Source: Anaerolineae bacterium
Lineage (GTDB): Bacteria; Chloroflexota; Anaerolineae; UBA1429
Length of the DNA: 64,000 nt
Direction: 5' to 3'
Assembly (NCBI GenBank): GCA_963675785.1
Contig: OY776562.1
Coordinates: 3,104,001 to 3,168,000, forward strand
Shown here: positions 1 to 64,000 of the stretch, one piece after another
Layout of the letters: every line of letters starts with the position of its first letter
How positions within the stretch are numbered: the first letter of the stretch is position 1
Program-made: the position numbers and the translations under genes
Notes under the pieces: generated by a model
Seen by the model: only the letters and a program-made list of their open reading frames with translations
Databases searched by the model: none
Told to the model about the DNA's origin: nothing

Positions 1-2285
1 AGGTGCCCTTGCGCATCTTCTTTAATGACGCTGAGAACGATATTGTTGGGTTCACAGCGCAGTAGAGAGCCGCTGCTGGGCCAGGTGCCGGCTGCCTTAT
101 TACCAGAATAGGGCAATAGCGGCTCATGTAGGGCATAATCGGCGCGATCAATAGCGCCGACCGCTGCAGAGCCGACGTGCGGCAGCAAGCGCAGGCGAAT
201 CACCTGCTTCCCCTGGTCAGTATAGTGGTATTTTATGCCAGGGATAATTTGTCGTGGACGGTGGAAAGCATAGATGGGGCTGCGCAGCAAGCTGAGCCTG
301 AATTCGCCGCCCAAGGCATCATAACCGTATGTACTGTCGTTGATAAAGGCGATGCCGGTGCCGGTGGCACTGTCTAGAACGTCCACCCAGGCTTGGCACG
401 GTTCTTCTTCGCCATTGGCTTGGCGAAGTGTGGCACCATAGGGGGCTGAGGCATTTACCACTGGATTGCCTGCATTGATCGGGAAAGCCAGCTTGAGCAT
501 TTTGAGTTGCTCATGCCAGTCGATGGCGATCTTGATGTCGATGTAAGGGCTGTTTTGGGCAAGCGTGTATTCCTGCGTAATGGCGGAATCTCCCCAAACG
601 CTCTCAATGCGCACTGTCGAAGCTGCTGGGCCTCTGCTAATGAGCTGCGGCTTGGCCGTCAGTTCGAATTCGCCAATGACATCGCGGAAGGAAACGACAT
701 CGTGGCTCCAGGTATCGCTGGGGTCATCGATGATGAGGGGAATAGCTCCACTCCCCGAAAGGAGCTCGGTGCCGGTTGCCTTGTCGGTAATGCTGGCTAG
801 CCAGCCCTGTTCTCCGCCAAAAGTTAGCTTGAGGTACTCATTTTCAAGCGAGGCGGATGATTCAGGAGCCAAACCGACACGCTCGCCTTCGAGCTTTTCA
901 ATCTCAACAGCGAGTGTCTTCCAGCCCAGAGCGGGCACCGTCACCACGGCCGAGATATGCACGATATAGCGATTGTCATCGAACTCAACGCCATCGATTT
1001 GTGCGGGAACGATGGTGCTAGATTCATCACGTACAATAACACCCGTAGGGACGATTGTTCCCTGACGATTCTGATGAAAACCACCCAGGCGTACATCAAG
1101 GTGTACGACCTCTTGCCGGTTCCAGGCTAGGGGGTTCCAGATGACAAAAGTATCCTCTTCTTGGGTAGGACTGACGCAGGCAGTAAGTGCGGCGAGGGAG
1201 CTGGTACGGATGCTATCGGCGATAGAATGTGTGGTGTCATAGCCAGCCCAAACGTCTTTATAAGCGCTTTCTATAGATGTCCCTGCAAGGATATCGTGAA
1301 ATTGGTTAAAGAGGACGGGTTCCCAGGCAGAATCAATCTGCTCTTGAACTGAATCCAGCCCACACAGTTTTTTAGCCAGGGTACCCAGACGCTCGGCCTG
1401 CATGAGTGCACGTTCGGCACGGCGGTTTTCTCGCTTGATACGTGCAAGGGCCGTATAGCAACCGCGCGAGTGATGTTGCAGTTCGTCGTGAACGACGGGC
1501 CAATTGCCTCCTGCCCGTTTGATCTCGGCAAAGAAACGATCCGGAGAGGAAAAGACTGGTTCAACTGGGCCGCCTTCGCCCATCAGCTCTACCAGATCAG
1601 CGACGTTAGCCTTGGTAGGGCCGCCGCCGTGGTTGCCTACACCGTAAAAGCAAATGACCATGGGTGCCTTATCGGTGACTGCTTGTGCTGCCAGGGCAAC
1701 GCGCTCGCGCATGTTTTCTTGCTCGGGACTGTTGTAGTGAAGGGGAGGCCGACAGGTGAGCACCCGACTGCCATCGGGCGATTCCCACCAGAACGGGCCA
1801 ATGGGCAGATCTTTTTCGTTTGGATCGGGCCTAAAAAAGAGATAGCTGTCCATCCCCGATAGCTGCAAAAGCTGCGGCAGTGTGCCAGCATGTCCAAAAG
1901 AATCGACGTTGTAACCCACGGTGGAGATTTGCCCAAAGTGATCTTGCAGATAGCGCTGGCCGTACAAAGCATGTCGCGCAAAAGCTTCGCCATGCGGGAT
2001 GTTGCAGTCGGGCTGGAGCCACCAACCGTTGACCAGCGACCATTTACCTGCCTTGACCGCTTCAACAATCGCCTGGAAAAGACAGGGATCGTCTTCCTGC
2101 GCCCATTTATAGGTTATAGAACCCCCGCTGGTAAAGACATAGGCATCATATTCACGAATGAGATCAATAGCGGTGTGATAGGTGGCGACGACTTCTTCTC
2201 TACCCTCCTGGCAGGGCCAAAGCCATACGGGATCGATATGGGCATTGCCGATCATGTGTACGCGCGTCTTGGCGGATTCGGTCAT
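1..2285 (-). CDS. GH38 alpha-mannosidase (partial, 3' end runs off the window)
   Basis: Absent from the ORF track because its stop lies outside the window. Hand translation from ATG at 2285 (GGAGAG RBS upstream) gives MTESAKTRVHMIGNAHIDPVWLW...NGWWLQPDCNIPHGESFARHALYGQRY...GYNVDSFGH, containing the GH38 HxD and DxFGH motifs. Confidence 0.9.
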   Translation of the reverse strand, partial: MTESAKTRVHMIGNAHIDPVWLWPCQEGREEVVATYHTAIDLIREYDAYVFTSGGSITYKWAQEDDPCLFQAIVEAVKAGKWSLVNGWWLQPDCNIPHGEAFARHALYGQRYLQDHFGQISTVGYNVDSFGHAGTLPQLLQLSGMDSYLFFRPDPNEKDLPIGPFWWESPDGSRVLTCRPPLHYNSPEQENMRERVALAAQAVTDKAPMVICFYGVGNHGGGPTKANVADLVELMGEGGPVEPVFSSPDRFFAEIKRAGGNWPVVHDELQHHSRGCYTALARIKRENRRAERALMQAERLGTLAKKLCGLDSVQEQIDSAWEPVLFNQFHDILAGTSIESAYKDVWAGYDTTHSIADSIRTSSLAALTACVSPTQEEDTFVIWNPLAWNRQEVVHLDVRLGGFHQNRQGTIVPTGVIVRDESSTIVPAQIDGVEFDDNRYIVHISAVVTVPALGWKTLAVEIEKLEGERVGLAPESSASLENEYLKLTFGGEQGWLASITDKATGTELLSGSGAIPLIIDDPSDTWSHDVVSFRDVIGEFELTAKPQLISRGPAASTVRIESVWGDSAITQEYTLAQNSPYIDIKIAIDWHEQLKMLKLAFPINAGNPVVNASAPYGATLRQANGEEEPCQAWVDVLDSATGTGIAFINDSTYGYDALGGEFRLSLLRSPIYAFHRPRQIIPGIKYHYTDQGKQVIRLRLLPHVGSAAVGAIDRADYALHEPLLPYSGNKAAGTWPSSGSLLRCEPNNIVLSVIKEDAQGH

Positions 2286-2363
2286 CAAGTGGCTCTCCAT
2301 TTTGCTAACACAAAAGGCCGAGTGGTGTACTCGACCTTGAGGATTCGCTCTTCACCGAGCGGT

Positions 2364-2660
2364 TCAGATGGTAATTTCGTGCTCTATAGAAGGTTCGTCT
2401 GGTTCAGGTGGTGCTCCAGATATGTAGTAGTTGATAAAAGCCTTGGTACCGCTGGCAACTGCTGCTAATGAGATGAGCAAATCTTGCATGCGGCTATCGG
2501 CTTCTTCTGGTGAGATCAGCACAAGCGCCAGAGCATCCTCGCGGTGCTCGACAAAGAGCGCTTTCCCGGTGCAGCGGCGCACGACCACGGCGACCCTTTT
2601 GATAAACAAAAGAGGAGCCAGAAGGCCAACGATAAAGCCGCCAACAAAAGATCGATCCAC
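2364..2660 (-). CDS. small hypothetical membrane protein
   Basis: 98 aa with one N-terminal hydrophobic segment; 4 bp from the upstream gene on the same strand. Confidence 0.55.
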   Translation of the reverse strand: MDRSFVGGFIVGLLAPLLFIKRVAVVVRRCTGKALFVEHREDALALVLISPEEADSRMQDLLISLAAVASGTKAFINYYISGAPPEPDEPSIEHEITI

Positions 2661-2664
2661 AAGG

Positions 2665-2856
2665 CTACTCCATCTTATCAGCGAGGCGTTTTACGATAAC
2701 GTCGACTGCTTCGTCGGGGGCCACTGTGCCTCCGCCAAGAAATTCGGGCAAAGGAATCTTGTTCATAAGCGCCAAGATAATGCCAGTGGCCGCCAAGAAG
2801 GCCAAGGTGCTGGTTCCAGCGGCGATCCCTGCCCAGAAACGCGATCGACGTAACAC
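2665..2856 (-). CDS. small single-TM hypothetical protein
   Basis: 63 aa with one TM helix; GAGGAG RBS lies in the end of the upstream gene; 3-4 bp gaps on both sides. Confidence 0.6.
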   Translation of the reverse strand: MLRRSRFWAGIAAGTSTLAFLAATGIILALMNKIPLPEFLGGGTVAPDEAVDVIVKRLADKME

Positions 2857-2859
2857 GTT

Positions 2860-3213
2860 CTACTCCTCTAACCCTGCTGGGTGATCATCATCCCCATCAT
2901 TGCCCGATGAGAGCGGGCTGCCCTCTGTATTTCTGGTTAGGCTACCCACCAGCGTTGAGACACCAATGAGAATAAGAATGCCCGGCCAAAAGAGCCCGGT
3001 GTAGAAAAGGATAGCCAGGCCAACCAACCAAAAGAAAGACTGCCAACCATACCAACCTCGATCGGCGGCCAGGGCACCAGGTAAGCTCGAAGCGCCAATG
3101 ACCACTAGGATCCAGGGCCAAACGCTAACTGAATCAAACAGGAAGATGATTCCTAGGCCGATGAGGAATACGCCTCCGCTGATACCTGAGAAGGTTTTAG
3201 CTTTGTCATCCAT
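2860..3213 (-). CDS. 4-TM membrane protein, LiaF/LiaI-TM-like
   Basis: Start at MDDKAK with GGAGAG RBS; two repeats of the GxxLIGLG...WPxILxxIG pattern. Confidence 0.7.
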   Translation of the reverse strand: MDDKAKTFSGISGGVFLIGLGIIFLFDSVSVWPWILVVIGASSLPGALAADRGWYGWQSFFWLVGLAILFYTGLFWPGILILIGVSTLVGSLTRNTEGSPLSSGNDGDDDHPAGLEE

Positions 3214-3301
3214 GCTCTCCCCACCTTTTGTAACGTGTGCGAATCTTAACACGAGCGATTATGCTGGTCAAGGGCGCGTATAAAGCTTGGATCTATAAAA
3301 G

Positions 3302-3310
3302 TGATATAAT
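3302..3310 (+). promoter_or_regulatory. extended -10 promoter element (TGnTATAAT) for the rhomboid gene
   Basis: TGATATAAT about 30 bp upstream of the start codon. Confidence 0.55.
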
Positions 3311-3337
3311 GCTCTAGATAAACAAAAGGAGCTAGCT

Positions 3338-4015
3338 TTGATCCCTATAGGTGATATCAACCCCAGACGACGTTTCCCCTGGGCTACTTTACTCGTGATT
3401 GTGGCCAATACGCTGATCTTTCTTTTGATGCAGTTGCTGCCCCCGAGTACACGGACGGGGATTTATTACACTGGGGGTATTATTCCTTATCACCTGACGG
3501 TATTAGGCGGTTGGAGTGCCTGGCTAACTATTCTCAGTAGCATGTTTTTGCACGGCGGATGGTCTCATCTCATCGGAAACATGATCTTCCTCTGGGTCTT
3601 TGGCGATAACATCGAAGACCGGTTTGGGCCTCTGGGTTTTCTCGCACTCTACCTTTTGAGTGGGGCCGTTGCTGGACTAACTCAAGTCGTTTTCAACCCA
3701 CTTTCCGAAGTGCCGATTATTGGCGCCAGTGGCGCTATTTCAGGCATTGCTGGGGCTTATTTGCTACTCTTCCCCAAAGCGCGCATCCGAGTTCTCTTTA
3801 CGGTGATCATCTTTTGGCGCGTTGTTGAAGTTCGGGCTGCGGCCTTTTTGATCATCTGGTTCTTGTGGCAGCTCATTCAAGGCGTAGTTAGTCTCAGTAC
3901 CACGTCGGGTGGGGGAGTGGCCTGGTTTGCGCATGTGGGTGGGTTTGCAACCGGCCTTATATTGGCCATATTATTCGGAGGTAGGCGCCGGCAGATACCC
4001 GAGTATGAGGTCTAG
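3338..4015 (+). CDS. rhomboid family intramembrane serine protease
   Basis: SMFLHGGWSHLIGNM, GASG catalytic Ser motif, AHVGG catalytic His. Confidence 0.95.
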   Translation: MIPIGDINPRRRFPWATLLVIVANTLIFLLMQLLPPSTRTGIYYTGGIIPYHLTVLGGWSAWLTILSSMFLHGGWSHLIGNMIFLWVFGDNIEDRFGPLGFLALYLLSGAVAGLTQVVFNPLSEVPIIGASGAISGIAGAYLLLFPKARIRVLFTVIIFWRVVEVRAAAFLIIWFLWQLIQGVVSLSTTSGGGVAWFAHVGGFATGLILAILFGGRRRQIPEYEV

Positions 4016-4019
4016 TTAC

Positions 4020-4056
4020 AAAAAAGGGGGGGAGCAGATTGATCTGCCCCCCCTCT
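4020..4056. terminator. intrinsic terminator between the convergent rhomboid and trpS genes
   Basis: GGGGGGGAGCAGAT-TG-ATCTGCCCCCCC hairpin with an A-tract on the left (U-tract for the minus strand). Confidence 0.75.
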
Positions 4057-4057
4057 A

Positions 4058-5119
4058 CTATTCCTTCTCCGCGTCTTCGATGGTTTTGCGTGCCTTGCGC
4101 GAGATGCCATTCCATAGTGTGGTCAACCCCATGGCCTTGCGCATCTCTTTGATGGTGATATCTGCCTCTTCTGAGGTGCGCATGGTGCCCTCATAGATCA
4201 AGCGTTCCACCAGACCGTTCTGGCCAGCATAGTACTCGCGCCGCTCTCGGATAGGATCCAAGAAATTGTTGATGGCGACGACGAGTTTTTCTTTGACCTC
4301 GACATCTCCCACACGCCCCTCACGATAGCGTGCTTTGAGATCTTCAACCTCGGCCTTGTCGGGGTTAAAGACGTCGTGGTAAACAAAGACTGGGTTGCCC
4401 TCGACCGTTCCGGGGACGTCGGCGCTGATGCGGTTGGGGTCGGTGTACATGCTGAACACGCGTTTATGCACCATTTTGGCATCGTCGGATAGCATGATGG
4501 CATTGCCTAGGCTCTTGGACATCTTGGCCTGTCCATCTGTTCCTACCAATGTGGGGACGTCCCCCACCATGACCTCTGGGATGGGCAGTACATCGCCATA
4601 GAGATAATTGAATCGACGAGCGATCTCGCGTGTGATTTCGACATGGGCCACATTATCTTTGCCCACCGGCACGAGGTTGGCGCGAGGTGTGATGATATCA
4701 GCAGCCTGCAAAACTGGATATCCCACCAGGCCAAAGGGCAGAGTGTCTTCTTCAAAGTGGGCGGCTTTGGCCATTTCTTTGATGCTGGGCAGCCGCTGAA
4801 GCCTGGGCAGCGTTACCATCATTTCAAAGATCAGATTGATTTGATAGACGGCAGGAATGGCAGACTGCAAATAGATGGTGCTCTTTTCGGGATCGACGCC
4901 AACTGCTAGATAGTCGAGTACCATATCACGCACGTTTTTACCCAGCGTGGCAATATTTTCTTTTTCTGGCTTGGTTGTAAGGGTGTGCAGATCAGCCACG
5001 ATGAAAAAGCATTCATACTCATCTTGCAGGCGTACACGATTGGCCAAGCTTCCTACATAGTGTCCCAAGTGTAGCTTACCGGTCGGACGGTCTCCGGTAA
5101 GAATGCGTTTCCTCGTCAT
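4058..5119 (-). CDS. trpS: tryptophanyl-tRNA synthetase
   Basis: [15 protein letters not shown] (HIGH), YPVLQAADI and KMSKS motifs; start at MTRKR with GGGAGGGA RBS. Confidence 0.97.
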
Positions 5120-5134
5120 GGTTCCCTCCCTATA

Positions 5135-5377
5135 ACAAAAAACGTCTCGCCCCAAACTTCAGGGACGAGACGCAATGCTCGCGGTACCACCCCGTTTGAT
5201 TGCTCTATGCTAAAGAGCAACCCACTCGGCCAGCCAGTAACGCGACTGAGACGTCCGGTCATACTCTGTTCTGCCCGGCTGCTCATCGGCCCATTCACCC
5301 GGTACTCGCGGCTCCGTTCGCAGCACAGGGAGCTCTCTTACGCTGTTTGCCAGGCTACTATTCCGAATCAACGCATT
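5135..5377 (-). ncRNA. T-box riboswitch with Trp (UGG) specifier
   Basis: On the minus strand: AGTA, AGAGA and GCTG stem I motifs, specifier loop GAA-TGG-G (TGG at 5293-5291), T-box AAACGGGGTGGTACCGCG (5197-5180), then terminator GCGTCTCGTCCC...GGGGCGAGACG-TTTTTT. Confidence 0.93.
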
Positions 5378-5383
5378 GGCAAC

Positions 5384-5412
5384 ATGATACACCCCACAGT
5401 AAAGGGTGTCAA
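5384..5412 (-). promoter_or_regulatory. sigma70 promoter for T-box/trpS
   Basis: TTGACA-17bp-TATCAT immediately upstream of the T-box leader. Confidence 0.8.
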
Positions 5413-5447
5413 AGTGCTGTCACAGCTGAGAGTGTTAACGTTTCGCC

Positions 5448-6719
5448 TTACAAGAGAGCAGTGGCGACTTTATTCACAGCTTCGATGGCCTGATCCGCAT
5501 CCTGCTCGCTATAGGTTTGATCCATCAGCATCATTACAGTGCGCCCCAGCAATTCAAGTGTCCGTGGGCATTCGGTGGGGCTGTAGCCTTGGATATCGCC
5601 CTTGTAAAACGGGTTCTTCCAGGGGGCGCGGCGTTCATCGGCTAATCCACTCATCATAAAAGGCCAGTTGCGGTAGATGTGTCGATCGGGAATGCTGTTA
5701 TCAAAAATCGTGCCGCAACCGATACCCTCGGCGTTCAAGGCGGCAGCGAAACGCCTGGATATTTCGGCATCTGGCAGCAGCATGCACAAGGAAATACCGC
5801 AATCTCCCCGGGGATCGGGGACGTGCTGCAGCTCAATGCCGTCTATGTTACTGATGCCGGCGATGATGCGGCTCTTGATGCTGCGAAAATGCTCAAGAAG
5901 CGGGTCTAGCCTGTCGCACTGAGCCAGAACGAGTGCGGCCGCAAGTTCAGAGATGCGATAGTTCTCTCCAGAGACGAGATCGGGATGTTCTTCTTGCCCT
6001 TTTGCATCTTTCCAAAAACGCATGGCGCAATCGTGCTGCATACGAGCTCGCAGGTAGAAACGGTCGTTATCAGTAACGACAAGACCACCCTCTCCTGCCG
6101 TGATGATCTTGTACTGTTGAAAACTGTAGCAGCCGACATCGCCAAAGGTGCCCAGAGCCTGGCCTGCAAAGGTGCCGCCGTTGGATTGGGCCACATCTTC
6201 GACAACGGACAAACCGTGGGCTTGCGCAATGGTCGTCACACGATCGATTTGGGCTGGTACACCACGCATGTGTACGGGAATCACCGCTTTGGTATGCGGC
6301 GTGATTTTTCTCTCGATATCGGCGGGGTCTATGTTGAGCGATTCGTCAATTTCGGCCAGGACAGGCACAGCCCCCGCGGCAATCACAGCTGCCGCAGTAG
6401 CAATATAGGTATATGCAGGGATGATGACCTCGTCGCCAGGGCCTGCATCGATGCCATAGAGCGCAGCAATGAGTGCAGAAGTGCCGCCATTTACGGCGAG
6501 GGCATATTTTGTGCCCAGGCGCTGGCAATACCATTGTTCAAGTGATTCTGCCTCAGAGGGCTGTTCCTTGGTGCCCAGGAAGCGAAAGAGACGCTTTTTG
6601 CAAAGAACGTTGAGAACAGCTTCCTGTTCTTTTTCATCAATCAATTCCGAGCCATGAAAACCCGATCTGAGTTTTTGTTCTCTTACCGGTTTGCCGCCAT
6701 CGATTGCTAATTTCCCCAT
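5448..6719 (-). CDS. DegT/DnrJ/EryC1/StrS family PLP aminotransferase
   Basis: MGKLAIDGG start, NGGTSAL, EDVAQS, SFQQYKIITAGEGG (PLP Lys). The track's N-terminal extension overlaps the upstream gene and is likely spurious. Confidence 0.9.
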   Translation of the reverse strand: MGKLAIDGGKPVREQKLRSGFHGSELIDEKEQEAVLNVLCKKRLFRFLGTKEQPSEAESLEQWYCQRLGTKYALAVNGGTSALIAALYGIDAGPGDEVIIPAYTYIATAAAVIAAGAVPVLAEIDESLNIDPADIERKITPHTKAVIPVHMRGVPAQIDRVTTIAQAHGLSVVEDVAQSNGGTFAGQALGTFGDVGCYSFQQYKIITAGEGGLVVTDNDRFYLRARMQHDCAMRFWKDAKGQEEHPDLVSGENYRISELAAALVLAQCDRLDPLLEHFRSIKSRIIAGISNIDGIELQHVPDPRGDCGISLCMLLPDAEISRRFAAALNAEGIGCGTIFDNSIPDRHIYRNWPFMMSGLADERRAPWKNPFYKGDIQGYSPTECPRTLELLGRTVMMLMDQTYSEQDADQAIEAVNKVATALL

Positions 6720-6735
6720 GCGTGTTCCTCTTGGC

Positions 6736-7092
6736 TTAAAGTGCCATGATCGTATAATCGTCCGAGATGTAAGAGTCCATGCTTGCATGCCCGAACGCGC
6801 CAGACAGCAACGGCAACCCAAGTTCTGTTGCAGCGTCAATAGCGTCGGCGGCTCCAGCGCAAGCTTTACAAACGCCAGCAATTAGGTTCTCTTCCATTGC
6901 TTTGGCAAAGAAGGATGTCAGTTTATCGGATTTGTCGACAAAGCCAGGCAGCCAGGCAGGTGCAACGCCTTCCAAGATGACTGTGGCCTCTCCGCCGCGT
7001 GCGACGACATCTCGGGCAAAAAGAACCGCATGTTGCAGTTTGCAAGCGCTTTCAGGCCCGGCAAAGAGCACGACCAAGAGTTTGTTCGTCAT
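6736..7092 (-). CDS. DsrE/DsrF-like protein
   Basis: 118 aa; A-x-x-L pattern, VILEG, GVCKAC; AAGGAG RBS. Confidence 0.7.
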   Translation of the reverse strand: MTNKLLVVLFAGPESACKLQHAVLFARDVVARGGEATVILEGVAPAWLPGFVDKSDKLTSFFAKAMEENLIAGVCKACAGAADAIDAATELGLPLLSGAFGHASMDSYISDDYTIMAL

Positions 7093-7176
7093 ATTCCTAT
7101 CTCCTTTTGTATGCTGCTATTATAGATAGGTGTTTGTGTAGCAGGCAAGCCCCCTAGCCGTGAACGGAGATTCTGC

Positions 7177-7713
7177 ATGATGGATGTAACAAGAGTGGCA
7201 GTCGGCTCGATGAACAAGGCAAAGCTCAAGGCTGCACGTGATGTCGTTTTACAGATTTGGCCTGATTCAGTGTGTCGGGGTGTTTCTGTGGATTCGGGTA
7301 TTAGCGCTATGCCCATGTGTGATTTGGAAGCGCGTGAGGGCGCCATGAATCGCGCGATTGCTGCGAAAGATGCGCTTGTTGCCGACCTGGGCCTGGGCAT
7401 GGAGGGATCAGTCAGCGAAGAAGGCGGTGTAATGTACCTGACTGGTTGGGTCGCGGTAGCTTGTTCTAGCGGGCAGGTATCGTTGGCTAGCTGTGGCAGG
7501 CTGCCCTTACCCGAGAGTGTTGCCGAGCGGGTTCGCGCGGGAGAGGAATTGGGTCCCATCATCGACGAACTCTCGGGTCAGCAGCATAGCAGAGAAAGCC
7601 TCGGCGCTGTGGGCTTTTTGACCGATGGTCTTGTGCCGAGAGATATGATCTTTTCTGTGGCTCTTGCTTATGCGATGGCGCCCATCCGCCATCCAGAATT
7701 ATACGATGCTTAG
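7177..7713 (+). CDS. yjjX: non-canonical purine NTP phosphatase (inosine/xanthosine triphosphatase)
   Basis: VAVGSxNxxK, VDSGIS.MP, GAMNRA, GMEG, GEELG, GAVGFLT motifs. Confidence 0.88.
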   Translation: MMDVTRVAVGSMNKAKLKAARDVVLQIWPDSVCRGVSVDSGISAMPMCDLEAREGAMNRAIAAKDALVADLGLGMEGSVSEEGGVMYLTGWVAVACSSGQVSLASCGRLPLPESVAERVRAGEELGPIIDELSGQQHSRESLGAVGFLTDGLVPRDMIFSVALAYAMAPIRHPELYDA

Positions 7714-9248
7714 GTTGTTCTGGTTTCAAGGTATCTTGGCAGAATAAGAGAGAATCGTGTTCCCTGCCCGGGGCTGCTTTGTACAGTCAAAGTGCCCTGC
7801 AAGGCTTCTGTCGTCATCTTGGCAATAACCAGCCCAAGGCCGGTTCCTCCAGGTTTTCCGGCTGTATAGTACTTTTCAAAAAGATGGGCGCTCTGCTCAG
7901 GGTTCATACCGCACCCTGTATCCTCTACGATGAACTCGATTTCTTTATCGTGCGCTGCGCACTCTAGTTTTATACTGCCTTCACTAGTAAACTTGATAGC
8001 GTTCGCCAGCAAATTCCCCAACACTAGCTCGATGTTTCTCATGTCGGAGAACATGTCGACGGGTTCTTCAGGGCATGCCAGGATGAGCGCGATGCCTTTG
8101 GATTGAGCCAGTGGCGTAAACCGCTCGGCAATCTGCTGGCAGAGCTGGCCCACATCCAAATTCTGGCAGTGAGGCTCAAACTTGCCCGCCTCAAGGCGAG
8201 CAGAATCGAGTAGATCATTCACCAGACGGCTTTCACGATCTACCTCGTGCTTGATGGTTTGAAGGCTGTCTTGGGGGACATTTGGAGGAAGATCCATCTC
8301 AAGCATACGGATGTGGAGCTTGATCGTAGCCAGCGGCGTGCGCAGTTCATGCGAGGCATAGGCAACAAAGTCGGATTGCATTTGCGCATATTGTGCTTGT
8401 TCGGTGGTATTTCGGGCAACCCATACCCGACACTCGGGTAATTTTACCGAGTTGATGCCGAGTACGCGATCCTGAAGTGTGACAAAGTGAGTTCCATCGC
8501 GTATGGGTTCTGTTTGCTCTGAGGGGAGGAGCCAGCTGGGAATAACGTCTCCAACTCGCGCTTGTAAAAGATTCTCAGCAGCCTCGTTGCAAAGGATGTA
8601 GCGGCCATCTTCTGACACGGCCACTGCATCTGACATATTGCGGAGCACGCTATCAAAGAGATTTCTCTCGTTTTCAAGCTCCCTCTGGTTAGCCGCCAAA
8701 CGGTCCATAAACTGCCAGAGAAGCAAAGCAACAAAAACTAGTTGGGGCAGTGCTAAAAAGACAGACTGCGGGATACCGCCGGGCATAAACAGCTCGATAT
8801 CAGAGTTATATCCCAATGTATTGGAGACAAGGATAGCGGCGTATCCAAGAACGGCTGCAAGTGTGAGAGGAAGAACTGCTCGCGGAGAGACGAGCCATCC
8901 GCCCATGATGATGGGCCACAAATAGGCAAAGGCGAATACCCAGCCTTCAGAACCGAGGACAAAGATCAGAACAGTATTGAGTGCAATCTCAAGCCCGAGT
9001 GCAAACACCGCTAAAAAACTGATATGGTTGTGGTTCCATAGATAGTAATAGATGCCGTTTACGGCCAAGTACAATGCGGCAATGTAGGTCAGGGGTAAGA
9101 GGTCTGTAAAAAGCCTGCGCCCGTCCAGCACTGCCAATATGATGGCAAAGATGATTGATACGAGCGTATGCCCAATGATAAAGACACGCCACTGTGCTAG
9201 TGACTCGGGTGTTTTTTTGGGGGAACTAGTCGTTTGAATGTCCGCCAC
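7710..9248 (-). CDS. membrane sensor histidine kinase (multi-TM, PAS-like, HisKA, HATPase)
   Basis: SHELRTPL H-box, NLLANAIKF N-box, DTGCG and GTGLGL boxes. Likely GTG start at 9248 overlapping the stop of the upstream gene. Confidence 0.92.
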   Translation of the reverse strand: MADIQTTSSPKKTPESLAQWRVFIIGHTLVSIIFAIILAVLDGRRLFTDLLPLTYIAALYLAVNGIYYYLWNHNHISFLAVFALGLEIALNTVLIFVLGSEGWVFAFAYLWPIIMGGWLVSPRAVLPLTLAAVLGYAAILVSNTLGYNSDIELFMPGGIPQSVFLALPQLVFVALLLWQFMDRLAANQRELENERNLFDSVLRNMSDAVAVSEDGRYILCNEAAENLLQARVGDVIPSWLLPSEQTEPIRDGTHFVTLQDRVLGINSVKLPECRVWVARNTTEQAQYAQMQSDFVAYASHELRTPLATIKLHIRMLEMDLPPNVPQDSLQTIKHEVDRESRLVNDLLDSARLEAGKFEPHCQNLDVGQLCQQIAERFTPLAQSKGIALILACPEEPVDMFSDMRNIELVLGNLLANAIKFTSEGSIKLECAAHDKEIEFIVEDTGCGMNPEQSAHLFEKYYTAGKPGGTGLGLVIAKMTTEALQGTLTVQSSPGQGTRFSLILPRYLETRTT

Positions 9249-10251
9249 TGTCGGGTATCCAGGCAACAAGAATAGTCGACTGAGGTGTTTGTCGAAGCTC
9301 AATGCGACCGCCGTGGGCGGTAATGATGGATTGCGCTGTGGCAATAGAGAGCGTCTCGGCATCATTTGCGCGTGCAGAAGCGGGCACAGTATGAACTTCG
9401 AACTCGATTCCTCCATCATCGGCGCGACGGGCATAAAGATGAGCAATGCTGTTGTCTGCTGCCAGCAAAACGGCATTCTCCAAAAGATTGCCAATGGCTT
9501 TACGCATAGCTTCTAGGTCGAGGTTGGCGGCAAGCAATCCTCCACAAGTCAGCTTGAACTTTATATTTCGTTCGGAGGCTACGCGGGCAGCACTTGCAGC
9601 AGCACTACGAATGATTGGGGCTATGCGCGCTGGTTGAATATGTACAGGAACAGCGTGGGGTGTCTCTGCAATTGACCAGGGCAGTTCGCGGATTTGTTGC
9701 TGCAGGCGCTTTGCGCTGTCTTTGACGGTTTCCATGGGTGCACAGTTGGCCTGAGGACAATTCGTTGAATTCAGTTCTTGAACGAGTAGTTCGGCTGGCA
9801 CCTGAAGCTCGCGAGACACCCGATCCAGCAGGCGGCTTTCTTCTTGAAGAAGCTTTTGGGTAGTATCCTGCTTGACCTGATCGACACGGTCGAGGATGAC
9901 ACCGATTCTGGCCTCCAGTTCTTCGGGGTCAAAAGGCTTGATAATATAGTCGTCAGCACCGTTCCTCAATCCCCGAAGGCGGTCGTTTAAATCACCTCTG
10001 GCCGTCAAAAAAAGAAAAGGAATGGTACCGTTATAGAGGTCTTCGATCCGTTTTTGCAGCTCAAAGCCATCCATCTCTTCCATCATGATGTCACTAATGA
10101 TCATATTGGGAGGAGATGAAACCACCATTTCTAGCGCTTTTGAACCGCTTGATGCGGCTTGTACATCATAACCAACGCGAGACAGGAATTGCTCTAGCGA
10201 GGATAGAAGCTCTGTTTCATCATCAACAATCAAGAGGGATCTATCTGACAT
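9226..10251 (-). CDS. response regulator receiver fused to a degenerate histidine-kinase-like C-terminus
   Basis: REC motifs LIVDDE, SDIMM, FLTA, KPF. C-terminus has SRELQVP in place of SHELRTP and NLLENA, but no G-boxes. Confidence 0.85.
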   Translation of the reverse strand: MSDRSLLIVDDETELLSSLEQFLSRVGYDVQAASSGSKALEMVVSSPPNMIISDIMMEEMDGFELQKRIEDLYNGTIPFLFLTARGDLNDRLRGLRNGADDYIIKPFDPEELEARIGVILDRVDQVKQDTTQKLLQEESRLLDRVSRELQVPAELLVQELNSTNCPQANCAPMETVKDSAKRLQQQIRELPWSIAETPHAVPVHIQPARIAPIIRSAAASAARVASERNIKFKLTCGGLLAANLDLEAMRKAIGNLLENAVLLAADNSIAHLYARRADDGGIEFEVHTVPASARANDAETLSIATAQSIITAHGGRIELRQTPQSTILVAWIPDSGGHSND

Positions 10252-10320
10252 TTCTTGCCCCACTTTTTATTCTCTCTATAGGATAGTCGAGAGAATGGGC
10301 CAAGAGATAAAACCGGCATA

Positions 10321-10355
10321 AATCAGCCGGCTGTTGATGACAGCCGGCTTGATTT
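10321..10355 (-). terminator. hairpin/terminator after galT
   Basis: AATCAGCCGGCTGT-TGATG-ACAGCCGGCTTGATT inverted repeat. Confidence 0.55.
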
Positions 10356-10356
10356 G

Positions 10357-11400
10357 TTAGGCAAAACGCTTGCTGGGCAGAGACCGAAGGCGTTCAGCCG
10401 CTGATTCTGCTGTGATATCACGCTGGGCATTGGCTAGCATTTCGTACCCCACCATGAATTTTTTTACCGTGGCCGATCGCAAAAGGGGTGGAAAAAAGTG
10501 CCAGTGCAGATGCCATTCGTCGTGCGCCTGGCCATCAGTCGGTTTTTGGTGAATGCCCATGGTATAAGGAAATGATACCTCAAAGAGATTGTCATAGCGG
10601 ACCGTTAGTTGCTTGAGAATATCGGCCAACGCCTCTTTTTCTTCAGACGTTAGTTCAGAGAGGCAAGTAATGTGCCTCTTGGGGAGTACCATGGCCTCAA
10701 AAGGCCATATTGCCCAAAAGGGAACAACCGCCAGAAAGGCATCGTTCTGGCAGATGATGCGCTCTCGTTTCTCTAGCTCAAGTTTGGCATAGTCGCACAG
10801 CAGGCAGTGCCCTTTTTCGTGTAGATAGGCGAGTTGTGAGGCTTGCTCGGTGGCGGATTCCTGAGGAAGGTTTTCGTTGGCCCAGATCTGTCCATGGGGA
10901 TGTGGGTTGCTGCAGCCCATGATGGCCCCTTTGTTTTCGAAAATCTGGACATAGTTAATAAAGTTCAACGCACCCAGCTCTTTGTATTGGGCCGTCCATA
11001 GGTCAATGACATGCTGGATGGCGTCGGTCGACATTTCAGCCATTGTCAGGCCGTGGTCGGGGTTGTAACAGATAACCCGGCAGAGGCCGCGTTCGCTTTT
11101 AGCAATGAGCAAATCGCCATCGTTCAATTCGCCGCTGGGAACATCAGGCAAAAGGGCCATAAAATCATTATCAAAGACATAGGTTTCGGTGTACTGGGGA
11201 TTCTGCAAGCCGCTGGTGCGCGTATTTCCTGGACACAGATAGCAAGTCGGATCATATGAGGGTCGTTTTTCAAGGGGCGTTTTTTCGACTTGGCCTAGCC
11301 AGGGGCGTTTGGTTCTATGAGGAGAAACAAGGATCCATTCTCTGCTCAGGGGGTTGTACCGCCTGTGTGGATGATCCGACATATTGAATGTGCTCATCAA
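10357..11400 (-). CDS. galT: galactose-1-phosphate uridylyltransferase
   Basis: HRRYNPL...[49 protein letters not shown]. Confidence 0.97.
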
Positions 11401-11463
11401 GCTCCTTTTGAGAATGATCTACAGCCTTGACCTGTTCGTTTCTTGTGAATAAAATCCCCATAC

Positions 11464-12093
11464 TTGAATGTGAGGATGCTTGTGCTCTGCCCTAGCTGCA
11501 AAAAGCCCGTTCCGGGCGGTCAGTCCTGTTCGACGTGCCATTGCGCTGTACCAGAAAGAGAGACTTTTTCTGGTCAGGGTGGCCGTTATCTTGCCATTCT
11601 GGTTCTGATTGCAGCTGGAATGGCCGTGGTTTTCGTTATCCTCGATACATGGTCTTCTCTGCAGTGGGCCCATAGCTTGGAATGGCACTGGATCGCTGCT
11701 CTTATGGTCGCTCAGCCCGTTATCATTGGATTCTATTATTGGACTGTTCTGCGTAATGAAGAGATTACGATCACAGATGAGTATATCTATCGCCGTTCCC
11801 ACTGGGGAAACGAAAAAATCCTCTGGCGCGACTTGACCGAGTTCAAGGAGCTATCTGTATTGCCGCGAGACAGTTTGATCGGGCGCGTTTCATGGCTCAG
11901 CCGTTTTTTCCCTCGACGGAAAGGCATCGACTATTCCCCTTATACCCGATACGAGCTCGTTGCTGTAGAACCATCAGGTCGTAAGATGCGCATGTGCATC
12001 GAAGCCAGTACTATAGATGATGTCAATTGGCTGCTAGAGCTCATTCGCTACAAAGACTCTGAACGTAATCTCGCTGCTTTAGTGAAAGAGTAG
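11464..12093 (+). CDS. hypothetical membrane protein (N-terminal zinc ribbon, 2 TM, PH-like tail)
   Basis: CPSC...CSTC zinc-ribbon pattern followed by two hydrophobic helices. Confidence 0.65.
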   Translation: MNVRMLVLCPSCKKPVPGGQSCSTCHCAVPERETFSGQGGRYLAILVLIAAGMAVVFVILDTWSSLQWAHSLEWHWIAALMVAQPVIIGFYYWTVLRNEEITITDEYIYRRSHWGNEKILWRDLTEFKELSVLPRDSLIGRVSWLSRFFPRRKGIDYSPYTRYELVAVEPSGRKMRMCIEASTIDDVNWLLELIRYKDSERNLAALVKE

Positions 12094-12096
12094 CTT

Positions 12097-13662
12097 TTAC
12101 AAATCCCACTGGTTACTTTTAGCTAATGATGTTGGCAGGCTAACGGGCCAGAATGCCCCACTTGCCCAGTAGCCACCCTGCACCAAGGTAAGTCCCTCTT
12201 CACCCTCCCAGACATCTGCTTCAACCAACCGCTGCTCGCCCGGATCTAAAAGCCCCACAGGCTCTGAGTTAACCGGAAAGTAGCTGGTACCTTCTGCATC
12301 CAAGGCCCACATGTTCAGACGAGATAGAGACGCTGGTTTGTCCCCCATGTTTTGAACCAATAAGTAGACTTTGAGCCCTTCTAGCGAAGGGCAAACAGAG
12401 ACTTGTTGTATCTTGATCGAGGGGCCTGTTACATGTAGGTTTTGTTCTATACGTGCCAAGGTAAACTCGTTTCCTTCCTTCACAAAGCCAATTCTGGTTA
12501 TTATCCAATCACCGGCTGCTCGTGTAGCCGATTGAATAACGACTGTTGCAGGTACGAGCTGGCCAAACTCTAGTGTAAGACTCGTTTCTGTTTTGGCAAT
12601 CCAGGCCGTATTACTGGGAGACACTCCGCTTAGCAGAACTTGGTCCAGTTCGATTGTTTCACTGGTTTGGTTGTACAACCAGATCTGCGCTGTCAGTTCT
12701 TCCCCCAACGAACAGGTGGAAAGATTGCTGATGCCCACAAAGGTAATCGGTGATTCACCGATGGCAAATCCTTCCATAATCGGCATATCGATAGATCCCT
12801 GACTGGTTACTGCGGTGACCTCTGCGATAGTCCAGTAGCCCACCTCATCGGGCATCAATGTCAGGGGCATAGCGGCTTCTCCGTTGGCCGGAATGAACTT
12901 GTTGCAGAATATCGTTCTGCTGTGATGTATGCCAGTTGGCGATACCAGATCGACATAAAGCTTTGTGATCTCGGTATCGTAGGCTGTGGTGTTTTTGATG
13001 GACAACTCGGCTTGCAAATACTGCCCCAACGCTTTTTCAGTGGTTGCGCAAGTGAATGAATCACAATATAAACCGATTCCCGGTGTTTCGTTGGGGATTA
13101 CCGCATCGGTAGCATAGTTGGTAAGGGCCTGCTCCATAAGCCAGGGAATGTCGGTGCGTTGTGGACATACGAGTTGATCGCCTTGAACAGCCAGGATTTC
13201 AAAGTGCAAGTGGGTTAGTGCAACACCAGAATGCCCTACATAGCCTATGAGTTGGCCCTGTTCGACAAAGACCGAGCCGGTTTGCTCATCGCGCAAGTGC
13301 GCCAGACGAATAACCCACTCATCTCCAACAGTTAGGTCAATATAGTTTCCCAGTGTGGTTTCTAATGAGCGATCATCTCGCAAAAAGGTAGCTTGCCCCG
13401 ATGCGGGGGCAAAGAGCGGCGTGCCTTCGGGCAAGCTAAAGTCAAAGGCCAAGCCGCTGGCTTTGTCGTTCTCCCAATGATCTTCGGGCTCCCAGGTGAC
13501 AATGGCCGAGATGCCACTTGGCCAGGGCAAGATCCAATTTGCTGGATCGCATTCCTGGACGACAGTAGTCTCCAATCCCGCTACATTAGCCGACAGGGGC
13601 AGTGCCAGCGACATGATGAGACAAACTGAGATGAACAGCACACTCTTTTTTACATCAGACAC
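12097..13662 (-). CDS. secreted M23 family peptidase with C-terminal Ig-like domains
   Basis: Signal peptide; H..AFDF..PEGTP.., GNY, LAHL, V.QGQ.IG.VG.SG, HLHFE; likely GTG start at 13662. Confidence 0.82.
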   Translation of the reverse strand: MSDVKKSVLFISVCLIMSLALPLSANVAGLETTVVQECDPANWILPWPSGISAIVTWEPEDHWENDKASGLAFDFSLPEGTPLFAPASGQATFLRDDRSLETTLGNYIDLTVGDEWVIRLAHLRDEQTGSVFVEQGQLIGYVGHSGVALTHLHFEILAVQGDQLVCPQRTDIPWLMEQALTNYATDAVIPNETPGIGLYCDSFTCATTEKALGQYLQAELSIKNTTAYDTEITKLYVDLVSPTGIHHSRTIFCNKFIPANGEAAMPLTLMPDEVGYWTIAEVTAVTSQGSIDMPIMEGFAIGESPITFVGISNLSTCSLGEELTAQIWLYNQTSETIELDQVLLSGVSPSNTAWIAKTETSLTLEFGQLVPATVVIQSATRAAGDWIITRIGFVKEGNEFTLARIEQNLHVTGPSIKIQQVSVCPSLEGLKVYLLVQNMGDKPASLSRLNMWALDAEGTSYFPVNSEPVGLLDPGEQRLVEADVWEGEEGLTLVQGGYWASGAFWPVSLPTSLAKSNQWDL

Positions 13663-13746
13663 GTTTCTTTTATCCTTGATAATGGTACGAGTATAACATA
13701 CGGCCAAGAGCGGACCAATTTTTAAACTGCATCGGCTTCTGATTCG

Positions 13747-13775
13747 TTGACACTCCCATCTGGCTGCCTTATGAT
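13747..13775 (+). promoter_or_regulatory. sigma70 promoter
   Basis: TTGACA-17bp-TATGAT upstream of the PDO gene. Confidence 0.75.
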
Positions 13776-13855
13776 AAAAAAGAGCACTGGTAAGCTCACT
13801 TGTCTCTTGAGCAAGTCAAAGTTTTATATTCTAGCCTGGTTTATGGAGGTGAAAT

Positions 13856-14551
13856 ATGACATTGTTAAGCGATAAAGATGCTACAACGCTCAAAGAGCTT
13901 TTTAAAAACATGCGAGATCCCGTTCGTCTGGTTTTCTTTTCACAGACTTTTGCTTGCCAGTACTGCAAAGAAACCAAGATGATTCTTCAAGAAGTTGCTG
14001 ATCTGTCCGAGAATATTACGATTGAAGAGTACAATCTCGTTACGGATGCCGAAGCGGCCAAGGCGTATGGCATTGAAATGATTCCGGCTATAGCCGTTAT
14101 TGGCAACAAAGACTATGGAATTCGCTTTTTGGGCATTCCTTCGGGATACGAATTCACTTCGCTGGTCGAAGATATCATGGATGTTTCCAAAGGGGAGGCC
14201 AAACTCGAAAAGGAGACTCTCGACTTTTGTGCGAACCTCGATCAGGATGTCGATATCAAGGTATTTATCACGCCTACTTGCCCCTATTGTCCGGCGGCAG
14301 TGCGCATGGCACATACTATGGCCATAGCCAGTGACCATATCCGTGGGGCGATGGTCGAATCGATCGAGTTTCCCCAACTGGCTAACAAGTACAAGGTCAT
14401 GGGCGTGCCTCGTATTATCATCAATGATGACGTGGCAGTAGAGGGTGCAGTGCCGGAAGCACTGCTTGTTGCACGTATCAAGCAGGCAGTGGGGCTCCTT
14501 TCAGAGGATCAAGTCGACGCTCTGTTCGAAAAGGAATTTGGCTCGGCATGA
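13856..14551 (+). CDS. protein disulfide oxidoreductase (two thioredoxin folds, AhpF-NTD/archaeal glutaredoxin-like)
   Basis: CQYC and CPYC motifs, GIPSGYEFTSL, GVP cis-Pro; GGAGGT RBS. Confidence 0.92.
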   Translation: MTLLSDKDATTLKELFKNMRDPVRLVFFSQTFACQYCKETKMILQEVADLSENITIEEYNLVTDAEAAKAYGIEMIPAIAVIGNKDYGIRFLGIPSGYEFTSLVEDIMDVSKGEAKLEKETLDFCANLDQDVDIKVFITPTCPYCPAAVRMAHTMAIASDHIRGAMVESIEFPQLANKYKVMGVPRIIINDDVAVEGAVPEALLVARIKQAVGLLSEDQVDALFEKEFGSA

Positions 14552-15477
14552 TGAAAGACAAGCCTGTGATGAAAATCAGTTGTTGTTGGCTATACGCCAT
14601 TTCGACGTATGGCTATCCCGTTGCAATAGATGCGATACCAGAGGCTTTTCAAAAGATGGCCGATCTGGGATTTCGCTATGTCGAGCTTGAGGGGGCTTCA
14701 GAGGGAGGCAATCTTTTGGAGCTCTCTGAACGGCGTGCTGAGATCAAGACAGTGGCTGATGAACTCGGGCTCACAGTGGTCAATTTCTGTCCCGTCATCC
14801 CTGAGATTGTCAGTCTGGATGCCACTGTGCGCGAAAAGGGCTATGCGCTCTTTGATGTGGCCCTGGACTTGGCACAGTATTTTGGCTGTTCAACCATCCA
14901 GATCGATAGCTATACGCCCGCCCTCGAGTTCATTGGCGACCAACCCTACAAAGAGATGTTGGATTATGGCCTTGATTTTCGGGTCAAAGTCGATCCGCTG
15001 TTTTCGTGGGATGAGCAATGGGCCGTGTTGGTGGAGACGTTCAAGCATTGTGCCGAGCGCGCCAGGGCTTTTGGATTGCCTTTTTGCCTGGAACCACGTG
15101 TGGGCGAGATTATCAGCAACACCGATGCACTGCTTCGGCTGATGGATTTCGTCGATGACGATAATTTTGGAGCTGTGCTCGATACGGCCCACCAGCATGC
15201 GCAAAAAGAAATACTTCCTTTGAGCGTTGAAAAGCTGGGTGAGCGCATCATGTATCTGCACGTCGCTGATAACGACGGGCGTGTCAATGAGCACAAAGCG
15301 CTGGGCGAGGGAACGGTGGATTGGGATGGCGTGTTCTCTGCGCTGGCCAAGTATAATTTCGGTGGCTATGTGGCTATCGATATTGGCCGACTGCCAGATA
15401 TGGATGCAGCCATGCGCCGATCTCTAGAGTATCTGAGCCGGTTGTTGGGGCGGCTTGGGATTGCCTATGAGCTCTAG
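14548..15477 (+). CDS. sugar phosphate isomerase/epimerase (TIM barrel)
   Basis: YVELE, CLEP, LDTAH, YLHVADN, GEGTVDW. Confidence 0.85.
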   Translation: MMKDKPVMKISCCWLYAISTYGYPVAIDAIPEAFQKMADLGFRYVELEGASEGGNLLELSERRAEIKTVADELGLTVVNFCPVIPEIVSLDATVREKGYALFDVALDLAQYFGCSTIQIDSYTPALEFIGDQPYKEMLDYGLDFRVKVDPLFSWDEQWAVLVETFKHCAERARAFGLPFCLEPRVGEIISNTDALLRLMDFVDDDNFGAVLDTAHQHAQKEILPLSVEKLGERIMYLHVADNDGRVNEHKALGEGTVDWDGVFSALAKYNFGGYVAIDIGRLPDMDAAMRRSLEYLSRLLGRLGIAYEL

Positions 15478-16690
15478 ATTGGCAAATGAGACCTGGGCTA
15501 TCGTCAATGCTCGGGTTTATACGCCCAATCGCCTTGTTGCTCCCGATGGAGTGTTACTCATAAGGCAGGGCAAAATACTGGCTGTTGGGAGGGCGCAAGA
15601 GTGCGCCATTCCTGAGCATGCCGTAACCTACGATATGCGTGGTGCAATTGTCTGCCCCGGCTATGTGGATGTTCATGTCCACGGTGGCGCCGGGGCAGAT
15701 TGTACAGATGGCTCTGTTGAAGCGGTTAGAGCCATGGCTGCCCATTTATTGACCAAAGGTACGACTTCTTTTCTGCCAACGACTATGAGCGCTCCCTATG
15801 ATGCGCTTTGGCAGGCGTTCGACGCCATCTCTGAAGTTGCTGTGCGTCGTGGCGCAGCAGAATCGCGAGTGTTGGGCATTCACATGGAAGGCCCCATGTT
15901 CAGCCCTGCCCAGGCTGGAGCTCAAAACCCCGCCGTATTGCGTATGCCCACCCGCGGCGAGCTAGAGCGTTTGATTTCGTATGTTCCCCTCTTGAAACGG
16001 GTTGATCTGGCCCCTGAATTAGATGGCGCCCTCGATGTGGTTTCCTATCTTGCAGAGGCGGGCGTATTGGTGGCTGGCGCCCATTCGGATGCTTTGTACT
16101 TTCAGGTATGCCAGGCTATGGACGCCGGACTTTTGCATACTACGCATTTGTGGAGTGCCATGTCGACTGTGCGGCGCATTGGCCCCCAGCGTTATTCGGG
16201 CATGGTAGAGGCGTCTCTGGTTGAGGATGGATTGACTACCGAGATCATCGCTGATGGCTATCATCTACCTTCTTCGCTGATGAAACTGGCTTTCAAGTGC
16301 AAGGGATCTGAAAAACTCTGTGTGGTGAGCGACGCTATCCGTGCTGCCGGTATGCCTCCTGGCGTATACGATCTTGGTGGCATGGACGCCCTGGTAGAAT
16401 CTAATGCCGGTGTAGCCATGACAGTAGATAAAAAAGCTTTTGCCGGGTCAATTAGCAGCATATCTGAGTGCGTGCAGCATTTGGTCAATGGCGTGGGTTT
16501 TGCCCTGGGGGATGTGTTGCGCATGGCTACTTTGACACCTGCCCGTATACATGGTCTTGACGATACCGCTGGCTTGTTGGCCCCCGGACGTGTAGCCGAT
16601 TTCCTGGTGCTAGAGCCGGCAACACTAGAGCCCCGGGCCGTGTTTTTGGATGGCGTACTGGTGCATGGTGATGCAAGGCTATGGGACTAG
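15467..16690 (+). CDS. nagA: N-acetylglucosamine-6-phosphate deacetylase
   Basis: PGYVDVHVHG, GTTSFLPT, GIHMEGP, THLWSAM, IADGYH, VSDA. Confidence 0.88.
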   Translation: MSSRLANETWAIVNARVYTPNRLVAPDGVLLIRQGKILAVGRAQECAIPEHAVTYDMRGAIVCPGYVDVHVHGGAGADCTDGSVEAVRAMAAHLLTKGTTSFLPTTMSAPYDALWQAFDAISEVAVRRGAAESRVLGIHMEGPMFSPAQAGAQNPAVLRMPTRGELERLISYVPLLKRVDLAPELDGALDVVSYLAEAGVLVAGAHSDALYFQVCQAMDAGLLHTTHLWSAMSTVRRIGPQRYSGMVEASLVEDGLTTEIIADGYHLPSSLMKLAFKCKGSEKLCVVSDAIRAAGMPPGVYDLGGMDALVESNAGVAMTVDKKAFAGSISSISECVQHLVNGVGFALGDVLRMATLTPARIHGLDDTAGLLAPGRVADFLVLEPATLEPRAVFLDGVLVHGDARLWD

Positions 16691-17523
16691 TTTACCGCCT
16701 CGAAGATTATGCCAGCTACCATGCAGTGGTTGGTTCGGCTACCTATATCGATGTGAGCCGGCGTACCGATCCGGCGCGTATTCCCTTCGTGTGGGATAGG
16801 CTCAAAGATATCCTCGCAGCCTATGGTGCCCCTTGGGTGATCCAAATCTGGACCAAAGATCCTCACGGTGCCGCTCTGCTTGGCAAAACTGTCATTCAAG
16901 AAATGCTAGCCCAAGGGACGACTATCACTGCTCAGATTACAGCAACTGGCTTGGCGGGATCGGTCTGGGAACCGCGAGTGCCGTGTGATATTTCTTCTGG
17001 ATTGGACGGGTTAGCCGAATTGATCGGTGGCTATGAGCACATATGCTGGCGCTATGACCCCATCATTCCTTCGGCACACACTTTGACGGCATTTTCGAGC
17101 TTGGCGGAACGCATGGCTGCGCAAGGCATTCACCGTGGTGTGCTCAACTTTATTGCTCCTCCCGGACGCTATGTCCGTGTAGACCGCCGCATGACGCAGG
17201 TTCTGCCGGCTTGGCCCACTCTAGGGCAAGGTAATGAGGCGGAACAGGCGCGTATTGCCCGCGAGATCGTTGCTGTCGCGAGTGACCTGGGCATCGAGAT
17301 GGGTTGTTGTGCTGAATCAAGCGCGCTTTCGAGTCAGGTGCCGGGCTTGCGTGCTGCTTCCTGTGGCGATTACGCCTGGTTTGCGCAGCTTGCCCAAACG
17401 TATCCATCTCAAAACACCTATCAAGGCAGTCGTAAGGGCTGCGGTTGCTTACACTATTTTGATGTGGGTAGCTATGGTATGCGCAATCGGTGCTTCGGCT
17501 GCCTCTATTGTTATGCAGGATAA
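16681..17523 (+). CDS. DUF1848-like protein
   Basis: SRRTD.., WTKDP, WRYDPII, C-terminal RKGCGC...CFGCLYCYA. Confidence 0.75.
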   Translation: MGLVYRLEDYASYHAVVGSATYIDVSRRTDPARIPFVWDRLKDILAAYGAPWVIQIWTKDPHGAALLGKTVIQEMLAQGTTITAQITATGLAGSVWEPRVPCDISSGLDGLAELIGGYEHICWRYDPIIPSAHTLTAFSSLAERMAAQGIHRGVLNFIAPPGRYVRVDRRMTQVLPAWPTLGQGNEAEQARIAREIVAVASDLGIEMGCCAESSALSSQVPGLRAASCGDYAWFAQLAQTYPSQNTYQGSRKGCGCLHYFDVGSYGMRNRCFGCLYCYAG

Positions 17524-17555
17524 ATCGGGAAAAGATTTGGGAATACCCCTGTGCC

Positions 17556-17564
17556 TGCTATAAT
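17556..17564 (+). promoter_or_regulatory. extended -10 promoter element for glgP
   Basis: TGCTATAAT about 40 bp upstream of the ATG. Confidence 0.55.
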
Positions 17565-17601
17565 GGTTATGTCGTGCGCCATTCAAGCTTAGGAGCTGAC
17601 T

Positions 17602-20160
17602 ATGTTGCGCCCCCATCGCGTATATAATGTTGTCCCGTCTTTGCCGGCGTCGCTAGCTGCGCTGGAACCTCTTTCACGAAACCTATGGTGGTCATGGAAT
17701 CCCGACGCAATTGAGCTGTTCTTGCGACTGGATCGAGACCTCTGGGAACAATATAGACATAACCCCATTCGCTTGCTGGGAGCCGTCCGCCAGGAGAGAC
17801 TGGAGCATCTGGCTCAAGATGATGGCTTTATCGCTCATCTCGAGCGGGTTTGGGCTGCTTTTCAAGCGTATGTGGATAACAAAGATACATGGTATGCGAA
17901 CCATTGTCGCTCAGAAAATCTCTCGGTCGCCTATTTTTCCGCCGAGTTTGGCATTACGGAATGTGTTCCCAATTATTCGGGCGGACTTGGCATTCTTTCA
18001 GGAGACCACCTCAAATCGGCCAGTGACCTTGGCCTACCTCTGGTAGGCGTTGGCTTACTCTATCAACAAGGATACTTTCGCCAATATCTCAATGTAGATG
18101 GCTGGCAGCAAGAGTCCTATCCCATCAACGATTTCTATACCATGCCTATGTCACTTGTTCAGGGTGAGGACGGCGTACCTATTCATATCCAGGTCGATTA
18201 CCCCGGCAGAGCGGTGACAGCGCAGGTGTGGCTGGTCGAGGTTGGCCGAATCTCGCTTTACTTGTTGGATACCAACATCTCCGAGAACTCTGCCGATGAC
18301 CGCGGCATCACCAGTCAGCTCTATGGCGGCTATGATGATATGCGCATCCAGCAGGAGATTATGCTGGGTATTGGTGGAATACGCACGCTTTGGGCCATGG
18401 GGATGGAGCCGAATGTCTTTCATATGAACGAAGGTCATTCATCTTTCCTGGCACTAGAGCGAGTGCGGCGGCTGATCCAGGAAAAGGGGCTGGATTTCGA
18501 GGCAGCTCGACTTGCTACACGCGCCGGCAATGTGTTTACCACACACACACCTGTTCCGGCCGGTATTGACCTATTCCCTCCCAATATGATGGATCAGTAC
18601 TTTTCGTATTATTGGTCACAACTCGGTCTTGACCGCCAAGCGTTCCTGTATCTTGGACAGCGAGGCAACACGGGTGGCGACCGATTCTCTATGGCGGTGT
18701 TAGCGCTAGAGCTGGCCGACCACGTCAATGGCGTGAGCAAAATACACAGCCAGGTAGCGCGCGATATGTGGAAGGTGCTATGGCCGCAGACGCCCAAGCG
18801 CGAAGTGTCCATTAGCGCCATTACCAACGGCGTTCATGCTCCGAGTTGGGTTTCTCATGATATGGGCGATCTGTATCTGCGCTATCTTGGCCCGGGCTGG
18901 CGTGAACGTCCTTGGGACAAGTCGGTCTGGTTGAGGGTTGATTCCATTCCTGATGCCGAGCTGTGGCGAACCCATGAGCGGCGGCGTGAGCGGTTAGTTT
19001 CAACAGCGCGTGGGCGCTTGGTGGATCAACTGGTTAGCAAAGGGGCTTCTACGCAAGAAATTGGCGATGCGCGAGATGCTTTGGATCCCGAAGTGCTGAC
19101 CATTGGCTTTGCGCGGCGTTTTGCCACATACAAGCGGGCAACGTTGCTGTTCCGTGATCCAGAACGGCTTGCTCGCATTCTCAATGATCCTGAAAGACCC
19201 GTGCAGATTATCTTTGCGGGCAAGGCCCATCCGCATGATAACCCCGGCAAGGAACTCATCCGCCAGATTGTGCACTATTCGCGACAGCCCGAGTTTCAAG
19301 GACATGTGGTTTTTATTGAAAATTATGACATGAACCTGGCCCGCTATTTGTTGCAGGGTGTCGATATCTGGTTGAATACACCACGAAGTGGCCTGGAAGC
19401 TAGCGGCACCAGTGGTATGAAGGCTGCTATGAATGGTGCTTTGAATTGCAGCGCCTATGATGGCTGGTGGTGCGAGGGGTATTCTAACGGCGCAGGCTGG
19501 AGCATTGGGCGTGGTGAAAAGTATGATGATCCCAACTATGGTGATGAAGTTGAGGCGCGCGCGTTGTACGACATTCTAGAAAAGGATGTTGTGCCGCGAT
19601 TCTATAGCCGTGGGCACGACGGGCTGCCCCATAATTGGATTTCGATGATGAAGAGCTCGATTGGCTCGATTGCGCCCCAGTTCTCTTCCCATCGAATGGT
19701 GGAACAGTACTGCAGTGAGATGTACGAGCCAGCTTTTGAGAGGCATCACCAACTGGTCGAGAATGACTATCAAGTGGTCAAGGAATTGGCCTCTTGGGTG
19801 GGCAAGATCAAGGCACATTGGGGCGAACTGAGCGTGGTATCTGTCGAATCTTCCGCGGATGATAGCATGTCGGTGGGTGAAGACATTGAGATCAAGACAA
19901 CAATACGTCTTGGTGCTTTGGACCCCAAGGATATTCAGGTTCTTGTCTACCATGGCATTGTGGATGAAACTGGCACTTTGGGCGATTATGAGATCGCCGA
20001 TATGGATGGCGTGTGCGAGGTGGATGGAAGTCAGTGTGCCTATCGCGGCACTATATCCAATCACCATAGTGGAAGGCACGGTTATACTGTGTGCCTCAGG
20101 CCGCACCACCCCGAATATGGCGAGGTTTCATTGCCAGGCTACGTTTTGTGGTCTGATTAG
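17602..20160 (+). CDS. glgP: alpha-glucan (glycogen) phosphorylase
   Basis: YFSAEFG, YSGGLGILSGDHLKSASD, HMNEGH, GFARRFATYKR, EASGTSGMKA. Confidence 0.97.
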   Translation: MLRPHRVYNVVPSLPASLAALEPLSRNLWWSWNPDAIELFLRLDRDLWEQYRHNPIRLLGAVRQERLEHLAQDDGFIAHLERVWAAFQAYVDNKDTWYANHCRSENLSVAYFSAEFGITECVPNYSGGLGILSGDHLKSASDLGLPLVGVGLLYQQGYFRQYLNVDGWQQESYPINDFYTMPMSLVQGEDGVPIHIQVDYPGRAVTAQVWLVEVGRISLYLLDTNISENSADDRGITSQLYGGYDDMRIQQEIMLGIGGIRTLWAMGMEPNVFHMNEGHSSFLALERVRRLIQEKGLDFEAARLATRAGNVFTTHTPVPAGIDLFPPNMMDQYFSYYWSQLGLDRQAFLYLGQRGNTGGDRFSMAVLALELADHVNGVSKIHSQVARDMWKVLWPQTPKREVSISAITNGVHAPSWVSHDMGDLYLRYLGPGWRERPWDKSVWLRVDSIPDAELWRTHERRRERLVSTARGRLVDQLVSKGASTQEIGDARDALDPEVLTIGFARRFATYKRATLLFRDPERLARILNDPERPVQIIFAGKAHPHDNPGKELIRQIVHYSRQPEFQGHVVFIENYDMNLARYLLQGVDIWLNTPRSGLEASGTSGMKAAMNGALNCSAYDGWWCEGYSNGAGWSIGRGEKYDDPNYGDEVEARALYDILEKDVVPRFYSRGHDGLPHNWISMMKSSIGSIAPQFSSHRMVEQYCSEMYEPAFERHHQLVENDYQVVKELASWVGKIKAHWGELSVVSVESSADDSMSVGEDIEIKTTIRLGALDPKDIQVLVYHGIVDETGTLGDYEIADMDGVCEVDGSQCAYRGTISNHHSGRHGYTVCLRPHHPEYGEVSLPGYVLWSD

Positions 20161-20172
20161 ATTTCCGAATAG

Positions 20173-20276
20173 CTCTCCGAGTTATGTGGCCTGAGGCCAA
20201 TCCTTTGGGCGGGTATGGCGCATAACCGATGGGTGCGGGTGGAAACGCCCGCGCCTCCCGTGTTTGGAAAGGGGAG
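20173..20276 (+). ncRNA. Moco-class riboswitch lacking P3 (tungsten-cofactor-type variant)
   Basis: P1 CTCTCC/GGGGAG, CTCCGAG, P2 GTTATG/CATAAC enclosing CCTGAG...GTATGG, CGATGG, P4 with GGAAAC GNRA loop, GCCTCCCG-TGTT-TGGAAAGG 3' signature. Recognised by eye against the Moco RNA motif. Confidence 0.85.
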
Positions 20277-20294
20277 ACGTTTTCCTGCTCGTTC

Positions 20295-20333
20295 AGCGAG
20301 TAGGCGTCTTCTTGCGCCTGCTCGCTTTTTGTT
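20295..20333 (+). terminator. riboswitch-controlled intrinsic terminator
   Basis: 12-bp stem AGCGAGTAGGCG/CGCCTGCTCGCT followed by TTTTGTT, 19 bp before the ECF S-component start. Confidence 0.85.
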
Positions 20334-20351
20334 GTGTAGAGGACAGTAAAA

Positions 20352-21710
20352 TTGACGGAAGAAAAACGTTACTATTTTACCACGCGGGACTTGCTTATTA
20401 TGGCCGCCATGGCTGGCCTGGGTGGTGTGGCTAGTACGGCAATCAATGCGCTTGGTGATGTGATGCAGGCAGCCTTGGGTTTTGCTGGCACTACGCAGTG
20501 GGCCGCCGGTCTTCACACAATCTTTTTGCTTCTTGTTGTGGGGCTGGTTCGTAAAGGCGGTGCAGCTACATTGGCCGGATTGCTCAAGGGGGCCGTTGAG
20601 CTGCTCAGTGGCAACACCCACGGCATTATTATTCTATTGGTTGATTTAGCAGCTGGATTGATCATCGATTTGGTTTTTGCCCTGGTACAGCAGCGCCAAA
20701 GCCTATTGGTTTATATACTGGCTGGTGCATTTTCGGCGGCCAGTAACGTCATTGTTTTTCAATTGTTTGCTCTGGCGCCGGAAGATGTCCTTGCAGCTGT
20801 CTGGCTGGTGGCCCTGGTTGCAGCGGTTTCGGGCGCACTGCTAGGCGGTTGGGTTGCATGGTTGCTGCTGGGTGTGCTTCACAAGAATGGTCTGGTTCGA
20901 GAGGAGCCGGTGCGTACCATGCGCGGCTGGCGCTATGCTGTGTTTCTAGGCGTTTTTGCGCTGATTCTCATTGGCGGGAGCTGGACCATGGTGGAATCCT
21001 TGGCTGGGCCGCCGGTGATCGATATTCGTGTGGATGGCGAGGTGGTCTACCAATTTTCGCCCGATGACGACAACCTACCTCTCATTGTCGAAGATGTCGA
21101 ACTGAACGGCATCAAACGTAGTGTAAGCGGCTATAAATTGGCCGAGGTCATTGCTTTGGCTGTCAGTGGTACGGAATATGGCTCGGCGCTAATCTCTGCC
21201 ACGGATGGCTATTCCTTTTTCATTACTGATCGCGAGATTGAGGAAAACACAGAGCTGCTGTTGGCAGTGAGCGGCGAGGGTGAGGACACCAGTTACGAGA
21301 TCGTCGGTGCCGAGAACTCGAAAGCCTGGGTGCGTAACGTAGCTACCATTGATCTGGCCGAACAAACGCTCATCGAGGTGTCGGGCTTGATTGGTCTGCC
21401 CTCACCCTACAATCCCGCTGACTGGCAATACGAGATGGACAGTGCCTATCTGGATGTGGGGTATGGCGAGCAAAAATACCAGGGAACTATTGCCGCCGAT
21501 GTGCTGACAGCCTGGGAACCTTCAACAGGCGCAGAATCGGCCGTATTTTACAGTGCGGATGAACAGGTTGAACTAAGCCTGGAAGAGATTGCCACGGATC
21601 GCAGCTTGCGCATTTGGTCGGTCAATGCTGCTGGTGGAACCAGTTTTGCTCTGGCCACTGAAGGTGGCGAGATATTGTTGACCGACGTCGAACGTATCGA
21701 GGTCAAATGA
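20352..21710 (+). CDS. ECF transporter S-component (YkoE-like) fused to two extracytoplasmic molybdopterin-binding-like domains
   Basis: N-terminal ~180 aa: FTTRDLLIMA, LVRKGGAA, about 6 TM. Then one TM and soluble repeats SGYKLAEVI..ATDGY..WVRNVATI and VSGLI..YQG..ADVL..DVERIEV. Confidence 0.8.
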   Translation: MTEEKRYYFTTRDLLIMAAMAGLGGVASTAINALGDVMQAALGFAGTTQWAAGLHTIFLLLVVGLVRKGGAATLAGLLKGAVELLSGNTHGIIILLVDLAAGLIIDLVFALVQQRQSLLVYILAGAFSAASNVIVFQLFALAPEDVLAAVWLVALVAAVSGALLGGWVAWLLLGVLHKNGLVREEPVRTMRGWRYAVFLGVFALILIGGSWTMVESLAGPPVIDIRVDGEVVYQFSPDDDNLPLIVEDVELNGIKRSVSGYKLAEVIALAVSGTEYGSALISATDGYSFFITDREIEENTELLLAVSGEGEDTSYEIVGAENSKAWVRNVATIDLAEQTLIEVSGLIGLPSPYNPADWQYEMDSAYLDVGYGEQKYQGTIAADVLTAWEPSTGAESAVFYSADEQVELSLEEIATDRSLRIWSVNAAGGTSFALATEGGEILLTDVERIEVK

Positions 21711-21713
21711 ACT

Positions 21714-23162
21714 GTGTCTGAGCCGATGGTGCGCATCGACCAGCTCTCTTTTCGCTATGCAGCTGGTGAAACGCTGGCCCTCGATCATGTTTCGCTGGCG
21801 GTCGACAAGGGCGAGTTTGTGGTGTTGACCGGACCAAGCGGCTGCGGCAAGTCGACGTTGGCACTAGCCATGGGCGGTTACCTGGCGCATCAATTCAAAG
21901 GAGAGTTCGAGGGCACTGTTGAGGTGGCCGACGTCGATACGCTCCGAGAGCCGCTTTATCAGGTGGCGGACGTGGTCGGTTTGGTGCAGCAGAACCCGGA
22001 GGATCAGTTTTGCACCTTGCGGGTGGACGATGAGGTGGCCTTTGGTCCAGAGAATCGTTGTGTAGAGCCACTGATGATTCGCCAACTTGAGCAGAATTCG
22101 TTGATGAGGGCTCAAGCTCAGCATCTTGAGGGTCGTCTGCTGGATTCGCTCTCTGGCGGTGAAAAGCAACGGGTGGCTCTGGCGTCTATGCTGGCTGGCA
22201 CGCCGCAATTGTTGATTTTGGACGAGCCCACATCCAGCCTCGACCCTCAGGCTACACAGGATGTGTTGGCAGTATTGGATAATCTTCGTCGCGAGCGTGG
22301 CCTGACTCTGATCGTCATCGAACACAAATTGGATGCCCTGATGCGCTTTAATCCGCGTATTGTGCGTATGGCCCAGGGGCACATCGAACAAGATCATTCT
22401 GTTTTTCAGCCAACTGTACCCGTAGTTCATGCACCCTCAATGGCAGGTAAGGTTGCTGTGGCACTAGAGGGCGTCTCCGTCACTCTAGAAGATCATCACG
22501 CACTCGATAACGTAACTGTAGATTTTCACTCTGGCCAGTTGACTGCTCTGATGGGAGCCAATGGTGCTGGCAAGACCACACTCTTGCGGGTCATCCGCGG
22601 TTTACAGCCTGTGCGGAGAGGTTGTGTTTGTGTGTTAGGTCAGGATGTTGCCAAGGATACTGTGTCAGCTCTAGCCGGGCGCGTGGGGTTTATGTTTCAG
22701 AATCCCGATCACCAGTTGCTAAGCGATACGGTGCAAGGTGACATGGCTTTTGGTCTATCTGCCCAGCAGGTCACCCAAGATGCACTTTATCATCAGCAAT
22801 TGCTTGAATTGGCTGGTCTTTGGGAGCTGCGCAATAGACACCCCTTTTCTCTGAGCTATGGGCAAAAGAGGCGTCTGAATCTGTCTTCACTGTTGGCGCA
22901 AAAACCGCAGATCATTCTGGTTGACGAACCGCTCATTGGGCAGGACCCTAACAACGCCCAGTATGTCATGGGGGTGCTCAGGGCCGCTGCGGATGAAGGC
23001 GTTTGTGTGATCGCGGCACTTCATGCCCCGGGGATGGTTCAGCGCTTTGCAGACAGGGTTGTGTTTTTGGCTCAGGGGCGTATCGATATCGATGCGGCAC
23101 CGGATGCTGCCTTTGCCGCATTGTCTTCCTCCGGGCGCAAAGCTTTTGCAGGTATGTTATGA
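21714..23162 (+). CDS. ECF transporter double ATPase (A-A' fusion)
   Basis: Two ABC domains: GPSGCGKST/QNPEDQ/LSGGEKQR and GANGAGKTT/QNPDHQ/LSYGQKRR. Confidence 0.93.
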   Translation: MSEPMVRIDQLSFRYAAGETLALDHVSLAVDKGEFVVLTGPSGCGKSTLALAMGGYLAHQFKGEFEGTVEVADVDTLREPLYQVADVVGLVQQNPEDQFCTLRVDDEVAFGPENRCVEPLMIRQLEQNSLMRAQAQHLEGRLLDSLSGGEKQRVALASMLAGTPQLLILDEPTSSLDPQATQDVLAVLDNLRRERGLTLIVIEHKLDALMRFNPRIVRMAQGHIEQDHSVFQPTVPVVHAPSMAGKVAVALEGVSVTLEDHHALDNVTVDFHSGQLTALMGANGAGKTTLLRVIRGLQPVRRGCVCVLGQDVAKDTVSALAGRVGFMFQNPDHQLLSDTVQGDMAFGLSAQQVTQDALYHQQLLELAGLWELRNRHPFSLSYGQKRRLNLSSLLAQKPQIILVDEPLIGQDPNNAQYVMGVLRAAADEGVCVIAALHAPGMVQRFADRVVFLAQGRIDIDAAPDAAFAALSSSGRKAFAGML

Positions 23163-23911
23163 CAGCCAGCATGAGCCGTCTCGGAGTGGTTGGGCGCATT
23201 CATCCCTTACCCAAATTTGCCTGGCTCCTGGCTGTTTCGGTGGCCGTGTTTGTGGTGGGCCAACCGGTGGTTATTTGGGCCATCGTCCTAGGGCTCGTAC
23301 TGGTGGGTTATCCTTATCTGGTCGGTAGGTCGCGTGCGTTCCGCCTGACTATATTCTCTACGTTGGGACTTTTTCTGCTGCAGGCGCTATTTTACCACCA
23401 GGGACGGGTGCTGTTCGATCTGTGGCCGGGAGAGGCGCAATGGTCGGTGACAGTAGACGGTCTGCTACGCGGACTGCGTGTATCGGGTCGCTTTCTCGCC
23501 ATTATACTGGCCAGCCAGGTGTTTGTAGGGTCGACAGACTCTAGCGAACTGGCCTACAGCCTGATGCAGGCTGGCGTTCCCTATCGATTTGGCTTTGCGC
23601 TTGTCTCAGCCCTGCGTATGACGCCTATGTTTCGCAGTGAGGGTCGTACAGTGTACGAAGCTCAACTTTGCCGAGGCGTGGCGCTGGATCGCGGTGGCTT
23701 GCGTGGCCTTTTGGTTAGGCTGCAGCGCTTTTTGTTGCCGCTGGTGGTATCTGCTCTCAGAAGGGTCGATAGCCTGTCCATCTCGATGGAAGGCCGACAC
23801 TTTGGGCGTTATCGAACCCGAACCTTTGCACAACCTTTGCATCACCACCGCAGAGACTACGCGGTCTGGGGGTTATTGATTTTTTTCATCGCCATCATCG
23901 TCGTCCTGTAG
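23159..23911 (+). CDS. ecfT: ECF transporter T-component (EcfT/CbiQ)
   Basis: HPLPK, ALRMTP, EAQLCRG and SMEGRHF (two XRX motifs); ATGA overlap with the ATPase stop. Confidence 0.92.
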   Translation: MTASMSRLGVVGRIHPLPKFAWLLAVSVAVFVVGQPVVIWAIVLGLVLVGYPYLVGRSRAFRLTIFSTLGLFLLQALFYHQGRVLFDLWPGEAQWSVTVDGLLRGLRVSGRFLAIILASQVFVGSTDSSELAYSLMQAGVPYRFGFALVSALRMTPMFRSEGRTVYEAQLCRGVALDRGGLRGLLVRLQRFLLPLVVSALRRVDSLSISMEGRHFGRYRTRTFAQPLHHHRRDYAVWGLLIFFIAIIVVL

Positions 23912-23921
23912 GTGGGCCAAT

Positions 23922-25844
23922 ATGTGGAACGAGTTTCTGTACAGTATCGCGACCTATCCCTACCTCTATGCACTGTTCACTGGCGTTATGCTCCTGTGGA
24001 TCACTGTAGGGCTACACGCCCTACGTCGTGTGCGGCAGGCGCCTGACGAGCGACCACGCCTCACCTTCAAAAAATTTGGCGCTGCATTCCAAGAAGCGTT
24101 GGTTCAACGGCGCATCTGGCGGAGGCCTCTGGCCGGTGCGATGCACCTCTGCCTGTTTGCCGCAGGGGTGCTCATTCTGGTGGCCTATATTATGACTCAC
24201 CATGTTGCCCCTCGTGGCGAGGCTTGGCAGGCCAGCCGCACTGCACATTTCATTGCTGATTTGGGCGTAATGCTAGGTTTTGTTGGACATATGCTGGCGG
24301 GCTGGCGACGTTTTATTCGCAAAGAGACCTCTCGCGCCTTTAGCGATGTGCTGTTGTGGGGCTTGGGCTTTGTGTTCATCATCGCCTATGGCCTGGCTAA
24401 TGCGTTACAGGTGGCCATCACCGATCCAAATTGGCAGCGTGCGGCCTTTTTGAGCCGCCCGATAGCTGGGCTTTTCTCAGGCATGGCGACTCTTACACTG
24501 CGCTCACTTTACGGGTTAGTTTGGGCTCTTGTCCACGGCTCTTTGTTCGTAGGCGTTTTGCTGGTACCCCTGACCAAGTGGCGCCACGTTTTGGCAATCG
24601 TAGTCAACCTTGCGCATGCGGACGATCTTCCGCCAGCAGTAGCTGTCTCCGAGGATCTGAATGGTGATGGGCCCTTTGGTCTGGGGCGAACGGATCAGCT
24701 CAGCAAGAAGCAACTCTACGAAACCTGGGCTTGCGTTCGTTGTGGGCGTTGTAGCACGGTCTGTCCGGCAACGATGACTGGCAAGATGCTTGATCCGCTC
24801 AAACTGATAGAGGCCGAGCTGGAAGCCCCAAGGATGGCCAGCTTACCCGACTTTATCGATCAGGAGGCACTTTGGCAGTGCAGCATGTGCCTGGCCTGCG
24901 CGGATGTATGCCCTGCGGATATTGCCCCCTGGCGCCATTTACTGGATATGCGTCGCGAGCGCGTGCTGGAGGCGGCCGAGTTTCCCCAAGAGCTTCAAGG
25001 CGTTTTTCGCGGCATAGAGCGGCGCGGCAACCCGTGGGGCACGGCTACCAACAAGAGCGAAATCGCTCGTGAAGCAGGTGTGCGCCTATTATCCAAAGGC
25101 GATTCTTGCGATGTGTTGCTGTGGATGGGCTGTATGGTGGCGGTGGACCCACTGGCACAGCAGGCCTGGCGGGCTATGGCGCAGTTGTTGGCAGCGGCCG
25201 ACGTCGATGTGGCTTGCCTGGGCGATGCCGAGCCCTGCTGCGGCGATGCAGCACGCCGTCTAGGCAATGAGTACATCTGGCAGCAACAGGTGGAGACCGT
25301 GAGTGATGCCATGCATGATATTCATGTGGGACGGGTTGTCTCAGTTTGCCCACATTGCGCTAACACTTTGGGCAACGAGTATCCGCAGGGACTTTGGCAG
25401 GGCGTGTCTCACGCTCTTGAAGAATTGAGCTGTCTGGCCCAGGAGGGGCGTATCGTCCCCGAGGCACATCAGGTCAAGCCCTGTCGTGTGGTTTACCATG
25501 ATCCTTGCTATTTGGCGCGCGGCCTTGACGTCATTGATTCTGTGCGCCGACTGCTTGTTGCCACGCCAGGTTGCGAACTAGTCGAGCCTGCGCACAAGGG
25601 CAAGGATGTGTGGTGTTGCGGTGCGGGCGGCGGCCAGATGTGGCTTCAAGAGGATGACGGTGCGGCTTTGGGCCAGTCACTCTTTGATGAACTGGCCAAT
25701 ACCAAGGCCGAACTAATACTCTCTGCATGTCCTTATTGTGATACGACACTGCAATCTGAGTTTGGCAATACGAACGATGTAAGTGATGTGGTGATTTTTA
25801 TCGCCAATCGATGGCGTGCTAGTGACAGGAGTGATCAAGGGTGA
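23922..25844 (+). CDS. membrane-bound HdrD/GlpC/FadF-like Fe-S oxidoreductase
   Basis: N-terminal ~6 TM with several His; CVRCGRCSTVCP and CSMCLACADVCP (2x 4Fe-4S); two CCG domains (CCG..CPHC; HDPC..CCG..CPYC). Confidence 0.9.
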   Translation: MWNEFLYSIATYPYLYALFTGVMLLWITVGLHALRRVRQAPDERPRLTFKKFGAAFQEALVQRRIWRRPLAGAMHLCLFAAGVLILVAYIMTHHVAPRGEAWQASRTAHFIADLGVMLGFVGHMLAGWRRFIRKETSRAFSDVLLWGLGFVFIIAYGLANALQVAITDPNWQRAAFLSRPIAGLFSGMATLTLRSLYGLVWALVHGSLFVGVLLVPLTKWRHVLAIVVNLAHADDLPPAVAVSEDLNGDGPFGLGRTDQLSKKQLYETWACVRCGRCSTVCPATMTGKMLDPLKLIEAELEAPRMASLPDFIDQEALWQCSMCLACADVCPADIAPWRHLLDMRRERVLEAAEFPQELQGVFRGIERRGNPWGTATNKSEIAREAGVRLLSKGDSCDVLLWMGCMVAVDPLAQQAWRAMAQLLAAADVDVACLGDAEPCCGDAARRLGNEYIWQQQVETVSDAMHDIHVGRVVSVCPHCANTLGNEYPQGLWQGVSHALEELSCLAQEGRIVPEAHQVKPCRVVYHDPCYLARGLDVIDSVRRLLVATPGCELVEPAHKGKDVWCCGAGGGQMWLQEDDGAALGQSLFDELANTKAELILSACPYCDTTLQSEFGNTNDVSDVVIFIANRWRASDRSDQG

Positions 25845-26689
25845 GCAAGCGATGGACGTGGCTCCTCGTCGGGGCCATTGGTGTTGTAATCGGTATCGGT
25901 TTGGCCAGCTGGAAGACCTTTCCCATCGAGGATATGATTGCACGAACTACTTGCGCTGAATGTCATGATGTGCACGGGGCTCTCGAAATTGCCCAAGTTC
26001 CAGCTCAGAGCCAGGTCTGGATCTTGGGCGATGTGCCGGAATCCACTTATTTCTTTGTAAATGATCTTTTTCCTCTTGCAGACGAGACGGAGGGTACGAG
26101 TATTTCACTCATCGACTTGTTGGCCGATTATGGGGTGACGGATTGGGAAAAGGTCTCAATTGAATCCCTCGATGGCGGACTGGTAACGCTGGAGCGCCAG
26201 TATGTCACGGAGAATTCCCTTCTTGTGCCCTATGTCGATGGCATTCGCTTCAAGGATGTCAATCTGCACGAATCCACCTGGCTCAAGGGTGTACGCTTTA
26301 TCACTGTACAGGGCAGCGAGACGCCCCTGCTTCTCGGAGATACGCAGACTTCGTTAGGGCGTTTGCTGATGGGTGATCGCACAGCCGTTATAGCCGAAGC
26401 CAGTGATGCGCTATATTCCAGTCCTGTGGACGGACAGATTTACCAGGGTAACTATGCGCACATTTACACTGGCGCGTCGCTTGTTTCACTGTTGACGGCT
26501 TACCCAGAGGCAACTACTTTTGCCTGCACCAGCCAGGATAGCGAGACGGTATCATACACACGTGAGGAACTACAAGAGGCTGTCATTGCGCCGGTATCTG
26601 GTTTGCCTTCGCTGGTGCTGCCGCAGTATGGTCAGGGGAGCTGGGTCATTGGGATTGAGAGCATTGTGCCAGAGGATGGGGAGAGTTGA
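25841..26689 (+). CDS. membrane-anchored protein with CxxCH heme motif and two molybdopterin-binding-like domains
   Basis: N-terminal TM, CAECH at 25952-25966, then SLIDLL..SLDGG..WLKGVRFITV and YTGASLVSLL..SQD..PSLVLP..WVIGIESI. Confidence 0.7.
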   Translation: MSKRWTWLLVGAIGVVIGIGLASWKTFPIEDMIARTTCAECHDVHGALEIAQVPAQSQVWILGDVPESTYFFVNDLFPLADETEGTSISLIDLLADYGVTDWEKVSIESLDGGLVTLERQYVTENSLLVPYVDGIRFKDVNLHESTWLKGVRFITVQGSETPLLLGDTQTSLGRLLMGDRTAVIAEASDALYSSPVDGQIYQGNYAHIYTGASLVSLLTAYPEATTFACTSQDSETVSYTREELQEAVIAPVSGLPSLVLPQYGQGSWVIGIESIVPEDGES

Positions 26690-26690
26690 T

Positions 26691-27824
26691 ATGTTGCGAG
26701 TGAAGAGATTGGGGGCATTGCCAAGTGCGCTACTGGCGATAGCCCTAGTTGCGGGTTGTTCGCCCAGGTGGGAGATTGGACTGACCATTGATGGGGATGT
26801 ACGTTCACCGCTTACTGGCCAGCAATGGAGCACGGCACTAGAAAGTTATCCGGATGAATGCGTTGAAGATAGTGTTCCCCTGGAACGGCTTTTATCCATG
26901 GCTTCTGTTCCGGCGGTAGAGTCAGTAAGCGTAGACGACCAATCATGGTATTGGGCCGATGTGTATGACGATGCCTGGGTAGAAAAGGGCGGTACGCTGG
27001 TCATCGCTGGTGAAAGCATAGAGACAAAAGATATTAGCATCGTTTTGCCGACACTTGATGCTTCGGTAACAGTTGAGCTGATAGATATTGCTCCCACAAT
27101 TGCTGGCGCGTTGGGAGTTCGTTCGCCGGAGGATACTGAGGGCCGTGCTGTAGCAGCTTTTGACGCCGAACATGTCGTCCATATTTTTTTGGATGGCTTT
27201 GGCTATGAGAACTATCAATCGGTTGTAGGTACGCGCACTACATCCTTTCTAGACAGCCTGGGCGCTCCGCGTATTGCCCGAACAGTTTACCCTAGTGCGA
27301 CCAAGGCCTCGACGGCCGCGATGATTACCGGCGCTTCGCCCACGGTGAATGGTGTTTCTTCTGGTGAACTGCGCACCACCGAAAGCGAGACGATCTTTCA
27401 GGTTCTGACTGAGGCAGGGCTTTCTAGTGTGGCCGTGGAAGGTTCATCTTTGGCTTTCAATCTGGTCTCGACAGAGATCATTGTCTCGGGTGACCGCGAC
27501 GATGACGGCTATTCGGACGACAATACTTATGAGAATGCCCTCGAAGTGATGAACGAGGGATTGCCCGATTTCCTCTGGGTGCATTTTCATGGAATCGACG
27601 ATGCTGGGCACACGTACGGTCCGTTAGCTGACGAGACGCTGGCTATGATGACACGCGTGGATGGCTATGTTTCTGATATCGTACAGCGATTACCCGAGGG
27701 AACTCTGGTGATCATTTGCGCCGATCATGGAATGCACGATGTGGTAGAAGATGGCCGTCTGGGGAACCACGGTTCCCTCTTGTCTCAGGATATGTATATT
27801 CCCTTCTGGACGATTCAACTCTGA
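26691..27824 (+). CDS. lipoprotein of the alkaline phosphatase superfamily (nucleotide pyrophosphatase/phosphodiesterase-like)
   Basis: Lipobox LVAGC; metal-ligand motifs FLDGFG, YPSAT (Thr nucleophile), DDAGH, ADHG, GNHG. Confidence 0.85.
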   Translation: MLRVKRLGALPSALLAIALVAGCSPRWEIGLTIDGDVRSPLTGQQWSTALESYPDECVEDSVPLERLLSMASVPAVESVSVDDQSWYWADVYDDAWVEKGGTLVIAGESIETKDISIVLPTLDASVTVELIDIAPTIAGALGVRSPEDTEGRAVAAFDAEHVVHIFLDGFGYENYQSVVGTRTTSFLDSLGAPRIARTVYPSATKASTAAMITGASPTVNGVSSGELRTTESETIFQVLTEAGLSSVAVEGSSLAFNLVSTEIIVSGDRDDDGYSDDNTYENALEVMNEGLPDFLWVHFHGIDDAGHTYGPLADETLAMMTRVDGYVSDIVQRLPEGTLVIICADHGMHDVVEDGRLGNHGSLLSQDMYIPFWTIQL

Positions 27825-27832
27825 GTATAATG

Positions 27833-27877
27833 AAAGGGCGGGGAAGAGATTGGCCTCTTCCCCGCCCTTTTTTTTAT
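27833..27877. terminator. intrinsic terminator between the two convergent riboswitch-controlled units
   Basis: AAAGGGCGGGGAAGAG-ATTGGC-CTCTTCCCCGCCCTTT followed by a long T-tract. Confidence 0.9.
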
Positions 27878-28353
27878 TCGACGACTTCGATACTCGTGAG
27901 TTTGTATAGCCAGCCATCGGCTGGTAGGTTGGGTATTACAACGCGAATAGGGGCGGTCTTGGTGTCGTCAGTGGTATAGACGCCATCCCTCTTCAAAGCG
28001 ATGATAGCCTGATCAAGATCCGAGATATTGACCTCCTTGGCATAGCCATCAGAGGCGGTGAGCAAGAGGCTGACGGCATTTTCACTCATGCCGGCTTCTT
28101 CCAAAATAGCCATCAGGTCGGGGCCTTCCCATGTGTTGGTCTCATTTTCGCCTTGCGACTTGCGCATGAGGACATTTTCGAGCACTACCTGATCCCGCTC
28201 AGTGAGATCCTGGTATGAGAGCGTAAGAGGCGTTTCTACGGCTCCAGTGATTTCTAGGTTCCAATCAACTTTGGGGGCACCATTACCGCAGCCTGTGGCA
28301 ACCAGCATGACGATGACAATAGCAACTACCATGGTAAGCGAGCGTTTTCTCAT
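27874..28353 (-). CDS. lipoprotein with a molybdopterin-binding (sulfite oxidase/MsrP-fold) domain lacking the Mo-ligating Cys
   Basis: Start MRKRSL with AAAGGA RBS; lipobox VATGC; WNLEITGAVETPLTLSYQDL, TWEG..L, ASDGY, PIRVVIP, WLYKLTSIEV. No Cys in the mature domain. Confidence 0.85.
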   Translation of the reverse strand: MRKRSLTMVVAIVIVMLVATGCGNGAPKVDWNLEITGAVETPLTLSYQDLTERDQVVLENVLMRKSQGENETNTWEGPDLMAILEEAGMSENAVSLLLTASDGYAKEVNISDLDQAIIALKRDGVYTTDDTKTAPIRVVIPNLPADGWLYKLTSIEVVE

Positions 28354-28448
28354 TTTGATCCTTTCGATATAGGAAGAATGCTCGCTCATGTCCGCCGTCG
28401 TGTTTGTACACAACAACACACAGCACGATTTTCGTGCTGCGATTGCGG

Positions 28449-28574
28449 TTCTCCTTTCCAAACACGGGCGGCATGAGCGTTTCCACTCAGACCGTTCGCC
28501 GGGCAATTGTGGTTGCCTGGCTGCGATCGCAGACCCTAGAGTTTTCTGTTCCGTAGGCCGTGCGATTCGGAGAA
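28449..28574 (-). ncRNA. Moco riboswitch with P3 stem (molybdenum-cofactor type)
   Basis: On the minus strand: P1 TTCTCC/GGAGAA, P2 ATCGCA/TGCGAT enclosing CCTACGG...TAGGG, P3 GCCAGGCAA/TTGCCCGGC (28521-28498), P4 TGAGT-GGAAAC-GCTCA, GCCGCCCG-TGTT-TGGAAAGGAG. Confidence 0.85.
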
Positions 28575-28593
28575 CAGTCTATTCACTAGGGCT

Positions 28594-28622
28594 ATTCTAA
28601 ACCATGGATTCTGTCTCGGCAA
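28594..28622 (-). promoter_or_regulatory. sigma70 promoter for the second Moco riboswitch unit
   Basis: TTGCCG-17bp-TAGAAT about 20 bp upstream of the aptamer. Confidence 0.65.
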
Positions 28623-28708
28623 CTTGGATTGCCATCTGGCGAACGGTGACGTAAGATAAACGAGCTATTTGGTTGACCGGGTCGCGTTATGTTTGCTTGA
28701 GGTGAAAA

Positions 28709-29473
28709 ATGATTTTGGATAAATTCAATCTGACGGGCAAGGTTGCTCTCGTTACGGGGGCAAGTCGGGGTTTGGGCCAGGGGATGGCCGTAGGATTGGC
28801 TGAAGCTGGCGCCGATGTGGTTGGTGTTGCGCGTAGTTCGTGCGACGAAACAGCCAAGCAGATCGAGGCACTGGGCAGACGTTTTCTACACATCCCTTTT
28901 GATTTGGCCTTGGCCAGTGTCCTAGATTTGAATGGCCTTGTTGACCAGGTTGTAGATGAGATGGGGGCTCTCAATATTTTGGTGAACGCCGCCGGCGTAA
29001 CAGCGCGTCATCCTTCGCTAGAATACCCTGAGGATGACTGGGACTTTGTGATGCAAGTCAACCTCAAAGCCTTGATGTTTCTTTCACAGGCAGCGGCCCG
29101 ACATTTCGTCAAGATCGGCGGTGGCAAGATCGTCAATGTAGCCTCGGCCTTGTCATTTCAAGGGGGGTATCTGGTGCCTTCTTATGCGGCCTCCAAGCAT
29201 GGTGTAGCGGGTGTTACCAAGGCTTTGGCCAACGAATTTGCTTCGATGAACATCAACGTGAATGCTATTGCTCCGGGCTATATGTTGACGGATATGACAG
29301 CACCGATTGAGGCTGACCCTGTGCGGAATCCCCAGATTATGGTGCGCATTCCAGCGGGTCGCTGGGGCTCGCCCGAAGATCTCAAAGGTGCAGTAGTTTA
29401 CCTTGCTTCGGATGCATCTGCCTATTGCCACGGCTCTACACTGGTAGTGGATGGCGCCTGGCTGAATCGCTAG
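28709..29473 (+). CDS. kduD: 2-dehydro-3-deoxy-D-gluconate 5-dehydrogenase-like SDR
   Basis: TGASRGLG, SFQGGYLVPSYAASKHGV, NAIAPGY, RIPAGRWG. Confidence 0.85.
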   Translation: MILDKFNLTGKVALVTGASRGLGQGMAVGLAEAGADVVGVARSSCDETAKQIEALGRRFLHIPFDLALASVLDLNGLVDQVVDEMGALNILVNAAGVTARHPSLEYPEDDWDFVMQVNLKALMFLSQAAARHFVKIGGGKIVNVASALSFQGGYLVPSYAASKHGVAGVTKALANEFASMNINVNAIAPGYMLTDMTAPIEADPVRNPQIMVRIPAGRWGSPEDLKGAVVYLASDASAYCHGSTLVVDGAWLNR

Positions 29474-29546
29474 TTTTCCACACGGGCCTGTTCGTTTGCT
29501 GCGTGCAGGCTCGTCTTTTTTAATTCTTGTAAATGCAGGGAGGAAT

Positions 29547-30839
29547 ATGGCAATCCGCAAGGGGGGGCGGAACCCGGAAAAACGCAATATAGCGCTTTCA
29601 GCCATCAATCAGTTTTTCGTTGAAGCGGGCATGACGGTCAGTGATGCCAGCATGGTGCTTTCCCTTTACCTTCGAGCCCTTGGCGGCTCCAATTTCCTTA
29701 TCGGACTCTTACCCTCACTTCGTTTCTTTGGTTGGCTTGTACCGCAATTCGTGATAGCAGGAACGCTAGAGCGCAAACGGCGTATGATGCCTACCATTCG
29801 TTTGCTTGAGGCTGTGCGCTTTACCTCTCTTTTTGCCGTCGCAGGCTTGACACTCGCTTGGGCAGATTCGAGACCCCGCCTGTTGATCTCTGTCTTTCTC
29901 GTTTTGTATATGGCAACGCGCGTGGCGGCGGGTTGTTCAGCGGTGGGACGGACCGAGATCATGGGACATATCGTTCCTCCGGACAAGCGCTCCTCACTTA
30001 TTTCGCTGAGGATGTTTGCTGGTGGCGTGGCTGGCTTTTTGAGCGGGTTCATCGTCAGCGCCTTACTGGATCCGAACCTAATCGATTTTCCTCAAAACTA
30101 TGCCATCCTCATTGGCCTCGCTGGCCTGTGCTTTGGTATTGCTGTACTCATCCTTGGTTTTGTCGATGAGCCAGAAAGAGAGCCCAAATGCGATGGTCTT
30201 TCACTTTTTGATCAGCTTCGTGCTGGGCCAGGTGTCATTCGCAAGGATAAACGATTCCGCAGGTATCTATTTGTTCGCCTGGGGGCTACTGGGTTTCAGA
30301 TCGCTTCTCCCTTTTATATCCTTTATGCTACCGAAGTTTTGGGTGCGCCCGATCTGATTGCCGGGGCCTATATCTCGATCCGAACTGCGTCTCGTGTCCT
30401 TTCGACACTTGGCTGGGGACGGTATTGCGAGCGGCACGGCGGTATGCGCTCGATGCGCTATGGCTTGGCTTTGGGCGGCTTGGCCTTGACGATTGTGACT
30501 TGTTTCCCATTCCTGGCCAACGCTTTTTGGTCCCAGGGAATTCCGACTTATGCGGCCTGGCTTTTCGGGATAGCATTTGTTGTTGAAGGAATGGCACTTG
30601 CTGCTCAGCAGGTGGGGAGTAATTCATATCTCTATCAAGTTGCGCCGGATGACCAAATTCCGACTTATTTTGGCCTTGCCAATACAGTCATGGGGCCGTT
30701 CTACTTTTTGCCAGCACTGGCTGGCGCATTACTTGGTATTGTTGGCTATCAAGCCATCTTTGCTTCGGCAGCGGTGTTCCTTTTCGGTGGCTCAGCAATG
30801 ACTTTTGTTCCAAGTTCTCAGACAAAGAAAAAGGGGTGA
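29547..30839 (+). CDS. MFS transporter
   Basis: About 12 hydrophobic segments; start MAIRK with GGGAGG RBS. Confidence 0.8.
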   Translation: MAIRKGGRNPEKRNIALSAINQFFVEAGMTVSDASMVLSLYLRALGGSNFLIGLLPSLRFFGWLVPQFVIAGTLERKRRMMPTIRLLEAVRFTSLFAVAGLTLAWADSRPRLLISVFLVLYMATRVAAGCSAVGRTEIMGHIVPPDKRSSLISLRMFAGGVAGFLSGFIVSALLDPNLIDFPQNYAILIGLAGLCFGIAVLILGFVDEPEREPKCDGLSLFDQLRAGPGVIRKDKRFRRYLFVRLGATGFQIASPFYILYATEVLGAPDLIAGAYISIRTASRVLSTLGWGRYCERHGGMRSMRYGLALGGLALTIVTCFPFLANAFWSQGIPTYAAWLFGIAFVVEGMALAAQQVGSNSYLYQVAPDDQIPTYFGLANTVMGPFYFLPALAGALLGIVGYQAIFASAAVFLFGGSAMTFVPSSQTKKKG

Positions 30840-30858
30840 GCTATTTGCTCACCCCTTT
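30828..30858. terminator. intrinsic terminator
   Basis: AAAGGGGTGAGC-TATTT-GCTCACCCCTTT between convergent genes. Confidence 0.75.
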
Positions 30859-30870
30859 AGGATCAACTGA

Positions 30871-31302
30871 TCAGTACCAACCGCTGTAGCGAGAAAAGTG
30901 CTCCGAGAAAAATTCGCCAACTTCTCCATTATTGTCGAGATCATAAGTCGGGATGGCGATCAGACCCGAATCGCTGTGATAGTAGACGGTCTCTGCACTA
31001 CGAAAGTCCATGATGACGTCTTCGCTGAAGCGATAATCGGGATAAAACTCTACAGAGAATTCACCATTGCCCTTGACGGTGACACGCTCAATGATGATAC
31101 CGCCATTTGGCAGGGCTCCTGAGGGAACCGTCACGGCAAAGCCGTTGACGTTCAGGGTGTAGGCGCGAGAACTGTGGGGCCAGACGATCATCAAACCCCA
31201 GGCAGTCCCTCTTGAGCCTGCCGAGGCCGCAAAAGGTGCAGCCAGCATAACGACGACCAAAAGTGTAAGAACGATTCTGCTGAACTTGTTATTGCGAAGC
31301 AT
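30871..31302 (-). CDS. small secreted protein, ZU5-like, with C-terminal HFS motif
   Basis: Signal peptide ending A-S-A; VTVPSGALP; ends EHFSRYSGWY; GGAGGG RBS. Confidence 0.7.
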   Translation of the reverse strand: MLRNNKFSRIVLTLLVVVMLAAPFAASAGSRGTAWGLMIVWPHSSRAYTLNVNGFAVTVPSGALPNGGIIIERVTVKGNGEFSVEFYPDYRFSEDVIMDFRSAETVYYHSDSGLIAIPTYDLDNNGEVGEFFSEHFSRYSGWY

Positions 31303-31437
31303 CTGGACCCTCCGTGTTTTGCTACCCCAATGTGCGGGAATAATTGCTTATTTGATTCATCCCCATGATACTCGCAGACATGTAGGCGAGAATAAAGGAA
31401 CAGTAAACCAAGAGTTAAAATAGCGTCAGGTCTTTGC

Positions 31438-33369
31438 TTACTTTTTGATACTTGTTTCCATGCTGCGAACGGTCAAGTAGGCAAGGAGGATCAAGAGGAG
31501 GGTAGCCCCAACAGCCAGGATATAGAGGTATGTTTGGTTCGTAGAAACGACCGAGGATTCGAATGTGAGCTTTTCACCCCAGGCCAGCAACTCTGAGGTG
31601 CTTTGGTCGGGCAGATCGACGTAAAATCGCCAATAGCTTGACGTCTGCGCCGTTTGCCAAGCGGATTTCTCGTCTGCCAGAACCGCAGCCAGTAATTGTG
31701 CTTCGGCTGTGGCGCTTGCAGAGGAGATGTTCTCTGTTTTAACCTCAATTTCTCGCCATTCAGCATAGTTTGTGGCTATTTCCCATGCTTCTGCCAACGC
31801 TACCGTGCTGATCTCCTCAGTAAATCCAAAAGAGGAGAGCAACCCCTGCTCCGTTGAAAAAGTCATGGCGCTTTCTGTAGGAAAGGCTGTTGTTAACGTT
31901 TGAACAATCAAAGTGGTGGGGACGGGCATCTTTGCCAGAGCCCTTTGGTTCAGTTCGGCGAGCTCATCAATGGAAGCATATGTCTCTGTCACAGTCATGA
32001 TTAGCGAAGATTCGGGCGAAATATCGATTGTGATGCCATCGACTCCCGTCAATATACTAGCCAGTGAAGTAAGCTCGGCGTGTGTTTGTTCTATCGTGGG
32101 TTCGTAAGGATCAAAATCCAAAACGATCTGCCGATAGGATTCTGTGGTCAGTACATCTACGCCCACGGAGCGAAACGGCGGTGCATATTCCAAGAGCTGG
32201 GCATAGTCGTTTTCGTCCAATAACTCTTGACTTTCTTCAATAGCTCGGTTTGTCTCTCCCTGGTTGGCAAGTTGAGCCAGCCATTCCAAATAGAGAGTTC
32301 TGGTTTCTTCTTCATCCAAGGCAAGGCCACCGAGATCTTGCGCGTATTCTAAATAGTGTAGAGCAGAAACTGGATCACCGTCTTCAGAAAGCTTGACGGC
32401 GATGCGATAGTAAATTTCGGCCAGAGAGGCATCTACGTCAAGCGAAGTATCGGCAGTTTTGGCTTGCTCGAGTTGATCTGCTGCAATCAGTAAATAGTTA
32501 AGGCTTTCGGCATTCACAGTGCTAGCTTTTTCTAACCATATATTGACCAACATGATTCTGGCGCTACTGTCCTGAGGATTGTTGTCGATGACGGTCTGCA
32601 ATTCTCCGGTCAGGCGATCCGTCCAATTCTCATCCTCAATGCCCAGATTTTCTGTTGCTTGTGTGATCTCCGATAGGAGGGCAGCTGTCGCCACATGATC
32701 TTGTTGTTCTTCAGCTGTACGCAACGAGGTCCATATTGCGGGAACCAGCATCACAACATGATGTGCAGGCAAGGCCTTTTCTTCGTATGACCAGAAAAAC
32801 TCTTTGCCGTCCAAGGCTTGGCCGTGTGGGAACATGGTGAAAAAGGCTTCGTCTGTGGCAATGGCACCATAATTCACACGTACCGAGGCACTGGCTGGGG
32901 TTCCCCAGTGCGACAAAAGGTCAGTTTGCGATTGCCAGTCAAGGATGATGGCGTTTTCGATGCCATAACTAGAGCGCATCCGTAAGGTTGTCTCGCCAGC
33001 AACCAGGCCGATAGTCCAAGTTTGGTTTTCACTTGCTGAAACTGCCGTTTGGTTCGCCGTGAGTTGCCGTGTTGGCTGAATGGCGCTCTCGGACTCGTAG
33101 TCAGGCAAGTACAATGTCACCGCTGTCAGGCTCTCGCTATCCAGAAGGTATTCCTGGGTGCAAACCACCTCGTTGACGCCGATCTCAACTTCTTGGATGT
33201 AGGCTTTTAACGTGACGCCAGAGGGCAAGTTGGCGGGCAATAGGGGCATGTCCTCGATAATGGCGATCGACGATTCGGCGGCAACAGATTGGGGCAGCAC
33301 AAATGCTGGCAACATAAATGCAGCCAACAAAATGATCATGGCGATTGCAAAACGAGGCGTATTTTTCAT
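31438..33369 (-). CDS. secreted, C-terminally anchored hypothetical protein with TPR-like helical region
   Basis: N-terminal signal peptide, acidic body, central Ala/Leu/Tyr helical repeats, C-terminal TM. Confidence 0.7.
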   Translation of the reverse strand: MKNTPRFAIAMIILLAAFMLPAFVLPQSVAAESSIAIIEDMPLLPANLPSGVTLKAYIQEVEIGVNEVVCTQEYLLDSESLTAVTLYLPDYESESAIQPTRQLTANQTAVSASENQTWTIGLVAGETTLRMRSSYGIENAIILDWQSQTDLLSHWGTPASASVRVNYGAIATDEAFFTMFPHGQALDGKEFFWSYEEKALPAHHVVMLVPAIWTSLRTAEEQQDHVATAALLSEITQATENLGIEDENWTDRLTGELQTVIDNNPQDSSARIMLVNIWLEKASTVNAESLNYLLIAADQLEQAKTADTSLDVDASLAEIYYRIAVKLSEDGDPVSALHYLEYAQDLGGLALDEEETRTLYLEWLAQLANQGETNRAIEESQELLDENDYAQLLEYAPPFRSVGVDVLTTESYRQIVLDFDPYEPTIEQTHAELTSLASILTGVDGITIDISPESSLIMTVTETYASIDELAELNQRALAKMPVPTTLIVQTLTTAFPTESAMTFSTEQGLLSSFGFTEEISTVALAEAWEIATNYAEWREIEVKTENISSASATAEAQLLAAVLADEKSAWQTAQTSSYWRFYVDLPDQSTSELLAWGEKLTFESSVVSTNQTYLYILAVGATLLLILLAYLTVRSMETSIKK

Positions 33370-33514
33370 GCGGCTCCCGAAGATGTCCAGACCTTGCAGT
33401 AGACACTATGCAGATAATAGCCGTCTGCGATGTTGCGGTCAATCGTGTGCCGGGGCATTGTAAGGTATTACCTGGGCATGCTATAATCGCGACACCCGTT
33501 GTAGGAGGTATTGG

Positions 33515-34633
33515 TTGAGCGCATCGGAAATTTCCCGTTGGCAACGCATCGTCATCAAAGTAGGAACCAGCACACTTACGGCTGGCCAAAAACGCTTGAA
33601 CCCACCCCGCATGGTTGATCTCTGTCGGCAGATTGCGGTTCTGCGCTCGTGGGGTGCGGATGTGGTGCTGGTTACCTCGGGGGCGCAGCAGGCTGGCCGC
33701 GAGCGCTTGGGGAATGGTCAAGAAGAGAGTGGCATTCCCTACAAGCAGATGCTGGCTGCTATTGGCCAGGGGCGTATCATGCAGTTCTGGGAGCAGTATT
33801 TTGAGCTGTACGAGATCATTGTGGGGCAGGTGCTGCTCACCCGCGAGGATATCGAGGATCGCAAGCGCTATTTGAGCGTGCGCGATACTTTTGAAACATT
33901 GCTCAAGCATGGCATTGTGCCGGTGGTGAACGAGAATGACGCCGTGGCTACTGACGAGATCAAGGTGGGCGAGAACGACAGCCTTTCGGCGCTGGTTGCT
34001 AATCTCATCGGCGCTGATTTGTTGGTGCTCCTCACCGATATCGACGGCCTTTACTCGGCGGATCCTTCTGTCAGTCCAGAGGCCGAACTCATCGGGCAGG
34101 TCGAGGTGATCGATGAGAGTATCTATGCTTTGGCCTCAGGCAGCAGATCTGGCCTTGGCACTGGCGGCATGTACACCAAGATTCTGGCCGCCGATATTGC
34201 CACGCATTCGGGTACTTCAGTGCTCATTACCAACGGTGGGCGGGACGGCGCACTGCTGGAGGCTCTCGCGGATCAAAAGGGTACCTGGTTTCCGGCGACT
34301 ATTACGCCTTCAGAAGGGCGTAAACGCTGGCTGTTGACCCAAAAAGGGGATGCCAGTGGTGTGATCGTGGACGATGGCGCGGCCAAGGCTATCAAGTCCG
34401 GCGGCACGAGCTTGTTGGCGGTCGGTGTCAAAGGCATCGTTGGCTCCTTTGAGCGCGGTAGTGTCATTGCGGTACATACGGGCTCGGGTGGAGTGATTGC
34501 CCGCGGCCTGGCCAATTATTCTGCTACTGATGTATCCCAAATTGCTGGCAAACGATCGGGAGACATCCAGAATATTCTCGGATACGATTACGGTCCAGAG
34601 ATTGTTCACTGCGACAACATGATTCTGCTTTAA
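33515..34633 (+). CDS. proB: glutamate 5-kinase
   Basis: VIKVGTS, VTSGA, NENDAV, GTGGMYTK, C-terminal PUA domain. Confidence 0.96.
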   Translation: MSASEISRWQRIVIKVGTSTLTAGQKRLNPPRMVDLCRQIAVLRSWGADVVLVTSGAQQAGRERLGNGQEESGIPYKQMLAAIGQGRIMQFWEQYFELYEIIVGQVLLTREDIEDRKRYLSVRDTFETLLKHGIVPVVNENDAVATDEIKVGENDSLSALVANLIGADLLVLLTDIDGLYSADPSVSPEAELIGQVEVIDESIYALASGSRSGLGTGGMYTKILAADIATHSGTSVLITNGGRDGALLEALADQKGTWFPATITPSEGRKRWLLTQKGDASGVIVDDGAAKAIKSGGTSLLAVGVKGIVGSFERGSVIAVHTGSGGVIARGLANYSATDVSQIAGKRSGDIQNILGYDYGPEIVHCDNMILL

Positions 34634-34652
34634 GCGGGTTGGGAGGACGACC

Positions 34653-35924
34653 GTGGTAGATGTTCGCGAGCTTGCGAATCGGGCACTGGCCGCTAGCAAA
34701 CAGCTGGCGCTGCTTTCTACGGATGTGCGCAACAGTGCCTTGCTGGGCATTGCCCAGCGGCTGGATGACGCTGGTGAGGCCCTGTGGGAGGCTAATCGCG
34801 CCGATATTGCGGCGGCGCAAGAGGCGGGTGTGGCTGCTCCCCTCATCGATCGCGCCACGCTGACCCCGAAAAAGCTGGTTGGCATGGCTCAGGGTTGCCG
34901 CGACGTGGCCGCTTTGTCTGATCCTCTCGGCGAACTATTTGATGCTCGCACCATGCCTAATGGCTTGCGCCTGGCTAAAAAGCGCGTCCCCCTGGGCGTG
35001 ATGGCGGTGATATTCGAATCTCGCCCCAACGTGACCATCGATATTGGCGCGCTGGGCATCAAGACGGGCAATGCCGTAATCATGCGCGGTGGGCGCGAAT
35101 CGTTGCAGACCAACATCATTTTGGCTGAATGGGTGCGCGAGGCTTGTGTAGAAGCTGGCGTACCAGCGGATGCTGTGCAGCTCATCACTTCCACCGACCG
35201 TTCGCTGGTACCCGAGCTGTTGGCCATGGACGACATCATCGATCTGGTCATCCCCCGCGGCGGCTCCGGTTTGCAGGCTATGGTCAAAGAGCACGCCCGT
35301 ATGCCGGTGATTTACGGCGGCATCGGCGTTTGCCATCTCTATGTCGATGAATCCGCCGACCTGGAGCGCTCTCTGCCTATCATCAACAACGCCAAGACCC
35401 AGGCTCCCTCGGTATGCAACTCGTTGGATACAGTATTGGTAAACAAAGCCGTGGCAGCACAATTCGTACCGATGATGGTAGCCGACCTGACGGCTTCTGG
35501 TGTCCAAGTGCTGTGCGACGAGGGTTCTCTGGCTTGTGCGCGGGCTGCGGAGGGCATTGATCAAAGTATGATAGATGAGGCCACCCCTGAGGATTACGGT
35601 CGCGAGTTTCTTTCGCTAGCCCTTTCGGTCAAGGTGGTGGATTCCCTCGATGAGGCCATTGCCCACATCGACCGCTTCAGCACGCGGCATTCCGATGGCA
35701 TCCTCACCAATGATTATGCCCATGCCACGCGTTTTACCAACGAGGTCAACTCAGCAGCCGTTTTTGTGAATGCCAGCACGCGCTTTAATGATGGTGGTGA
35801 GTTTGGCCTGGGTGCCGAAGTGGCCATCAGCACCCAAAAGATGCATGCTCGCGGTCCTATGGGCCCCAAAGAGCTGACGACGTACAAGTGGGTGGTGCAA
35901 GGTGATTGGCACTGGCGCAAGTAA
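34653..35924 (+). CDS. proA: gamma-glutamyl phosphate reductase
   Basis: FESRPNVT, IPRGG, SVCNSLDT, NASTRFNDGGEFGLGAEVAISTQKMHARGPMG. Confidence 0.97.
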   Translation: MVDVRELANRALAASKQLALLSTDVRNSALLGIAQRLDDAGEALWEANRADIAAAQEAGVAAPLIDRATLTPKKLVGMAQGCRDVAALSDPLGELFDARTMPNGLRLAKKRVPLGVMAVIFESRPNVTIDIGALGIKTGNAVIMRGGRESLQTNIILAEWVREACVEAGVPADAVQLITSTDRSLVPELLAMDDIIDLVIPRGGSGLQAMVKEHARMPVIYGGIGVCHLYVDESADLERSLPIINNAKTQAPSVCNSLDTVLVNKAVAAQFVPMMVADLTASGVQVLCDEGSLACARAAEGIDQSMIDEATPEDYGREFLSLALSVKVVDSLDEAIAHIDRFSTRHSDGILTNDYAHATRFTNEVNSAAVFVNASTRFNDGGEFGLGAEVAISTQKMHARGPMGPKELTTYKWVVQGDWHWRK

Positions 35925-35940
35925 ACGGAGAGAGACATTT

Positions 35941-37323
35941 GTGAATACGATTGTCGAGCCATCACACGAACTGCCGATTATTGCCGATGTGGATGTAGTT
36001 GTTGTGGGCGGCGGCCCCGGCGGATTTCCAGCGGCTATTGCTGCGGCACGCCACGGTGCCAAGACACTGCTCGTTGAGCGTTATGGCTTTTTGGGCGGTA
36101 TGGCCTCTGCGGGGTTGGTTGCTCCGGTCTTGGGTCACACGGCTCACGAGACTACCGAGCCCATTGTCGAGGGCATTCTCAAAGAAGTAACCGAACGGAT
36201 GCACGCCTTGGGCTGTGCACCTGCCTGGCGAGAGACGCTGGAACGACAAAATATCCCCTTTGATGCTGAAGCACTCAAGATTGTGTTGGATGAGATGTGC
36301 GCCGAGGCCGGTGTGCAAGTGCTGTTTCACACCCGTTTTGCCGATGCCATTGTCGAGAATGACCGCATCACAGCGATCATTGTGGAGAATAAGAGCGGGC
36401 GGCAGGCCATCACCGCCAAGATATTTGTGGACGCCACCGGAGATGCCGACTTGGCTGTGGCGGCTGGCGCCCCTACCACGCACGGGCGGCCTTTCGACGG
36501 CAAGGGCGAATCCATGGGCTCATTCTTTCATTTGGGGGCTGTGCCCGAACTGAGCGAGGAACGGCGCCGCGAGATTACGGCCCAGATCGAACACGAGATG
36601 GAAGACGGTCGTTTCCATTTTTACAACCCCGGTTTTTTGGCCAAGAACAGCTACCATAAGGATCACACCGCAGCCAACATGACCCGTTTCAGCGGCAATC
36701 CCGATTCGGGTGCTGATCTGAGCGCGGGTGAAGCCTCTGTACGGCGCGATGTGTGGGACTTGGTGCGTTATTTGCGCACCACCGTGCCGGAATTTGCTGA
36801 TATCTATATTCAGCAGACCTCGCCACAGATCGGTCCGCGCGAGAGCCGCCAGATTGTCGGCCCCTATGTGTTTACTGGCGAGGACGTGAATACAGGGAAA
36901 AAGTTCGAAGACGCTATCGCTCGCGGTTCTTGGTGGATCGACATTCACTGTCCCCTGGGGAATACTTATCCGGTGCATCTCTGCGTCAAGGATTGCCCTA
37001 TGGGTGCCGATTGCCCCTATTGGGCGGCAGAGCACGAGAACATGCGCCTGACCAGTGAGCTCTACCCGCCCTATGGCGATTGGTACACCATTCCTTACCG
37101 CAGCTTGTTGTCTGTCAAGGTGCCCAATCTCTACGCTTCGGGGCGCTGCATCTCGGCTACCCACGAAGGCATTGCCGGGGCGCGAATCATGAGCACCTGT
37201 ATGGCCATCGGCCAGGCGGTGGGGACAGCGGCAGCCATGGCTCTTGAAGCTGGCTGTGAGTTGATCGATGTCGATACGGCCCGGCTTCGCGATATGCTGG
37301 AAAAAGACGGCGCCCTGGTCTGA
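35941..37323 (+). CDS. FAD-dependent oxidoreductase (FAD_oxidored family)
   Basis: DVVVVGGGPGG, LGGM, FVDATGDAD, RESRQI, IPYRSL, GRCISA, GQAVGTAAA; GTG start with GGAGAG RBS. Confidence 0.88.
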   Translation: MNTIVEPSHELPIIADVDVVVVGGGPGGFPAAIAAARHGAKTLLVERYGFLGGMASAGLVAPVLGHTAHETTEPIVEGILKEVTERMHALGCAPAWRETLERQNIPFDAEALKIVLDEMCAEAGVQVLFHTRFADAIVENDRITAIIVENKSGRQAITAKIFVDATGDADLAVAAGAPTTHGRPFDGKGESMGSFFHLGAVPELSEERRREITAQIEHEMEDGRFHFYNPGFLAKNSYHKDHTAANMTRFSGNPDSGADLSAGEASVRRDVWDLVRYLRTTVPEFADIYIQQTSPQIGPRESRQIVGPYVFTGEDVNTGKKFEDAIARGSWWIDIHCPLGNTYPVHLCVKDCPMGADCPYWAAEHENMRLTSELYPPYGDWYTIPYRSLLSVKVPNLYASGRCISATHEGIAGARIMSTCMAIGQAVGTAAAMALEAGCELIDVDTARLRDMLEKDGALV

Positions 37324-37333
37324 TGCCGGACGC

Positions 37334-37362
37334 TTGACAGGGCTGCTGGGGCGCAACATAGT
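37334..37362 (+). promoter_or_regulatory. sigma70 promoter
   Basis: TTGACA-17bp-CATAGT. Confidence 0.55.
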
Positions 37363-37376
37363 TTGCAGGCAAGCAC

Positions 37377-38588
37377 ATGCCAAAGGAGGCTAGTATGGTT
37401 AGTGGCAAGGATGAACAAAGGATCTTTCCGCGCAAGCTAAAGATGGGCATGGTCGGCGGTGGCCGTGATGCCTTTATCGGTGCCGTACATCGTCGCGCTG
37501 CTCAGTTGGATGGCGATGTCGAGCTGGTGGCCGGCTGTTTTTCCTCCAATCCTGAGAAATCCCAAGCCTCGGGGCGTGACCTTTATGTTGCTCCCGAGCG
37601 GACCTATGGCACCTATCAGGAGATGGTTGAGAAGGAAAGCCAGCTGCCTGAGGGCGAGCGCATCGATTTCGTCTCGGTGGTTACCCCCAATCACATGCAT
37701 TATCCGGTATCCAAGGCCTTTGCGGAAGCGGGTTTCAATGTGGTTTGCGATAAACCGCTGGTGCATACCATGGAGCAGGCCCGCGATCTCAACTGTGTGG
37801 TCAAGAAAGCGGGCGTCTGTTTTGCCGTCAGCTATAACTATACCGGCTATCCCATGGTCAAGCAGGCTCGTTACCTGGTGCAATCGGGCGCGCTGGGCGA
37901 GATTCGCAAAGTCATCGTCGAGTATCCTCAGGGCTGGTTGGCGGAACGTGTAGAGAACGAGGGCAGCAAGCAAGCCGCTTGGCGCACCGATCCGGCACGT
38001 TCGGGTATATCCGGCTGCATTGGCGATATTGGCTCCCACGCCGAGAATCTGGCTTCTTATATTACTGGTCTAGAACTCGAAGCAATCTGTGCCGACCTGA
38101 GCATCTTTGCCCCTGGTCGCCAGTTGGACGACGACGGCAACATTTTGCTGCGCTATACCAATGGCGCTCGTGGTGTGCTGACGGCATCGCAGGTATGCCC
38201 TGGCCAAGAGAACAGTTTGCGCATTCGCGTTTGGGGCACCAAGGCGGGCATCGAGTGGGTACAAGAGGAGCCGAATTTCCTGTATGTGTTCAGCAACAGC
38301 GAGCCTCTACAGGTTTTCAAGCCGGGCAATGGCTATGTGTGCGAGGCCGCTGCTGCAGCGACACGCCTGCCTGCCGGGCATCCGGAGGCTTTTATCGAGG
38401 CTTTTGCCAATATCTATCATGGTTTTTGCGATGATGTACGGGCCAAACTGATGGGCCAGGAATTGGGCACCTCGCTTCTTGACTACCCCTCGGTGTTGGA
38501 GGGCGCGCGGGGCGTTTACTTTATCAACAAGGCCGTAGAGAGCAGCCATTCGGACGTCAAGTGGCTACCCATGGCTTTTGAGCTCTAG
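37377..38588 (+). CDS. Gfo/Idh/MocA family oxidoreductase
   Basis: GMVGGG..AFIG.VH, TPNHMH, CDKP, GDIGSH. Confidence 0.92.
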
Positions 38589-38611
38589 TGGCATAGTAAG
38601 AGGAGAATGAG

Positions 38612-39616
38612 ATGACCAGACCTGTAACGCTTTTTACCGGCCAGTGGGCCGATCTGCCCTTTGCGACGGTTTGTGAAAAGGCAGCTTCTTGGGGATATGA
38701 TGGCCTGGAGATCGCCTGTTGGGGTGACCATTTCGATGTGGTCAAGGCTGTTGAGGACGACACCTATTGCCAGAATCGCTGGGACATTCTCAACAAGTAT
38801 GGCTTGAAATGCTACGCCATCAGCACGCATCTGACGGGGCAGTTGGTGTGCGATTACCCATTGGATGAGCGCCACAAGGACATGGCTTTGCCGCGTGTTT
38901 GGGGCGATGGCGATCCCGAAGGCGTGCATCGGCGTGCCGCCGAAGAGGTCAAGACTACGGCTCGCGCCGCGAAAAAGTTTGGTGTGGACATTGTGAACGG
39001 TTTTACTGGCTCGAGTGTGTGGTACACCCTGGCCATGTTCCCACCCACGCCCGATGCGATGATCGCCCGCGGCTATCAGGATTTCGCTGACCGTTGGAAT
39101 CCCATCATCGATGTGTTCGACGAAATGGGCGTCAAGTTTGCGCTCGAAGTGCACCCCTCTGAGATCGCCTATGATTTCTGGAGCACCAAGCGCACCTTGG
39201 AGGCCATCGGTAACCGCGAGGGCTTTGGCATCAACTTTGACCCCAGCCATCTCTATTGGCAGATGGTCGATCCGGTGCTCTTTGTGTACGAGTTTGCTGA
39301 CCGTATCTATCACATGCACGTCAAAGAGTCGGTGCGTAATCTCGATGGACGCAATGGCATCCTCAGCTCCAACCTACCTTTTGGCGATCATCGCCGCGGC
39401 TGGAACTTTGTCTCTCCGGGGCGTGGCGGCGTGCCCTTTGAAAAGGTATTCCGGGCGCTCAACGATGTGGGCTATACTGGGCCGCTCTCGGTTGAGTGGG
39501 AAGACAATGGCATGGACCGCATGCAGGGCGCGCCTGAGGCGTTGGCCCTCTGTCGCCGTCTGGATCTTACGCCTTCTGATGTGGCTTTTGATGCCGCTTT
39601 CAGCAGCGAGAAATAA
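38612..39616 (+). CDS. sugar phosphate isomerase/epimerase
   Basis: [40 protein letters not shown]. Confidence 0.9.
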
Positions 39617-39630
39617 ACTGCGGAGAACGC

Positions 39631-39663
39631 AAAAACGGGGGCGAGTTATTCGCCCCCGTTTTT
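39631..39663. terminator. bidirectional intrinsic terminator
   Basis: AAAACGGGGGCGA-GTTAT-TCGCCCCCGTTTT. Confidence 0.85.
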
Positions 39664-39669
39664 GCTTGC

Positions 39670-40716
39670 TTAGGGTTCGAGGATGACCTTCATCAAGCCC
39701 GGTTCGTGCTTGTAGAGCCGCTGGAACCAATCATCGCCTTCAGAAAGCGGTGCTATGGCGCTAATGAGCGCCTCGACATCGATGACGCCGCGAGCGATCA
39801 TATCCAGGCAAGCGGGGTATTCGCCAGCCGAGGCACAAGAGCCATAGAGCGTGATTTGCCGTGTAACCACCTGCTGCAGCGGAAAGTTGGTTTTCGGCGC
39901 CACATTGCCCACCAGCGTGACGGTGCCGCCCTTGTGGATGCAGGTGAGCGCCGTTTGCAGGGTGGGATCGATGCCCACCACTTCAAAGGCGTGGTCAGCA
40001 CCTTGTCCACGGGTGAGGGCCTGTATTTCTACTGCGGTATCTTGCAGATCCGAGCGAATGGCGTGGTCGGCACCCAGCGTGAGCGCTTTCTCCAGGCGGC
40101 CAGCATCCAAATCGACGGCGATGATGGTGCCGCAACCGGCAGCGCGCAAGGCCTGAATGACCAGCAGCCCGATCATGCCGGCGCCTACCACCACGGCACT
40201 ATCATTCAGCTTGATGGGCGTGCGGTCCACGGCGTGAAAGGCCACCGAAACCGGCTCGACCATGGCTGCCTGTACAAAGGAAACATCATTGGGCAGGGCA
40301 TAGAGGATGTGTTGAGGCACCACCACGTATTCGGCAAAGGCCCCATCCTGGCGATAATCCTCGCAAGAGACGCCCAGTACACGGCGATTATCGCAGAGGT
40401 TGATGAGCCCCTGGCGGCAATAGCTGCATTCGCCGCAATAGATGGTCGAGTCAAAGGTGACGCGGTCGCCTGGCTGCCAGCCTGTAATACCAGAGCCGAC
40501 GCTTTCGATGATGCCAGCGGCTTCATGCCCCATGATGACTGGGGGAACGCGGCGCCCCGTGCTACCGTCCATACCATGCACATCACTGCCGCAAATGCCG
40601 CAGGCCTTGATGTGTATGAGTACCTCGTTAGCGGCGGGCTCAGGCTTGGGCACGTCGGTCAGGGTAAAACGGCCATATTCGGCCATCACAAGGGCTTGCA
40701 TAGTTATCTCCTTCAA
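39670..40716 (-). CDS. Zn-dependent sugar alcohol dehydrogenase (sorbitol/galactitol-1-P type)
   Basis: CGICGSD, GHE, CGECSYC...C, GAGMIG. Confidence 0.92.
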   Translation of the reverse strand: MKEITMQALVMAEYGRFTLTDVPKPEPAANEVLIHIKACGICGSDVHGMDGSTGRRVPPVIMGHEAAGIIESVGSGITGWQPGDRVTFDSTIYCGECSYCRQGLINLCDNRRVLGVSCEDYRQDGAFAEYVVVPQHILYALPNDVSFVQAAMVEPVSVAFHAVDRTPIKLNDSAVVVGAGMIGLLVIQALRAAGCGTIIAVDLDAGRLEKALTLGADHAIRSDLQDTAVEIQALTRGQGADHAFEVVGIDPTLQTALTCIHKGGTVTLVGNVAPKTNFPLQQVVTRQITLYGSCASAGEYPACLDMIARGVIDVEALISAIAPLSEGDDWFQRLYKHEPGLMKVILEP

Positions 40717-40740
40717 TCAGATACGGGCCAGGGCGTTATT

Positions 40741-41658
40741 TTACAGTAAAGCGCGCATGTTGCGCGATAGAGCTTGGCCCCACCAGGCGTCATTCAGGTT
40801 GAGCGCTTCGAGTGCATTTCTTGTTTTTTCGGGCAAATCGTCATATTCGCCGCCAGCGCAAATAGCGTCGATGTCGGCTTCATCAAAGGGATCCTCGACC
40901 GCCTCGGTGTGGATGTGCCCTTTGTCTTGCGGACAGGCCATCTGGCAGCGCATACAGCCGACAAGGGTGTGGTGCACCGAGGGGTTCAACCATTCGGGAA
41001 AATCGCCGCCGTGCTCGTTGAGATAGGTCAGGCAGCGTTCACCGTGAATGATGTTTCTATCGAGATCGATGCATTGCGTGGGGCAAGCGCGCACGCAGAC
41101 TCGGCAGGTTTCACATTCAGGCATACGCGCTGCGGGTCCCCAAGTATAATCATCTGGCGCTGGCATGTCGCTAACAAAAGCGTTGAGACGGATAAAACTT
41201 CCGAATTGCGGATTGTAACTGATGTTGTTGCGCCCATAAAGACACAGTCCACTTCTTACGGCAGTTAGCTTCATGGGGATTCCGCCAGGGCGTTGGCACT
41301 GGAAACCGGCTTGTTCCATAACGTCCTGAACGTGCTGCTTTGTCCTGGCATCGTTGCGGCCATAGGCATAGCCTGGCGGTAGAATGAACTCGTGTCGTTT
41401 ACCGCGATAGGTTAAATGCAGAAAAAGCATGGGTTCGGGTGTTACCGTCACAATTACCGAGCGTGCTTCGGGAAACTGTGTTTGCAGGTTTGTTTCAAAA
41501 TAGCGCTTGTAGCTCTTGGCGAACTTGTCATCCAGGCTGTCTGAATTAAAGAGGGCGCGCATTTCATCAAGGGCTTCATCGACGCAGGTTATCGGCAGGA
41601 TGCGAACTTGGCATTCGCTGTTCTGAAGAGCGGCTCGTACTTGATCCTGGATTTTCAC
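40741..41658 (-). CDS. epoxyqueuosine reductase-like 2x[4Fe-4S] protein
   Basis: K..AVRSGL..YGRNN, GSF, CETCRVCVRACP, C..GCMRCQMACP. Confidence 0.8.
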   Translation of the reverse strand: MKIQDQVRAALQNSECQVRILPITCVDEALDEMRALFNSDSLDDKFAKSYKRYFETNLQTQFPEARSVIVTVTPEPMLFLHLTYRGKRHEFILPPGYAYGRNDARTKQHVQDVMEQAGFQCQRPGGIPMKLTAVRSGLCLYGRNNISYNPQFGSFIRLNAFVSDMPAPDDYTWGPAARMPECETCRVCVRACPTQCIDLDRNIIHGERCLTYLNEHGGDFPEWLNPSVHHTLVGCMRCQMACPQDKGHIHTEAVEDPFDEADIDAICAGGEYDDLPEKTRNALEALNLNDAWWGQALSRNMRALL

Positions 41659-41796
41659 TAGGCCCCTCCATGTTCAGTTGGTTCAATCATGCCCATCAGT
41701 CAATCATTCTGTACAAGAGCATTTTCCTTGTCTCTTATAGCATGGCCTATCGCTTGCCGCAATTATCAGCGTTCCTGGCTTAACAGGTGACGTGCT

Positions 41797-41825
41797 TTGA
41801 CAGGCCTGTGGCCCCGGTTTAGAAT
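41797..41825 (+). promoter_or_regulatory. sigma70 promoter
   Basis: TTGACA-17bp-TAGAAT. Confidence 0.75.
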
Positions 41826-41854
41826 CGTAGCATCCTACCTTTGGAGGCATTTTC

Positions 41855-42802
41855 TTGCGCAAAATCCTCAAATTCCTGCTCAACATAATCGTTGCTCTCA
41901 TCTTGATCCTGGCTGCTGCGGCTATTTTGTTAGCGGGTTATTCTGCAGTGATGGCGGGGAATTGGGAGCAGTATTCTCTGGATGAAAACGCTCAAGGCGG
42001 AGAATGGACTTGGATTGACGATCAACCCTACCACTATGAGACCTGGGGGCCCGATGATGGCCCGGTCATCGTTCTGATACATGGCGGTTATGTCGAAGGC
42101 TCCAAAACCTGGGAGAACAATGCCACCGACATCGCTCGTTCAGGCGTACGTGTGGTTGCTGTGGACCTTGCTGGCCTTGGCCTGTCTTCTCGCAATGTAG
42201 ACCAGGATTTCACGCTAACAGGGCAGGCGCAGCTTGTGGCTATGGTGCTGAACGAATTGCGAATCGTCAATGCTACGGTGGTTGGCCACGATTATGGCGC
42301 CGCAGTGGCATTGGAACTCGCCCAGATCCAGCCGCAATTCGTGGGCAGTATAGCACTCATAGCGCCGCAGCTCGATGCTACAGCCTGGCCTAGTTGGCGT
42401 AGGTGGTCTAGCATATCTTTTCTGCGTAACGGTTTTGCTTGGGCCTTGGATTGCGGGGGGCTGTTCTGGAAGAACAGAATCGCAAGCGAATTTGTCGATC
42501 CCTCGATTGCCGCCGATTATATCGAGACGCAGCGACCCATGACACAGATCGATGGCACAATGAATGCCTTGGTAGCCATTGCCCAGACGGAAGAGCCCGG
42601 CTTGAGGGAGCAATGGCAAGAGCTGGATTTGCCGATGATGGTTATCGTTGGCGATTCGGACCCAGAAATTGATGCGGACAAGATCGGCGATGAATTCCCG
42701 AACGCCGAGCTGCGTATCATCGAGAACGCTGGGCACATGCCGCAGGTAGAAGCCAGTACACAGGTCAACCGGCTGTTGGTTCAGTTCTCTTTGGAAGATT
42801 AA
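41855..42802 (+). CDS. membrane-anchored alpha/beta hydrolase
   Basis: N-terminal TM, LIHGG, DLAGLGLS, GHDYG, GDSD, AGH. Confidence 0.85.
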   Translation: MRKILKFLLNIIVALILILAAAAILLAGYSAVMAGNWEQYSLDENAQGGEWTWIDDQPYHYETWGPDDGPVIVLIHGGYVEGSKTWENNATDIARSGVRVVAVDLAGLGLSSRNVDQDFTLTGQAQLVAMVLNELRIVNATVVGHDYGAAVALELAQIQPQFVGSIALIAPQLDATAWPSWRRWSSISFLRNGFAWALDCGGLFWKNRIASEFVDPSIAADYIETQRPMTQIDGTMNALVAIAQTEEPGLREQWQELDLPMMVIVGDSDPEIDADKIGDEFPNAELRIIENAGHMPQVEASTQVNRLLVQFSLED

Positions 42803-42805
42803 AAT

Positions 42806-42841
42806 AAAAAAAGAGGGGCTCGTAAGAGCCCCTCTTTTTTT
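42806..42841. terminator. bidirectional intrinsic terminator
   Basis: AAAAAAAGAGGGGCTC-GTAA-GAGCCCCTCTTTTTTT. Confidence 0.92.
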
Positions 42842-42861
42842 ATTTGCGGGAGAGATAGATA

Positions 42862-44448
42862 TTAGTCAGCGCGGTAATGGCAGCCGTGGCTGGCGCGATT
42901 TTCCCAAGCGGCACGTGCGACGATTTGTGCTGCCAGTGCAGCATGTCGCAGACTGATAAGGCTTTCTTCAAGCTGTGCGGAGCGGTAAAAGGCGTCGATA
43001 TCGTTGCCCAGATTGTTTAGATCAGACAGGGCGCGCCTGAGCCGCCGTGAGGTGCGAATGAGCCCCACATAGTACCACATGGTATGGCGTATGGTGGCCA
43101 TATCGTGCTTGATGAGCGCCGGGTCAGCCGGGTCAATGGCCTCTTTATCCGACCATTCAGGGATGTTTTCCGCATTGACCGGACTCAAACTATCGAGGGT
43201 GACGGCGATATTGCGCGCTGCGCGATAACCCCAGACCAGTCCCTCCAGCAACGAGGCGCTGCCCAGACGATTGGCGCCGTGTACGCCTGTGCACGAGACC
43301 TCACCTGCGGCGTAAAGCCGCTGCAAGCTAGTGCGTCCCCATTTATCTACCCAAACGCCACCACAGAAATAGTGGGCTGCCGGCACCACAGGAATCGGTT
43401 CCTTGGTGGGATCGACGCCATATTTCATGCAGGATTCATAGATATTGGGAAAGCGCTGCTTGATCTTGTCGGCTGGCATGACGGAGGCGATATCCAGATA
43501 GACGGAGGAAGCACCTGTGGTCAGCATTTCCTGATGGATGCCTCGGGCAACCTCATCGCGTGGTGCCAGATCGCCCCATTCAGGTGCGTAGCGGTGCATA
43601 AAGGGCTCACCACTGGCATTCAACAGATGGGCGCCTTCGCCACGTAAGGCTTCAGAGATGAGGAACTGAGAATCACCTTTGTAATAAAAGGTGGTTGGAT
43701 GAAACTGGACATACTCGGCATTGATGATGCGAGCGCCGGCCCGGTAAGCCATGGCCAGTCCGTCTCCGGTAGCTCCCTCTGGGTTAGAGGTGTGCAAGAA
43801 TATCTGCCCCAGACCGCCGGTAGCCAGAATGGTTACTTTGGCAACCACAGTGATGGTCTTGTTGTTTTTGAGGTCATAAGCATAGGCGCCCACACAAGAG
43901 AGCGGCTCATAAACGGCCCGAGGATCGGTCGAGTGATGGGCGGGCGTGAGTAAGTCAACGGCAACATGTTGGGTGAGGATATGCACGTTGGGTCGATCTT
44001 TGAGGGCATGCATCAGGGCCCTCTCAATTGCGTTTCCGGTTGAATCATTGACGTGCAAGATACGGCTGGTCGAATGGGCTGCCTCACGCGTGCGCTCTAG
44101 CAGGTTGTTCTCATCCATGGTAAAGGGTACGGCGTACTCATCTACCAATAGTTGGCGAACCAGCTGAGGCCCCTCGTGGGCTAGAATATCCACGGCCTCG
44201 CGGTTGTTGATGTCATCGCCAGCTCGAATCAGGTCTGCTGCAAGCTGCTCGGGAGAGTCCTCATTGCCCTGATAGATAATACCACCCTGCGCATAACGGG
44301 TATTGGTCTCCTCGGGCTCTTTGGATTTGGTGATGATCATGATGCGCAGCTTTTCGTTCTCCGAAAGACGTAGCGCTGCCGTGGCCCCGGCAATGCCGCA
44401 GCCGATGATCAGCACATCACAGGTTAGCTTTTCGCCATTTTCACTCAT
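42862..44448 (-). CDS. nadB: L-aspartate oxidase
   Basis: IGCGIAG, TRYAQGGI, EAAHS..RILH, QFHPT, SEALRGEGA, AHYFCGG, HGANRL. Confidence 0.95.
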   Translation of the reverse strand: MSENGEKLTCDVLIIGCGIAGATAALRLSENEKLRIMIITKSKEPEETNTRYAQGGIIYQGNEDSPEQLAADLIRAGDDINNREAVDILAHEGPQLVRQLLVDEYAVPFTMDENNLLERTREAAHSTSRILHVNDSTGNAIERALMHALKDRPNVHILTQHVAVDLLTPAHHSTDPRAVYEPLSCVGAYAYDLKNNKTITVVAKVTILATGGLGQIFLHTSNPEGATGDGLAMAYRAGARIINAEYVQFHPTTFYYKGDSQFLISEALRGEGAHLLNASGEPFMHRYAPEWGDLAPRDEVARGIHQEMLTTGASSVYLDIASVMPADKIKQRFPNIYESCMKYGVDPTKEPIPVVPAAHYFCGGVWVDKWGRTSLQRLYAAGEVSCTGVHGANRLGSASLLEGLVWGYRAARNIAVTLDSLSPVNAENIPEWSDKEAIDPADPALIKHDMATIRHTMWYYVGLIRTSRRLRRALSDLNNLGNDIDAFYRSAQLEESLISLRHAALAAQIVARAAWENRASHGCHYRAD

Positions 44449-44449
44449 C

Positions 44450-45502
44450 TCAATTTGCCTCCAACATGCGCTCGAGAGCGAGGCGTGCCCACCTAGCAAT
44501 CTCTTGAGGAACGGTGACAACATTGTGGGGTTCGCCCGCAACCAGGCCTTGCAGCACATTGAGTAAATGCTGGGGAGTGGTTATGCCCATAGTTCGGCAG
44601 TATCGCTCTGCAAGCGGAACGATGGTTCTATCAGGATATTCTCTATCTAGACGGTGAACGAGATTGCACTCGGTGCCGACGACGATGGTCGAGCCAGGGG
44701 CGGATTCCTCGACGAAAGCAATGATGCCCGTTGTCGAACCAGAAGCATCGGCCAAAGCGACGACCTCGTGGCGGCATTCCGGATGAACGACGATGCGTGC
44801 ATTCGGATAGGTCTTTCGCGCATTCATAACGTCCTGCACGGTCATGCCCTGGTGCACTGAACAAAAGCCCTTCCAGACGACAACACGCTTATCTGCAAAA
44901 GTCTCTGGTGATGCTGATGAACTGGGATTCCACAAACCAATTTCTTCGAGGGGGATGCCCATTTGCAGGGCGGTGTTGGTGCCCAGATGCTCGTCGGGCA
45001 TGAACAGGATGTGGCCTTGGCGAGCAAAAGCCCACTTGAAGATGGCCTCAGCATTGGCAGAAGTACACACTGCACCGCCGTGTTGGCCAACAAAGGCCTT
45101 GGTTTCCGCGGTCGAGTTCTGGTAGGTAATGGGAATCAAATCGTCACCCCAGACCGTTTGCAGAGTCTGCCAGGCAATCGCCGCATCTTGGGCTGTAGTC
45201 ATACGCGCCATGGGGCAGAAGGCCTCTGGCGCCGGTTGCATAACAGTCTGTTTTGCGGAACAAAGAATGGCGGCTGTTTCCGCCATAAAAACTACACCGC
45301 AAAAGATGATATAGGGTGCACTGGTAGCGGCTGCTTGTTTTGAAAGCCCCAACGAATCACCACGGTAATCTGCAAATTGGATGACCTCATCGGGCTGGTA
45401 ATGGTGCCCCAGAATGGTGATACGTTCACCAAGCTCTGCTTTGAGGCGTGCAATCTCCGCAAGGACATCTTCTGTTGCGTTTGAAGACATTTCAGGGACC
45501 AT
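44450..45502 (-). CDS. nadA: quinolinate synthase
   Basis: ILGHHYQ, FCGVVFMAE, CPMA, CSVH, HPEC, CRTM. Confidence 0.95.
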   Translation of the reverse strand: MVPEMSSNATEDVLAEIARLKAELGERITILGHHYQPDEVIQFADYRGDSLGLSKQAAATSAPYIIFCGVVFMAETAAILCSAKQTVMQPAPEAFCPMARMTTAQDAAIAWQTLQTVWGDDLIPITYQNSTAETKAFVGQHGGAVCTSANAEAIFKWAFARQGHILFMPDEHLGTNTALQMGIPLEEIGLWNPSSSASPETFADKRVVVWKGFCSVHQGMTVQDVMNARKTYPNARIVVHPECRHEVVALADASGSTTGIIAFVEESAPGSTIVVGTECNLVHRLDREYPDRTIVPLAERYCRTMGITTPQHLLNVLQGLVAGEPHNVVTVPQEIARWARLALERMLEAN

Positions 45503-45503
45503 A

Positions 45504-46361
45504 CTATCGCCTTTTCTGGAGGGGACTATCGACGATGGTCACATCCAGACTGATATCGAGAGCTTTGACCGAATGGGTCAGAGCACCCACCGAGATAAAA
45601 TCAACACCGGTTGCCGCCACCTCGGCTACGTTCTCCAGAGTGATGCCCCCAGAGGCTTCAAGCTCAACTCGCCCTGCGACCATTTCGACGGCCTGGCGCA
45701 TCATGGCGGGAGGCATGTTGTCCAGCATGATGCGGTCCACGTGAAGAGCAAGTGCCTGTTCGAGTTGGTCGAATTGCTCGACTTCGACTTCGATCTTGAG
45801 ATGTGGCGCTGTGGCACGCGCCCGGGCCACGGCGGCCTCGATGGATCCGGCTGCCTCAATATGGTTATCTTTGATCATGATCATGTCATAGAGGCCGTGG
45901 CGGTGGTTGGTAGCGCCGCCAATTGCTACGGCCATTTTGTCCAACAGGCGCAGGCCGGGCACGGTTTTACGCGTATCCAGAATGATGGCCTTGGTGCCAG
46001 CCGCCGCTTGCTGATATTGATGCGACATGGTGGCTATGCCAGACATGCGCTGTAAGAAATTCAGAGCCAGGCGTTCTGCCGTCAAAATGCCCGGCCCCTT
46101 GCCCTGTACGCGGGCAATAATGTCGCCCTTGGCAACCGAAGAGCCGTCAGGCAAGAGGGTGGTAAAGGCAATCCTCTCATCGACTTGGCGGAATACTTCG
46201 ATGGCCACCTCGATGCCAGCGACGATACCATCGGCCTTGGCCAGAAACTGTCCTTCGAGGAGCGTATTGGGAGGAATCGTGGCCAAGCTGGTCACATCAC
46301 CGGGACCGATATCTTCGGCAAGCGCTCGTGCTACGATGTCCTGGATTTGTGCTTGGATCAT
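45504..46361 (-). CDS. nadC: nicotinate-nucleotide diphosphorylase (quinolinate phosphoribosyltransferase)
   Basis: ALAEDIG.GDVT, DTRKT.PG, HR.GL.D, KDNH, EVEV, LDN, EASGG. Confidence 0.96.
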   Translation of the reverse strand: MIQAQIQDIVARALAEDIGPGDVTSLATIPPNTLLEGQFLAKADGIVAGIEVAIEVFRQVDERIAFTTLLPDGSSVAKGDIIARVQGKGPGILTAERLALNFLQRMSGIATMSHQYQQAAAGTKAIILDTRKTVPGLRLLDKMAVAIGGATNHRHGLYDMIMIKDNHIEAAGSIEAAVARARATAPHLKIEVEVEQFDQLEQALALHVDRIMLDNMPPAMMRQAVEMVAGRVELEASGGITLENVAEVAATGVDFISVGALTHSVKALDISLDVTIVDSPLQKRR

Positions 46362-46440
46362 GGTCTTCTCCAGCAGCCTTTCAAAGTGTATTGTTTCTAT
46401 TTTACCGCTCTGTGCCAAGACGCGCAAAGGTTCGCCAAAT

Positions 46441-46475
46441 ATAAAAATGCACCCGCATCACTCGATGCGGGTGCA
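46441..46475 (-). terminator. terminator of the ilv-leu operon
   Basis: TGCACCCGCATC-ACTC-GATGCGGGTGCA followed by TTTTTAT on the minus strand. Confidence 0.85.
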
Positions 46476-46491
46476 CGGCATTATGTAGAAA

Positions 46492-47415
46492 CTAGGAGGC
46501 GTGCGTAAGCCAGCCATACACATCTGGTGCTTTACCGGTGGCGATATCAAAGAAGCGTTCTCGGATCGCTTCGGTGATGGGCCCAACTAGACCATTACCG
46601 ACCGGAAGGCCGTCAACTGAGCCAATAGGCGTGATCTCTGCGGCGGTGCCGCAAAAGAACAGCTCGTCAGCTATATACAGGTGTTCGCGCGCGATCTGGA
46701 CTTCATGAGTCGTATAGCCCAATTCGCTGGCGATTTTCAACACGGCGTTGCGGGTAATGCCACCCAGGATAGAACCGGCCTGGGGGGTCAAAAGTTCGCC
46801 ATCGCGCACCATAAAGATGTTCTCGCCGCTGCCCTCGGCCACATAACCGTAAACATCCAAGGCGATGGCTTCATCATAGCCATGCTCGTGGGCTTCCATG
46901 TTCAAAAGTTGCGAATTGGTATAATGCCCCCCCGCTTTGACTGCCGCTGGGAAGGTATCGGGCGCCATACGACGCCAGGACGATACACCAGCACGTACAC
47001 CCTTGGCTTCGTCGGCCTCGCCTACAAGATACTTGCCCCAATCCCAGGCCGCGACAATGACCTCTACTGGGCAGCCAAAAGGAGATACGCCAAGCTGCTC
47101 ATAACCTCTGAAAACGAGCGGCCGAATATAGCACCCCTTGAGGCCGTTCTTGGCGACGGTGTCCACAATGGCTTTTTCGATTTCTTCAGGAGTAAAGGGA
47201 ATCTCCATGCGGTACACTTTGCAAGATTCGAACAGGCGACGAACGTGTTCTTTCAGGCGAAAGACAGCCGGGCCCTTGGGTGTGTCATAGGCACGAATAC
47301 CCTCAAAAATGCTCGATCCATAATGAAGTGCATGGCTCAGCACGTGGACTTTGGCATCATCCCAAGCGACAAACTCGCCATTGAACCAGATGTACTCGGA
47401 TTTGTTGAACGGCAT
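46492..47415 (-). CDS. ilvE: branched-chain amino acid aminotransferase
   Basis: [37 protein letters not shown]. Confidence 0.96.
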
Positions 47416-47431
47416 ACTGCCCTCCTGCTCG

Positions 47432-48499
47432 TTATTCGTTGACGATTGAAACGATCAAATCGCCCATTTCGCGCGTGCCCAGCGTTTGGCATGTGGGCTC
47501 GGCGATATCGGCGGTACGATACCCGCGAAGCAAAACTTGTTGAATGGCTGCCTCTATGCATACGGCTTCTGCTTCTAACTTGAGCGAATAGCGGAGCAGT
47601 AGCGCGGCACTGAGGATGGCAGCCATGGGGTTGGCAATGTTCTTGCCGGCTATATCTGGTGCAGTACCGTGAATTGGCTCGTAGAGGCCAAATGAACCCT
47701 CAGCCAGCGAAGCCGAAGGCAACATACCCATAGAGCCGGTGAGCATGGAAGCTTCATCAGTGAGAATATCGCCAAATAGATTTGCGGTGACGATGACATC
47801 AAAAGCTGCTGGCCGACGAATGAGGTGCATAGCACAGGCGTCTACCAAGAGTTCATCGTAGGCCACATCGGGATATTCACTGGCTACCTTGCGGGCGGTC
47901 TCTCGCCATAACCGTGAGCTCTCGAGCACGTTGGCTTTGTCGACCGAAGTAACGTGCTTTTTGCGCCCACGGGCAAGTTCAAAGGCTTTACGCACCACGC
48001 GCTCTATCTCGGCTCGGGTGTAGATCATGGTATCGTAAGCGGTGTTACCGTCGTCTTTGCGTCCGCGTTCGCCAAAGTAGATGCCGCCAGTGAGTTCACG
48101 CACGACCAGCAGGTCTGTGCCCTTGAGCGTCTCGGCCTTGATGGTGGATGCCTCGACGAGTTCTGGGAAGAGCTTGACTGGGCGCAGGTTGGCATACAGC
48201 CCCAAGCTCTTACGGATGCCCATGAGCCCCTGCTCAGGGCGAACACTGGCGGTGGGGTCATCCCATTTGGGGCCACCTACGGCGCCAAACAAGACGGCAT
48301 CCGAGTTCTTGCAGAGCACAATGGTTTCCTCGGGCAATGGATTCCCAGTTGTGTCGATGGCAATTCCGCCAATCAGGCCGCCCTTGAAGGTAAAGCTGTG
48401 CCCGAACTTGGCCGCTACAGCAGTGAGCACCTTGCGGGCTTCGGTTGTTACATCAACGCCGATACCATCTCCGGCGAGAACTGCAATATTCGCATCCAT
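47432..48499 (-). CDS. leuB: 3-isopropylmalate dehydrogenase
   Basis: [52 protein letters not shown]. Confidence 0.97.
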
Positions 48500-48519
48500 G
48501 CTTGTAACCTCTCGTTTAT

Positions 48520-49365
48520 CTATGCCTGACTGAGCGGTTGTTTGGCGCGTGAATAAGAGCCAAAGACGCGCACAAAGGTCGTCATTTCTTCCAACTGGTC
48601 AAGGGCTTTTTGGCAGCGTGTTTCGGCCAAGCTTCCCTGAAAATCGAGATAAAAGACATACTGCCAGGGCTTGCCGCGCAATGGCCGGGACTCGATCTTG
48701 CTCAGGTCAATGCCGCGTAGTGCAAAGGCAGCAATACACTGGAACAAGAGACCGGGCTCGTTCTGTCCGGCAAAAGCCAGGGAGGTTTTTGCATCTTTGG
48801 GGTCATCCAAAGGTTCACGCCCAAGGAGCACAAATCGCGTAAAATTGGAGGGATCATCCTCCATGTGCTCATCCAGGATCTGCATACCGTACAGTTCGGC
48901 GGCACCCTTACCCGCCAATGCGGCGGCATCACGCCAGCCTTCAGTTTTGAGCATACGCACACTGCCGGCGGTGTCTTCGGCTACAAAGGTCTCTACACCC
49001 TCTAGGCGTTTGAGATTGTGTTCGCACTGGGCCAGGGCCTGGGGATGCGAATAGACGCGCTTGATCTCACTCAACGTAACGCCCGGCTGGGCAATCAGAC
49101 AGTGGCAAATCTGCTCGACATGCTCGGCACGAATATGCAGATCATGTTTGAGCAGCAGATCGTAATTGCGGTGTACGCTGCCCGCCAGCGAATTCTCCAA
49201 GGGAACGACGCCGAATTCACACTCGCCGCTTTCAATAGCCTCGAACACGTCATCAAAGCTCTGCTTGGGCAACGTTTCGGCATCTGGCCCTAATAGAGCA
49301 ACACAGGCGAGTTCACTATAGGCGCCATGTTCTCCCTGAAAGGCGACACGTGTTTTAGCTGGCAT
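48520..49365 (-). CDS. pheA: prephenate dehydratase with ACT domain
   Basis: [36 protein letters not shown]. Confidence 0.95.
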
Positions 49366-49867
49366 CTAGTTTCTCCCTGGCGAGGCGTTGCTTGGTATGG
49401 GGCACCAAACCACCAGCATGAATGATATCCAACATAAACTGCGGATACACCGTTGCTTCGTACGATTTGTTCAGTGTTTCGTTGGTGATTTTGCCCAAGG
49501 CCAAATCCACCGAGAGCACGTGACCTTGTTTGGCTTCAGCCACGGCCTCTGGGCATTCCAAAATGGGCAGGCCGATATTAATAGCATTGCGGAAAAAGAT
49601 GCGGGCGAATGTTTCAGCGATGACGCAGCTGATGCCCGCCGCTTTGATGGCTACCGGCGCATGTTCTCGCGAAGAGCCGCAGCCAAAGTTACGGCCGGCG
49701 ACGATGATGTCGCCCGGCTTGATCTTGGCCAAAAAGGTCTCGTCGATGTCCTCCATGCAGTGCGCGGCCAGTTCCTCGGGATCAGAGGAGTTCAGGTATC
49801 GCGCCGGAATGATGGCGTCGGTATCTACGTTATTGCCGTAGCGAAAGACGGTTCCTTTGATGCTCAT
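49355..49867 (-). CDS. leuD: 3-isopropylmalate dehydratase small subunit
   Basis: [31 protein letters not shown]. Confidence 0.95.
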
Positions 49868-49882
49868 ATCGGCTCTCCTATA

Positions 49883-51220
49883 TTAGCTCTGCCGCCGTTC
49901 CAGCTCGCGGGTGATGGTGTCCTTGATGAGTACCGCATCGGCTGGCAATTCAATGGGCGGATTGGCATGCAATGATTCGACTTCTTCCAGTTGCTTTTGA
50001 TGGTAGGCGACCTTGAAATTGGTGAATTTCAGGCCATGAGCGGTCGAGATGACGATGACACGCTCGTTGTGTTTGATAACGCCACGGTCGAGCAGTTTGA
50101 ACAATGCTGCCAGGGCTACGCCAGTATGTGGGCAGGTGTACATGCCAGTCAGATCAGCGCGTGCTGTGGCGTCGGCCAGTTCGTGTTCGGTGGCCTGCTC
50201 TACCACGCCATCGAATGCTTGGAGAACTTTGACGGCCTTTTCATAGCTTACTGGGTTGCCGATCTGGATGGCGCTAGCAGCCGTCTTTTGGGCCTGGATG
50301 GGGGCAAAGGTCTCAAACCCCGTCTGATAGGCCAGATAGAAGGGATTGGCCCGTTCGGATTGGGCAGCCACCAGCCTGGGCAGCTTGTCGATGAGCCCCA
50401 ACTCTTTCATGAGCAAGAGGCCTTTGCCCAAGGCGCTGATATTGCCTAGGTTGCCGACGGGCATGATGATCCAATCGGGTACCTGCCAATCGAACTGCTG
50501 GACGATCTCGATGCCCACTGTCTTTTGGCCTTCGACTCGCAACGAGTTCATCGAATTGGCCAAATAGATCGAGTTATCCTGAGTGATCTCTTTGACGATG
50601 GCCATGCAGCCATCAAAATCGGTATCCAATGAGAGGACCATGGCTCCGTTGCAGGTAGGTTGTACCAGTTGGGCTGCAGAAACCTTGTCTCGCGGCAAAA
50701 ATACGATGGACTGGATGCCCGCAGCAGCGCAGTAAGCAGCCAGAGCAGCCGAGGTATCGCCAGTGGAAGCGCAGGCGATGGCTTGGACTGGCGATCCTTG
50801 GGACATCATCTGTTTGACTACGCTAACCAGGACAGTCATACCTAGATCCTTGAAAGAACCGGTGTGACTATTGCCGCACAACTTGACCCAAAGCTCATCC
50901 ATGCCAAGTTGACGACCAAGGCGCTCTGCCCAGAACAAGTTGGTGTTGCCCTCGTACATCGAGACTACATTTTCAGGCTCGATCTGCGGGCATACCCACT
51001 CCTTTTTGCCCCACACGCCGCTGCCGTAGGGCCAGCTGGTAGTGTGTGCGCGCTCAGAGAACAGGCTCTGCCATTCCTCAGCAGTTGTTTGTTTCAGAGC
51101 CTCTACGTCGTGGCAGACCTCAAGAAGGCCGCCGCATTTTGGGCAGCGGTAGATGACGTCAAAGATCGAATACCGCCCCTCGCACCCACGTACACACTGG
51201 AACCAGCTATCCAGTTGCAT
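49883..51220 (-). CDS. thrC: threonine synthase
   Basis: [48 protein letters not shown]. Confidence 0.93.
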
Positions 51221-51258
51221 GTCGATCCCCTTTTTACTACCAGTTCATTCCACGATGC

Positions 51259-52533
51259 TTATTCTAGCTCTTGTGGCGTAGCGATGCGACCCATGACGGC
51301 ACTAGCCGCGGCAACAGCCGGGCTGGCCAGATACACTTCGCTCTCGGTGTGGCCCATGCGCCCCACAAAGTTGCGATTGGTGGTCGAAACGCAACGCTCG
51401 CCGGCCGCCAGAACGCCCATATGGCCGCCCAGACAGGGGCCACAGGTTGGCGTGCTGAACACGGCGCCGGCATCCACAAAGATGGTGGCCAAACCCTCTT
51501 CGACTGCCCGGCGGTAAATGGCCTGCGTGCCGGGAATGATGATGCAGCGCAGATTCGGGTTGACCTGGCGCCCCTTGAGCAGGTTAGCTGCGGTAACCAG
51601 ATCTTCCCAACGGCCATTGGTGCAAGAGCCAATGACCACCTGATCGATGGTTACATCGGTGGATTCGCTGACGCCGCGGGTGTTGCTAGGTAAATGCGGA
51701 AAAGCGATTTGCGGCTCGATAGCGCTGGCGTCGATTTCGATGATCTGCGAGACGGGTGCATTAGCATCGCCGGCAATCGCCTTGTAGGGGCGCTTGGCCC
51801 TGGGCTGTACATAGGCTTTTGTGATAGCATCAACGTAGAACATGCCGGCTTTGGCACCCGCTTCAATGGCCATGTTGGACATGGTCAGGCGGCTATCCAT
51901 ACTCAAGGTATCGATGGTTGGGCCAGTGAATTCGATTGCGTCGTACAGAGCACCGTCTACACCAACTTTGCCAATGGTGTAGAGGATGAGGTCTTTTCCG
52001 CTCACCCAAGGCTGCAGCTTGCCGGTGTAGACAAAGCGGAGGGTTTCGGGCACTTTCATCCAGGCCTGGCCAGTAGCCATAGCCACGGCAATATCAGTAG
52101 ATCCCATACCGGTGGCAAAGGCCCCCACGGCACCATAAGTGCAGGTATGCGAATCGGCGCCGACGATGATGTCGCCGGGCAGCACCAGGCCTTGTTCGGG
52201 CAGTAGGGCGTGTTCGATACCCATGCGGCCCACTTCGAAATAGTTAACGATGCCGTACTTGTGGGCAAACTCACGCATCATCTTGGCTTGTTCGGCCGAT
52301 TTGATGTCTTTGTTGGGCGTAAAGTGATCGGGCACGAGGGTGATGCGTTCCTTATCAAAGACCTTGTCTACACCCAGCTTGCCAAACTCGATGATAGCCA
52401 ACGGGGCAGTAATGTCGTTGGCCAGCACCATATCCACGTCTACTTGCACCAAGTCGCCAGGTTTGACGAACTCTTGGCCACAATGGGCAGCGAGAATGGC
52501 TTCTGCCATGGTCATCGGGGCATGATTGCTCAT
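51259..52533 (-). CDS. leuC: 3-isopropylmalate dehydratase large subunit
   Basis: [40 protein letters not shown]. Confidence 0.95.
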
Positions 52534-54119
52534 GCGTTGCCTTCCTTTTCTTCAGAGGGGGTGCCGTTTTGTTGGGTGGACAGCAGTTTGTTCAAGGCAC
52601 TGAGATAGGCCTTGCCGCTTGCCACGATGATGTCCGTATCGGTGCCGTGGCCGCTAAAGGTGCGATGCTGTACGCCGGTTTGCGGATTGATTCCGCGGCT
52701 CGATTCGGCCTCAGCTTCGATACGGATGAGCACTTCACCTTGAGCATCGATACCTTCGGTGACCGAGTTGACGGTAAATTCGCAGAGCTCGTTGGGTACG
52801 CCAACGATGCGGTTGATGGCGCGATAGACGGCGTCTACTGGGCCAGCGCCGTGGGCCGAATCCGTCAGGACAGCGTTGTTGGGGCCGCGCAGTCTGACCG
52901 TGGCCGTGGGAATGGCGTGATCGCCGCAGGATACCTGTAGTTGTTCCAGCGCATAGACTTCCGTCGGCTGAAAGACCTCGTCAGATACCAGAGCTTCGAG
53001 GTCGGCTTCAGAGACGGTCTTTTTCTTGTCTGCCAGATCCTTGAATCGCTCATAGGCGCGGTCGAGCTGTTCTTTGTCCAAGTGAAAGCCCATCTCTTCC
53101 AAGCGTTCAGCCAGAGCATGGCGCCCCGAATGCTTACCCAGCACAAGGCGGCTGGCCGGAACGCCTACGGTGCTTGCATCCATGATTTCATAGGTCAGAC
53201 GGTTCTTGAGGACGCCATCCTGGTGGATGCCTGCTTCGTGAGCAAAGGCATTGGCACCGACAATGGCCTTGTTGGCTTGCACGTTCAGGCCGGTAAAAGA
53301 CGAGACCATGCGGCTGGATGGATAGATTTCGGTGGAGTGGATGTTGGTGCCGAGATCGTAGCGTGATTGCCTGACGTACAGGGCCATGACGACCTCTTCG
53401 AGGGCCGCATTGCCAGCACGTTCACCGATGCCATTGACAGTGCATTCTACCTGGCGAGCGCCATTCTCCAACCCGGCCAGGGTATTGGCTACTGCTAACC
53501 CCAGGTCGTTGTGGCAGTGCACCGAGATGATGGCTTTGTCGATGTCTGGCGTTTTCTCGGCGATGCCCTTGATCAGACCACCAAATTCGCTGGGTGTCAG
53601 ATATCCCACGGTATCGGGGATATTCAGGGTCGTAGCTCCAGCGGCGATGGCTTCTCCCAATACCTCATAGAGGAACTCGGGGTCCGAACGTCCGGCATCT
53701 TCGGGCGAGAACTCGACGTCCTCACACAGCGAACGCGCATAACTAACCATCTCGCGCGTCAGAACAACCACTTCAGCGGGCGTTTTGCCCAACTTGTGCT
53801 GCATATGAATCGGTGAGGTCGCGATAAAGACGTGAATACGGGCGTGTTCGGCATCCTTGAGGGCCGCCCAAGCCTTGTCGATATCGCTTCTGACGCAGCG
53901 GGCCAGGCCGCAAATCGTCGGGCGGCGCACACTTTCAGCCACCAGGCGCACAGCTTCCTGATCGCCGGGCGACGAGGCAGGAAAGCCCGCTTCGATGACA
54001 TCCACGCCCAGACGATCCAGCTGTTGAGCAATGCGGATCTTTTCGTGGGTATGCATGGTTGCGCCCGGAGATTGTTCCCCGTCGCGCAGGGTTGTATCAA
54101 AAATGATTATATTATCCAT
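52530..54119 (-). CDS. leuA: 2-isopropylmalate synthase
   Basis: [38 protein letters not shown]-terminal regulatory domain (GPVDA). Confidence 0.96.
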
Positions 54120-54232
54120 GGAGAGTCTCCCAAAGGGTTCTTCGCCATTAACTGGCTCGGCTCGATGTTGTTAGGACCTGCTCAGGTGCTGCGGTTCTCC
54201 GTCCGATTGACCTTGTCCCTAGGCCACCGACC

Positions 54233-55810
54233 TTAAGAGGAGAACCGCCTGAGTAGCGGCAGCTCGTAACTATCGAGTAGAGCCTGAAAACTCGCTTCGA
54301 TGATGTTTACCGAGCAGCCAACGGTAGTCCACGTCGTCTCGCCATTGGTGGCATCGATCATGACGCGGGTGAGAGCGCCGGTGGTTGCTTCTGGATCCAA
54401 AATACGTACTTTGTAGTCGTGCAGGTGCACAGGTTCCAACTCGGGATAATAGGGCAAAAAAGCTTTGCGCATAGCCCTGTCCAGGGCATTCACGGGACCG
54501 TCGCCTTCGGCGGCAGTGTGCATAGGGTGCCCATCGACCAACGCTTTGACGGTGGCTTCGGCCAGCACCTCGGTGTTGCTGCGCTTTTCGACCCTCACCA
54601 AGAAATCGAGCACCTGAAAGGGAGGTGCATAGTCGGCTTGGCGGCGGCGCACCAACAGTTCAAAGGAACCTTCGGCGCCTTCGTACTGAAAGCCTTGGCT
54701 TTCGCGCACTTTGAGCTCTGAGGCGAGGGTGCGTACGATTTCGTCGTCAAAGTCCAGCCCCATGTTTAATTCGTTCAATTTAGCAGAGACGTTGGCCCGC
54801 CCCGCTAGTTCGGAAACCAGGATGCGTTGTTGATTGCCCACCAGTTCGGGTTCGACATGCTGGTAGCTCTGGGCCGATTTGGCCAGGGCGTTTACGTGCA
54901 GACCAGCCTTGTGGGCAAAGGCACTGCGTCCCACATAGGGTTGGTGATCGTCGGGGCTCATGTTGGCGATCTCAGCCACATAGTTCGACGTCTCGGCAAG
55001 CGTATGCAAACTATCAGCGAGCAATGCTTTGCACGCCATCTTGATTTCGAGACCGGGGATGACCACGCAAAGGTTGGCGTTACCGCAACGTTCGCCATAG
55101 CCGTTGATGGTGCCATGGACATGCGTGGCGCCGGCTTCTACGGCGACTAGCGTGTTGGCGTCGGCCATGCCGCTGTCGTTGTGGGCATGCATACCGAGCC
55201 GGGCCTCGGGCAGTGCTTGGTGCGTTTCGGAGACGATGCGGTAGACTTGGCCGGGCAACATGCCGCCATTGGTCTCGCAGAGTACCAGGCAGCTGGCGCC
55301 AGCCTCGTACGCAGCGCGGCAAGTCTCCAGAGCGTATTCGGTGTTTGCTTCATAGCCATCGAAATAGTGCTCTGCATCAAAAATCACTTGTAACCCTTGC
55401 CCACACAAATAGGCGGTGCTTTCGCGGATCATGGCCAAATTCTCTTCGGGCGTGGTGCGTAGTACATCATAGACCTGACGAATATCCGCTTTGCCCACAA
55501 TGACCGCCACGGGAGCACCGGAATCGATCATGGCCTTGAGATTGGGGTCATCTGTCACGTCAGAGCCAGGCCGACGCGTGCTGCCAAAGGCCGCCAACTT
55601 GGCGTGAGCCCAAGGCAGTTCGCGGGCGCGGGCAAAAAACTCGGCGTCTTTGGGATTCGAGCCAGGCCAGCCCCCCTCGACATAACTCACGCCCAGCTCG
55701 TCGAGCTTTTGGGCGATGCGCAGCTTGTCGACAACGGAAAAAGAGATGCCCTCGCGTTGCGCCCCATCGCGCAGTGTGGTGTCAAGGATTTCAACGTGTT
55801 GCCTGCTCAT
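54233..55810 (-). CDS. cimA: citramalate synthase
   Basis: DTTLRDGAQREG, EGGWPGSNPKD, DAEH.FDG, HAHNDSG, GYGERCGNANL, FAHKAGLH, DYKVRI; likely start MSRQH. Confidence 0.9.
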   Translation of the reverse strand: MSRQHVEILDTTLRDGAQREGISFSVVDKLRIAQKLDELGVSYVEGGWPGSNPKDAEFFARARELPWAHAKLAAFGSTRRPGSDVTDDPNLKAMIDSGAPVAVIVGKADIRQVYDVLRTTPEENLAMIRESTAYLCGQGLQVIFDAEHYFDGYEANTEYALETCRAAYEAGASCLVLCETNGGMLPGQVYRIVSETHQALPEARLGMHAHNDSGMADANTLVAVEAGATHVHGTINGYGERCGNANLCVVIPGLEIKMACKALLADSLHTLAETSNYVAEIANMSPDDHQPYVGRSAFAHKAGLHVNALAKSAQSYQHVEPELVGNQQRILVSELAGRANVSAKLNELNMGLDFDDEIVRTLASELKVRESQGFQYEGAEGSFELLVRRRQADYAPPFQVLDFLVRVEKRSNTEVLAEATVKALVDGHPMHTAAEGDGPVNALDRAMRKAFLPYYPELEPVHLHDYKVRILDPEATTGALTRVMIDATNGETTWTTVGCSVNIIEASFQALLDSYELPLLRRFSS

Positions 55811-55826
55811 ACATGCGACTCCAGAT

Positions 55827-55859
55827 TGTGTCACGCCCCCAGCACGGGGGCGTGACACA
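55827..55859. repeat. perfect 14-bp inverted repeat between ilvC and cimA
   Basis: TGTGTCACGCCCCC-AGCAC-GGGGGCGTGACACA with no U-tract. Confidence 0.8.
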
Positions 55860-55868
55860 GGTTGATGT

Positions 55869-56897
<1,029 letters not shown>

Positions 56898-56922
56898 TTA
56901 CCGTGCGGATGCTGCCTGTATG

Positions 56923-57444
56923 CTAACCGTTCGTGATACCCGACAAGCCGCGCACCATGCCCATACTGCCGGTGCGTGAAATCTCTTTGATGCCAAAGGG
57001 TCTCAAGAGATCGATCAGCGAGTCGACCTTATCCTGTGTGCCGGTGATCTCGATGATCATGGATTCCAGAGCCACATCAATGATCTGGGCACGATAGATA
57101 TTGGCCAGGTCATGAATCTCGCTACGCGTACCCGGTTTGCAGTGCACCTTGATCATGGTCATCTCGCGAATCACTGCCGCATCATCACTGATGTCGCTCA
57201 CTTTGGTGACGTTGACCAGACGGCGTAGTTGTTTGATGATCTGCTCGATGCGGTCGTTATCACCGAGAACGACTACGGTGAGACGTGAGATCCCCGGTGT
57301 CTCTGAATGCCCGACAGTAAGACTTTCGATGTTGAAATTACGCCGCCTGAAAAGGTTGACAACATGACTCAAGGTGCCCGGCTTGTCTTCCAGCAGGACG
57401 ACGAGCGTTCGTTCCATGTAGGGGCCTTCTATGATTGCGCTCAT
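56923..57444 (-). CDS. ilvN: acetolactate synthase small subunit
   Basis: EDKPG.L..V..LF.RR.FNIESLTVG, IEITG, RTG. Confidence 0.95.
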   Translation of the reverse strand: MSAIIEGPYMERTLVVLLEDKPGTLSHVVNLFRRRNFNIESLTVGHSETPGISRLTVVVLGDNDRIEQIIKQLRRLVNVTKVSDISDDAAVIREMTMIKVHCKPGTRSEIHDLANIYRAQIIDVALESMIIEITGTQDKVDSLIDLLRPFGIKEISRTGSMGMVRGLSGITNG

Positions 57445-59132
57445 GCCTGGTCTCCTTTGCCGGAACGGCGGATCATCTCATCGATGGCCTTGCCGACGGG
57501 TACAATGGGAAAGACATTGTGCTCCCGTTCGATGCGAAAATCGATGAGGGCGGGGCCTTTTACGGCGATCGCTTGCTCTATCGCCGAGACGACGTCCTCT
57601 TTGCTCTCCACGCGGAACCCAGGAATGCCATAGGCCTGCGCCAACATGCAAAAATCGGGCCCAAGGAGCGGTGTGCCCTCATAGTTGTGATCAAAAAAGA
57701 GCTCTTGCCATTGCCGTACCATACCGAGAAAGCCATTATTGAGCAAGGCGATCTTGATGGGGAGTTTTTCTTGTACCACGGTGGCCAGCTCTTGCAGTGT
57801 CATCTGAAAGCCACCATCACCAGCAACTACCCACACCGGGGCATCTGATCGTCCCATGGCTACGCCGATAGCGGCGGGCAGGGCAAAGCCCATGGTACCC
57901 AAACCGCCCGAAGAGATCAGGCCGCCAGCGCGCAAGTGTTGATAGTACTGTGCTTCCCACATTTGGTTCTGCCCCACGTCGCTGATGACGATAGCTTCGC
58001 CCTTGGTGGCCTGACTCAAAGCCTGCATCACATACTGGGGAACCAGCTCGTTGGATTCTTGCCAGCCCTTTTCACGGGATTGGGTATCTACTCGCCAGGA
58101 TTCGATCTGCGTTATCCAGGCTTCATGAGAAGAAGCGGGCACCAGCGGCAGCATCTTTTCCAACACATCCTTGGCGTCACCCACGATGGGCAGATCGACG
58201 CGAATGCGCTTGCCAATCTCAGCTGGTTCGATGTCCATATGGATGATGCGCGCCTTGGGGGCAAAGGTGCCAGCCGTGCTGGTCAAACGGTCATCAAAGC
58301 GCGAACCGATGGCCAGGATCAAATCGGCATTCTGCAGGGCCATGTTGGTATAGCTCTCGCCGTGCATACCGCCCATGCCTAGGCAGAGCGGACTGTTATC
58401 CGGTATGAGGCTCTTGCCCAACAAGGTGGTAACGACGGGGATGTTGGCTCGAGTGGACAGTTCGCACAGCAGGTCCTGAGCCCCAGCGACGAGCACGCCT
58501 CTGCCGGCTATGATGATCGGCTTGTCCGATTCGGCCAGCATATCCACGGCCTGGTGAATTTGCCGGATGCTGCCACGCGTGTGCGGCTTGTAGCCAGGCA
58601 GCGAGATGGTTTCAGGATAGATGAACTCGGTCAGGGCCGTTTGCACATTGACGGCGATATCCACCAATACAGCGCCAGGGCGTCCCGAGCGAGCGATGTA
58701 AAAGGATTCCCGCAGGGCTTCGGCCAATTGATTGATATCAGTGATGAGATAGTTATGCTTGACCACGGGCATGCTAATGCCGGTGATATCGACTTCTTGA
58801 AAGGCATCCGTGCCCAATTCGGGTACAGACACCTGCCCGGTGATGGCTACAATGGGCGATGAATCCATCTGTGCGTTGGCGATGCCGGTGATCAGATTGG
58901 TTGCGCCGGGCCCCGAGGTGGCGATGCAAACGCCCACCTTGCCCGTGGCGCGGGCAAAGCCATCGGCAGCGTGTGCCGCGGCTTGTTCGTGCCGCATGAC
59001 CACCTGCTTGATGGGGTAGTTGCGCATCTCGTGAAACAGCGGAATGACTTTGCCGCCGGTAATCCCGAAAACCGTCTCTACGCCTTCACGAACCAAGCAC
59101 TCCCAAACGATTTGGGCTCCGTTCAACTTCAT
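57441..59132 (-). CDS. ilvB: acetolactate synthase large subunit
   Basis: RHEQ.A.HAADG, TSGPGATN, DAFQE, GMGGMHG, DVGQNQMW, GDGGFQM, NNGFLGMVRQWQ. Confidence 0.96.
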   Translation of the reverse strand: MKLNGAQIVWECLVREGVETVFGITGGKVIPLFHEMRNYPIKQVVMRHEQAAAHAADGFARATGKVGVCIATSGPGATNLITGIANAQMDSSPIVAITGQVSVPELGTDAFQEVDITGISMPVVKHNYLITDINQLAEALRESFYIARSGRPGAVLVDIAVNVQTALTEFIYPETISLPGYKPHTRGSIRQIHQAVDMLAESDKPIIIAGRGVLVAGAQDLLCELSTRANIPVVTTLLGKSLIPDNSPLCLGMGGMHGESYTNMALQNADLILAIGSRFDDRLTSTAGTFAPKARIIHMDIEPAEIGKRIRVDLPIVGDAKDVLEKMLPLVPASSHEAWITQIESWRVDTQSREKGWQESNELVPQYVMQALSQATKGEAIVISDVGQNQMWEAQYYQHLRAGGLISSGGLGTMGFALPAAIGVAMGRSDAPVWVVAGDGGFQMTLQELATVVQEKLPIKIALLNNGFLGMVRQWQELFFDHNYEGTPLLGPDFCMLAQAYGIPGFRVESKEDVVSAIEQAIAVKGPALIDFRIEREHNVFPIVPVGKAIDEMIRRSGKGDQA

Positions 59133-59175
59133 CGCATTCCTCCAGTTGGGCGTGAGTCCATGATTTCGCTCCTCA

Positions 59176-60870
59176 TTAGCGGGTCATATCGGCGTAAAAA
59201 ACTGCGCCGGTGTCGGCCGAACTGACCAATTGCGAATAACGGTTGAGATAGCCGCGTCTGATCGTAGGCTCGAATGCGCCCAAGGCCTCAATACGGGATG
59301 CCATCTCTTCTTCTGAAAGTTCGACGGTGAGGACATGATTGGGAATATCGATGACGATCATATCGCCATCCTGCAGGGCGGCGATTGGGCCGCGGGCGGC
59401 TGCTTCTGGTGAGATGTGGCCGATAGCCGCACCGCGCGAGGCGCCGGAGAAGCGTCCATCGGTGAGAAGAGCTACTTTGTCGTCCACACCCATGCCCGAG
59501 AGCAGTGAGGTGGGCGTGAGCATCTCGCGCATTCCCGGGCCGCCTTTGGGGCCTTCGTAGCGGATAACGAGCACGTCGCCGAGTTCGAATTTGTGTGCCA
59601 TGATGGCGCTTGTGGCCTCTTCTTCCGAATCGAAAACGCGAGCCGGGCCGCGATGCTGCATCATGCTGGGGGCCACTGCTGCACGCTTGACCACGGCGCC
59701 TTTGGGAGCCAGGTTGCCAAAGAGAATGGCCAGGCCGCCAGTGGGCGAGTAGGCATTATCTGGTGTGCGGACGACGTTGCGGTCAATGCAACAGTAATCG
59801 GGTGCCCAGGGCGAACCTACGGCCAGATTTTCACTTATGGTCATGCCAGTGCAGGTGAGACAATCGCCATTCAGCAGGTCGATACCGGCCAGCTCGGCCA
59901 GAATGGCACCGATTCCGCCCGAATAGTAAAGGTCTTCGATATGCTGCTCGCCAGCGGGGGCCAGCTTGCAGATATGGGGCGTGGTGTCAGAGAATTCGTT
60001 CAATAGGCTGAGATCAAAATGCTGGCCCGCCTCATTGGCGATAGCCAGCAGATGCAGTACTGAATTAGTAGAACCACCCATGGCCATATCGGTACGAAAA
60101 GCGTTCACAAAAGCCTCACGGGTAAGGATGGCAGAAGGACAGATATTCTGCTCAAGGAGCTTCATCACCTGCATACCCGCTTTTTTAGCCAGTACCAAGC
60201 GTTCGGAATTGACGGCGGGGATGGTGCCGTTGCCGGGGAGGGCCAGACCAAGGGCTTCACAGAGGCAAGCCATGGTGTTGGCAGTGAACATGCCCGAGCA
60301 AGAGCCACAAGTGGGGCAGCAGGCGCACTCGATGCGATTGACCTCTTCCATCGACATGGTGCCGCTGCTGGCAGCGCCGACGGCCATAAAGGCGCTATTG
60401 AGGTCAAGTATTTCTGTGCCGCGGCGACCGGCAAGCATGGGGCCGCCCGTCACCATCACAGCGGGAATATCCAACCGAGCCATGGCCATAGCCATGCCGG
60501 GGATGATCTTGTCGCAAGAGGGCAGCAGGACGATGGCATCAAAGGCATGGGCCTGCACTACAGTCTCTACCGAATCGGCGATGAGCTCTCGCGAGGCCAG
60601 TGAATATTTCATGCCCTGGTGGCCCATGGCAATGCCGTCACAAATGGCGATGGTATCGACTTCAAAGGGGGTTCCGCCAGCCATATACACGCCAGCTTTG
60701 ACGGCCTCGGCCATCTGCCGCAGGTTCATGTGGCCGGGTACGATCTCGGAATAAGAGCTGATAACGCCTATTAGCGGGCGGTCGAGTTCTTCTTGTGTGC
60801 GGCCAAGCGCTCGGATGAGGGATCGGTGTGGGGCGCGTTCCAGCCCACGGGTTACAGCATGGCTTCTCAC
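59176..60870 (-). CDS. ilvD: dihydroxy-acid dehydratase
   Basis: [61 protein letters not shown]. Confidence 0.97.
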
Positions 60871-61046
60871 GATGGTTCACTCCTTATCGCTGCAGAGGCG
60901 TATATATGGCTCATTCCGATTATTGGAAGAGTTCACTCTCGCAGCAGCGCGGAGTAGACAGAATCAAATCTGTCTGGGGGTCAACTGGCGTTGTTGACCT
61001 TGGTACCTGGGCCGCTTCAATGCGGCAGGAATGCACGAATCAGGTA

Positions 61047-61082
61047 TAAAAAAGAGCCTCACCCCTGGCTGGGGGAGGCTCT
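61047..61082 (-). terminator. attenuator terminator of the ilv-leu operon
   Basis: AGAGCCTCCCCC-AGCCA-GGGGTGAGGCTCT followed by a T-tract on the minus strand, about 25 nt after the leader peptide stop. Confidence 0.85.
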
Positions 61083-61105
61083 CCTTGCGTCAACAGGTCT
61101 TGGCT

Positions 61106-61201
61106 CTAACGACCCTCGCTCCCAACCAGCACTGGCCCCTCAATAATGAGGAGCTGTACTAGAACGAGAATCATAAAGAATGCTGCAACCAAGTTAGACA
61201 T
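61106..61201 (-). CDS. attenuator leader peptide (31 aa) MSNLVAAFFMILVLVQLLIIEGPVLVGSEGR
   Basis: Hand-translated (below the ORF track cutoff). AGGA RBS; 14 of 31 codons are Ile/Leu/Val plus a tandem Phe-Phe; followed by antiterminator/terminator sequences. Confidence 0.85.
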   Translation of the reverse strand: MSNLVAAFFMILVLVQLLIIEGPVLVGSEGR

Positions 61202-61234
61202 GTATTACAATCCTAATCGTGCGAACTTGCCGAC

Positions 61235-61263
61235 ACCATAACACACCCGGCTGGCATTGTCAA
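61235..61263 (-). promoter_or_regulatory. sigma70 promoter for the ilv-leu leader
   Basis: TTGACA-17bp-TATGGT with an extended TG. Confidence 0.75.
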
Positions 61264-61354
61264 CTCGCAGACTGACAAGTGCATGTTGTTTTGGTTGACA
61301 GGCTATGTGCATACGTGGTATTCGTCTTGAGCCGTTCTTTTCGTTAGGAGATAT

Positions 61355-61627
61355 ATGAAACGAACTTTGCAGATTCATCCATCTGATAATACTGTGGTGG
61401 CCCTGGAAGACATTCCAGCAGGAGAGACCATTCAGGTGAATGGATGCGAGCTAACTGTTGTGGAGGATGTGCGCTTTGGCCACAAGATTGCCATTGCCCC
61501 CATCGTCGCCGGCGAACAGGTTACCAAATACGGTGCCAGCATTGGCTTGGCTACGCAGCCCATTGCCGCGGGCGAGCATGTGCACACCCATAATCTGGTG
61601 AGTGTGCGAGGGAGTGCAGCCTCATGA
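61355..61627 (+). CDS. UxaA/GarD family dehydratase, SAF (small) subunit
   Basis: HPSDNTVVAL, GHKIA, KYG..IG, GEHVHTHN. Confidence 0.9.
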   Translation: MKRTLQIHPSDNTVVALEDIPAGETIQVNGCELTVVEDVRFGHKIAIAPIVAGEQVTKYGASIGLATQPIAAGEHVHTHNLVSVRGSAAS

Positions 61628-62787
61628 TAGTCGATACGTTTATGGGTTACCCACGCCCTGATGGGCATGTGGGTGTACGCAATTTGGTGGCGGTAATCCC
61701 TTCTTGTGGCTGCGCCAACCATGCTGCTCGACTGATTGCCTCGGCTGTGCCCGGGGCCGTCTTGATCGATTATCAGGGTGGTTGCAGCCAGACCGAGATG
61801 GACCTGGGCCTGGCTATGCGCATTTTGACGCAGATGGGCCAGCACCCCAACGTCATCGGCTCGGTGGTAGTGAGCTTGGGCTGTGAATCGCTGGATGCTC
61901 ACGGGCTGACTGAGCAGATCGGCCGGGGATGGGCACCCTGTGAGCTTGTGGTCATTCAAGAGGTGGGTGGTACTCGCGCGGCCGTGGAACGTGGCTGCCA
62001 ATACGCACGAGAGATGGCTCAGCAGGCTATGCAAAAGCGCCAGCCTTGCCCCGCCTCTTCTTTGCTGGTGGGCCTGGAGTGCGGTGGCTCGGACGCTACC
62101 TCGGGGCTGGCGGCCAACCCGGCGGTGGGCGCTTTTACCGATCGCCTCATTGCTCAGGGAGGCTCTGCCATTCTCTCAGAGACCAGCGAGTTGCTGGGAG
62201 CAGAGCACATTCTCTCTAACTTGGCGGCCAACGATGCTGTGCGCAAGGCCATGCTGGCCATCGTCAAGCGGGTAGAGCTTCAACTCAAGGCCACGGGCGA
62301 GGATTTGCAGGGCAAGCAGCCCAGTCCCGGCAATATCGAGGGGGGCATTACCACGGTGGAAGAAAAGGCCCTGGGCGACGTGCTCAAGGGTGGTTCTTCG
62401 CCCATTGTGGATGTGCTCGAGTACGGCGAATTGCCACGCGTCGCCGGCCTTTCGTTTATGGATACACCGGGCAATGATCCGGCTTCGGTGACGGCCATGG
62501 CTGCTGCGGGCTGCCAAATCGTCACCTTTACCACAGGGCGCGGTACGCCTTTGGGCAATGCCCTGGCCCCCGTGCTCAAGATCACGGCCAATGGAGAGAC
62601 CTACCGGCGTATGGGTAGCGATATCGATATCGATGCCAGCAGTATCATCAGCAGCCAGGCGACCATTGCCGAGGTAGGCCAGTGCATCTATGAGGCTGTG
62701 CTGGCTGCAGCCTCGGGTGAGCCGACCAGCGCCGAATTTGCCGGACATAATGAATTCGCTATTGTGCGTAACGGGCCTACTTACTGA
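61624..62787 (+). CDS. UxaA/GarD family (altronate-type) dehydratase, large subunit
   Basis: GY.R.DG.VG.RN, HPN, LGCE, GLECGGSDATSG..ANP, SPGN..GG.TT.EEKALG, FTTGRG; ATGA overlap with the small subunit. Confidence 0.9.
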   Translation: MIVDTFMGYPRPDGHVGVRNLVAVIPSCGCANHAARLIASAVPGAVLIDYQGGCSQTEMDLGLAMRILTQMGQHPNVIGSVVVSLGCESLDAHGLTEQIGRGWAPCELVVIQEVGGTRAAVERGCQYAREMAQQAMQKRQPCPASSLLVGLECGGSDATSGLAANPAVGAFTDRLIAQGGSAILSETSELLGAEHILSNLAANDAVRKAMLAIVKRVELQLKATGEDLQGKQPSPGNIEGGITTVEEKALGDVLKGGSSPIVDVLEYGELPRVAGLSFMDTPGNDPASVTAMAAAGCQIVTFTTGRGTPLGNALAPVLKITANGETYRRMGSDIDIDASSIISSQATIAEVGQCIYEAVLAAASGEPTSAEFAGHNEFAIVRNGPTY

Positions 62788-63626
62788 TCTGAGAGCATCT
62801 CTCCTAGGCCATAAAAGCGAATAGCATTGTCCCCCAGGATGTCAGAGGCTGAGGGACCTTGATCAGCACAATAATCGGCAATCACATCGATGACCTGGGC
62901 ATAACTGCCGGCCAGGGTGCACACCGGCCAATCCGAACCCAGCATCAAGCGGTCAGGACCAAAGGCGTCATAAACGACATCGATATAGGGCCGCAGGTCA
63001 GTGAGCTGCCAATGCTGCCAATCGGCTTCGGTCACCATGCCCGAGAGTTTGCAATATACTGTCGGGGCTTGGGCCAGGCGGCGGATATCTTCTTCCCAGC
63101 CGTTCATTGCCCCCAAGGCGATGGGCGGCTTGGCCAGATGATCCAATACAAAAGGTTGATCGGGGCAGAGATCAACCAGTTCAGAGGCGGCTTGAAGCTG
63201 ATTGGGTCTCACCAGCAGGTCATAAGTGAGACCGTAGCTACCCAATAGCTGGACACCCCGCACGAAATCGTTCCCCAGTATGAAATCTGTTTCGGGTTCG
63301 TCCTCCACCACGTGGCGCACGCCAACGAACTGTCTCTCTATGCTAAACAGTTCCAGTTGCTCTTCCACCCTGTCAGAACGCAGGTCAACCCAGCCCACTA
63401 CGCCTTTGATGAAATCATACTTGTCAGCCAATTCCAAAAGCCAACGCGTCTCTTCCAGCGTTTGGCGAGCCTGTACGGCTACGGTGCCACCCATATCCAG
63501 AGCTGTAAGCAGTGGATGCAAATGCGCAGGTAGGTAATCGCGCTTGAGTGCGTCCATCTTGGCGCCCATCCAGCTGTATTCTTCATCATTGTAGTGCCAA
63601 AAATGCTGATGTGCGTCGATTTTCAT
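62781..63626 (-). CDS. amidohydrolase family sugar lactonase (L-fuconolactonase-like)
   Basis: IDAHQHFW, VQA, GVVGWVDL, GVRH, LDHLAKP, KLSG, GSDWPV; start MKIDAH overlapping the AKR stop. Confidence 0.9.
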   Translation of the reverse strand: MKIDAHQHFWHYNDEEYSWMGAKMDALKRDYLPAHLHPLLTALDMGGTVAVQARQTLEETRWLLELADKYDFIKGVVGWVDLRSDRVEEQLELFSIERQFVGVRHVVEDEPETDFILGNDFVRGVQLLGSYGLTYDLLVRPNQLQAASELVDLCPDQPFVLDHLAKPPIALGAMNGWEEDIRRLAQAPTVYCKLSGMVTEADWQHWQLTDLRPYIDVVYDAFGPDRLMLGSDWPVCTLAGSYAQVIDVIADYCADQGPSASDILGDNAIRFYGLGEMLSDQ

Positions 63627-64000
63627 GCTCTGGCCTCCATAGCGCCGTCGTCGAAATTTTCGGGTAGACCCGACTGCCAGGGGATGTTTTTGACCGGCCC
63701 GAGGATGGCAACAACGCCCGCCAACAGTTCGGGGTCTGGGGTGATGCCCACGTTGGCAATATTCTTTTCCACATGACGCGTTTTGCTCATGCCCACCAGG
63801 GTGGTGGCGGCGCGCTCGTAGCCCAGGGCATATTGCATGGCTAGATCGGCAATATCCACGCCGCGCTCGTGGCAATAGACGGCTGCCTCGCGCCCGGCTT
63901 GGATGACCGATGCAGGAGAGGGGTGCCATTCAGGTGCACCCTTTTCGGTGAGCACGCGCATGTGTAATGGCGAGGCGTTGATCAGCCCCGGCCCCTTTTC
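63623..64000 (-). CDS. aldo/keto reductase (L-galactose/L-fucose dehydrogenase-like), partial
   Basis: C-terminal fragment GLINASPLHM..LT..G.PEWHP, LAMQYAL, TTLVGM, W.SG.PEN; 5' end lies outside the window. Confidence 0.75.
   Translation of the reverse strand, partial: EKGPGLINASPLHMRVLTEKGAPEWHPSPASVIQAGREAAVYCHERGVDIADLAMQYALGYERAATTLVGMSKTRHVEKNIANVGITPDPELLAGVVAILGPVKNIPWQSGLPENFDDGAMEARA

Follow-up and report, generated by a model that had tools for sequence, protein, structure and literature searches.

A candidate metal-pterin cofactor salvage locus, with an ECF transporter and two Moco/Wco riboswitches, in an Anaerolineae bacterium

Riboswitches and genes at the locus

The window analyzed here is a stretch of 64,000 nucleotides from an Anaerolineae bacterium, in which two convergent transcription units are each headed by a Moco/Wco riboswitch aptamer. 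These aptamers, already proposed in the initial annotation, were confirmed with the RF01055 model (Rfam gathering score, 36 bits): aptamer 1 (20163..20290, + strand) scored 73.0 bits (E 1e-15) and aptamer 2 (28436..28584, - strand) 60.0 bits (E 6.7e-12), both over the full model (1-135). The 16-mer previously noted as identical in both units lies within the two alignments. According to these alignments, aptamer 1 has no P3 stem and aptamer 2 has one.

Downstream of aptamer 1, an intrinsic terminator (20295..20326, + strand, 13-bp stem and T-run) constitutes the expression platform. Upon folding, it was formed when the aptamer P1 stem was enforced, and was missing from the unconstrained MFE structure. 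As termination thus requires the folded aptamer, leader 1 is predicted to exert an OFF-type control, as is usual for genes of uptake and of biosynthesis. A terminator-like hairpin is also found 3' of riboswitch 2 (28419..28441, - strand), and coexists with the aptamer in the MFE fold. The hairpin shared by the convergent units, placed earlier at 27833-27877, was located at 27832..27871 (17-bp stem and T-run). Genome-wide, only three RF01055-type riboswitches were detected, all 5' of the candidate salvage system or of small lipoproteins. The third, elsewhere in the genome, precedes a tandem pair of small lipoproteins, whose resemblance to the unit-2 protein is weak (22% identity) and whose PF00174 score (15.5 bits) is below the cut-off.

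Unit 1 is a tight operon. Its first gene (20352..21710, + strand) encodes a 452 aa ECF S component of the YkoE type (PF09819, 59.7 bits), with some 235 additional C-terminal residues forming outside domains, hereafter named the S-fusion. It is followed by a fused EcfA-EcfA' ATPase (21714..23162, + strand, 482 aa; TIGR04520, 330.8 bits for a cut-off of 315; PF00005 in two stretches), and by a T component (23159..23911, + strand, 250 aa; PF02361 CbiQ, 80.5 bits) whose first 4 nt overlap the end of the ATPase gene. Next comes an HdrD/DsrK-like protein of 640 aa (23922..25844, + strand; PF02754, 91.7 bits in two stretches; PF13183), which combines a 2x[4Fe-4S] domain and two CCG domains with a membrane part at its N-terminus. 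It also matched a TfrB-like profile (133 bits) and the "iron-sulfur-binding reductase" of PDB 9ojn (E 3.5e-66). The fifth gene (25841..26689, + strand) encodes a membrane-anchored CxxCH protein of 282 aa, a putative haem c protein with one or two sulfite oxidase (SO)-fold domains. Its CxxCH motif is kept in 11/11 homologues, five of which have two motifs. The last product (26688..27824, + strand, 378 aa) is a lipoprotein, as judged from the lipobox in its translation, with a C-terminal nucleotide pyrophosphatase/phosphodiesterase (NPP) domain of the alkaline-phosphatase superfamily (PF01663, 67.1 bits); its nearest solved sequences are ENPP1, ENPP4 and PhnA. This gene content is the one initially listed, all families being recovered by Pfam/TIGRFAM-type profiles except for the CxxCH protein, which matched no Pfam family.

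Unit 2 encodes a small lipoprotein (27874..28353, - strand, 159 aa, around 135 aa once mature) matching PF00174 with 53.8 bits. Profile annotation also agreed that the locus itself contains no Moco-biosynthesis gene, no molybdate/tungstate ABC gene and no canonical Mo enzyme.

Fold of the outside domains and related systems

The AF2 model of the unit-2 lipoprotein (pLDDT 85.7) was compared to solved structures with Foldseek. Best fold matches were SorA (E 9.6e-9), YedY/MsrP and SoxC, with E values of 1e-8 to 1e-7 and TMq of 0.70-0.73. PruR (PDB 7kom, 7kos, 7rkb) was matched with a target-normalised TM-score of 0.66-0.74, for 17-19% sequence identity. In the S-fusion model (pLDDT 85.2), helices span residues 11-178 and 192-216, and two beta domains follow. 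The YkoE-type part (5edl, TMt 0.73) is thus predicted to be linked by a seventh transmembrane helix to two SO/PruR-fold outside domains, SorA, YedY and PruR being matched as well. These two domains reached only 11.9 bits on PF00174, and their fold was deduced from profile-profile comparison and from the AF2 models. With hhalign, they aligned to the unit-2 domain at 98.6% (domain 1) and 94.1% (domain 2), and domain 2 of the CxxCH protein did so at 93.8%. The estimate of about five SO-fold domains was therefore roughly right, with reservations for domain 1 of the CxxCH protein (21.7%) and for the N-terminal part of the NPP lipoprotein, whose 1.2% score in profile-profile comparison does not allow it to be called an SO-fold. 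The claim that the outside domains are Cys-less held: no Cys is present in the translated outside part of the S-fusion nor in the mature unit-2 protein, the lipobox Cys being the sole invariant Cys of that family.

In SorA, YedY/MsrP and SoxC, the same fold carries a Mo-ligating Cys and a dimerisation domain, whereas the mature domains of the locus are around 135 aa long and have neither. They should not be filed as sulfite oxidase family enzymes. PruR, too, is a secreted protein of small size, with a SUOX-type fold and no Mo-ligating Cys. It is described, in the part of the source available, as a periplasmic, non-catalytic pterin binder (PMC13259868). PruR works with a DcpA-type signalling partner, but none is encoded at the locus, where the domains, under Moco riboswitches, are instead carried by lipoproteins or fused to transporter, cytochrome or phosphoesterase proteins.

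For the transporter, the closest known systems are of the YkoEDC type, group I, dedicated ECF vitamin importers under riboswitch control, such as the thiamine/HMP system of Bacillus. Like them, the locus has a single operon, headed by a cofactor riboswitch with a terminator, for a YkoE-type S component, a T component and a fused A-A' ATPase. It differs by the riboswitch class (Moco/Wco instead of TPP), by the seventh helix and the two outside pterin-fold domains, and by the added phosphoesterase, haem-c and HdrD-like proteins. ECF systems are normally devoid of an extracytoplasmic binding module.

As for the RNA, the same motif, in P3-lacking and P3-containing forms, defines the Moco/Tuco regulons of Regulski et al. 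2008 (PMC2408646). As far as the accessible portion of that article goes, these regulons consist of biosynthesis genes, oxyanion transporters and cofactor-using enzymes, and a cofactor importer is not mentioned. The same portion reports, as an unexplained exception, P3-lacking RNAs 5' of "putative sulphite oxidase" genes in S. wolfei.

Distribution of the S-fusion and absence of cofactor biosynthesis genes

The genome of the window is a single 3.2 Mb contig, 94.84% complete. A profile search of it gave no match for the MoaA C-domain, MoaC, MoaE or MoeA_N, and MogA was not found, CinA being the only PF00994 protein. No molybdate/tungstate transporter was recognisable either: PF13531 matched tandem PstS only, and the TupA, TupB and MOT1 proteins encoded at L025, a Bacillota S-fusion locus, gave no tblastn hit. 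The genome nevertheless encodes three AFOR_N proteins (tungsten AOR), a 702-aa protein of the DmsA family (DMSO-reductase family), and a 213-aa MobA-like protein. In its family, none of the 7 other genomes has the S-fusion, and all 7 have MoaC.

Overall, 37 S-fusion carriers were collected, 24 across phyla and 13 in a class sample, from Anaerolineae, Bacillota, Thermoplasmata and Asgard archaea. As in the window genome, AORs are present in the 36 other carriers. Most carriers (27/37) have no MoaC. Since 10/37 do have it, the system is not limited to auxotrophs. Among cross-phylum carriers, MoaC and MoeA_N were found in the same 4/24 genomes, so that the two absences agree genome by genome, the identical 20 lacking both; all 24 have AFOR_N, in 2-12 copies. 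A MobA-like gene is kept in 21/26 MoaC-less carriers, every match, including that of the window genome, being below the curated cut-off.

The class sample comprised 251 genomes, a carrier being defined by a full-length S-fusion. MoaC was absent from 7/13 carriers, versus 17/238 non-carriers. Among AOR-bearing genomes, carriers represented 7/15 of those without MoaC, versus 6/207 of those with it. AORs are present in 222/251 genomes of the class, and their presence in every carrier thus discriminates little. Eight genomes with AOR and without MoaC also lack the S-fusion system; three of them are 84-91% complete, in 450-520 contigs.

The association with the riboswitch is conserved: it heads the operon in 15/15 Anaerolineae loci for which upstream DNA is available. 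In 14 of them, the distance to the S gene is some 500 nt at most, and in the remaining one the riboswitch leads a longer operon. The HdrD-like gene is limited to 4/13 class-sample carriers (3/12 without the window locus), and is an accessory gene. The NPP-type phosphoesterase is found at the window locus and at 7/12 of the other class-sample loci. At one Bacillota, one Thermoplasmata and one Thorarchaeota locus, a Metallophos-type phosphoesterase lies directly 5' of the S gene, and in the last case it is fused to a region matching PF00174 below threshold (20.4 bits for a cut-off of 24). This recurrence of a secreted phosphoesterase in two unrelated folds gives support to the trimming step proposed earlier, although trimming itself is still inferred.

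Candidate substrates and a model for import

Which substrate such a transporter would carry has to be inferred. Instead of the finished cofactor, it could be a pterin that is degraded or carries no metal, for instance cPMP, MPT without metal, or an oxidation product of the Form A/urothione kind. The small domains are indeed PruR-like, PruR binding small pterins and being thought unfit for whole Moco, and carriers retaining MoaC and MoeA could finish such precursors. However, without MoeA, as in 20/24 cross-phylum carriers and in the window genome, where MoaE and MogA are missing too, neither cPMP nor metal-free MPT could be completed, and in the latter genome no oxyanion transporter was found for metal supply. 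We regard this possibility as unlikely.

Alternatively, the ECF system might import tungstate or molybdate, with the SO-fold domains as anion-binding modules and the riboswitch controlling metal supply, as for modABC and tupABC. ECF-type systems do carry metal ions, MoaC is present in 10/37 carriers, and at locus L025 genes for TupABC-like and MOT1-like oxyanion transporters belong to the same operon as S-A-A'-T. Moreover, molybdate/tungstate transporters are often preceded by Moco riboswitches, according to the available portion of PMC2408646. Yet the 20/24 carriers and the window genome, devoid of both MoaC and MoeA, could not convert an imported oxyanion to cofactor, the outside domains model as a pterin-binding fold, not that of anion-binding proteins, and oxyanion uptake leaves the recurrent phosphoesterase without a function. 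An oxyanion substrate is thus quite improbable in our opinion.

Very little credit can be given to an extracytoplasmic SO-family redox chain using the cofactor catalytically, with the ECF module as an accessory or for outward delivery: its SO-fold domains beside a c-type cytochrome resemble SorAB, the CxxCH motif is invariant and the operon encodes an HdrD-like membrane protein, but the Mo-ligating Cys and the dimerisation domain are missing, the HdrD-like gene is found in only 4/13 class-sample carriers, the predicted OFF logic suits supply genes rather than cofactor-using enzymes, ECF transporters are known as importers, and genomes unable to make the cofactor have nothing to export.

We consider it likely that the locus encodes an OFF-regulated ECF importer salvaging a metal-pterin cofactor (W-MPT, Mo-MPT or a close derivative). 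The initial proposal, uptake of molybdopterin or Moco/Wco under a Moco riboswitch, is supported by the absence of biosynthesis genes, riboswitch conservation and the SO/PruR fold models. This evidence is comparative and structural throughout, with no biochemical or expression data, and the direction of transport is inferred. Several points count against salvage: the chemical lability of free Moco, the PruR-like size of the small domains, and the eight MoaC-less AOR genomes without the system. According to the part of PMC13259868 available, truncation of the PruR pocket is such that whole Moco would not fit.

Under the salvage hypothesis, the Cys-less SO/PruR-fold domains of the free lipoproteins, the CxxCH protein and the S component would bind the pterin cofactor outside the membrane. 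The secreted phosphoesterase would probably cut MGD/MCD dinucleotides, or another phosphoester, to a transportable form, and the YkoE-type S component would import the cofactor, powered by its own A-A'/T module. Once inside, it would be delivered to AOR-type enzymes, or re-nucleotidylated by the MobA-like enzyme for bis-MGD enzymes. Plentiful cytoplasmic cofactor would bind the riboswitches, so that terminators form and the genes are turned off. The haem-c and HdrD-like membrane proteins may pass electrons, keeping the labile cofactor reduced; such redox conditioning is still an inference.

We know of no molecular importer for the dietary Moco of C. elegans. According to the available portion of the source (PMC7849362), this animal acquires Moco already made by other organisms, the bioavailable form being the one bound to protein. 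Its system has no homology to the locus. In the literature searched, no prokaryotic Moco importer was found. If our reading is true, a bacterium without pterin cofactor synthesis would take the ready-made cofactor from its surroundings for its W/Mo enzymes, a route undescribed so far in microbes.

Gene content and control of the locus

The locus consists of two convergent units. Unit 1 (+) is a tight operon, with intergenic gaps of 10 nt or less and three junctions overlapping by 2-4 nt. Its first gene (20352-21710, +) encodes a 452-aa ECF S component (PF09819, 59.7 bits), here called the S-fusion. It is followed by genes for a fused A-A' ATPase (TIGR04520, 330.8 bits for a cut-off of 315), a T component (PF02361, 80.5 bits), a 640-aa HdrD/DsrK-type CCG iron-sulfur protein (23922-25844), a 282-aa CxxCH protein without Pfam family, and a lipoprotein with an NPP-type phosphodiesterase domain of the alkaline-phosphatase superfamily (PF01663, 67.1 bits, cut-off 23). 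The nearest solved sequences of this last domain are ENPP1 and ENPP4, which are nucleotide pyrophosphatases. The CxxCH motif is kept in 11/11 homologues, five of which have two such motifs. In the HdrD-like protein, an N-terminal membrane part is joined to a 2x[4Fe-4S] domain (PF13183, 37.3 bits) and to two CCG domains, on which PF02754 matches in two stretches (91.7 bits); among solved proteins the nearest is 9ojn, a 1042-aa ‘iron-sulfur-binding reductase’ (E 3.5e-66). Unit 2 (-) encodes a 159-aa lipoprotein (PF00174, 53.8 bits). The boundary of the locus is placed before the flanking gene at 28709-29473, since this gene is KduD. At 29496-30839 (+) lies a 447-aa ORF, for which no NCBIfam match was found at E <= 1e-5.

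Three Rfam elements were detected in the window: two Moco/Wco aptamers, one heading each unit, and a T-box leader distant from the locus (5158-5380, -; 115.2 bits, gathering score 93). The initial annotation had assigned both leaders to the Moco class, and the covariance model (RF01055, gathering score 36) agrees, each aptamer scoring above threshold over the whole model (1-135). Aptamer 1 (20163-20290, +) reaches 73.0 bits and has no P3 stem in the alignment; aptamer 2 (28436-28584, -) reaches 60.0 bits and has one. The identical 16-mer reported earlier is indeed present in both. Terminator-like hairpins are predicted directly 3' of both aptamers, at 20295-20326 (+, 13 bp) and 28441-28419 (-), and a 17-bp hairpin (27832-27871) divides the two units. 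Folded without constraint, leader 1 adopts an alternative structure lacking the terminator (-87.4 kcal/mol); with the P1 helix enforced, it forms the aptamer together with the complete 13-bp terminator (-72.2 kcal/mol). The prediction is thus of a transcriptional OFF-switch arrangement, without any measurement, and binding of Moco/Wco by the leader is itself inferred.

Only three Moco riboswitches were found in the window genome. The third one (G000:C1:851663-852885, corresponding to locus L001 1501-2726; 73.9 bits) has a P3 stem, and stands upstream of a tandem pair of small lipoproteins (182 and 184 aa, with 55-57% mutual identity). These match the unit-2 protein only weakly (22% identity; PF00174 15.5 bits, below the cut-off). 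In the window, P3 is missing from the leader of the transporter operon and present in that of the free lipoprotein, and one other genome shows the same division. A correlation proposed in 2008 associates P3-less Moco RNAs with the tungsten form of the cofactor, according to the founding riboswitch paper (PMC2408646). Given this correlation and the split between leaders, the lipoproteins might differ in metal preference, an inference made from the P3 difference without metal-binding data.

Folds of the S component and of the outside domains

The AF2 model of the S-fusion (pLDDT 85.2) contains the six helices of an S component, a seventh helix (residues 192-216) and then two beta-rich domains. 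Its best PDB match by Foldseek was the ECF S component 5edl (E 4.3e-7, TMt 0.73), and the next ones were SorA, YedY and PruR. The model of the unit-2 lipoprotein (pLDDT 85.7) matched the Moco domains of SorA, YedY, SoxC and nitrate reductase (E ~1e-8 to 1e-7), as well as PruR (7kom, 7kos and 7rkb), with a TM-score normalised to the target of 0.66-0.74. About five domains of sulfite-oxidase (SO) fold had been predicted at the locus from inspection alone. Profile comparison to the unit-2 domain (hhalign) supports four of them, namely this domain itself, S-fusion domains 1 (98.6%) and 2 (94.1%), and the second domain of the CxxCH protein (93.8%); the fifth, the first domain of the CxxCH protein, remains doubtful (21.7%). 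As for a sixth, the N-terminus of the NPP lipoprotein is unsupported (1.2%, and no Pfam match). Scored directly on PF00174, the outside domains of the S-fusion reach 11.9 bits only.

None of the SO-fold domains of the locus has the Mo-ligating Cys of sulfite-oxidase enzymes. In the translations, no Cys at all is found in the mature unit-2 protein or in residues 218-452 of the S-fusion, and the lipobox Cys is the sole invariant Cys across 41 members of the unit-2 family. Because HMMER alignments to SorA skip the stretch of the ligating Cys, and the alignment to SoxC places it in an insertion, our claim is limited to the absence of the Cys, and the replacing residue is not named. The unit-2 protein also gave no match to the Mo-co dimerisation family, its PF00174 match running to residue 158 of 159. 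An invariant D-G-Y and a C-terminal Trp characterise its family; in the absence of a residue-level alignment to PruR, no correspondence with the pterin-binding Trp and Tyr of the latter is claimed for them.

Its S fold and its adjacent EcfA/A' and EcfT genes place the transport core among the dedicated (group I) ECF importers of the YkoE type; that it imports a micronutrient is inferred. An S component with built-in extracytoplasmic binding domains is a new outside architecture on this known transporter class, and goes with a new, inferred substrate class. For the outside domains, two precedents can be compared. The sulfite-oxidase enzymes (PF00174) have the Moco-binding fold in common with the unit-2 protein, but differ from it by the Mo-ligating Cys and the dimerisation domain. 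PruR is described as a secreted SUOX-fold protein without the Mo-ligating Cys, a non-catalytic pterin binder whose pocket is thought too truncated to hold whole Moco (PMC13259868). It shares with the unit-2 protein, which carries a lipoprotein signal, the small secreted SUOX-type fold devoid of this Cys; unlike in the PruR operon, no partner of the families found there (DcpA-type periplasmic sensor domain, GGDEF-EAL or kinase) occurs among the seven proteins of the locus. We infer, in the absence of binding data, that the outside domains act in the manner of PruR; they do not belong with the catalytic enzymes of the sulfite-oxidase family.

Taken together, we consider it probable that the locus encodes a salvage importer for a metal-pterin cofactor (W-MPT, Mo-MPT or a close derivative). 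A full-text literature search, which did not cover subscription journals or supplementary tables, returned no paper on a prokaryotic Moco/Wco importer. The founding riboswitch paper, to the extent that its text could be consulted, mentions no cofactor importer either, and left unexplained in 2008 the ‘sulphite oxidase’ genes placed under P3-less Moco RNAs (PMC2408646). Capture domains of the present kind are a candidate explanation for these genes, and no more than a candidate.

Carriers of the system and the biosynthetic pathway

The window lies within a single 3.22 Mb contig, 94.84% complete. Profile searches of its genome gave no match for MoaC, the MoaA C-terminal domain, MoaE or MoeA_N, families that were each found in 11/14 control genomes. 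The only PF00994 protein is CinA (TIGR00200, 312 bits, cut-off 243), not MogA/MoaB. The only PF13531 matches, which could have been ModA/WtpA, are the domains of a tandem PstS, a 565-aa protein with two PstS-type phosphate-binding domains adjoining PstC (G000:C1:1962135-1963832, or L055 1480-3177, minus strand). A tblastn search using TupA, TupB and MOT1 from a Bacillota locus (L025) as queries was negative. The genome encodes three AOR-family proteins, a 702-aa DmsA-family protein, a 213-aa SO-like protein and a 213-aa MobA-like protein, for which MobA and MocA models make up all the top matches, none of them reaching its curated cut-off. Judged on gene content, the organism would thus be unable to make the cofactor, and yet would use it. 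Since it has neither MoeA nor a recognisable oxyanion transporter, the metal most likely reaches the cell on the pterin.

Database relatives of the S-fusion numbered 596 at E ≤ 0.001. The best 120 of these aligned over at least 96% of the query; one is a copy of the window protein itself (99% identity), and the others show 43-58% identity. The organism names given were Chloroflexi or Anaerolineae, and many relatives have both PF09819 and PF00174. Scanning species-representative genomes yielded 24 loci, 4 from Anaerolineae, 3 from Bacillota and 17 from archaea (Thermoplasmata, Thor-, Hermod- and Promethearchaeota, and others). Within the class, 13 genomes in a sample of 251, the window genome counted, carry the full-length fusion. 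Gene order S-A-A'-T is conserved in every related locus with enough DNA, so that the synteny by which the initial annotation proposed to judge the system is kept wherever it can be seen. A Moco riboswitch heads the operon in all Anaerolineae loci with upstream DNA, 4/4 from the cross-phylum scan and 11/11 from the class sample. In one of these eleven (L043), it lies 3.3 kb upstream and heads a longer operon; a twelfth class-sample locus is cut at the S gene and was not counted.

The accessory genes are more variable. Among the 12 other class-sample loci, the CxxCH protein is found in 9, the NPP protein in 7 and the HdrD-like protein in 3. The unit-2-type lipoprotein is found in 10, and is absent only at contig ends (L044 and L046). 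In many loci a separate riboswitch controls it, and in two of them this is a tandem pair, located at L042 16143-16841 and L047 3341-4037 and preceding four-domain versions of the lipoprotein. Two Bacillota MAGs (L025 13477-19503, and L030) have a second Moco riboswitch, placed ahead of a dockerin-domain protein and of an ORF exceeding 1618 aa with PF00174-like matches, which looks like a very large surface protein built of capture domains. In a Thorarchaeota locus, a nitroreductase-family gene just after the T component (L026 13328-14101, -) could be a redox partner there.

We then compared carriers with the distribution of the pathway. Of the 24 cross-phylum carriers, 4 have MoaC, and precisely these 4 also have MoeA_N; such agreement between independent markers speaks for genuine absences rather than gaps in the assemblies. 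All 24 have AFOR_N, in 2-12 copies. Within the class sample, MoaC is present in 227/251 genomes, and is missing from 7/13 carriers versus 17/238 non-carriers. The seven carriers without MoaC each come from a different family. The window's family is represented by 7 other genomes, all of them with MoaC and without the system. Overall, 27/37 carriers lack MoaC and retain AOR, the initial annotation having proposed to check whether carriers keep Mo/W enzymes while lacking moaA/moaC. The presence of AOR in every carrier says little by itself, because AOR is found in 222/251 genomes of the class, and this baseline weakens any argument built on it. Restricting the comparison to AOR-bearing class genomes, carriers make up 7/15 of those without MoaC and 6/207 of those with it; counts alone are given, as related genomes are not independent. 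A MobA-like gene is kept in 21/26 carriers without MoaC, all matches being below the curated cut-off, which only E. coli passed among the controls.

Several observations count against the salvage reading. MoaC is present in 10/37 carriers, and eight AOR-bearing genomes have neither MoaC nor this system. In three of these eight, a scan found no Moco riboswitch. Three genomes, G145, G209 and G206 (loci L057, L058 and L059), have a Moco riboswitch before a Peripla_BP_2/FecCD-type ABC system; an NTPase_1/DUF2478/MobB-like gene comes first after it in G145 and G209, and in G206 a FecCD permease follows the Peripla_BP_2 binding protein. These systems might represent another cofactor importer, unrelated to the ECF one, or else import oxyanions in the way of MolABC. 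A Moco riboswitch also precedes an ordinary binding-protein-dependent ABC system in G153, and an ABC fragment with a small lipoprotein-like ORF in G118. In the Bacillota locus L025, the operon headed by the first riboswitch also contains TupABC-like and MOT1-like genes, again a point against a dedicated cofactor importer. Thiamine/HMP or cobalt, which the names given to the S family in Pfam and in the sources would suggest, can be set aside as substrates, since in the window and all 18 bacterial loci scanned only Moco riboswitches reached the gathering threshold, with no TPP or cobalamin element.

Proposed salvage of the cofactor

In Anaerolineae, the phosphoesterase partner of the importer is the NPP-type lipoprotein. 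In a Bacillota, a Thermoplasmata and a Thorarchaeota locus (L025, L016 and L026), a membrane-anchored calcineurin-like phosphoesterase is encoded directly upstream of the S gene, and the L026 version also contains, as a fusion, a PF00174 match below threshold (20.4 bits, cut-off 24). The recurrence of phosphoesterases of two unrelated folds at one position of the system points to a requirement for phosphoester cleavage. The simplest reading, inferred as the substrate itself is, would be that MGD or MCD dinucleotides are cut back to the MPT form, which matches the retained MobA-like gene.

On the salvage reading, the SO/PruR-fold domains would capture the pterin cofactor outside the cell, where the phosphoesterase would trim it. 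The S component would then take it over, and the A-A'/T module would drive import. Once inside, the cofactor may serve the AORs, or be guanylylated for bis-MGD enzymes, and a surplus would close both riboswitches. The conserved CxxCH protein, a putative haem-c protein, and the occasional HdrD-like protein suggest electron delivery to the outside, perhaps keeping the cofactor reduced; no other step of the model is as weak. Whether the cargo is the finished metal cofactor we regard as evenly balanced.

Biosynthesis of Moco/Wco is usually treated as obligatory for prokaryotes with molybdenum or tungsten enzymes. The salvage claim is directly testable by complementation and binding assays. If true, it would name a transporter for the cofactor, give an example of an ECF S component that carries its own binding domains outside the membrane, and explain how AOR is retained in the 27/37 carriers apparently without the MoaC step. 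A medium supplement for culturing such organisms could then be suggested, and metabolic reconstructions of uncultured Anaerolineae and Asgard archaea would read differently. More broadly, the finished metal-pterin cofactor may be traded as a ‘vitamin’ among microbes, a picture that we judge to have an equal chance of being right or wrong. Anaerolineae, Bacillota, Thermoplasmata and Asgard archaea would share a dedicated ECF importer with its own pterin-capture domains, aided by capture lipoproteins, a trimming phosphoesterase and, in some lineages, a haem-c/HdrD path keeping the cofactor reduced. AOR-rich lineages, including many Asgard genomes, would then be auxotrophs dependent on their neighbours, and the pterin cofactor would join the exchanged vitamins that shape microbial communities.

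Follow-up and report, generated by a model that had tools for sequence, protein, structure and literature searches.

A locus of an Anaerolineae bacterium that is flanked by two RF01055 aptamers with terminators probably encodes a riboswitch-repressed system for the salvage of the pyranopterin cofactor itself, that is, of metal-loaded molybdopterin carrying tungsten and/or molybdenum, and not of molybdate or tungstate. The window that we analyzed comprises 64,000 nucleotides of one strand (GCA_963675785.1 OY776562.1:3104001-3168000). Several lines of evidence support this reading: the flanking aptamers together with a leader kept in 71 of 80 related loci; a host in which enzymes using the cofactor are present and both the synthesis genes and a metal importer are absent; the co-occurrence of the locus with absence of MoaC and its conserved S-A-T-ORF5-PDE-LipoA2 cluster; and putative binding modules of a cysteine-less SUOX fold, for which PruR, as described in PMC11194511, provides a precedent.

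Results

Two different Moco/Tuco aptamers in one locus

Within positions 20173-28574, a cmscan search against Rfam 15 at gathering thresholds (36 bits for RF01055) matched the Moco/Tuco aptamer twice, each time over model positions 1-135. Aptamer 1 (20163-20290, plus strand; 73.0 bits, E 1e-15) is of the 'Tuco type' without P3, and aptamer 2 (28436-28584, minus strand; 60.0 bits, E 6.7e-12) of the 'Moco type' with P3. In the cmscan alignment all 15 P3 model positions of aptamer 1 form a single gap, and the closing strand of P2 is followed by GAU and the opening strand of P4, while in aptamer 2 the P3 positions are occupied and accompanied by a 19-nt insertion. A sequence-only reading of the window had already proposed one P3-less and one P3-bearing aptamer, at 20173-20276 and 28574-28449, and both limits fall inside the Rfam matches. 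The extra stem that it had placed at 28521-28498 was found exactly there and aligns to the P3 position of the Rfam model; it has 8 of 9 pairs, with one A.C mismatch, when read on the minus strand, and it also forms in an unconstrained minimum-free-energy fold. This fold, covering 28400-28584 on the minus strand, recovered P1, P2, P3, P4 and P5 with a terminator hairpin after them, and none of 200 shuffled sequences was as stable (z = -5.2).

Both aptamers are followed by a putative expression platform. For aptamer 1 this is a terminator-like hairpin with a T run (20295-20332, plus strand; hairpin proper 20295-20326), in which a stem of 13 pairs, 8 of them G-C, precedes TTTTTG. The fold predicted for the full leader has the 3' strand of P2 bound to the hairpin's 3' half, and this pairing might act as an anti-terminator. 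Similarly, a terminator-like hairpin with a 10-pair stem and a T-rich tail (28419-28441, minus strand) adjoins aptamer 2 in the minimum-free-energy fold. Upstream of aptamer 2 lies a weak promoter-like site (28594-28622, minus strand; TTGCCG, 17 nt, TAGAAT; 9 of 12 matches), in a region where such sites are no commoner than in shuffled sequence. A third RF01055 copy, with P3, resides elsewhere in the same genome (C1:851663-851798).

P3 is missing from 75 of 86 related aptamers and present in 11; the base preceding CCC after P4 is a C in all 11 P3-bearing and in 5 of the 75 P3-less aptamers. In 71 of the 80 related loci an RF01055-type leader precedes the S gene by no more than 700 nt; it lacks P3 in 64 of them and has P3 in seven. 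In six of the other loci no transporter leader was seen, and in three it was lost at a contig end. The correlation on which the sequence-only reading drew is indeed published: Regulski et al. 2008 found no P3 in 58 of 176 motifs and tied these to tungsten-cofactor genes (PMC2408646), and a 2024 study on E. limosum takes P3-less copies as tungsten-cofactor switches (PMC11725836). A P3-less transporter leader fits a host rich in tungsten-type aldehyde oxidoreductases. We infer the metal form that each aptamer would sense, and likewise the OFF-switch logic of the leaders.

An ECF importer with outward-facing SUOX-like domains

ORF1 (20352-21710, plus strand) is a YkoE-like ECF S component (PF09819, E 4e-16) that continues into a seventh membrane helix and a pair of beta domains facing outward. 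It is followed on the same strand by a fused EcfA1-EcfA2 ATPase (21714-23162; TIGR04520, 330.8 bits at a cut-off of 315, two ABC_tran stretches) and by an EcfT transmembrane component of the CbiQ family (23159-23911; PF02361, E 1.8e-22, 80.5 bits at a cut-off of 25). S component, EcfT and two EcfA ATPase domains are encoded together, as in dedicated-type ECF transporters, which does not agree with the idea of the sequence-only reading that an exchangeable binding protein serves the importer. To our knowledge, ECF transporters are a class working without separate binding proteins; the present system departs from this in having a SUOX-like ectodomain on ORF1 and a paralogous lipoprotein alongside.

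In the AF2 model of ORF1 (pLDDT 84.4) helices span residues 11-216 and the beta domains residues 223-340 and 341-452. Foldseek matched the model to the S component of 5edl (E 8.5e-7, TMt 0.74), and its outward part, about 235 residues with a SUOX-like fold, to SorA, YedY and PruR 7kom (TMt 0.67 for the last), the first beta domain being SUOX/PruR-like. Residues 218-337 align with the LipoA2 family (hhalign 97.6%, E 4e-12); judged from this profile alignment, the two are homologous SUOX-fold domains. No cysteine is invariant among 48 sequences of the ORF1 family.

Accessory proteins and conservation of the locus

ORF4 (23922-25844, plus strand) combines a hydrophobic N-terminal region, about 250 residues in the translation, with an HdrD-like part comprising a 4Fe-4S dicluster (Fer4_8, E 4.2e-9) and two CCG domains (PF02754, E 3.1e-26, two stretches). 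ORF5 (25841-26689, plus strand), which has no match in Pfam or NCBIfam, is membrane-anchored and, according to hhalign and an alignment of orthologs, has a CxxCH motif and ends in a SUOX-like half-domain: C38, C41, H42 and H45 are invariant among seven orthologs, and residues 205-279 align with the LipoA2 family (hhalign 94.5%, E 7.4e-8). ORF6 (26691-27824, plus strand) is a lipoprotein of the type I phosphodiesterase/nucleotide pyrophosphatase family (PF01663, E 2.8e-18). In six orthologs the lipobox cysteine does not vary, nor do metal-site-like Asp, His and Thr motifs, which presumably represent metal ligands and nucleophile. A strong hairpin (27832-27871; 17-pair stem, 10 G-C pairs, T run) separates this operon from the convergent lipoprotein gene.

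Gene content was counted in 43 related loci with at least 6.5 kb of downstream sequence. ORF5 is present in 40 and ORF6 in 36 of these, HdrD-like ORF4 in merely five. The conserved cluster is S-A-T-ORF5-PDE-LipoA2; in 34 of the 43 loci a lipoprotein ortholog is encoded within the operon on the strand of the transporter genes, and the lipoprotein is thus usually co-transcribed with the transporter. Nine split loci could be scored for both leaders: six are arranged as in the window, one is reversed and two are P3-less on both sides. The pairing of a P3-less transporter leader with a P3-bearing lipoprotein leader is thus recurrent, but not a rule.

A cysteine-less SUOX-fold lipoprotein

LipoA2 (27874-28353, minus strand) is a 159-aa lipoprotein consisting of a stand-alone SUOX-fold domain (PF00174, E 2.3e-14). 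Its AF2 model (pLDDT 85.7) matched SorA (E 9.6e-9, TMq 0.72), YedY (TMq 0.71) and PruR 7kom (TMt 0.74) in Foldseek, and a profile match to 7kos was obtained (E 1.1e-5). The protein shares the fold of the Moco-binding domain of SUOX-family molybdoenzymes but not the metal-ligating cysteine: throughout 41 family sequences the sole invariant cysteine is lipobox Cys22, and none is conserved where these enzymes have their metal ligand. The SorA segment between the two aligned blocks corresponds to residues 53-72 of LipoA2, where no cysteine occurs; in the cysteine-equivalent stretch Met63, Ser66, Gly68 and Glu69 are invariant, as are the Asp-Gly-Tyr and C-terminal Trp positions of the family. The signal peptides, as read from the sequence, are of the lipoprotein type, with no twin-arginine motif. 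The suggestion that LipoA2 is a metal-binding protein of the ModA/WtpA/TupA kind found no support, as the protein matched only PF00174 and neither PF13531 nor PF12849.

PruR (PDB 7kos, 7kou, 7kom, 7rkb) is described as a structurally solved, secreted, cysteine-less SUOX-fold pterin binder in which the pterin is sandwiched by Tyr and Trp (PMC11194511). LipoA2 is likewise a small, secreted, stand-alone SUOX fold without metal-ligand cysteine, and its conserved Tyr and Trp positions appear to resemble the PruR pterin sandwich, a likeness judged by position. According to the same description, PruR has a Pro-Trp motif at the cysteine position, a truncated hairpin and an operon with a DcpA-type regulator. 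LipoA2, in contrast, has no Pro-Trp in place of the cysteine, keeps in its model a long hairpin of beta strands 55-63 and 71-79, and, with no DcpA-type partner, belongs to a transporter operon headed by a Moco/Tuco riboswitch.

A host with cofactor-dependent enzymes but no cofactor synthesis

The host genome is a single 3.22-Mb contig (94.8% complete). Profile searches returned no match in it for MoaC, the MoaA C-domain, MoeA_N or MoaE, each of which matches in 11 of 14 reference genomes, and CinA is its only MoCF_biosynth protein. It encodes three AFOR_N enzymes (tungsten-type aldehyde oxidoreductases), one DmsA/YnfE-family enzyme and a MobA-like gene scoring below the curated cut-off. The genome-wide search for oxyanion-binding proteins (PF13531, PF12849) yielded just a fused PstS accompanied by PstCAB and, beyond that, one weak orphan; by these profiles the host appears to be without a molybdate/tungstate importer of these families. 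As MoaA, MoaC, MoaE and MoeA are absent, an imported oxyanion would be unusable. A switch in the metal specificity of the importer, as envisaged by the sequence-only reading, would therefore deliver molybdate or tungstate to a genome without the enzymes that place it into the pterin.

Among 80 species genomes bearing the locus, in which absences were taken as found, with no completeness figures reported, MoaC is absent from 48. None of these 48 has a MoaA C-domain; moaA and moaC are often neighbours, so that their joint absence does not represent two independent observations. MoeA_N is also absent from 37 and kept in 11 of them, and all 48 have AFOR_N genes (1-20 each). In a sample of 151 genomes of the class, MoaC is missing from 4 of 8 genomes with the locus and from 4 of 129 with AFOR_N and no locus. 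The latter four are all fragmented (320-520 contigs, 84-93% complete), and hence the MoaC gene or the locus may simply be unassembled. All four same-family relatives have MoaC and lack the locus. The remaining 32 of the 80 carriers kept MoaC; the importer system is thus not confined to auxotrophs, which weakens the argument for salvage. Retention of synthesis genes beside salvage is usual for vitamin salvage.

Discussion

We infer the substrate of the importer and the roles of ORF4, ORF5 and ORF6 as follows. Outside the cell, lipid- or membrane-anchored modules of the SUOX/PruR fold, all without catalytic cysteine, would capture the cofactor; the S component would contribute two such domains and ORF5 one, in each case at the C-terminus, and LipoA2 would be the separate module. 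The ORF6 nucleotide-pyrophosphatase lipoprotein would act on MGD and MCD, the dinucleotide forms, and trim them until the mononucleotide-free pterin is left, and the heme-c motif protein ORF5 would keep the oxygen-labile ligand reduced or free it from carrier proteins, a role that the HdrD-like membrane protein ORF4 may share in this sub-clade. The YkoE-like S component would pass the ligand to the EcfT/EcfA1A2 module for ATP-driven uptake, and the cofactor could then supply the three aldehyde:ferredoxin oxidoreductases in the cell and, after a MobA-like step, the DmsA-like enzyme. When plentiful, it would bind the leader aptamers, upon which the terminators would form. Against this model stands the notorious lability of the free cofactor, which makes environmental salvage chemically demanding.

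Import of a pterin precursor or another pterin (metal-free molybdopterin, cPMP or a PruR-type non-Moco pterin) instead of the finished metal cofactor appears unlikely. The S component is closest to YkoE, which we take to be of the thiamine/HMP type, and another pterin or pyrimidine substrate is therefore conceivable. The MoeA_N kept in 11 of the 48 MoaC-less carriers could load metal onto imported molybdopterin, suggesting that some lineages import a metal-free precursor. However, with MoeA_N not found in the host or in 37 of the 48 genomes, and MoaE missing from the host as well, neither cPMP nor metal-free molybdopterin could be completed; moreover, the leaders are aptamers of the Moco/Tuco class. 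PruR-type relatives are described as binding small non-Moco pterins, but the long hairpin of the LipoA2 model appears to be truncated in PruR, an equivalence drawn from the description (PMC11194511).

An extracytoplasmic redox enzyme would also be consistent with the heme-c motif and the HdrD-like protein. The SUOX-fold, heme-c motif and HdrD-like proteins might form an MsrPQ-like, pterin-dependent enzyme, with riboswitches tying its expression to the cofactor and the ECF module importing something else or maturing the enzyme; taken together, we regard this combination as quite improbable. The best scores of the SUOX-fold domains are indeed to true enzymes (SorA, YedY), CxxCH is invariant among ORF5 orthologs and ORF4 has 4Fe-4S and CCG domains, and RF01055 is also described upstream of cofactor-using enzymes (Regulski et al. 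2008, PMC2408646). Yet a metal-ligand cysteine is conserved neither in the LipoA2 (41 sequences) nor in the ORF1 family (48), and lipoprotein signals without a twin-arginine motif indicate export without cofactor. The terminators suggest repression by cofactor, whereas an enzyme using the cofactor would need the reverse, HdrD occurs in just 5 of 43 loci, and the absence of MoaC from 48 of 80 carriers would be left unexplained.

It is very doubtful that, as first read from the sequence, the operon takes up tungstate or molybdate and a lipoprotein under its own regulation serves as an exchangeable binder switching W/Mo specificity: the leaders do differ in P3, whose loss is correlated with tungsten-cofactor genes (PMC2408646), the split pattern recurs in six of nine loci and the 32 carriers with MoaC could use an oxyanion, but the importer is an ECF system and not a binding-protein-dependent ABC transporter, LipoA2 belongs to PF00174, an oxyanion would be unusable in the host and likewise in the 37 of 48 genomes without MoaC and MoeA_N, one shared leader covers the lipoprotein ortholog in 34 of 43 loci, and the leader types are reversed in one split locus and identical in two. 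What stands of that interpretation is the P3 difference and the published correlation, and a weaker version, an accessory capture module with separate cofactor control, may apply.

Cofactor salvage would place the locus beside riboswitch-controlled ECF vitamin importers (YkoE-type thiamine/HMP, ThiT, RibU, FolT, QueT), with which it shares a dedicated S component of the PF09819/5edl fold, fused A1A2 and T, and a leader aptamer for an end-product cofactor followed by a terminator. It differs in its Moco/Tuco aptamer, in an S component extended by a seventh helix and a pair of outward-facing domains, and in the additional putative binding lipoprotein, heme-c motif protein, nucleotide pyrophosphatase and, sometimes, HdrD-like protein. 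In its account of coenzyme uptake, a 2013 survey of riboswitch regulons gives transporters for B12, thiamin, riboflavin, queuosine and folate, and none for Moco (PMC3766115). The Moco/Tuco regulons described by Regulski et al. 2008 (moaABCDE, modABC, tupABC, cofactor-using enzymes) have the same aptamer family, both P3 variants and terminator platforms; the genes controlled here, in contrast, encode neither biosynthetic enzymes nor oxyanion transporters, in a host that has no biosynthetic pathway. Dependence on cofactor made by other organisms is shared with nematodes, which are described as acquiring dietary Moco in a protein-bound form (PMC7849362, PMC9793310). Nematodes are eukaryotes, whereas the present locus offers a specific prokaryotic transporter candidate. 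Since the host is unable to make the Mo/W cofactor, this locus would most likely serve to scavenge the finished cofactor from the environment.

The importer operon and its lipoprotein

Six co-directional genes lie downstream of aptamer 1, the RF01055 (Moco/Tuco) leader of the transporter operon, and the operon ends at a strong hairpin at 27832-27871. The first, ORF1 (20352-21710, + strand), encodes an ECF S component (PF09819), followed by a fused EcfA1-A2 (ORF2, TIGR04520 over cut-off) and EcfT (ORF3). In the AlphaFold model of ORF1 (pLDDT 84.4), the six helices of an S component are followed by one more, and two beta-rich domains come next; with this seventh helix, the beta domains must face outward. 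Foldseek paired the N-terminal part with 5edl, an S component (E 8.5e-7, TMt 0.74); for the C-terminal part it returned the Moco domains of SorA and YedY, as well as PruR, a pterin-binding protein (7kom, TMt 0.67). In ORF4, a hydrophobic N-terminal region precedes a 4Fe-4S domain and a pair of HdrD-like CCG domains. No family model matched ORF5, in which a CxxCH motif is invariant and the C-terminal half-domain is akin to LipoA2; two orthologs from loci without an HdrD-like gene (L026 5805-6722, L024 6221-7267) possess a second CxxCH upstream of the invariant one, which hints at a putative diheme variant. ORF6 encodes a lipoprotein that belongs to the type I phosphodiesterase/nucleotide pyrophosphatase family; a further SUOX-like domain at its N-terminus was considered and discarded, as hhalign had aligned the signal peptide and lipobox only.

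LipoA2 (27874-28353, - strand), a 159-aa lipoprotein with a single PF00174 domain, is the sole gene behind aptamer 2. Its model (pLDDT 85.7) matched SorA (E 9.6e-9, TMq 0.72), YedY and PruR (TMt 0.74) in Foldseek, and hhalign identified residues 218-337 of ORF1 as a homolog of LipoA2 (97.6%, E 4e-12). The lipobox cysteine is the only invariant cysteine among 41 LipoA2 family sequences, and the 48 sequences of the ORF1 family have none; the invariant positions of LipoA2 include Asp-Gly-Tyr and a C-terminal Trp. As read from the translations, the signal peptides are of the lipoprotein type and lack a twin-arginine motif. PruR is a structurally solved, secreted, cysteine-less SUOX-fold pterin binder in which Tyr and Trp sandwich the ligand (PMC11194511). 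LipoA2 is therefore a paralog of the ectodomain that the S component itself carries, a pterin/Moco domain without the cysteine. The sequence-only reading had instead taken the lipoprotein for an interchangeable binding protein that could switch the metal specificity of the importer. This is not supported: the transporter is ECF-type, and LipoA2, a PF00174 domain, is no oxyanion-binding protein. Compared with known ECF vitamin importers, the locus would represent a new substrate class, and it adds an ectodomain that serves as receptor as well as accessory proteins not seen before in such systems.

The genes flanking the locus are unrelated (maltodextrin phosphorylase, KduD, an MFS transporter). 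Elsewhere in the window, a T-box leader (RF00230, 115 bits, 5158-5380, - strand) lies directly upstream of a PF00579 gene (4058-5155, - strand) encoding a class I Trp/Tyr-type tRNA synthetase, and a 643-aa ORF (31438-33369, - strand) has no NCBIfam or Pfam match.

Aptamers and terminators of the locus

Comparison of the whole window with Rfam 15 at the gathering threshold gave three matches, two of them to RF01055: aptamer 1 (20163-20290, + strand; 73.0 bits, E 1e-15) and aptamer 2 (28436-28584, - strand; 60.0 bits, E 6.7e-12), each spanning model positions 1-135. In the Rfam alignment, aptamer 1 has one gap over the P3 model positions and passes from P2 through a three-base joiner to P4; in aptamer 2 the P3 positions are occupied and a 19-nt insertion is added. 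This confirms, far beyond chance, the earlier proposal of one P3-less and one P3-bearing aptamer in the locus; the extra stem is located exactly at 28521-28498 (- strand; 8/9 pairs), as given there, and aligns to the P3 positions of the model. Unconstrained folding of the aptamer 2 leader yielded P1, P2, P3, P4 and P5 with a terminator hairpin downstream (z = -5.2). Terminator-like hairpins are located after aptamer 1 (20295-20326, + strand) and after aptamer 2 (28441-28419, - strand). Folding of the entire aptamer 1 leader predicts a helix between the 3' strand of P2 and the terminator's 3' half, as would be expected of an anti-terminator.

Three RF01055 copies are present in the window genome, each heading the ECF operon or one or more small LipoA2-like lipoprotein genes. 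The third copy, which has P3, lies upstream of two tandem small lipoproteins of 136 and 160 aa without Pfam match (aptamer and genes together, L001 1501-2726; G000:C1:851663-852888); these are LipoA2 paralogs (blastp E 3e-12) and contain no cysteine beyond that of the lipobox.

Cofactor genes in the host and in related genomes

The window genome is a single 3.22-Mb contig (94.8% complete). Six-frame family searches of it found no MoaC, MoaA C-domain, MoeA_N or MoaE; in the control, each of these searches matched in 11/14 reference genomes. The lone MoCF_biosynth protein, a candidate for MogA or MoeA, is CinA. Similarly, searches with the PBP_like_2 and SBP_bac_11 families revealed no ModA/WtpA/TupA-type binding protein in this genome. 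Their matches are a fused PstS, which joins two PstS domains in 565 aa (L020 4136-5833; G000:C1:1962135-1963832) and is adjoined by PstC, PstA and PstB, and one weak 297-aa orphan (33 bits), which is located beside UppP and an MBL-fold hydrolase and was matched by no molybdate/tungstate model. Three genes of the aldehyde:ferredoxin oxidoreductase family are present (AFOR_N, E 4e-60 to 2e-69), together with a 706-aa DmsA/YnfE-family enzyme, a PF00174 lipoprotein with the cysteine present, and a MobA-like gene (102 bits, under the curated cut-off); a second PF00384 match is NuoG/HoxU-like. With this predicted gene content, the host cannot make a Moco/Tuco cofactor.

A search for ORF1 relatives returned 596 matches, of which those with a named source were from Chloroflexi/Anaerolineae metagenome bins, and many combined PF09819 with PF00174. 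At one genome per species, 122 genomes had an ORF1 relative, and the best 80 of the 122 loci were examined. Commonly, a leader is followed by the S, A and T components, ORF5, the phosphodiesterase (ORF6 family) and LipoA2. Of the loci examined, 43 extend at least 6.5 kb downstream. ORF5 is found in 40 of these, while 36 have the phosphodiesterase and only five HdrD (ORF4); the LipoA2 ortholog runs in the direction of the operon in 34, lies solely on the opposite strand in seven and is absent from two. In a protein atlas, recorded members of clusters with PF09819 and PF00174 are mostly archaeal, Thorarchaeota being commonest, which suggests that fusions of an S component with a SUOX domain may not be confined to Chloroflexota.

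MoaC is present in 32 of the 80 locus-bearing genomes (in one as a 40-position fragment only) and missing from 48, counts in which related genomes are not independent, the completeness of the 80 is unstated and linkage of moaA to moaC is common. None of these 48 has a MoaA C-domain, 37 also lack MoeA_N, and all 48 contain AFOR_N genes (1-20 each). As background, 151 genomes were sampled evenly from the class; 140 of them have MoaC and 137 AFOR_N. Where AFOR_N occurs in this sample without a full-length ORF1 relative, MoaC is missing in 4/129, all four being fragmented assemblies; among sample genomes with the locus it is missing in 4/8. Within the host's own family, each of its four relatives carries MoaC, and none has the locus.

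P3 types across loci

Ten of the aptamers were used to build a covariance model, which identified 86 aptamers in the 80 loci. The transporter leader is P3-less in 64, has P3 in seven, was not seen within 700 nt in six and is cut off by a contig end in three, the class of L090 having been set by eye. The P3 sequences of the seven are alike. The base preceding the post-P4 CCC is C in 11/11 aptamers with P3 and in 5/75 without, and thus the two types differ beyond the P3 stem. Six scorable split loci (the window, comparison genome G064, L029, L032, L046 and L100) have a P3-less transporter leader and a P3-bearing lipoprotein leader; the arrangement is reversed in L049, and both sides are P3-less in L040 and L042. 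A rule that two aptamers comprise one of each type held in the first four loci and was broken by L040 and L042. The lipoprotein is not tied to the P3 type. For organisms so rich in aldehyde oxidoreductases, a P3-less importer leader fits the link to tungsten that has been published; in the available parts of two studies (PMC2408646, PMC11725836), support for P3 as the setter of metal specificity is correlative only.

Same-strand P3-less aptamer pairs 100-600 nt apart were observed in four loci (L040 15661-16354, L042 16538-17236, L077 6479-7175, L061 7333-7679), three of which have LipoA2-like gene arrays downstream. The two members of a pair may work as a tandem switch, or each may control a small gene of its own. 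At L053 (6401-6550) and L066 (6414-6559), 3.4 kb separate the S gene from the only aptamer, which lies upstream of it, with other genes between.

A possible route of cofactor salvage

The locus is probably, although far from certainly, a riboswitch-repressed salvage importer for a metal-loaded pyranopterin cofactor. A host without MoaE and MoeA could not complete cPMP or metal-free molybdopterin, and aldehyde oxidoreductases use a nucleotide-free tungsten bis-pterin. It might be hypothesized that the cofactor is captured by the outward-facing SUOX/PruR-fold modules, with PruR as a precedent, that ORF6 trims its dinucleotide forms, and that ORF5 and ORF4 give reducing power to the labile ligand. 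The terminators would act as OFF switches, and the MobA-like gene could serve the DmsA-like enzyme by converting Mo-molybdopterin, once imported, to the dinucleotide form.

To our knowledge, Mo/W cofactors are regarded, on account of their lability, as self-made by every user. We found one accepted exception only, that of nematodes feeding on bacteria (PMC7849362, PMC9793310). Full-text literature searches, mostly outside subscription papers, gave no description of a bacterial Moco/Tuco/molybdopterin importer among the results listed, and supplementary tables of Regulski 2008 and of the Eubacterium limosum study may list similar operons. The coenzyme uptake systems in the accessible part of a 2013 riboswitch regulon survey include no Moco transporter (PMC3766115), and a 2026 review, in the portion available, calls the passage of pterins across membranes unknown (PMC13259868). 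In E. limosum, the accessible text places P3-less aptamers upstream of two 'iron ABC transporter' operons and a FocA-like gene (PMC11725836); given the present locus, the substrates of those transporters may deserve a second look.

We see an even chance that this is the first identifiable prokaryotic Mo/W pyranopterin importer, that many Anaerolineae are auxotrophs using cofactor scavenged from neighbours, and that split-locus aptamer pairs tune Mo and W capture separately. We know of no direct demonstration of Mo/W discrimination by RNA, and the paired P3-less and P3-bearing leaders offer a natural test bed for it. If the proposal is true, cysteine-less SUOX-fold proteins would be natural cofactor carriers, and Moco/Tuco would join B12, thiamine and queuosine among the traded cofactors, as an exchanged 'vitamin' in anaerobic communities. 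This would also explain the tungsten enzymes of abundant, hard-to-culture Anaerolineae of sludge and sediment, and would suggest a supplement for isolation media.

Follow-up and report, generated by a model that had tools for sequence, protein, structure and literature searches.

The described systems closest to the locus analysed here are the thiamine transporter YkoEDC, the pterin-binding protein PruR and the sulfite oxidase family. YkoEDC of Bacillus subtilis is a group I ECF transporter with the S subunit YkoE (PDB 5edl), as described in the accessible part of PMC5037267. YkoE stands alone, with a mass of about 20 kDa, and ECF transporters are described as working without a binding protein. 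According to the accessible text of PMC11194511, PruR (7kom, 7kou, 7kp2, 7rkb) is soluble and acts in signalling as a partner of the DcpA cyclase/phosphodiesterase; it binds small pterins, sandwiched by an Asn-x-Tyr motif and a Trp, in a cleft that its authors consider too short for whole Moco. The fold that PruR represents in truncated form is known from the Moco domains of the sulfite oxidase family (SorA, SoxC, YedY/MsrP; PF00174). Riboswitches of family RF01055 regulate genes for cofactor synthesis, for molybdate/tungstate ABC transport and for cofactor-using enzymes, and the form without a P3 stem has been linked to tungsten cofactor use (Regulski et al., 2008, PMC2408646, accessible part). 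The accessible parts of PMC2408646 and PMC3766115 name no ECF importer among the controlled genes, and no description of an ECF or other microbial importer of Moco was found in the literature searched, which excluded about 1.7 million PMC articles and subscription journals.

In the window, i.e., the whole 64-kb stretch of DNA analysed, ORF 20352..21710 on the plus strand starts with TTG, encodes 452 aa and heads a conserved Anaerolineae operon. We propose, with a probability of roughly 0.65, that it encodes the S subunit of a dedicated group I ECF importer that salvages molybdopterin cofactor, probably already carrying tungsten or molybdenum. The features of the locus are as follows.

20163..20290, plus strand: Moco/Tuco riboswitch aptamer without P3 stem (RF01055, 73 bits)
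20295..20326, plus strand: terminator-like hairpin (putative expression platform; 13-pair stem with 8 GC pairs), followed by the RBS AGAGGA and the TTG start
20352..20906, plus strand: ECF S-component core of the YkoE type, residues 1-185 (PF09819; 5edl, Z 20.5; HMM E 1.7e-14)
20925..20999, plus strand: seventh transmembrane helix, residues 192-216, after a K/R-rich cytoplasmic loop (hydropathy; model helix)
21012..21359, plus strand: predicted extracytoplasmic domain D1, residues 221-336, Cys-less truncated SUOX/PruR fold (PruR 7kom, Z 13.4)
21360..21707, plus strand: predicted extracytoplasmic domain D2, residues 337-452, diverged repeat of D1 (SoxC 2xts, Z 12.1)
21714..23162, plus strand: fused EcfA-A' ATPase (TIGR04520, 330.8 bits; two ABC_tran domains)
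23159..23911, plus strand: EcfT of the CbiQ family (PF02361, E 3.4e-22)
23922..25844, plus strand: HdrD/TfrB-like membrane protein; two 4Fe-4S motifs, two CCG domains (PF02754, E 3e-26; Fer4 families)
25841..26689, plus strand: CxxCH protein with a membrane anchor and two SUOX-fold domains devoid of Cys (structure model, pLDDT 88)
26685..27824, plus strand: lipoprotein with an N-terminal domain of unknown fold and an NPP/alkaline-phosphatase-type phosphodiesterase domain (PF01663, E 2.8e-18)
27832..27871, no strand assigned: strong hairpin between convergent transcription units (17-pair stem with 10 GC pairs, then a T run)
27874..28353, minus strand: SUOX-like lipoprotein of 159 aa, counted from the Met that precedes the lipobox (PF00174, 52.6 bits)
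28436..28584, minus strand: P3-containing Moco riboswitch aptamer, the second of the locus, preceding the lipoprotein gene (RF01055, 60 bits)

The S-component core and its fused tail

An earlier note on this DNA had described the N-terminal part of the protein as a YkoE-like S-component of about 180 aa followed by one extra transmembrane segment, and both statements are borne out by our analysis. PF09819 matched residues 12-129 above the gathering score (E 4e-16, 59.7 bits versus a cut-off of 25.2), and a profile of 59 homologues matched YkoE (5edl) with the E value listed above. Model residues 8-185 adopt the six-helix S fold and align to 5edl with an rmsd of 2.5 over 176 residues, whereas ThiT, FolT, PanT, BioY, and RibU reach Z scores of 9-12. 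The seventh helix is seen both as a hydrophobic peak at residues 194-219 and as a helix in the structure model. The database copy of the protein starts at Met17 (436 aa); we favour the TTG start because residues ahead of Met17 are conserved, with T11, R12, and D13 invariant or nearly so among homologues.

Like YkoEDC, the system combines PF09819 and the six-helix S fold with dedicated EcfA/A'/T genes in the operon. Unlike the stand-alone YkoE, the S core here is fused to the seventh helix and two outward-facing domains, and a Moco/Tuco riboswitch serves as control element, unlike in YkoEDC. The system has kept the Glu with which YkoE, as far as the accessible text describes it, binds the aminopyrimidine ring. 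This Glu is the one residue retained of the five thiamine contacts Trp49, Glu77, Gln95, Asp131, and Tyr46: in the HMMER alignment Glu77 corresponds to E83, while Trp49 is replaced by H55, Gln95 by A101, Asp131 by Q137, and Tyr46 by A52. This mapping allows for a shift of 2 between the chain index and the numbering in the paper, under which all five residue types agree. Within the fusion family the five positions are invariant or nearly so, yet four of them differ from YkoE.

To place the tail relative to the membrane, we counted positive charges by hand on the sequence, taking the helices from the structure model. The N-terminus and loops 67-70, 112-117, and 176-193 together hold 10 K/R, whereas loops 43-46, 87-92, and 141-143 hold none. 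By the positive-inside rule, this split puts the tail after TM7 outside the cell, in agreement with the extracytoplasmic position that the earlier note had assigned to the C-terminal region. As had also been claimed, this region of some 230 residues is acidic (44 D/E versus 12 K/R in residues 216-452) and free of Cys; Cys is absent from the entire 452-aa protein, which hence has no Mo-ligand Cys.

Structure comparison supports the proposed sulfite oxidase fold of the tail over a fold unrelated to SO/MsrP. D1 aligns best to PruR 7kom (rmsd 3.0 over 114 residues) and reaches Z 12.4-12.6 with the PruR chains 7kou, 7rkb, and 7kos, and the matches of D2 include SoxC 2xts, SorA 2ca4 (Z 11.9), and YedY (Z 10.9). 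SorA, SoxC, YedY, and sulfite oxidase were matched by D1 as well as by D2 at Z scores of about 11-12, and Foldseek agrees on the SUOX fold of both domains with a probability of 1.00. That the two domains are repeats, again a claim of the earlier note, is confirmed by profile-profile comparison of D1 with D2 (98.4% probability, E 7.6e-15 over 112 columns). With hhalign, D1 also aligned to the PF00174-positive lipoprotein (27874..28353) at 98.0%.

These relationships of the tail domains are visible by profile comparison and not by BLASTP. BLASTP of the tail halves against each other was not significant (E 0.093), and the tail gave nothing significant against the CxxCH protein or the SUOX-like lipoprotein. 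PF00174 stayed below threshold on the protein (11.9 bits versus a cut-off of 24, E 0.17, D2 only), and HMMER profiles of D1 and D2 retrieved no SUOX or PruR match from all solved chains. Precomputed PF00174 matches exist for 74 of the 120 homologues listed. In all 120 listed, which measure 436-517 aa, the tail domains are covalently fused to the transporter subunit. Candidate split-gene forms among the tail-only matches (P0121, P0123, P0128, P0129, P0130, P0135) start within TM5 or TM6 of the S core and are truncated records.

D1 shares with PruR a location outside the cytoplasm and a SUOX fold that is truncated to about 115-140 residues and lacks Cys. Its invariant residues are D285-G-Y287 and K324-A-W326-V-R328, and the D-G-Y motif and Trp recall, by likeness rather than by superposition, the PruR residues that sandwich the pterin (PMC11194511, accessible part). 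The DGY and KAW motifs are missing from D2, which has its own invariant columns in the homologue alignment. While PruR is soluble, the domains here are duplicated, tethered to the membrane through a transporter subunit and located behind a Moco/Tuco riboswitch. D1 and D2 share their fold with the sulfite oxidase family, from which they differ by the missing Mo-ligand Cys, the missing dimerisation domain and a length of about 115 residues each versus about 170 in the PF00174 model.

These matches could mean that another heterocycle is imported, either thiamine/HMP as by YkoE or a small non-Moco pterin of the kind bound by PruR. The thiamine-binding YkoE is the best match of the S core in sequence and structure, and PruR, the best fold match of D1, prefers tetrahydromonapterin (PMC11194511, accessible part). 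We consider this very unlikely given the replacement of four of the five YkoE contact residues and the riboswitch content of the window, where RF01055 is the only riboswitch family and neither a TPP nor a THF riboswitch was found. The pruR-dcpA context is absent as well, and no DcpA-type GGDEF/EAL partner occurs among the neighbouring ECF, CxxCH, phosphodiesterase and lipoprotein genes.

The riboswitch and the operon

The RF01055 match lies directly upstream of the S gene on the same strand, 62 nt ahead of the start codon. It covers the full model (1-135) with 15 P3 positions deleted and exceeds the gathering score of 36 (E 1e-15). The stem of the hairpin at 20295..20326 is followed by TTTTGTTGTG. 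From this arrangement, the S-gene operon is predicted to be under the control of a cofactor-sensing riboswitch. The arrangement recurs in related loci: Rfam detected RF01055 upstream of the S gene in 16 of 18, and a purpose-built model found the riboswitch in 73 of the 77 with enough upstream DNA, including 57 of 61 that had been left out of model building. Since the P3-less form is tied to tungsten cofactor (PMC2408646, accessible part), it fits the three AOR genes of the source genome. All three RF01055 copies of this genome precede either the ECF operon or a Cys-less SUOX-like lipoprotein. The divergently transcribed SUOX-like lipoprotein gene has a riboswitch of its own, with a terminator-like hairpin (28441-28419) and a promoter-like site (28622-28594) nearby.

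Dedicated EcfA/A'/T genes share the operon with the S gene, as in group I systems. The fused ATPase is present in all 62 loci reaching far enough and EcfT, whose start we set at the ATG overlapping the ATPase stop, in 56 of 57. The CxxCH protein gene occurs in 47 of 49 loci. Its C38, C41, and H42 are invariant among 39 sequences, and a search independent of Foldseek matched residues 52-159 to SoxC (Z 12.6) and residues 160-280 to SorT (Z 12.4). The phosphodiesterase lipoprotein gene (37 of 45 loci) encodes conserved metal and nucleophile motifs, and the N-terminal domain of the protein shows no profile similarity to the SUOX-like domains. The SUOX-like lipoprotein is found in 41 of 43 loci, at times in several copies, and its lipobox Cys is its sole conserved Cys. 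By contrast with these partners, the HdrD-like gene is restricted to 7 of 45 loci, which belong to the closest relatives.

The gene content also allows the reading that the SUOX-fold domains together with the CxxCH and HdrD-like proteins make up a cofactor-using redox enzyme at the cell surface, with which the ECF module is only co-regulated. SUOX domains with c-type haem partners are known as enzymes (SorAB, SoxCD), the CxxCH motif is invariant and a cytochrome c assembly gene is present. Nevertheless, the Mo-ligand Cys is kept in none of the domains, the HdrD-like gene is confined to 7 of 45 loci, and the domains are covalently fused to a transporter subunit in every listed homologue, so that we regard such an enzyme as very improbable.

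Cofactor genes in the source genome and its relatives

The salvage reading draws on what the source genome, a single contig of 94.8% completeness, encodes. Using HMM and tblastn searches, we found no MoaC, MoaE, MoeA_N, MoaA C-domain or TupA in this genome, and no MogA/MoaB, the only PF00994 protein being CinA. The genome does encode three AORs, along with a DmsA-like enzyme and a MobA-like protein. Relatives of the same family keep the cofactor genes in one block and lack the fusion. In two of them (G075 and G150) the block adjoins genes that are syntenic with the source genome. The G075 block comprises, by Pfam, a MogA/MoaB-like protein, two MoeA, MoaC and a TupA-like binding protein with permease. 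When the ORFs of the two blocks were searched against the source genome by tblastn, those of G075 matched nothing except a generic ABC ATPase and those of G150 nothing at all. ModA was found in none of the seven family genomes and WtpA in one of them, which is not the source genome. Three PBP_like_2 matches in the source genome were considered as oxyanion binders and rejected: two are tandem PstS and one is weakly PstS-like.

To see how far this extends, we surveyed 201 genomes of the class, 12 of which carry the full-length fusion. MoaC is absent from 6 of the 12 carriers versus 15 of the 189 non-carriers, and MoaC and MoeA are both absent from 4 carriers, belonging to four families, versus 3 or 4 non-carriers. 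Apart from the source genome, the carriers without MoaC number five, and each of them encodes 6-10 AORs. Half of the carriers (6/12) keep both MoaC and MoeA; the importer system is therefore not limited to auxotrophs.

Metal-importing ECF transporters exist, and it is conceivable that tungstate or molybdate is imported here, with the SUOX-like domains acting as oxyanion-binding or concentrating modules. The six carriers with MoaC and MoeA could use an oxyanion, and molybdate/tungstate transporters are commonly under Moco riboswitches (PMC2408646; PMC3766115, accessible parts). In the source genome an oxyanion would be unusable, since MoeA_N, MogA/MoaB and MoaA/C/E are missing. Moreover, the S subunit is of the heterocycle-binding YkoE type and not CbiM/NikM, SUOX is a pterin-binding fold, and oxyanion uptake does not call for a nucleotide phosphodiesterase. 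Taken together, these points leave oxyanion import only a slim chance.

A metal-free precursor, either molybdopterin without metal or cyclic pyranopterin monophosphate (cPMP), might instead be imported and completed in the cell. No intermediate of the pathway is more stable than cPMP, and two carriers (G126 and G162) lack MoaC and retain MoeA, as such a route would allow. MoeA_N and MoaC are both missing, though, from the source genome and from three carriers of other families, and the source genome lacks MoaE too; known enzymes could therefore neither sulfurate nor metallate the precursor. Precursor import is unlikely on these grounds, and in the source genome the cofactor most likely enters the cell with tungsten or molybdenum already bound.

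A possible route of cofactor salvage

Under the preferred reading, salvage of a metal-bearing molybdopterin cofactor, the importer probably lets a bacterium unable to make the Mo/W pterin cofactor obtain it from its surroundings. Extracellular cofactor released by other cells would be caught by Cys-less SUOX-fold domains, of which the S subunit contributes two (D1 and D2) and the CxxCH protein two more, alongside those of the lipoproteins. The NPP-type phosphodiesterase lipoprotein may cut the dinucleotides MGD and MCD back to the pterin form without the mononucleotide, and the CxxCH protein, in close relatives together with the HdrD-like membrane protein, could keep the cofactor reduced. The S pocket would then take over the cofactor and EcfAA'T would power its import. 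Inside the cell, the AORs could use it directly, while the retained MobA-like enzyme may rebuild the guanine dinucleotide form for the DmsA-like enzyme. Abundant cofactor would bind the leader RNA, and transcription would end at the hairpin.

The free cofactor is labile, and the earlier note had suggested that the fused domains serve such a labile compound. This suggestion holds in part: the upstream Moco/Tuco riboswitch and the presence of Mo/W-pterin enzymes without detectable synthesis point to it, whereas the cleft of PruR, described in the accessible text as too short for whole Moco, argues against it. More conjecturally, the domains may, as the note proposed, protect the cofactor and pass it to the S pocket, and TM7 may uncouple them from toppling.

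To our knowledge, the textbook view is that every prokaryote with Mo/W enzymes makes the pterin cofactor itself, the free form being too unstable for sharing. We see about an even chance that the finished W/Mo pterin cofactor is instead treated as a vitamin, with surface capture by Cys-less SUOX folds, trimming by an NPP-type enzyme, a haem c protein that keeps it reduced and ECF import through an S subunit with fused capture domains, and that whole lineages operate 3-10 tungsten enzymes although they have lost the tungstate transporter and all of the cofactor pathway. If so, communities would cross-feed a cofactor thought too labile for sharing. Salvage, if true, would add the pterin cofactor to the list of cross-fed cofactors and would change metabolic reconstructions of anaerobic communities, in which the lack of moa genes in a genome could no longer be read as a lack of Mo/W enzyme activity. 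In a transporter class said to need no binding protein, this S subunit carries fused, outward-facing putative capture domains, and how they work together with a toppling S subunit becomes a directly testable question.

Lipoproteins of this kind may also occur elsewhere. In S. wolfei, two P3-less RNAs precede genes annotated as 'putative sulphite oxidase' (PMC2408646, accessible part), and these genes may encode lipoproteins of the type found at 27874..28353.

A YkoE-type S component carrying two SUOX-fold domains

The operon headed by the gene at 20352 probably encodes a dedicated ECF importer for molybdopterin cofactor (Moco, or its tungsten form Tuco), repressed by the same cofactor through its leader RNA. 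Its first gene is a 452-codon open frame at 20352..21710 (+) with TTG as first codon. In the product, PF09819 (ECF S component of YkoE type) matches residues 12-129 above threshold at E 4e-16, and six hydrophobic stretches in the hydropathy profile are followed by one more at 194-219. Sequence reading found no cysteine in the protein, and the last 237 residues hold 44 D/E vs 12 K/R. An AlphaFold2 model from 59 homologues, picked by hand from the 120 listed (596 matches in all), has a mean pLDDT of 85.5 and consists of seven helices and two beta-rich domains. VIA-align, run on candidates proposed by Foldseek, matched model residues 8-185 to YkoE (5edl; Z 20.5, rmsd 2.5, 176 residues), D1 (residues 221-336) to PruR pterin-binding proteins (Z 12.4-13.4), and D2 (residues 337-452) to the Moco domains of SoxC, SorA, and YedY (Z about 11-12); Foldseek agreed on these folds. 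The YkoE-like S component, the extra transmembrane helix and the acidic, Cys-less tail of SO-like fold, all described in an earlier note from the sequence alone, are borne out. HMMER profiles of D1 and of D2 matched no solved SUOX protein, and Pfam PF00174 stayed under threshold on the protein of this genome; it is recorded for 74 of the 120 listed homologues. All 120 are 436-517 aa long, showing that the fusion is the rule in the family.

The same note had seen two repeats in the tail. BLASTP between D1 and D2 gave no significant similarity (E 0.093), and profile comparison aligned them over 112 columns (98.4%, E 7.6e-15), by which measure the two are homologous, as proposed. D285-G-Y287 and K324-A-W326-V-R328 are invariant in D1 across the homologue alignment, and both motifs are lost from D2. 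Taking helix limits from the model, we counted by hand 10 K/R in the N-terminus and loops 67-70, 112-117, and 176-193, and none in loops 43-46, 87-92, and 141-143. This distribution places the tail after the seventh helix outside the cell and not in the cytoplasm. A surface redox enzyme is disfavoured as a reading of the system because the Mo-ligand Cys is absent.

The available text of PMC5037267 gives Trp49, Glu77, Gln95, Asp131, and Tyr46 as the thiamine contacts of YkoE. In the HMMER alignment, the fusion protein has His55, Glu83, Ala101, Gln137, and Ala52 at these positions, each invariant or nearly so across the 59 homologues; of the YkoE contacts, the Glu that holds the aminopyrimidine ring is the sole one retained. 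Since a 2-aminopyrimidine ring is also part of pterin, the retained Glu is compatible with a pterin substrate, which is no proof. Import of thiamine or a small pterin would agree with the nearest solved relatives but is at odds with both this pocket and the riboswitch.

Riboswitches and conserved neighbouring genes

Regulatory RNA features in the window:
20163-20290 (+), full-length Moco/Tuco aptamer RF01055, lacking the P3 stem; Rfam 73 bits vs gathering score 36
20295-20326 (+), hairpin of 13 pairs with a T run, 3' of the aptamer
28436-28584 (-), second RF01055 copy, with P3, ahead of a SUOX-like lipoprotein gene

The hairpin is followed by an AGAGGA ribosome-binding site and the TTG start of the fusion gene. 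The genome holds only three RF01055 copies. The third (C1:851663-852233, outside the window; 73.9 bits) precedes a 182-codon frame whose product, again a Cys-less SUOX-like lipoprotein, has D1-like motifs (ASDGY and SSAWAKEV). Of 18 related loci, 16 have an RF01055 match by Rfam ahead of the S gene; L005 and L018 have none. Our own RNA model, made from those 16 loci and both window copies, found the aptamer at 73 of the 77 loci whose upstream sequence extends 250 nt or more (57/61 among loci outside model building); L041 was entered by hand because its match and the tblastn start overlap by 2 nt. The misses were L005, L016, L018, and L015, the last having its RNA 3.4 kb upstream. The P3 insert is absent from 16 of 18 aligned copies; in the portion of Regulski et al. 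(PMC2408646) available, P3 is absent from 58 of 176 such RNAs, tracking tungsten cofactor use.

A scan of species-representative genomes yielded 138 relatives in 173 candidate stretches. The 80 loci retained all come from Chloroflexota MAGs, most of them labelled Anaerolineae.

Genes downstream of the fusion gene (loci with the gene/loci extending far enough to show it):
EcfAA', 62/62
EcfT, 56/57
CxxCH protein, 47/49
Lipoprotein with NPP-type phosphodiesterase domain, 37/45
SUOX-like lipoprotein(s), 41/43
HdrD/TfrB-like Fe-S membrane protein (window 23922-25844, +), 7/45, within the operon only here and in the closest relatives

For the 282-aa CxxCH protein, a model (pLDDT 88) was built with 39 of 47 homologues; L002, L012, L023, L060, and L074, which have odd ends, and also L025 and L045 were left out of the alignment. 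A Foldseek-independent search identified two more SUOX-fold domains in the model (Z 12.6 and 12.4), the next unrelated matches having Z < 7. The CxxCH motif is invariant in the 39 homologues; many homologues carry a second close to the first (e.g., L003, L015, L056), and the window copy has one. We found no curated family covering these proteins. The genome contains a cytochrome c assembly gene.

Some loci (L006, L023, L075, L079) carry up to four tandem SUOX-like lipoprotein genes and two (-)-strand riboswitch copies. A DUF1848 gene and a DUF3417/glycogen-phosphorylase-like gene lie upstream of the operon (16681-20160, +), an arrangement shared, among the 80 loci, only by the closest relatives (3 and 6 loci, respectively).

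Cofactor genes and the imported form

Profile searches for MoaC, MoaE, MoeA_N, and the MoaA C-domain found none in this genome, a single 3.2 Mb contig rated 94.8% complete; the same searches gave matches in 11 of 14 control genomes. CinA is the only PF00994 protein. Three genes of the Mo/W-pterin AOR family, a full-length DmsA/YnfE-like enzyme and a MobA-like protein are present. By Pfam, the same-family genome G075 carries a MogA/MoaB-like gene, two moeA, moaC, and a TupA-like binding protein with permease in one block, flanked by genes syntenic with 2105-2109.5 kb of this genome. The block's ORFs have no tblastn match here except a generic ABC ATPase, and no ORF of the corresponding block in a second relative, G150, compared by tblastn only, matches this genome. 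Since MoeA, MogA, and the TupA-like gene are lost and MobA is kept, the cofactor imported in this genome is probably metal-loaded. Oxyanion uptake is disfavoured as the importer's function: the known enzymes for metal insertion are missing from this cell. Two carriers that retain MoeA would fit import of a metal-free precursor, which is at odds with this genome.

The full-length fusion occurs in 12 of 201 genomes sampled from the class. MoaC is absent from 6/12 carriers vs 15/189 non-carriers, MoeA_N from 4/12 vs 10/189, and both from 4/12 (four different families) vs 3 or 4 of 189; the Fisher p for joint absence, about 2e-4 to 5e-4, overstates the association, since related genomes do not count as independent. 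The fusion is absent from all five same-family sampled genomes, each of which has MoaC and MoeA. Each of the five other MoaC-less carriers has 6-10 AOR genes. Counting against cofactor import, six carriers retain both MoaC and MoeA; one of these, G190, has its moaC 5 kb away from the fusion gene.

In the proposed importer, the SUOX-fold domains of the S subunit and their paralogues would form the outside capture sites, the phosphodiesterase would trim dinucleotide forms, the haem protein would supply redox protection, and the cofactor, acting on the leader RNA, would repress the importer; the seventh helix might uncouple the fused domains from toppling, as the earlier note supposed. At its core the system is an ECF transporter of the ordinary group I kind; new are the inferred substrate class, the fused putative capture domains and the accessory proteins. 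No description of a microbial Moco importer, ECF type or other, emerged from a full-text literature search, and coenzyme uptake in the accessible part of a regulon survey (PMC3766115) has no Moco category.

Other observations

The strongest PF00174 match of the genome (110 bits) is a 213-aa lipoprotein outside the window (C1:1011750-1012391). It has several Cys in its mature part and may be either a genuine Moco-binding protein or one more capture protein. Within the window, 31438-33369 (-) and 565-3252 hold a 643-aa frame and five frames of 130-192 aa without a Pfam family at E 1e-5; the 643-aa frame has a signal-like N-terminus and a C-terminal helix. A T-box leader (RF00230, 115 bits) at 5158-5380 (-) directly precedes a class I Trp/Tyr-type tRNA synthetase gene at 4058-5155 (-).
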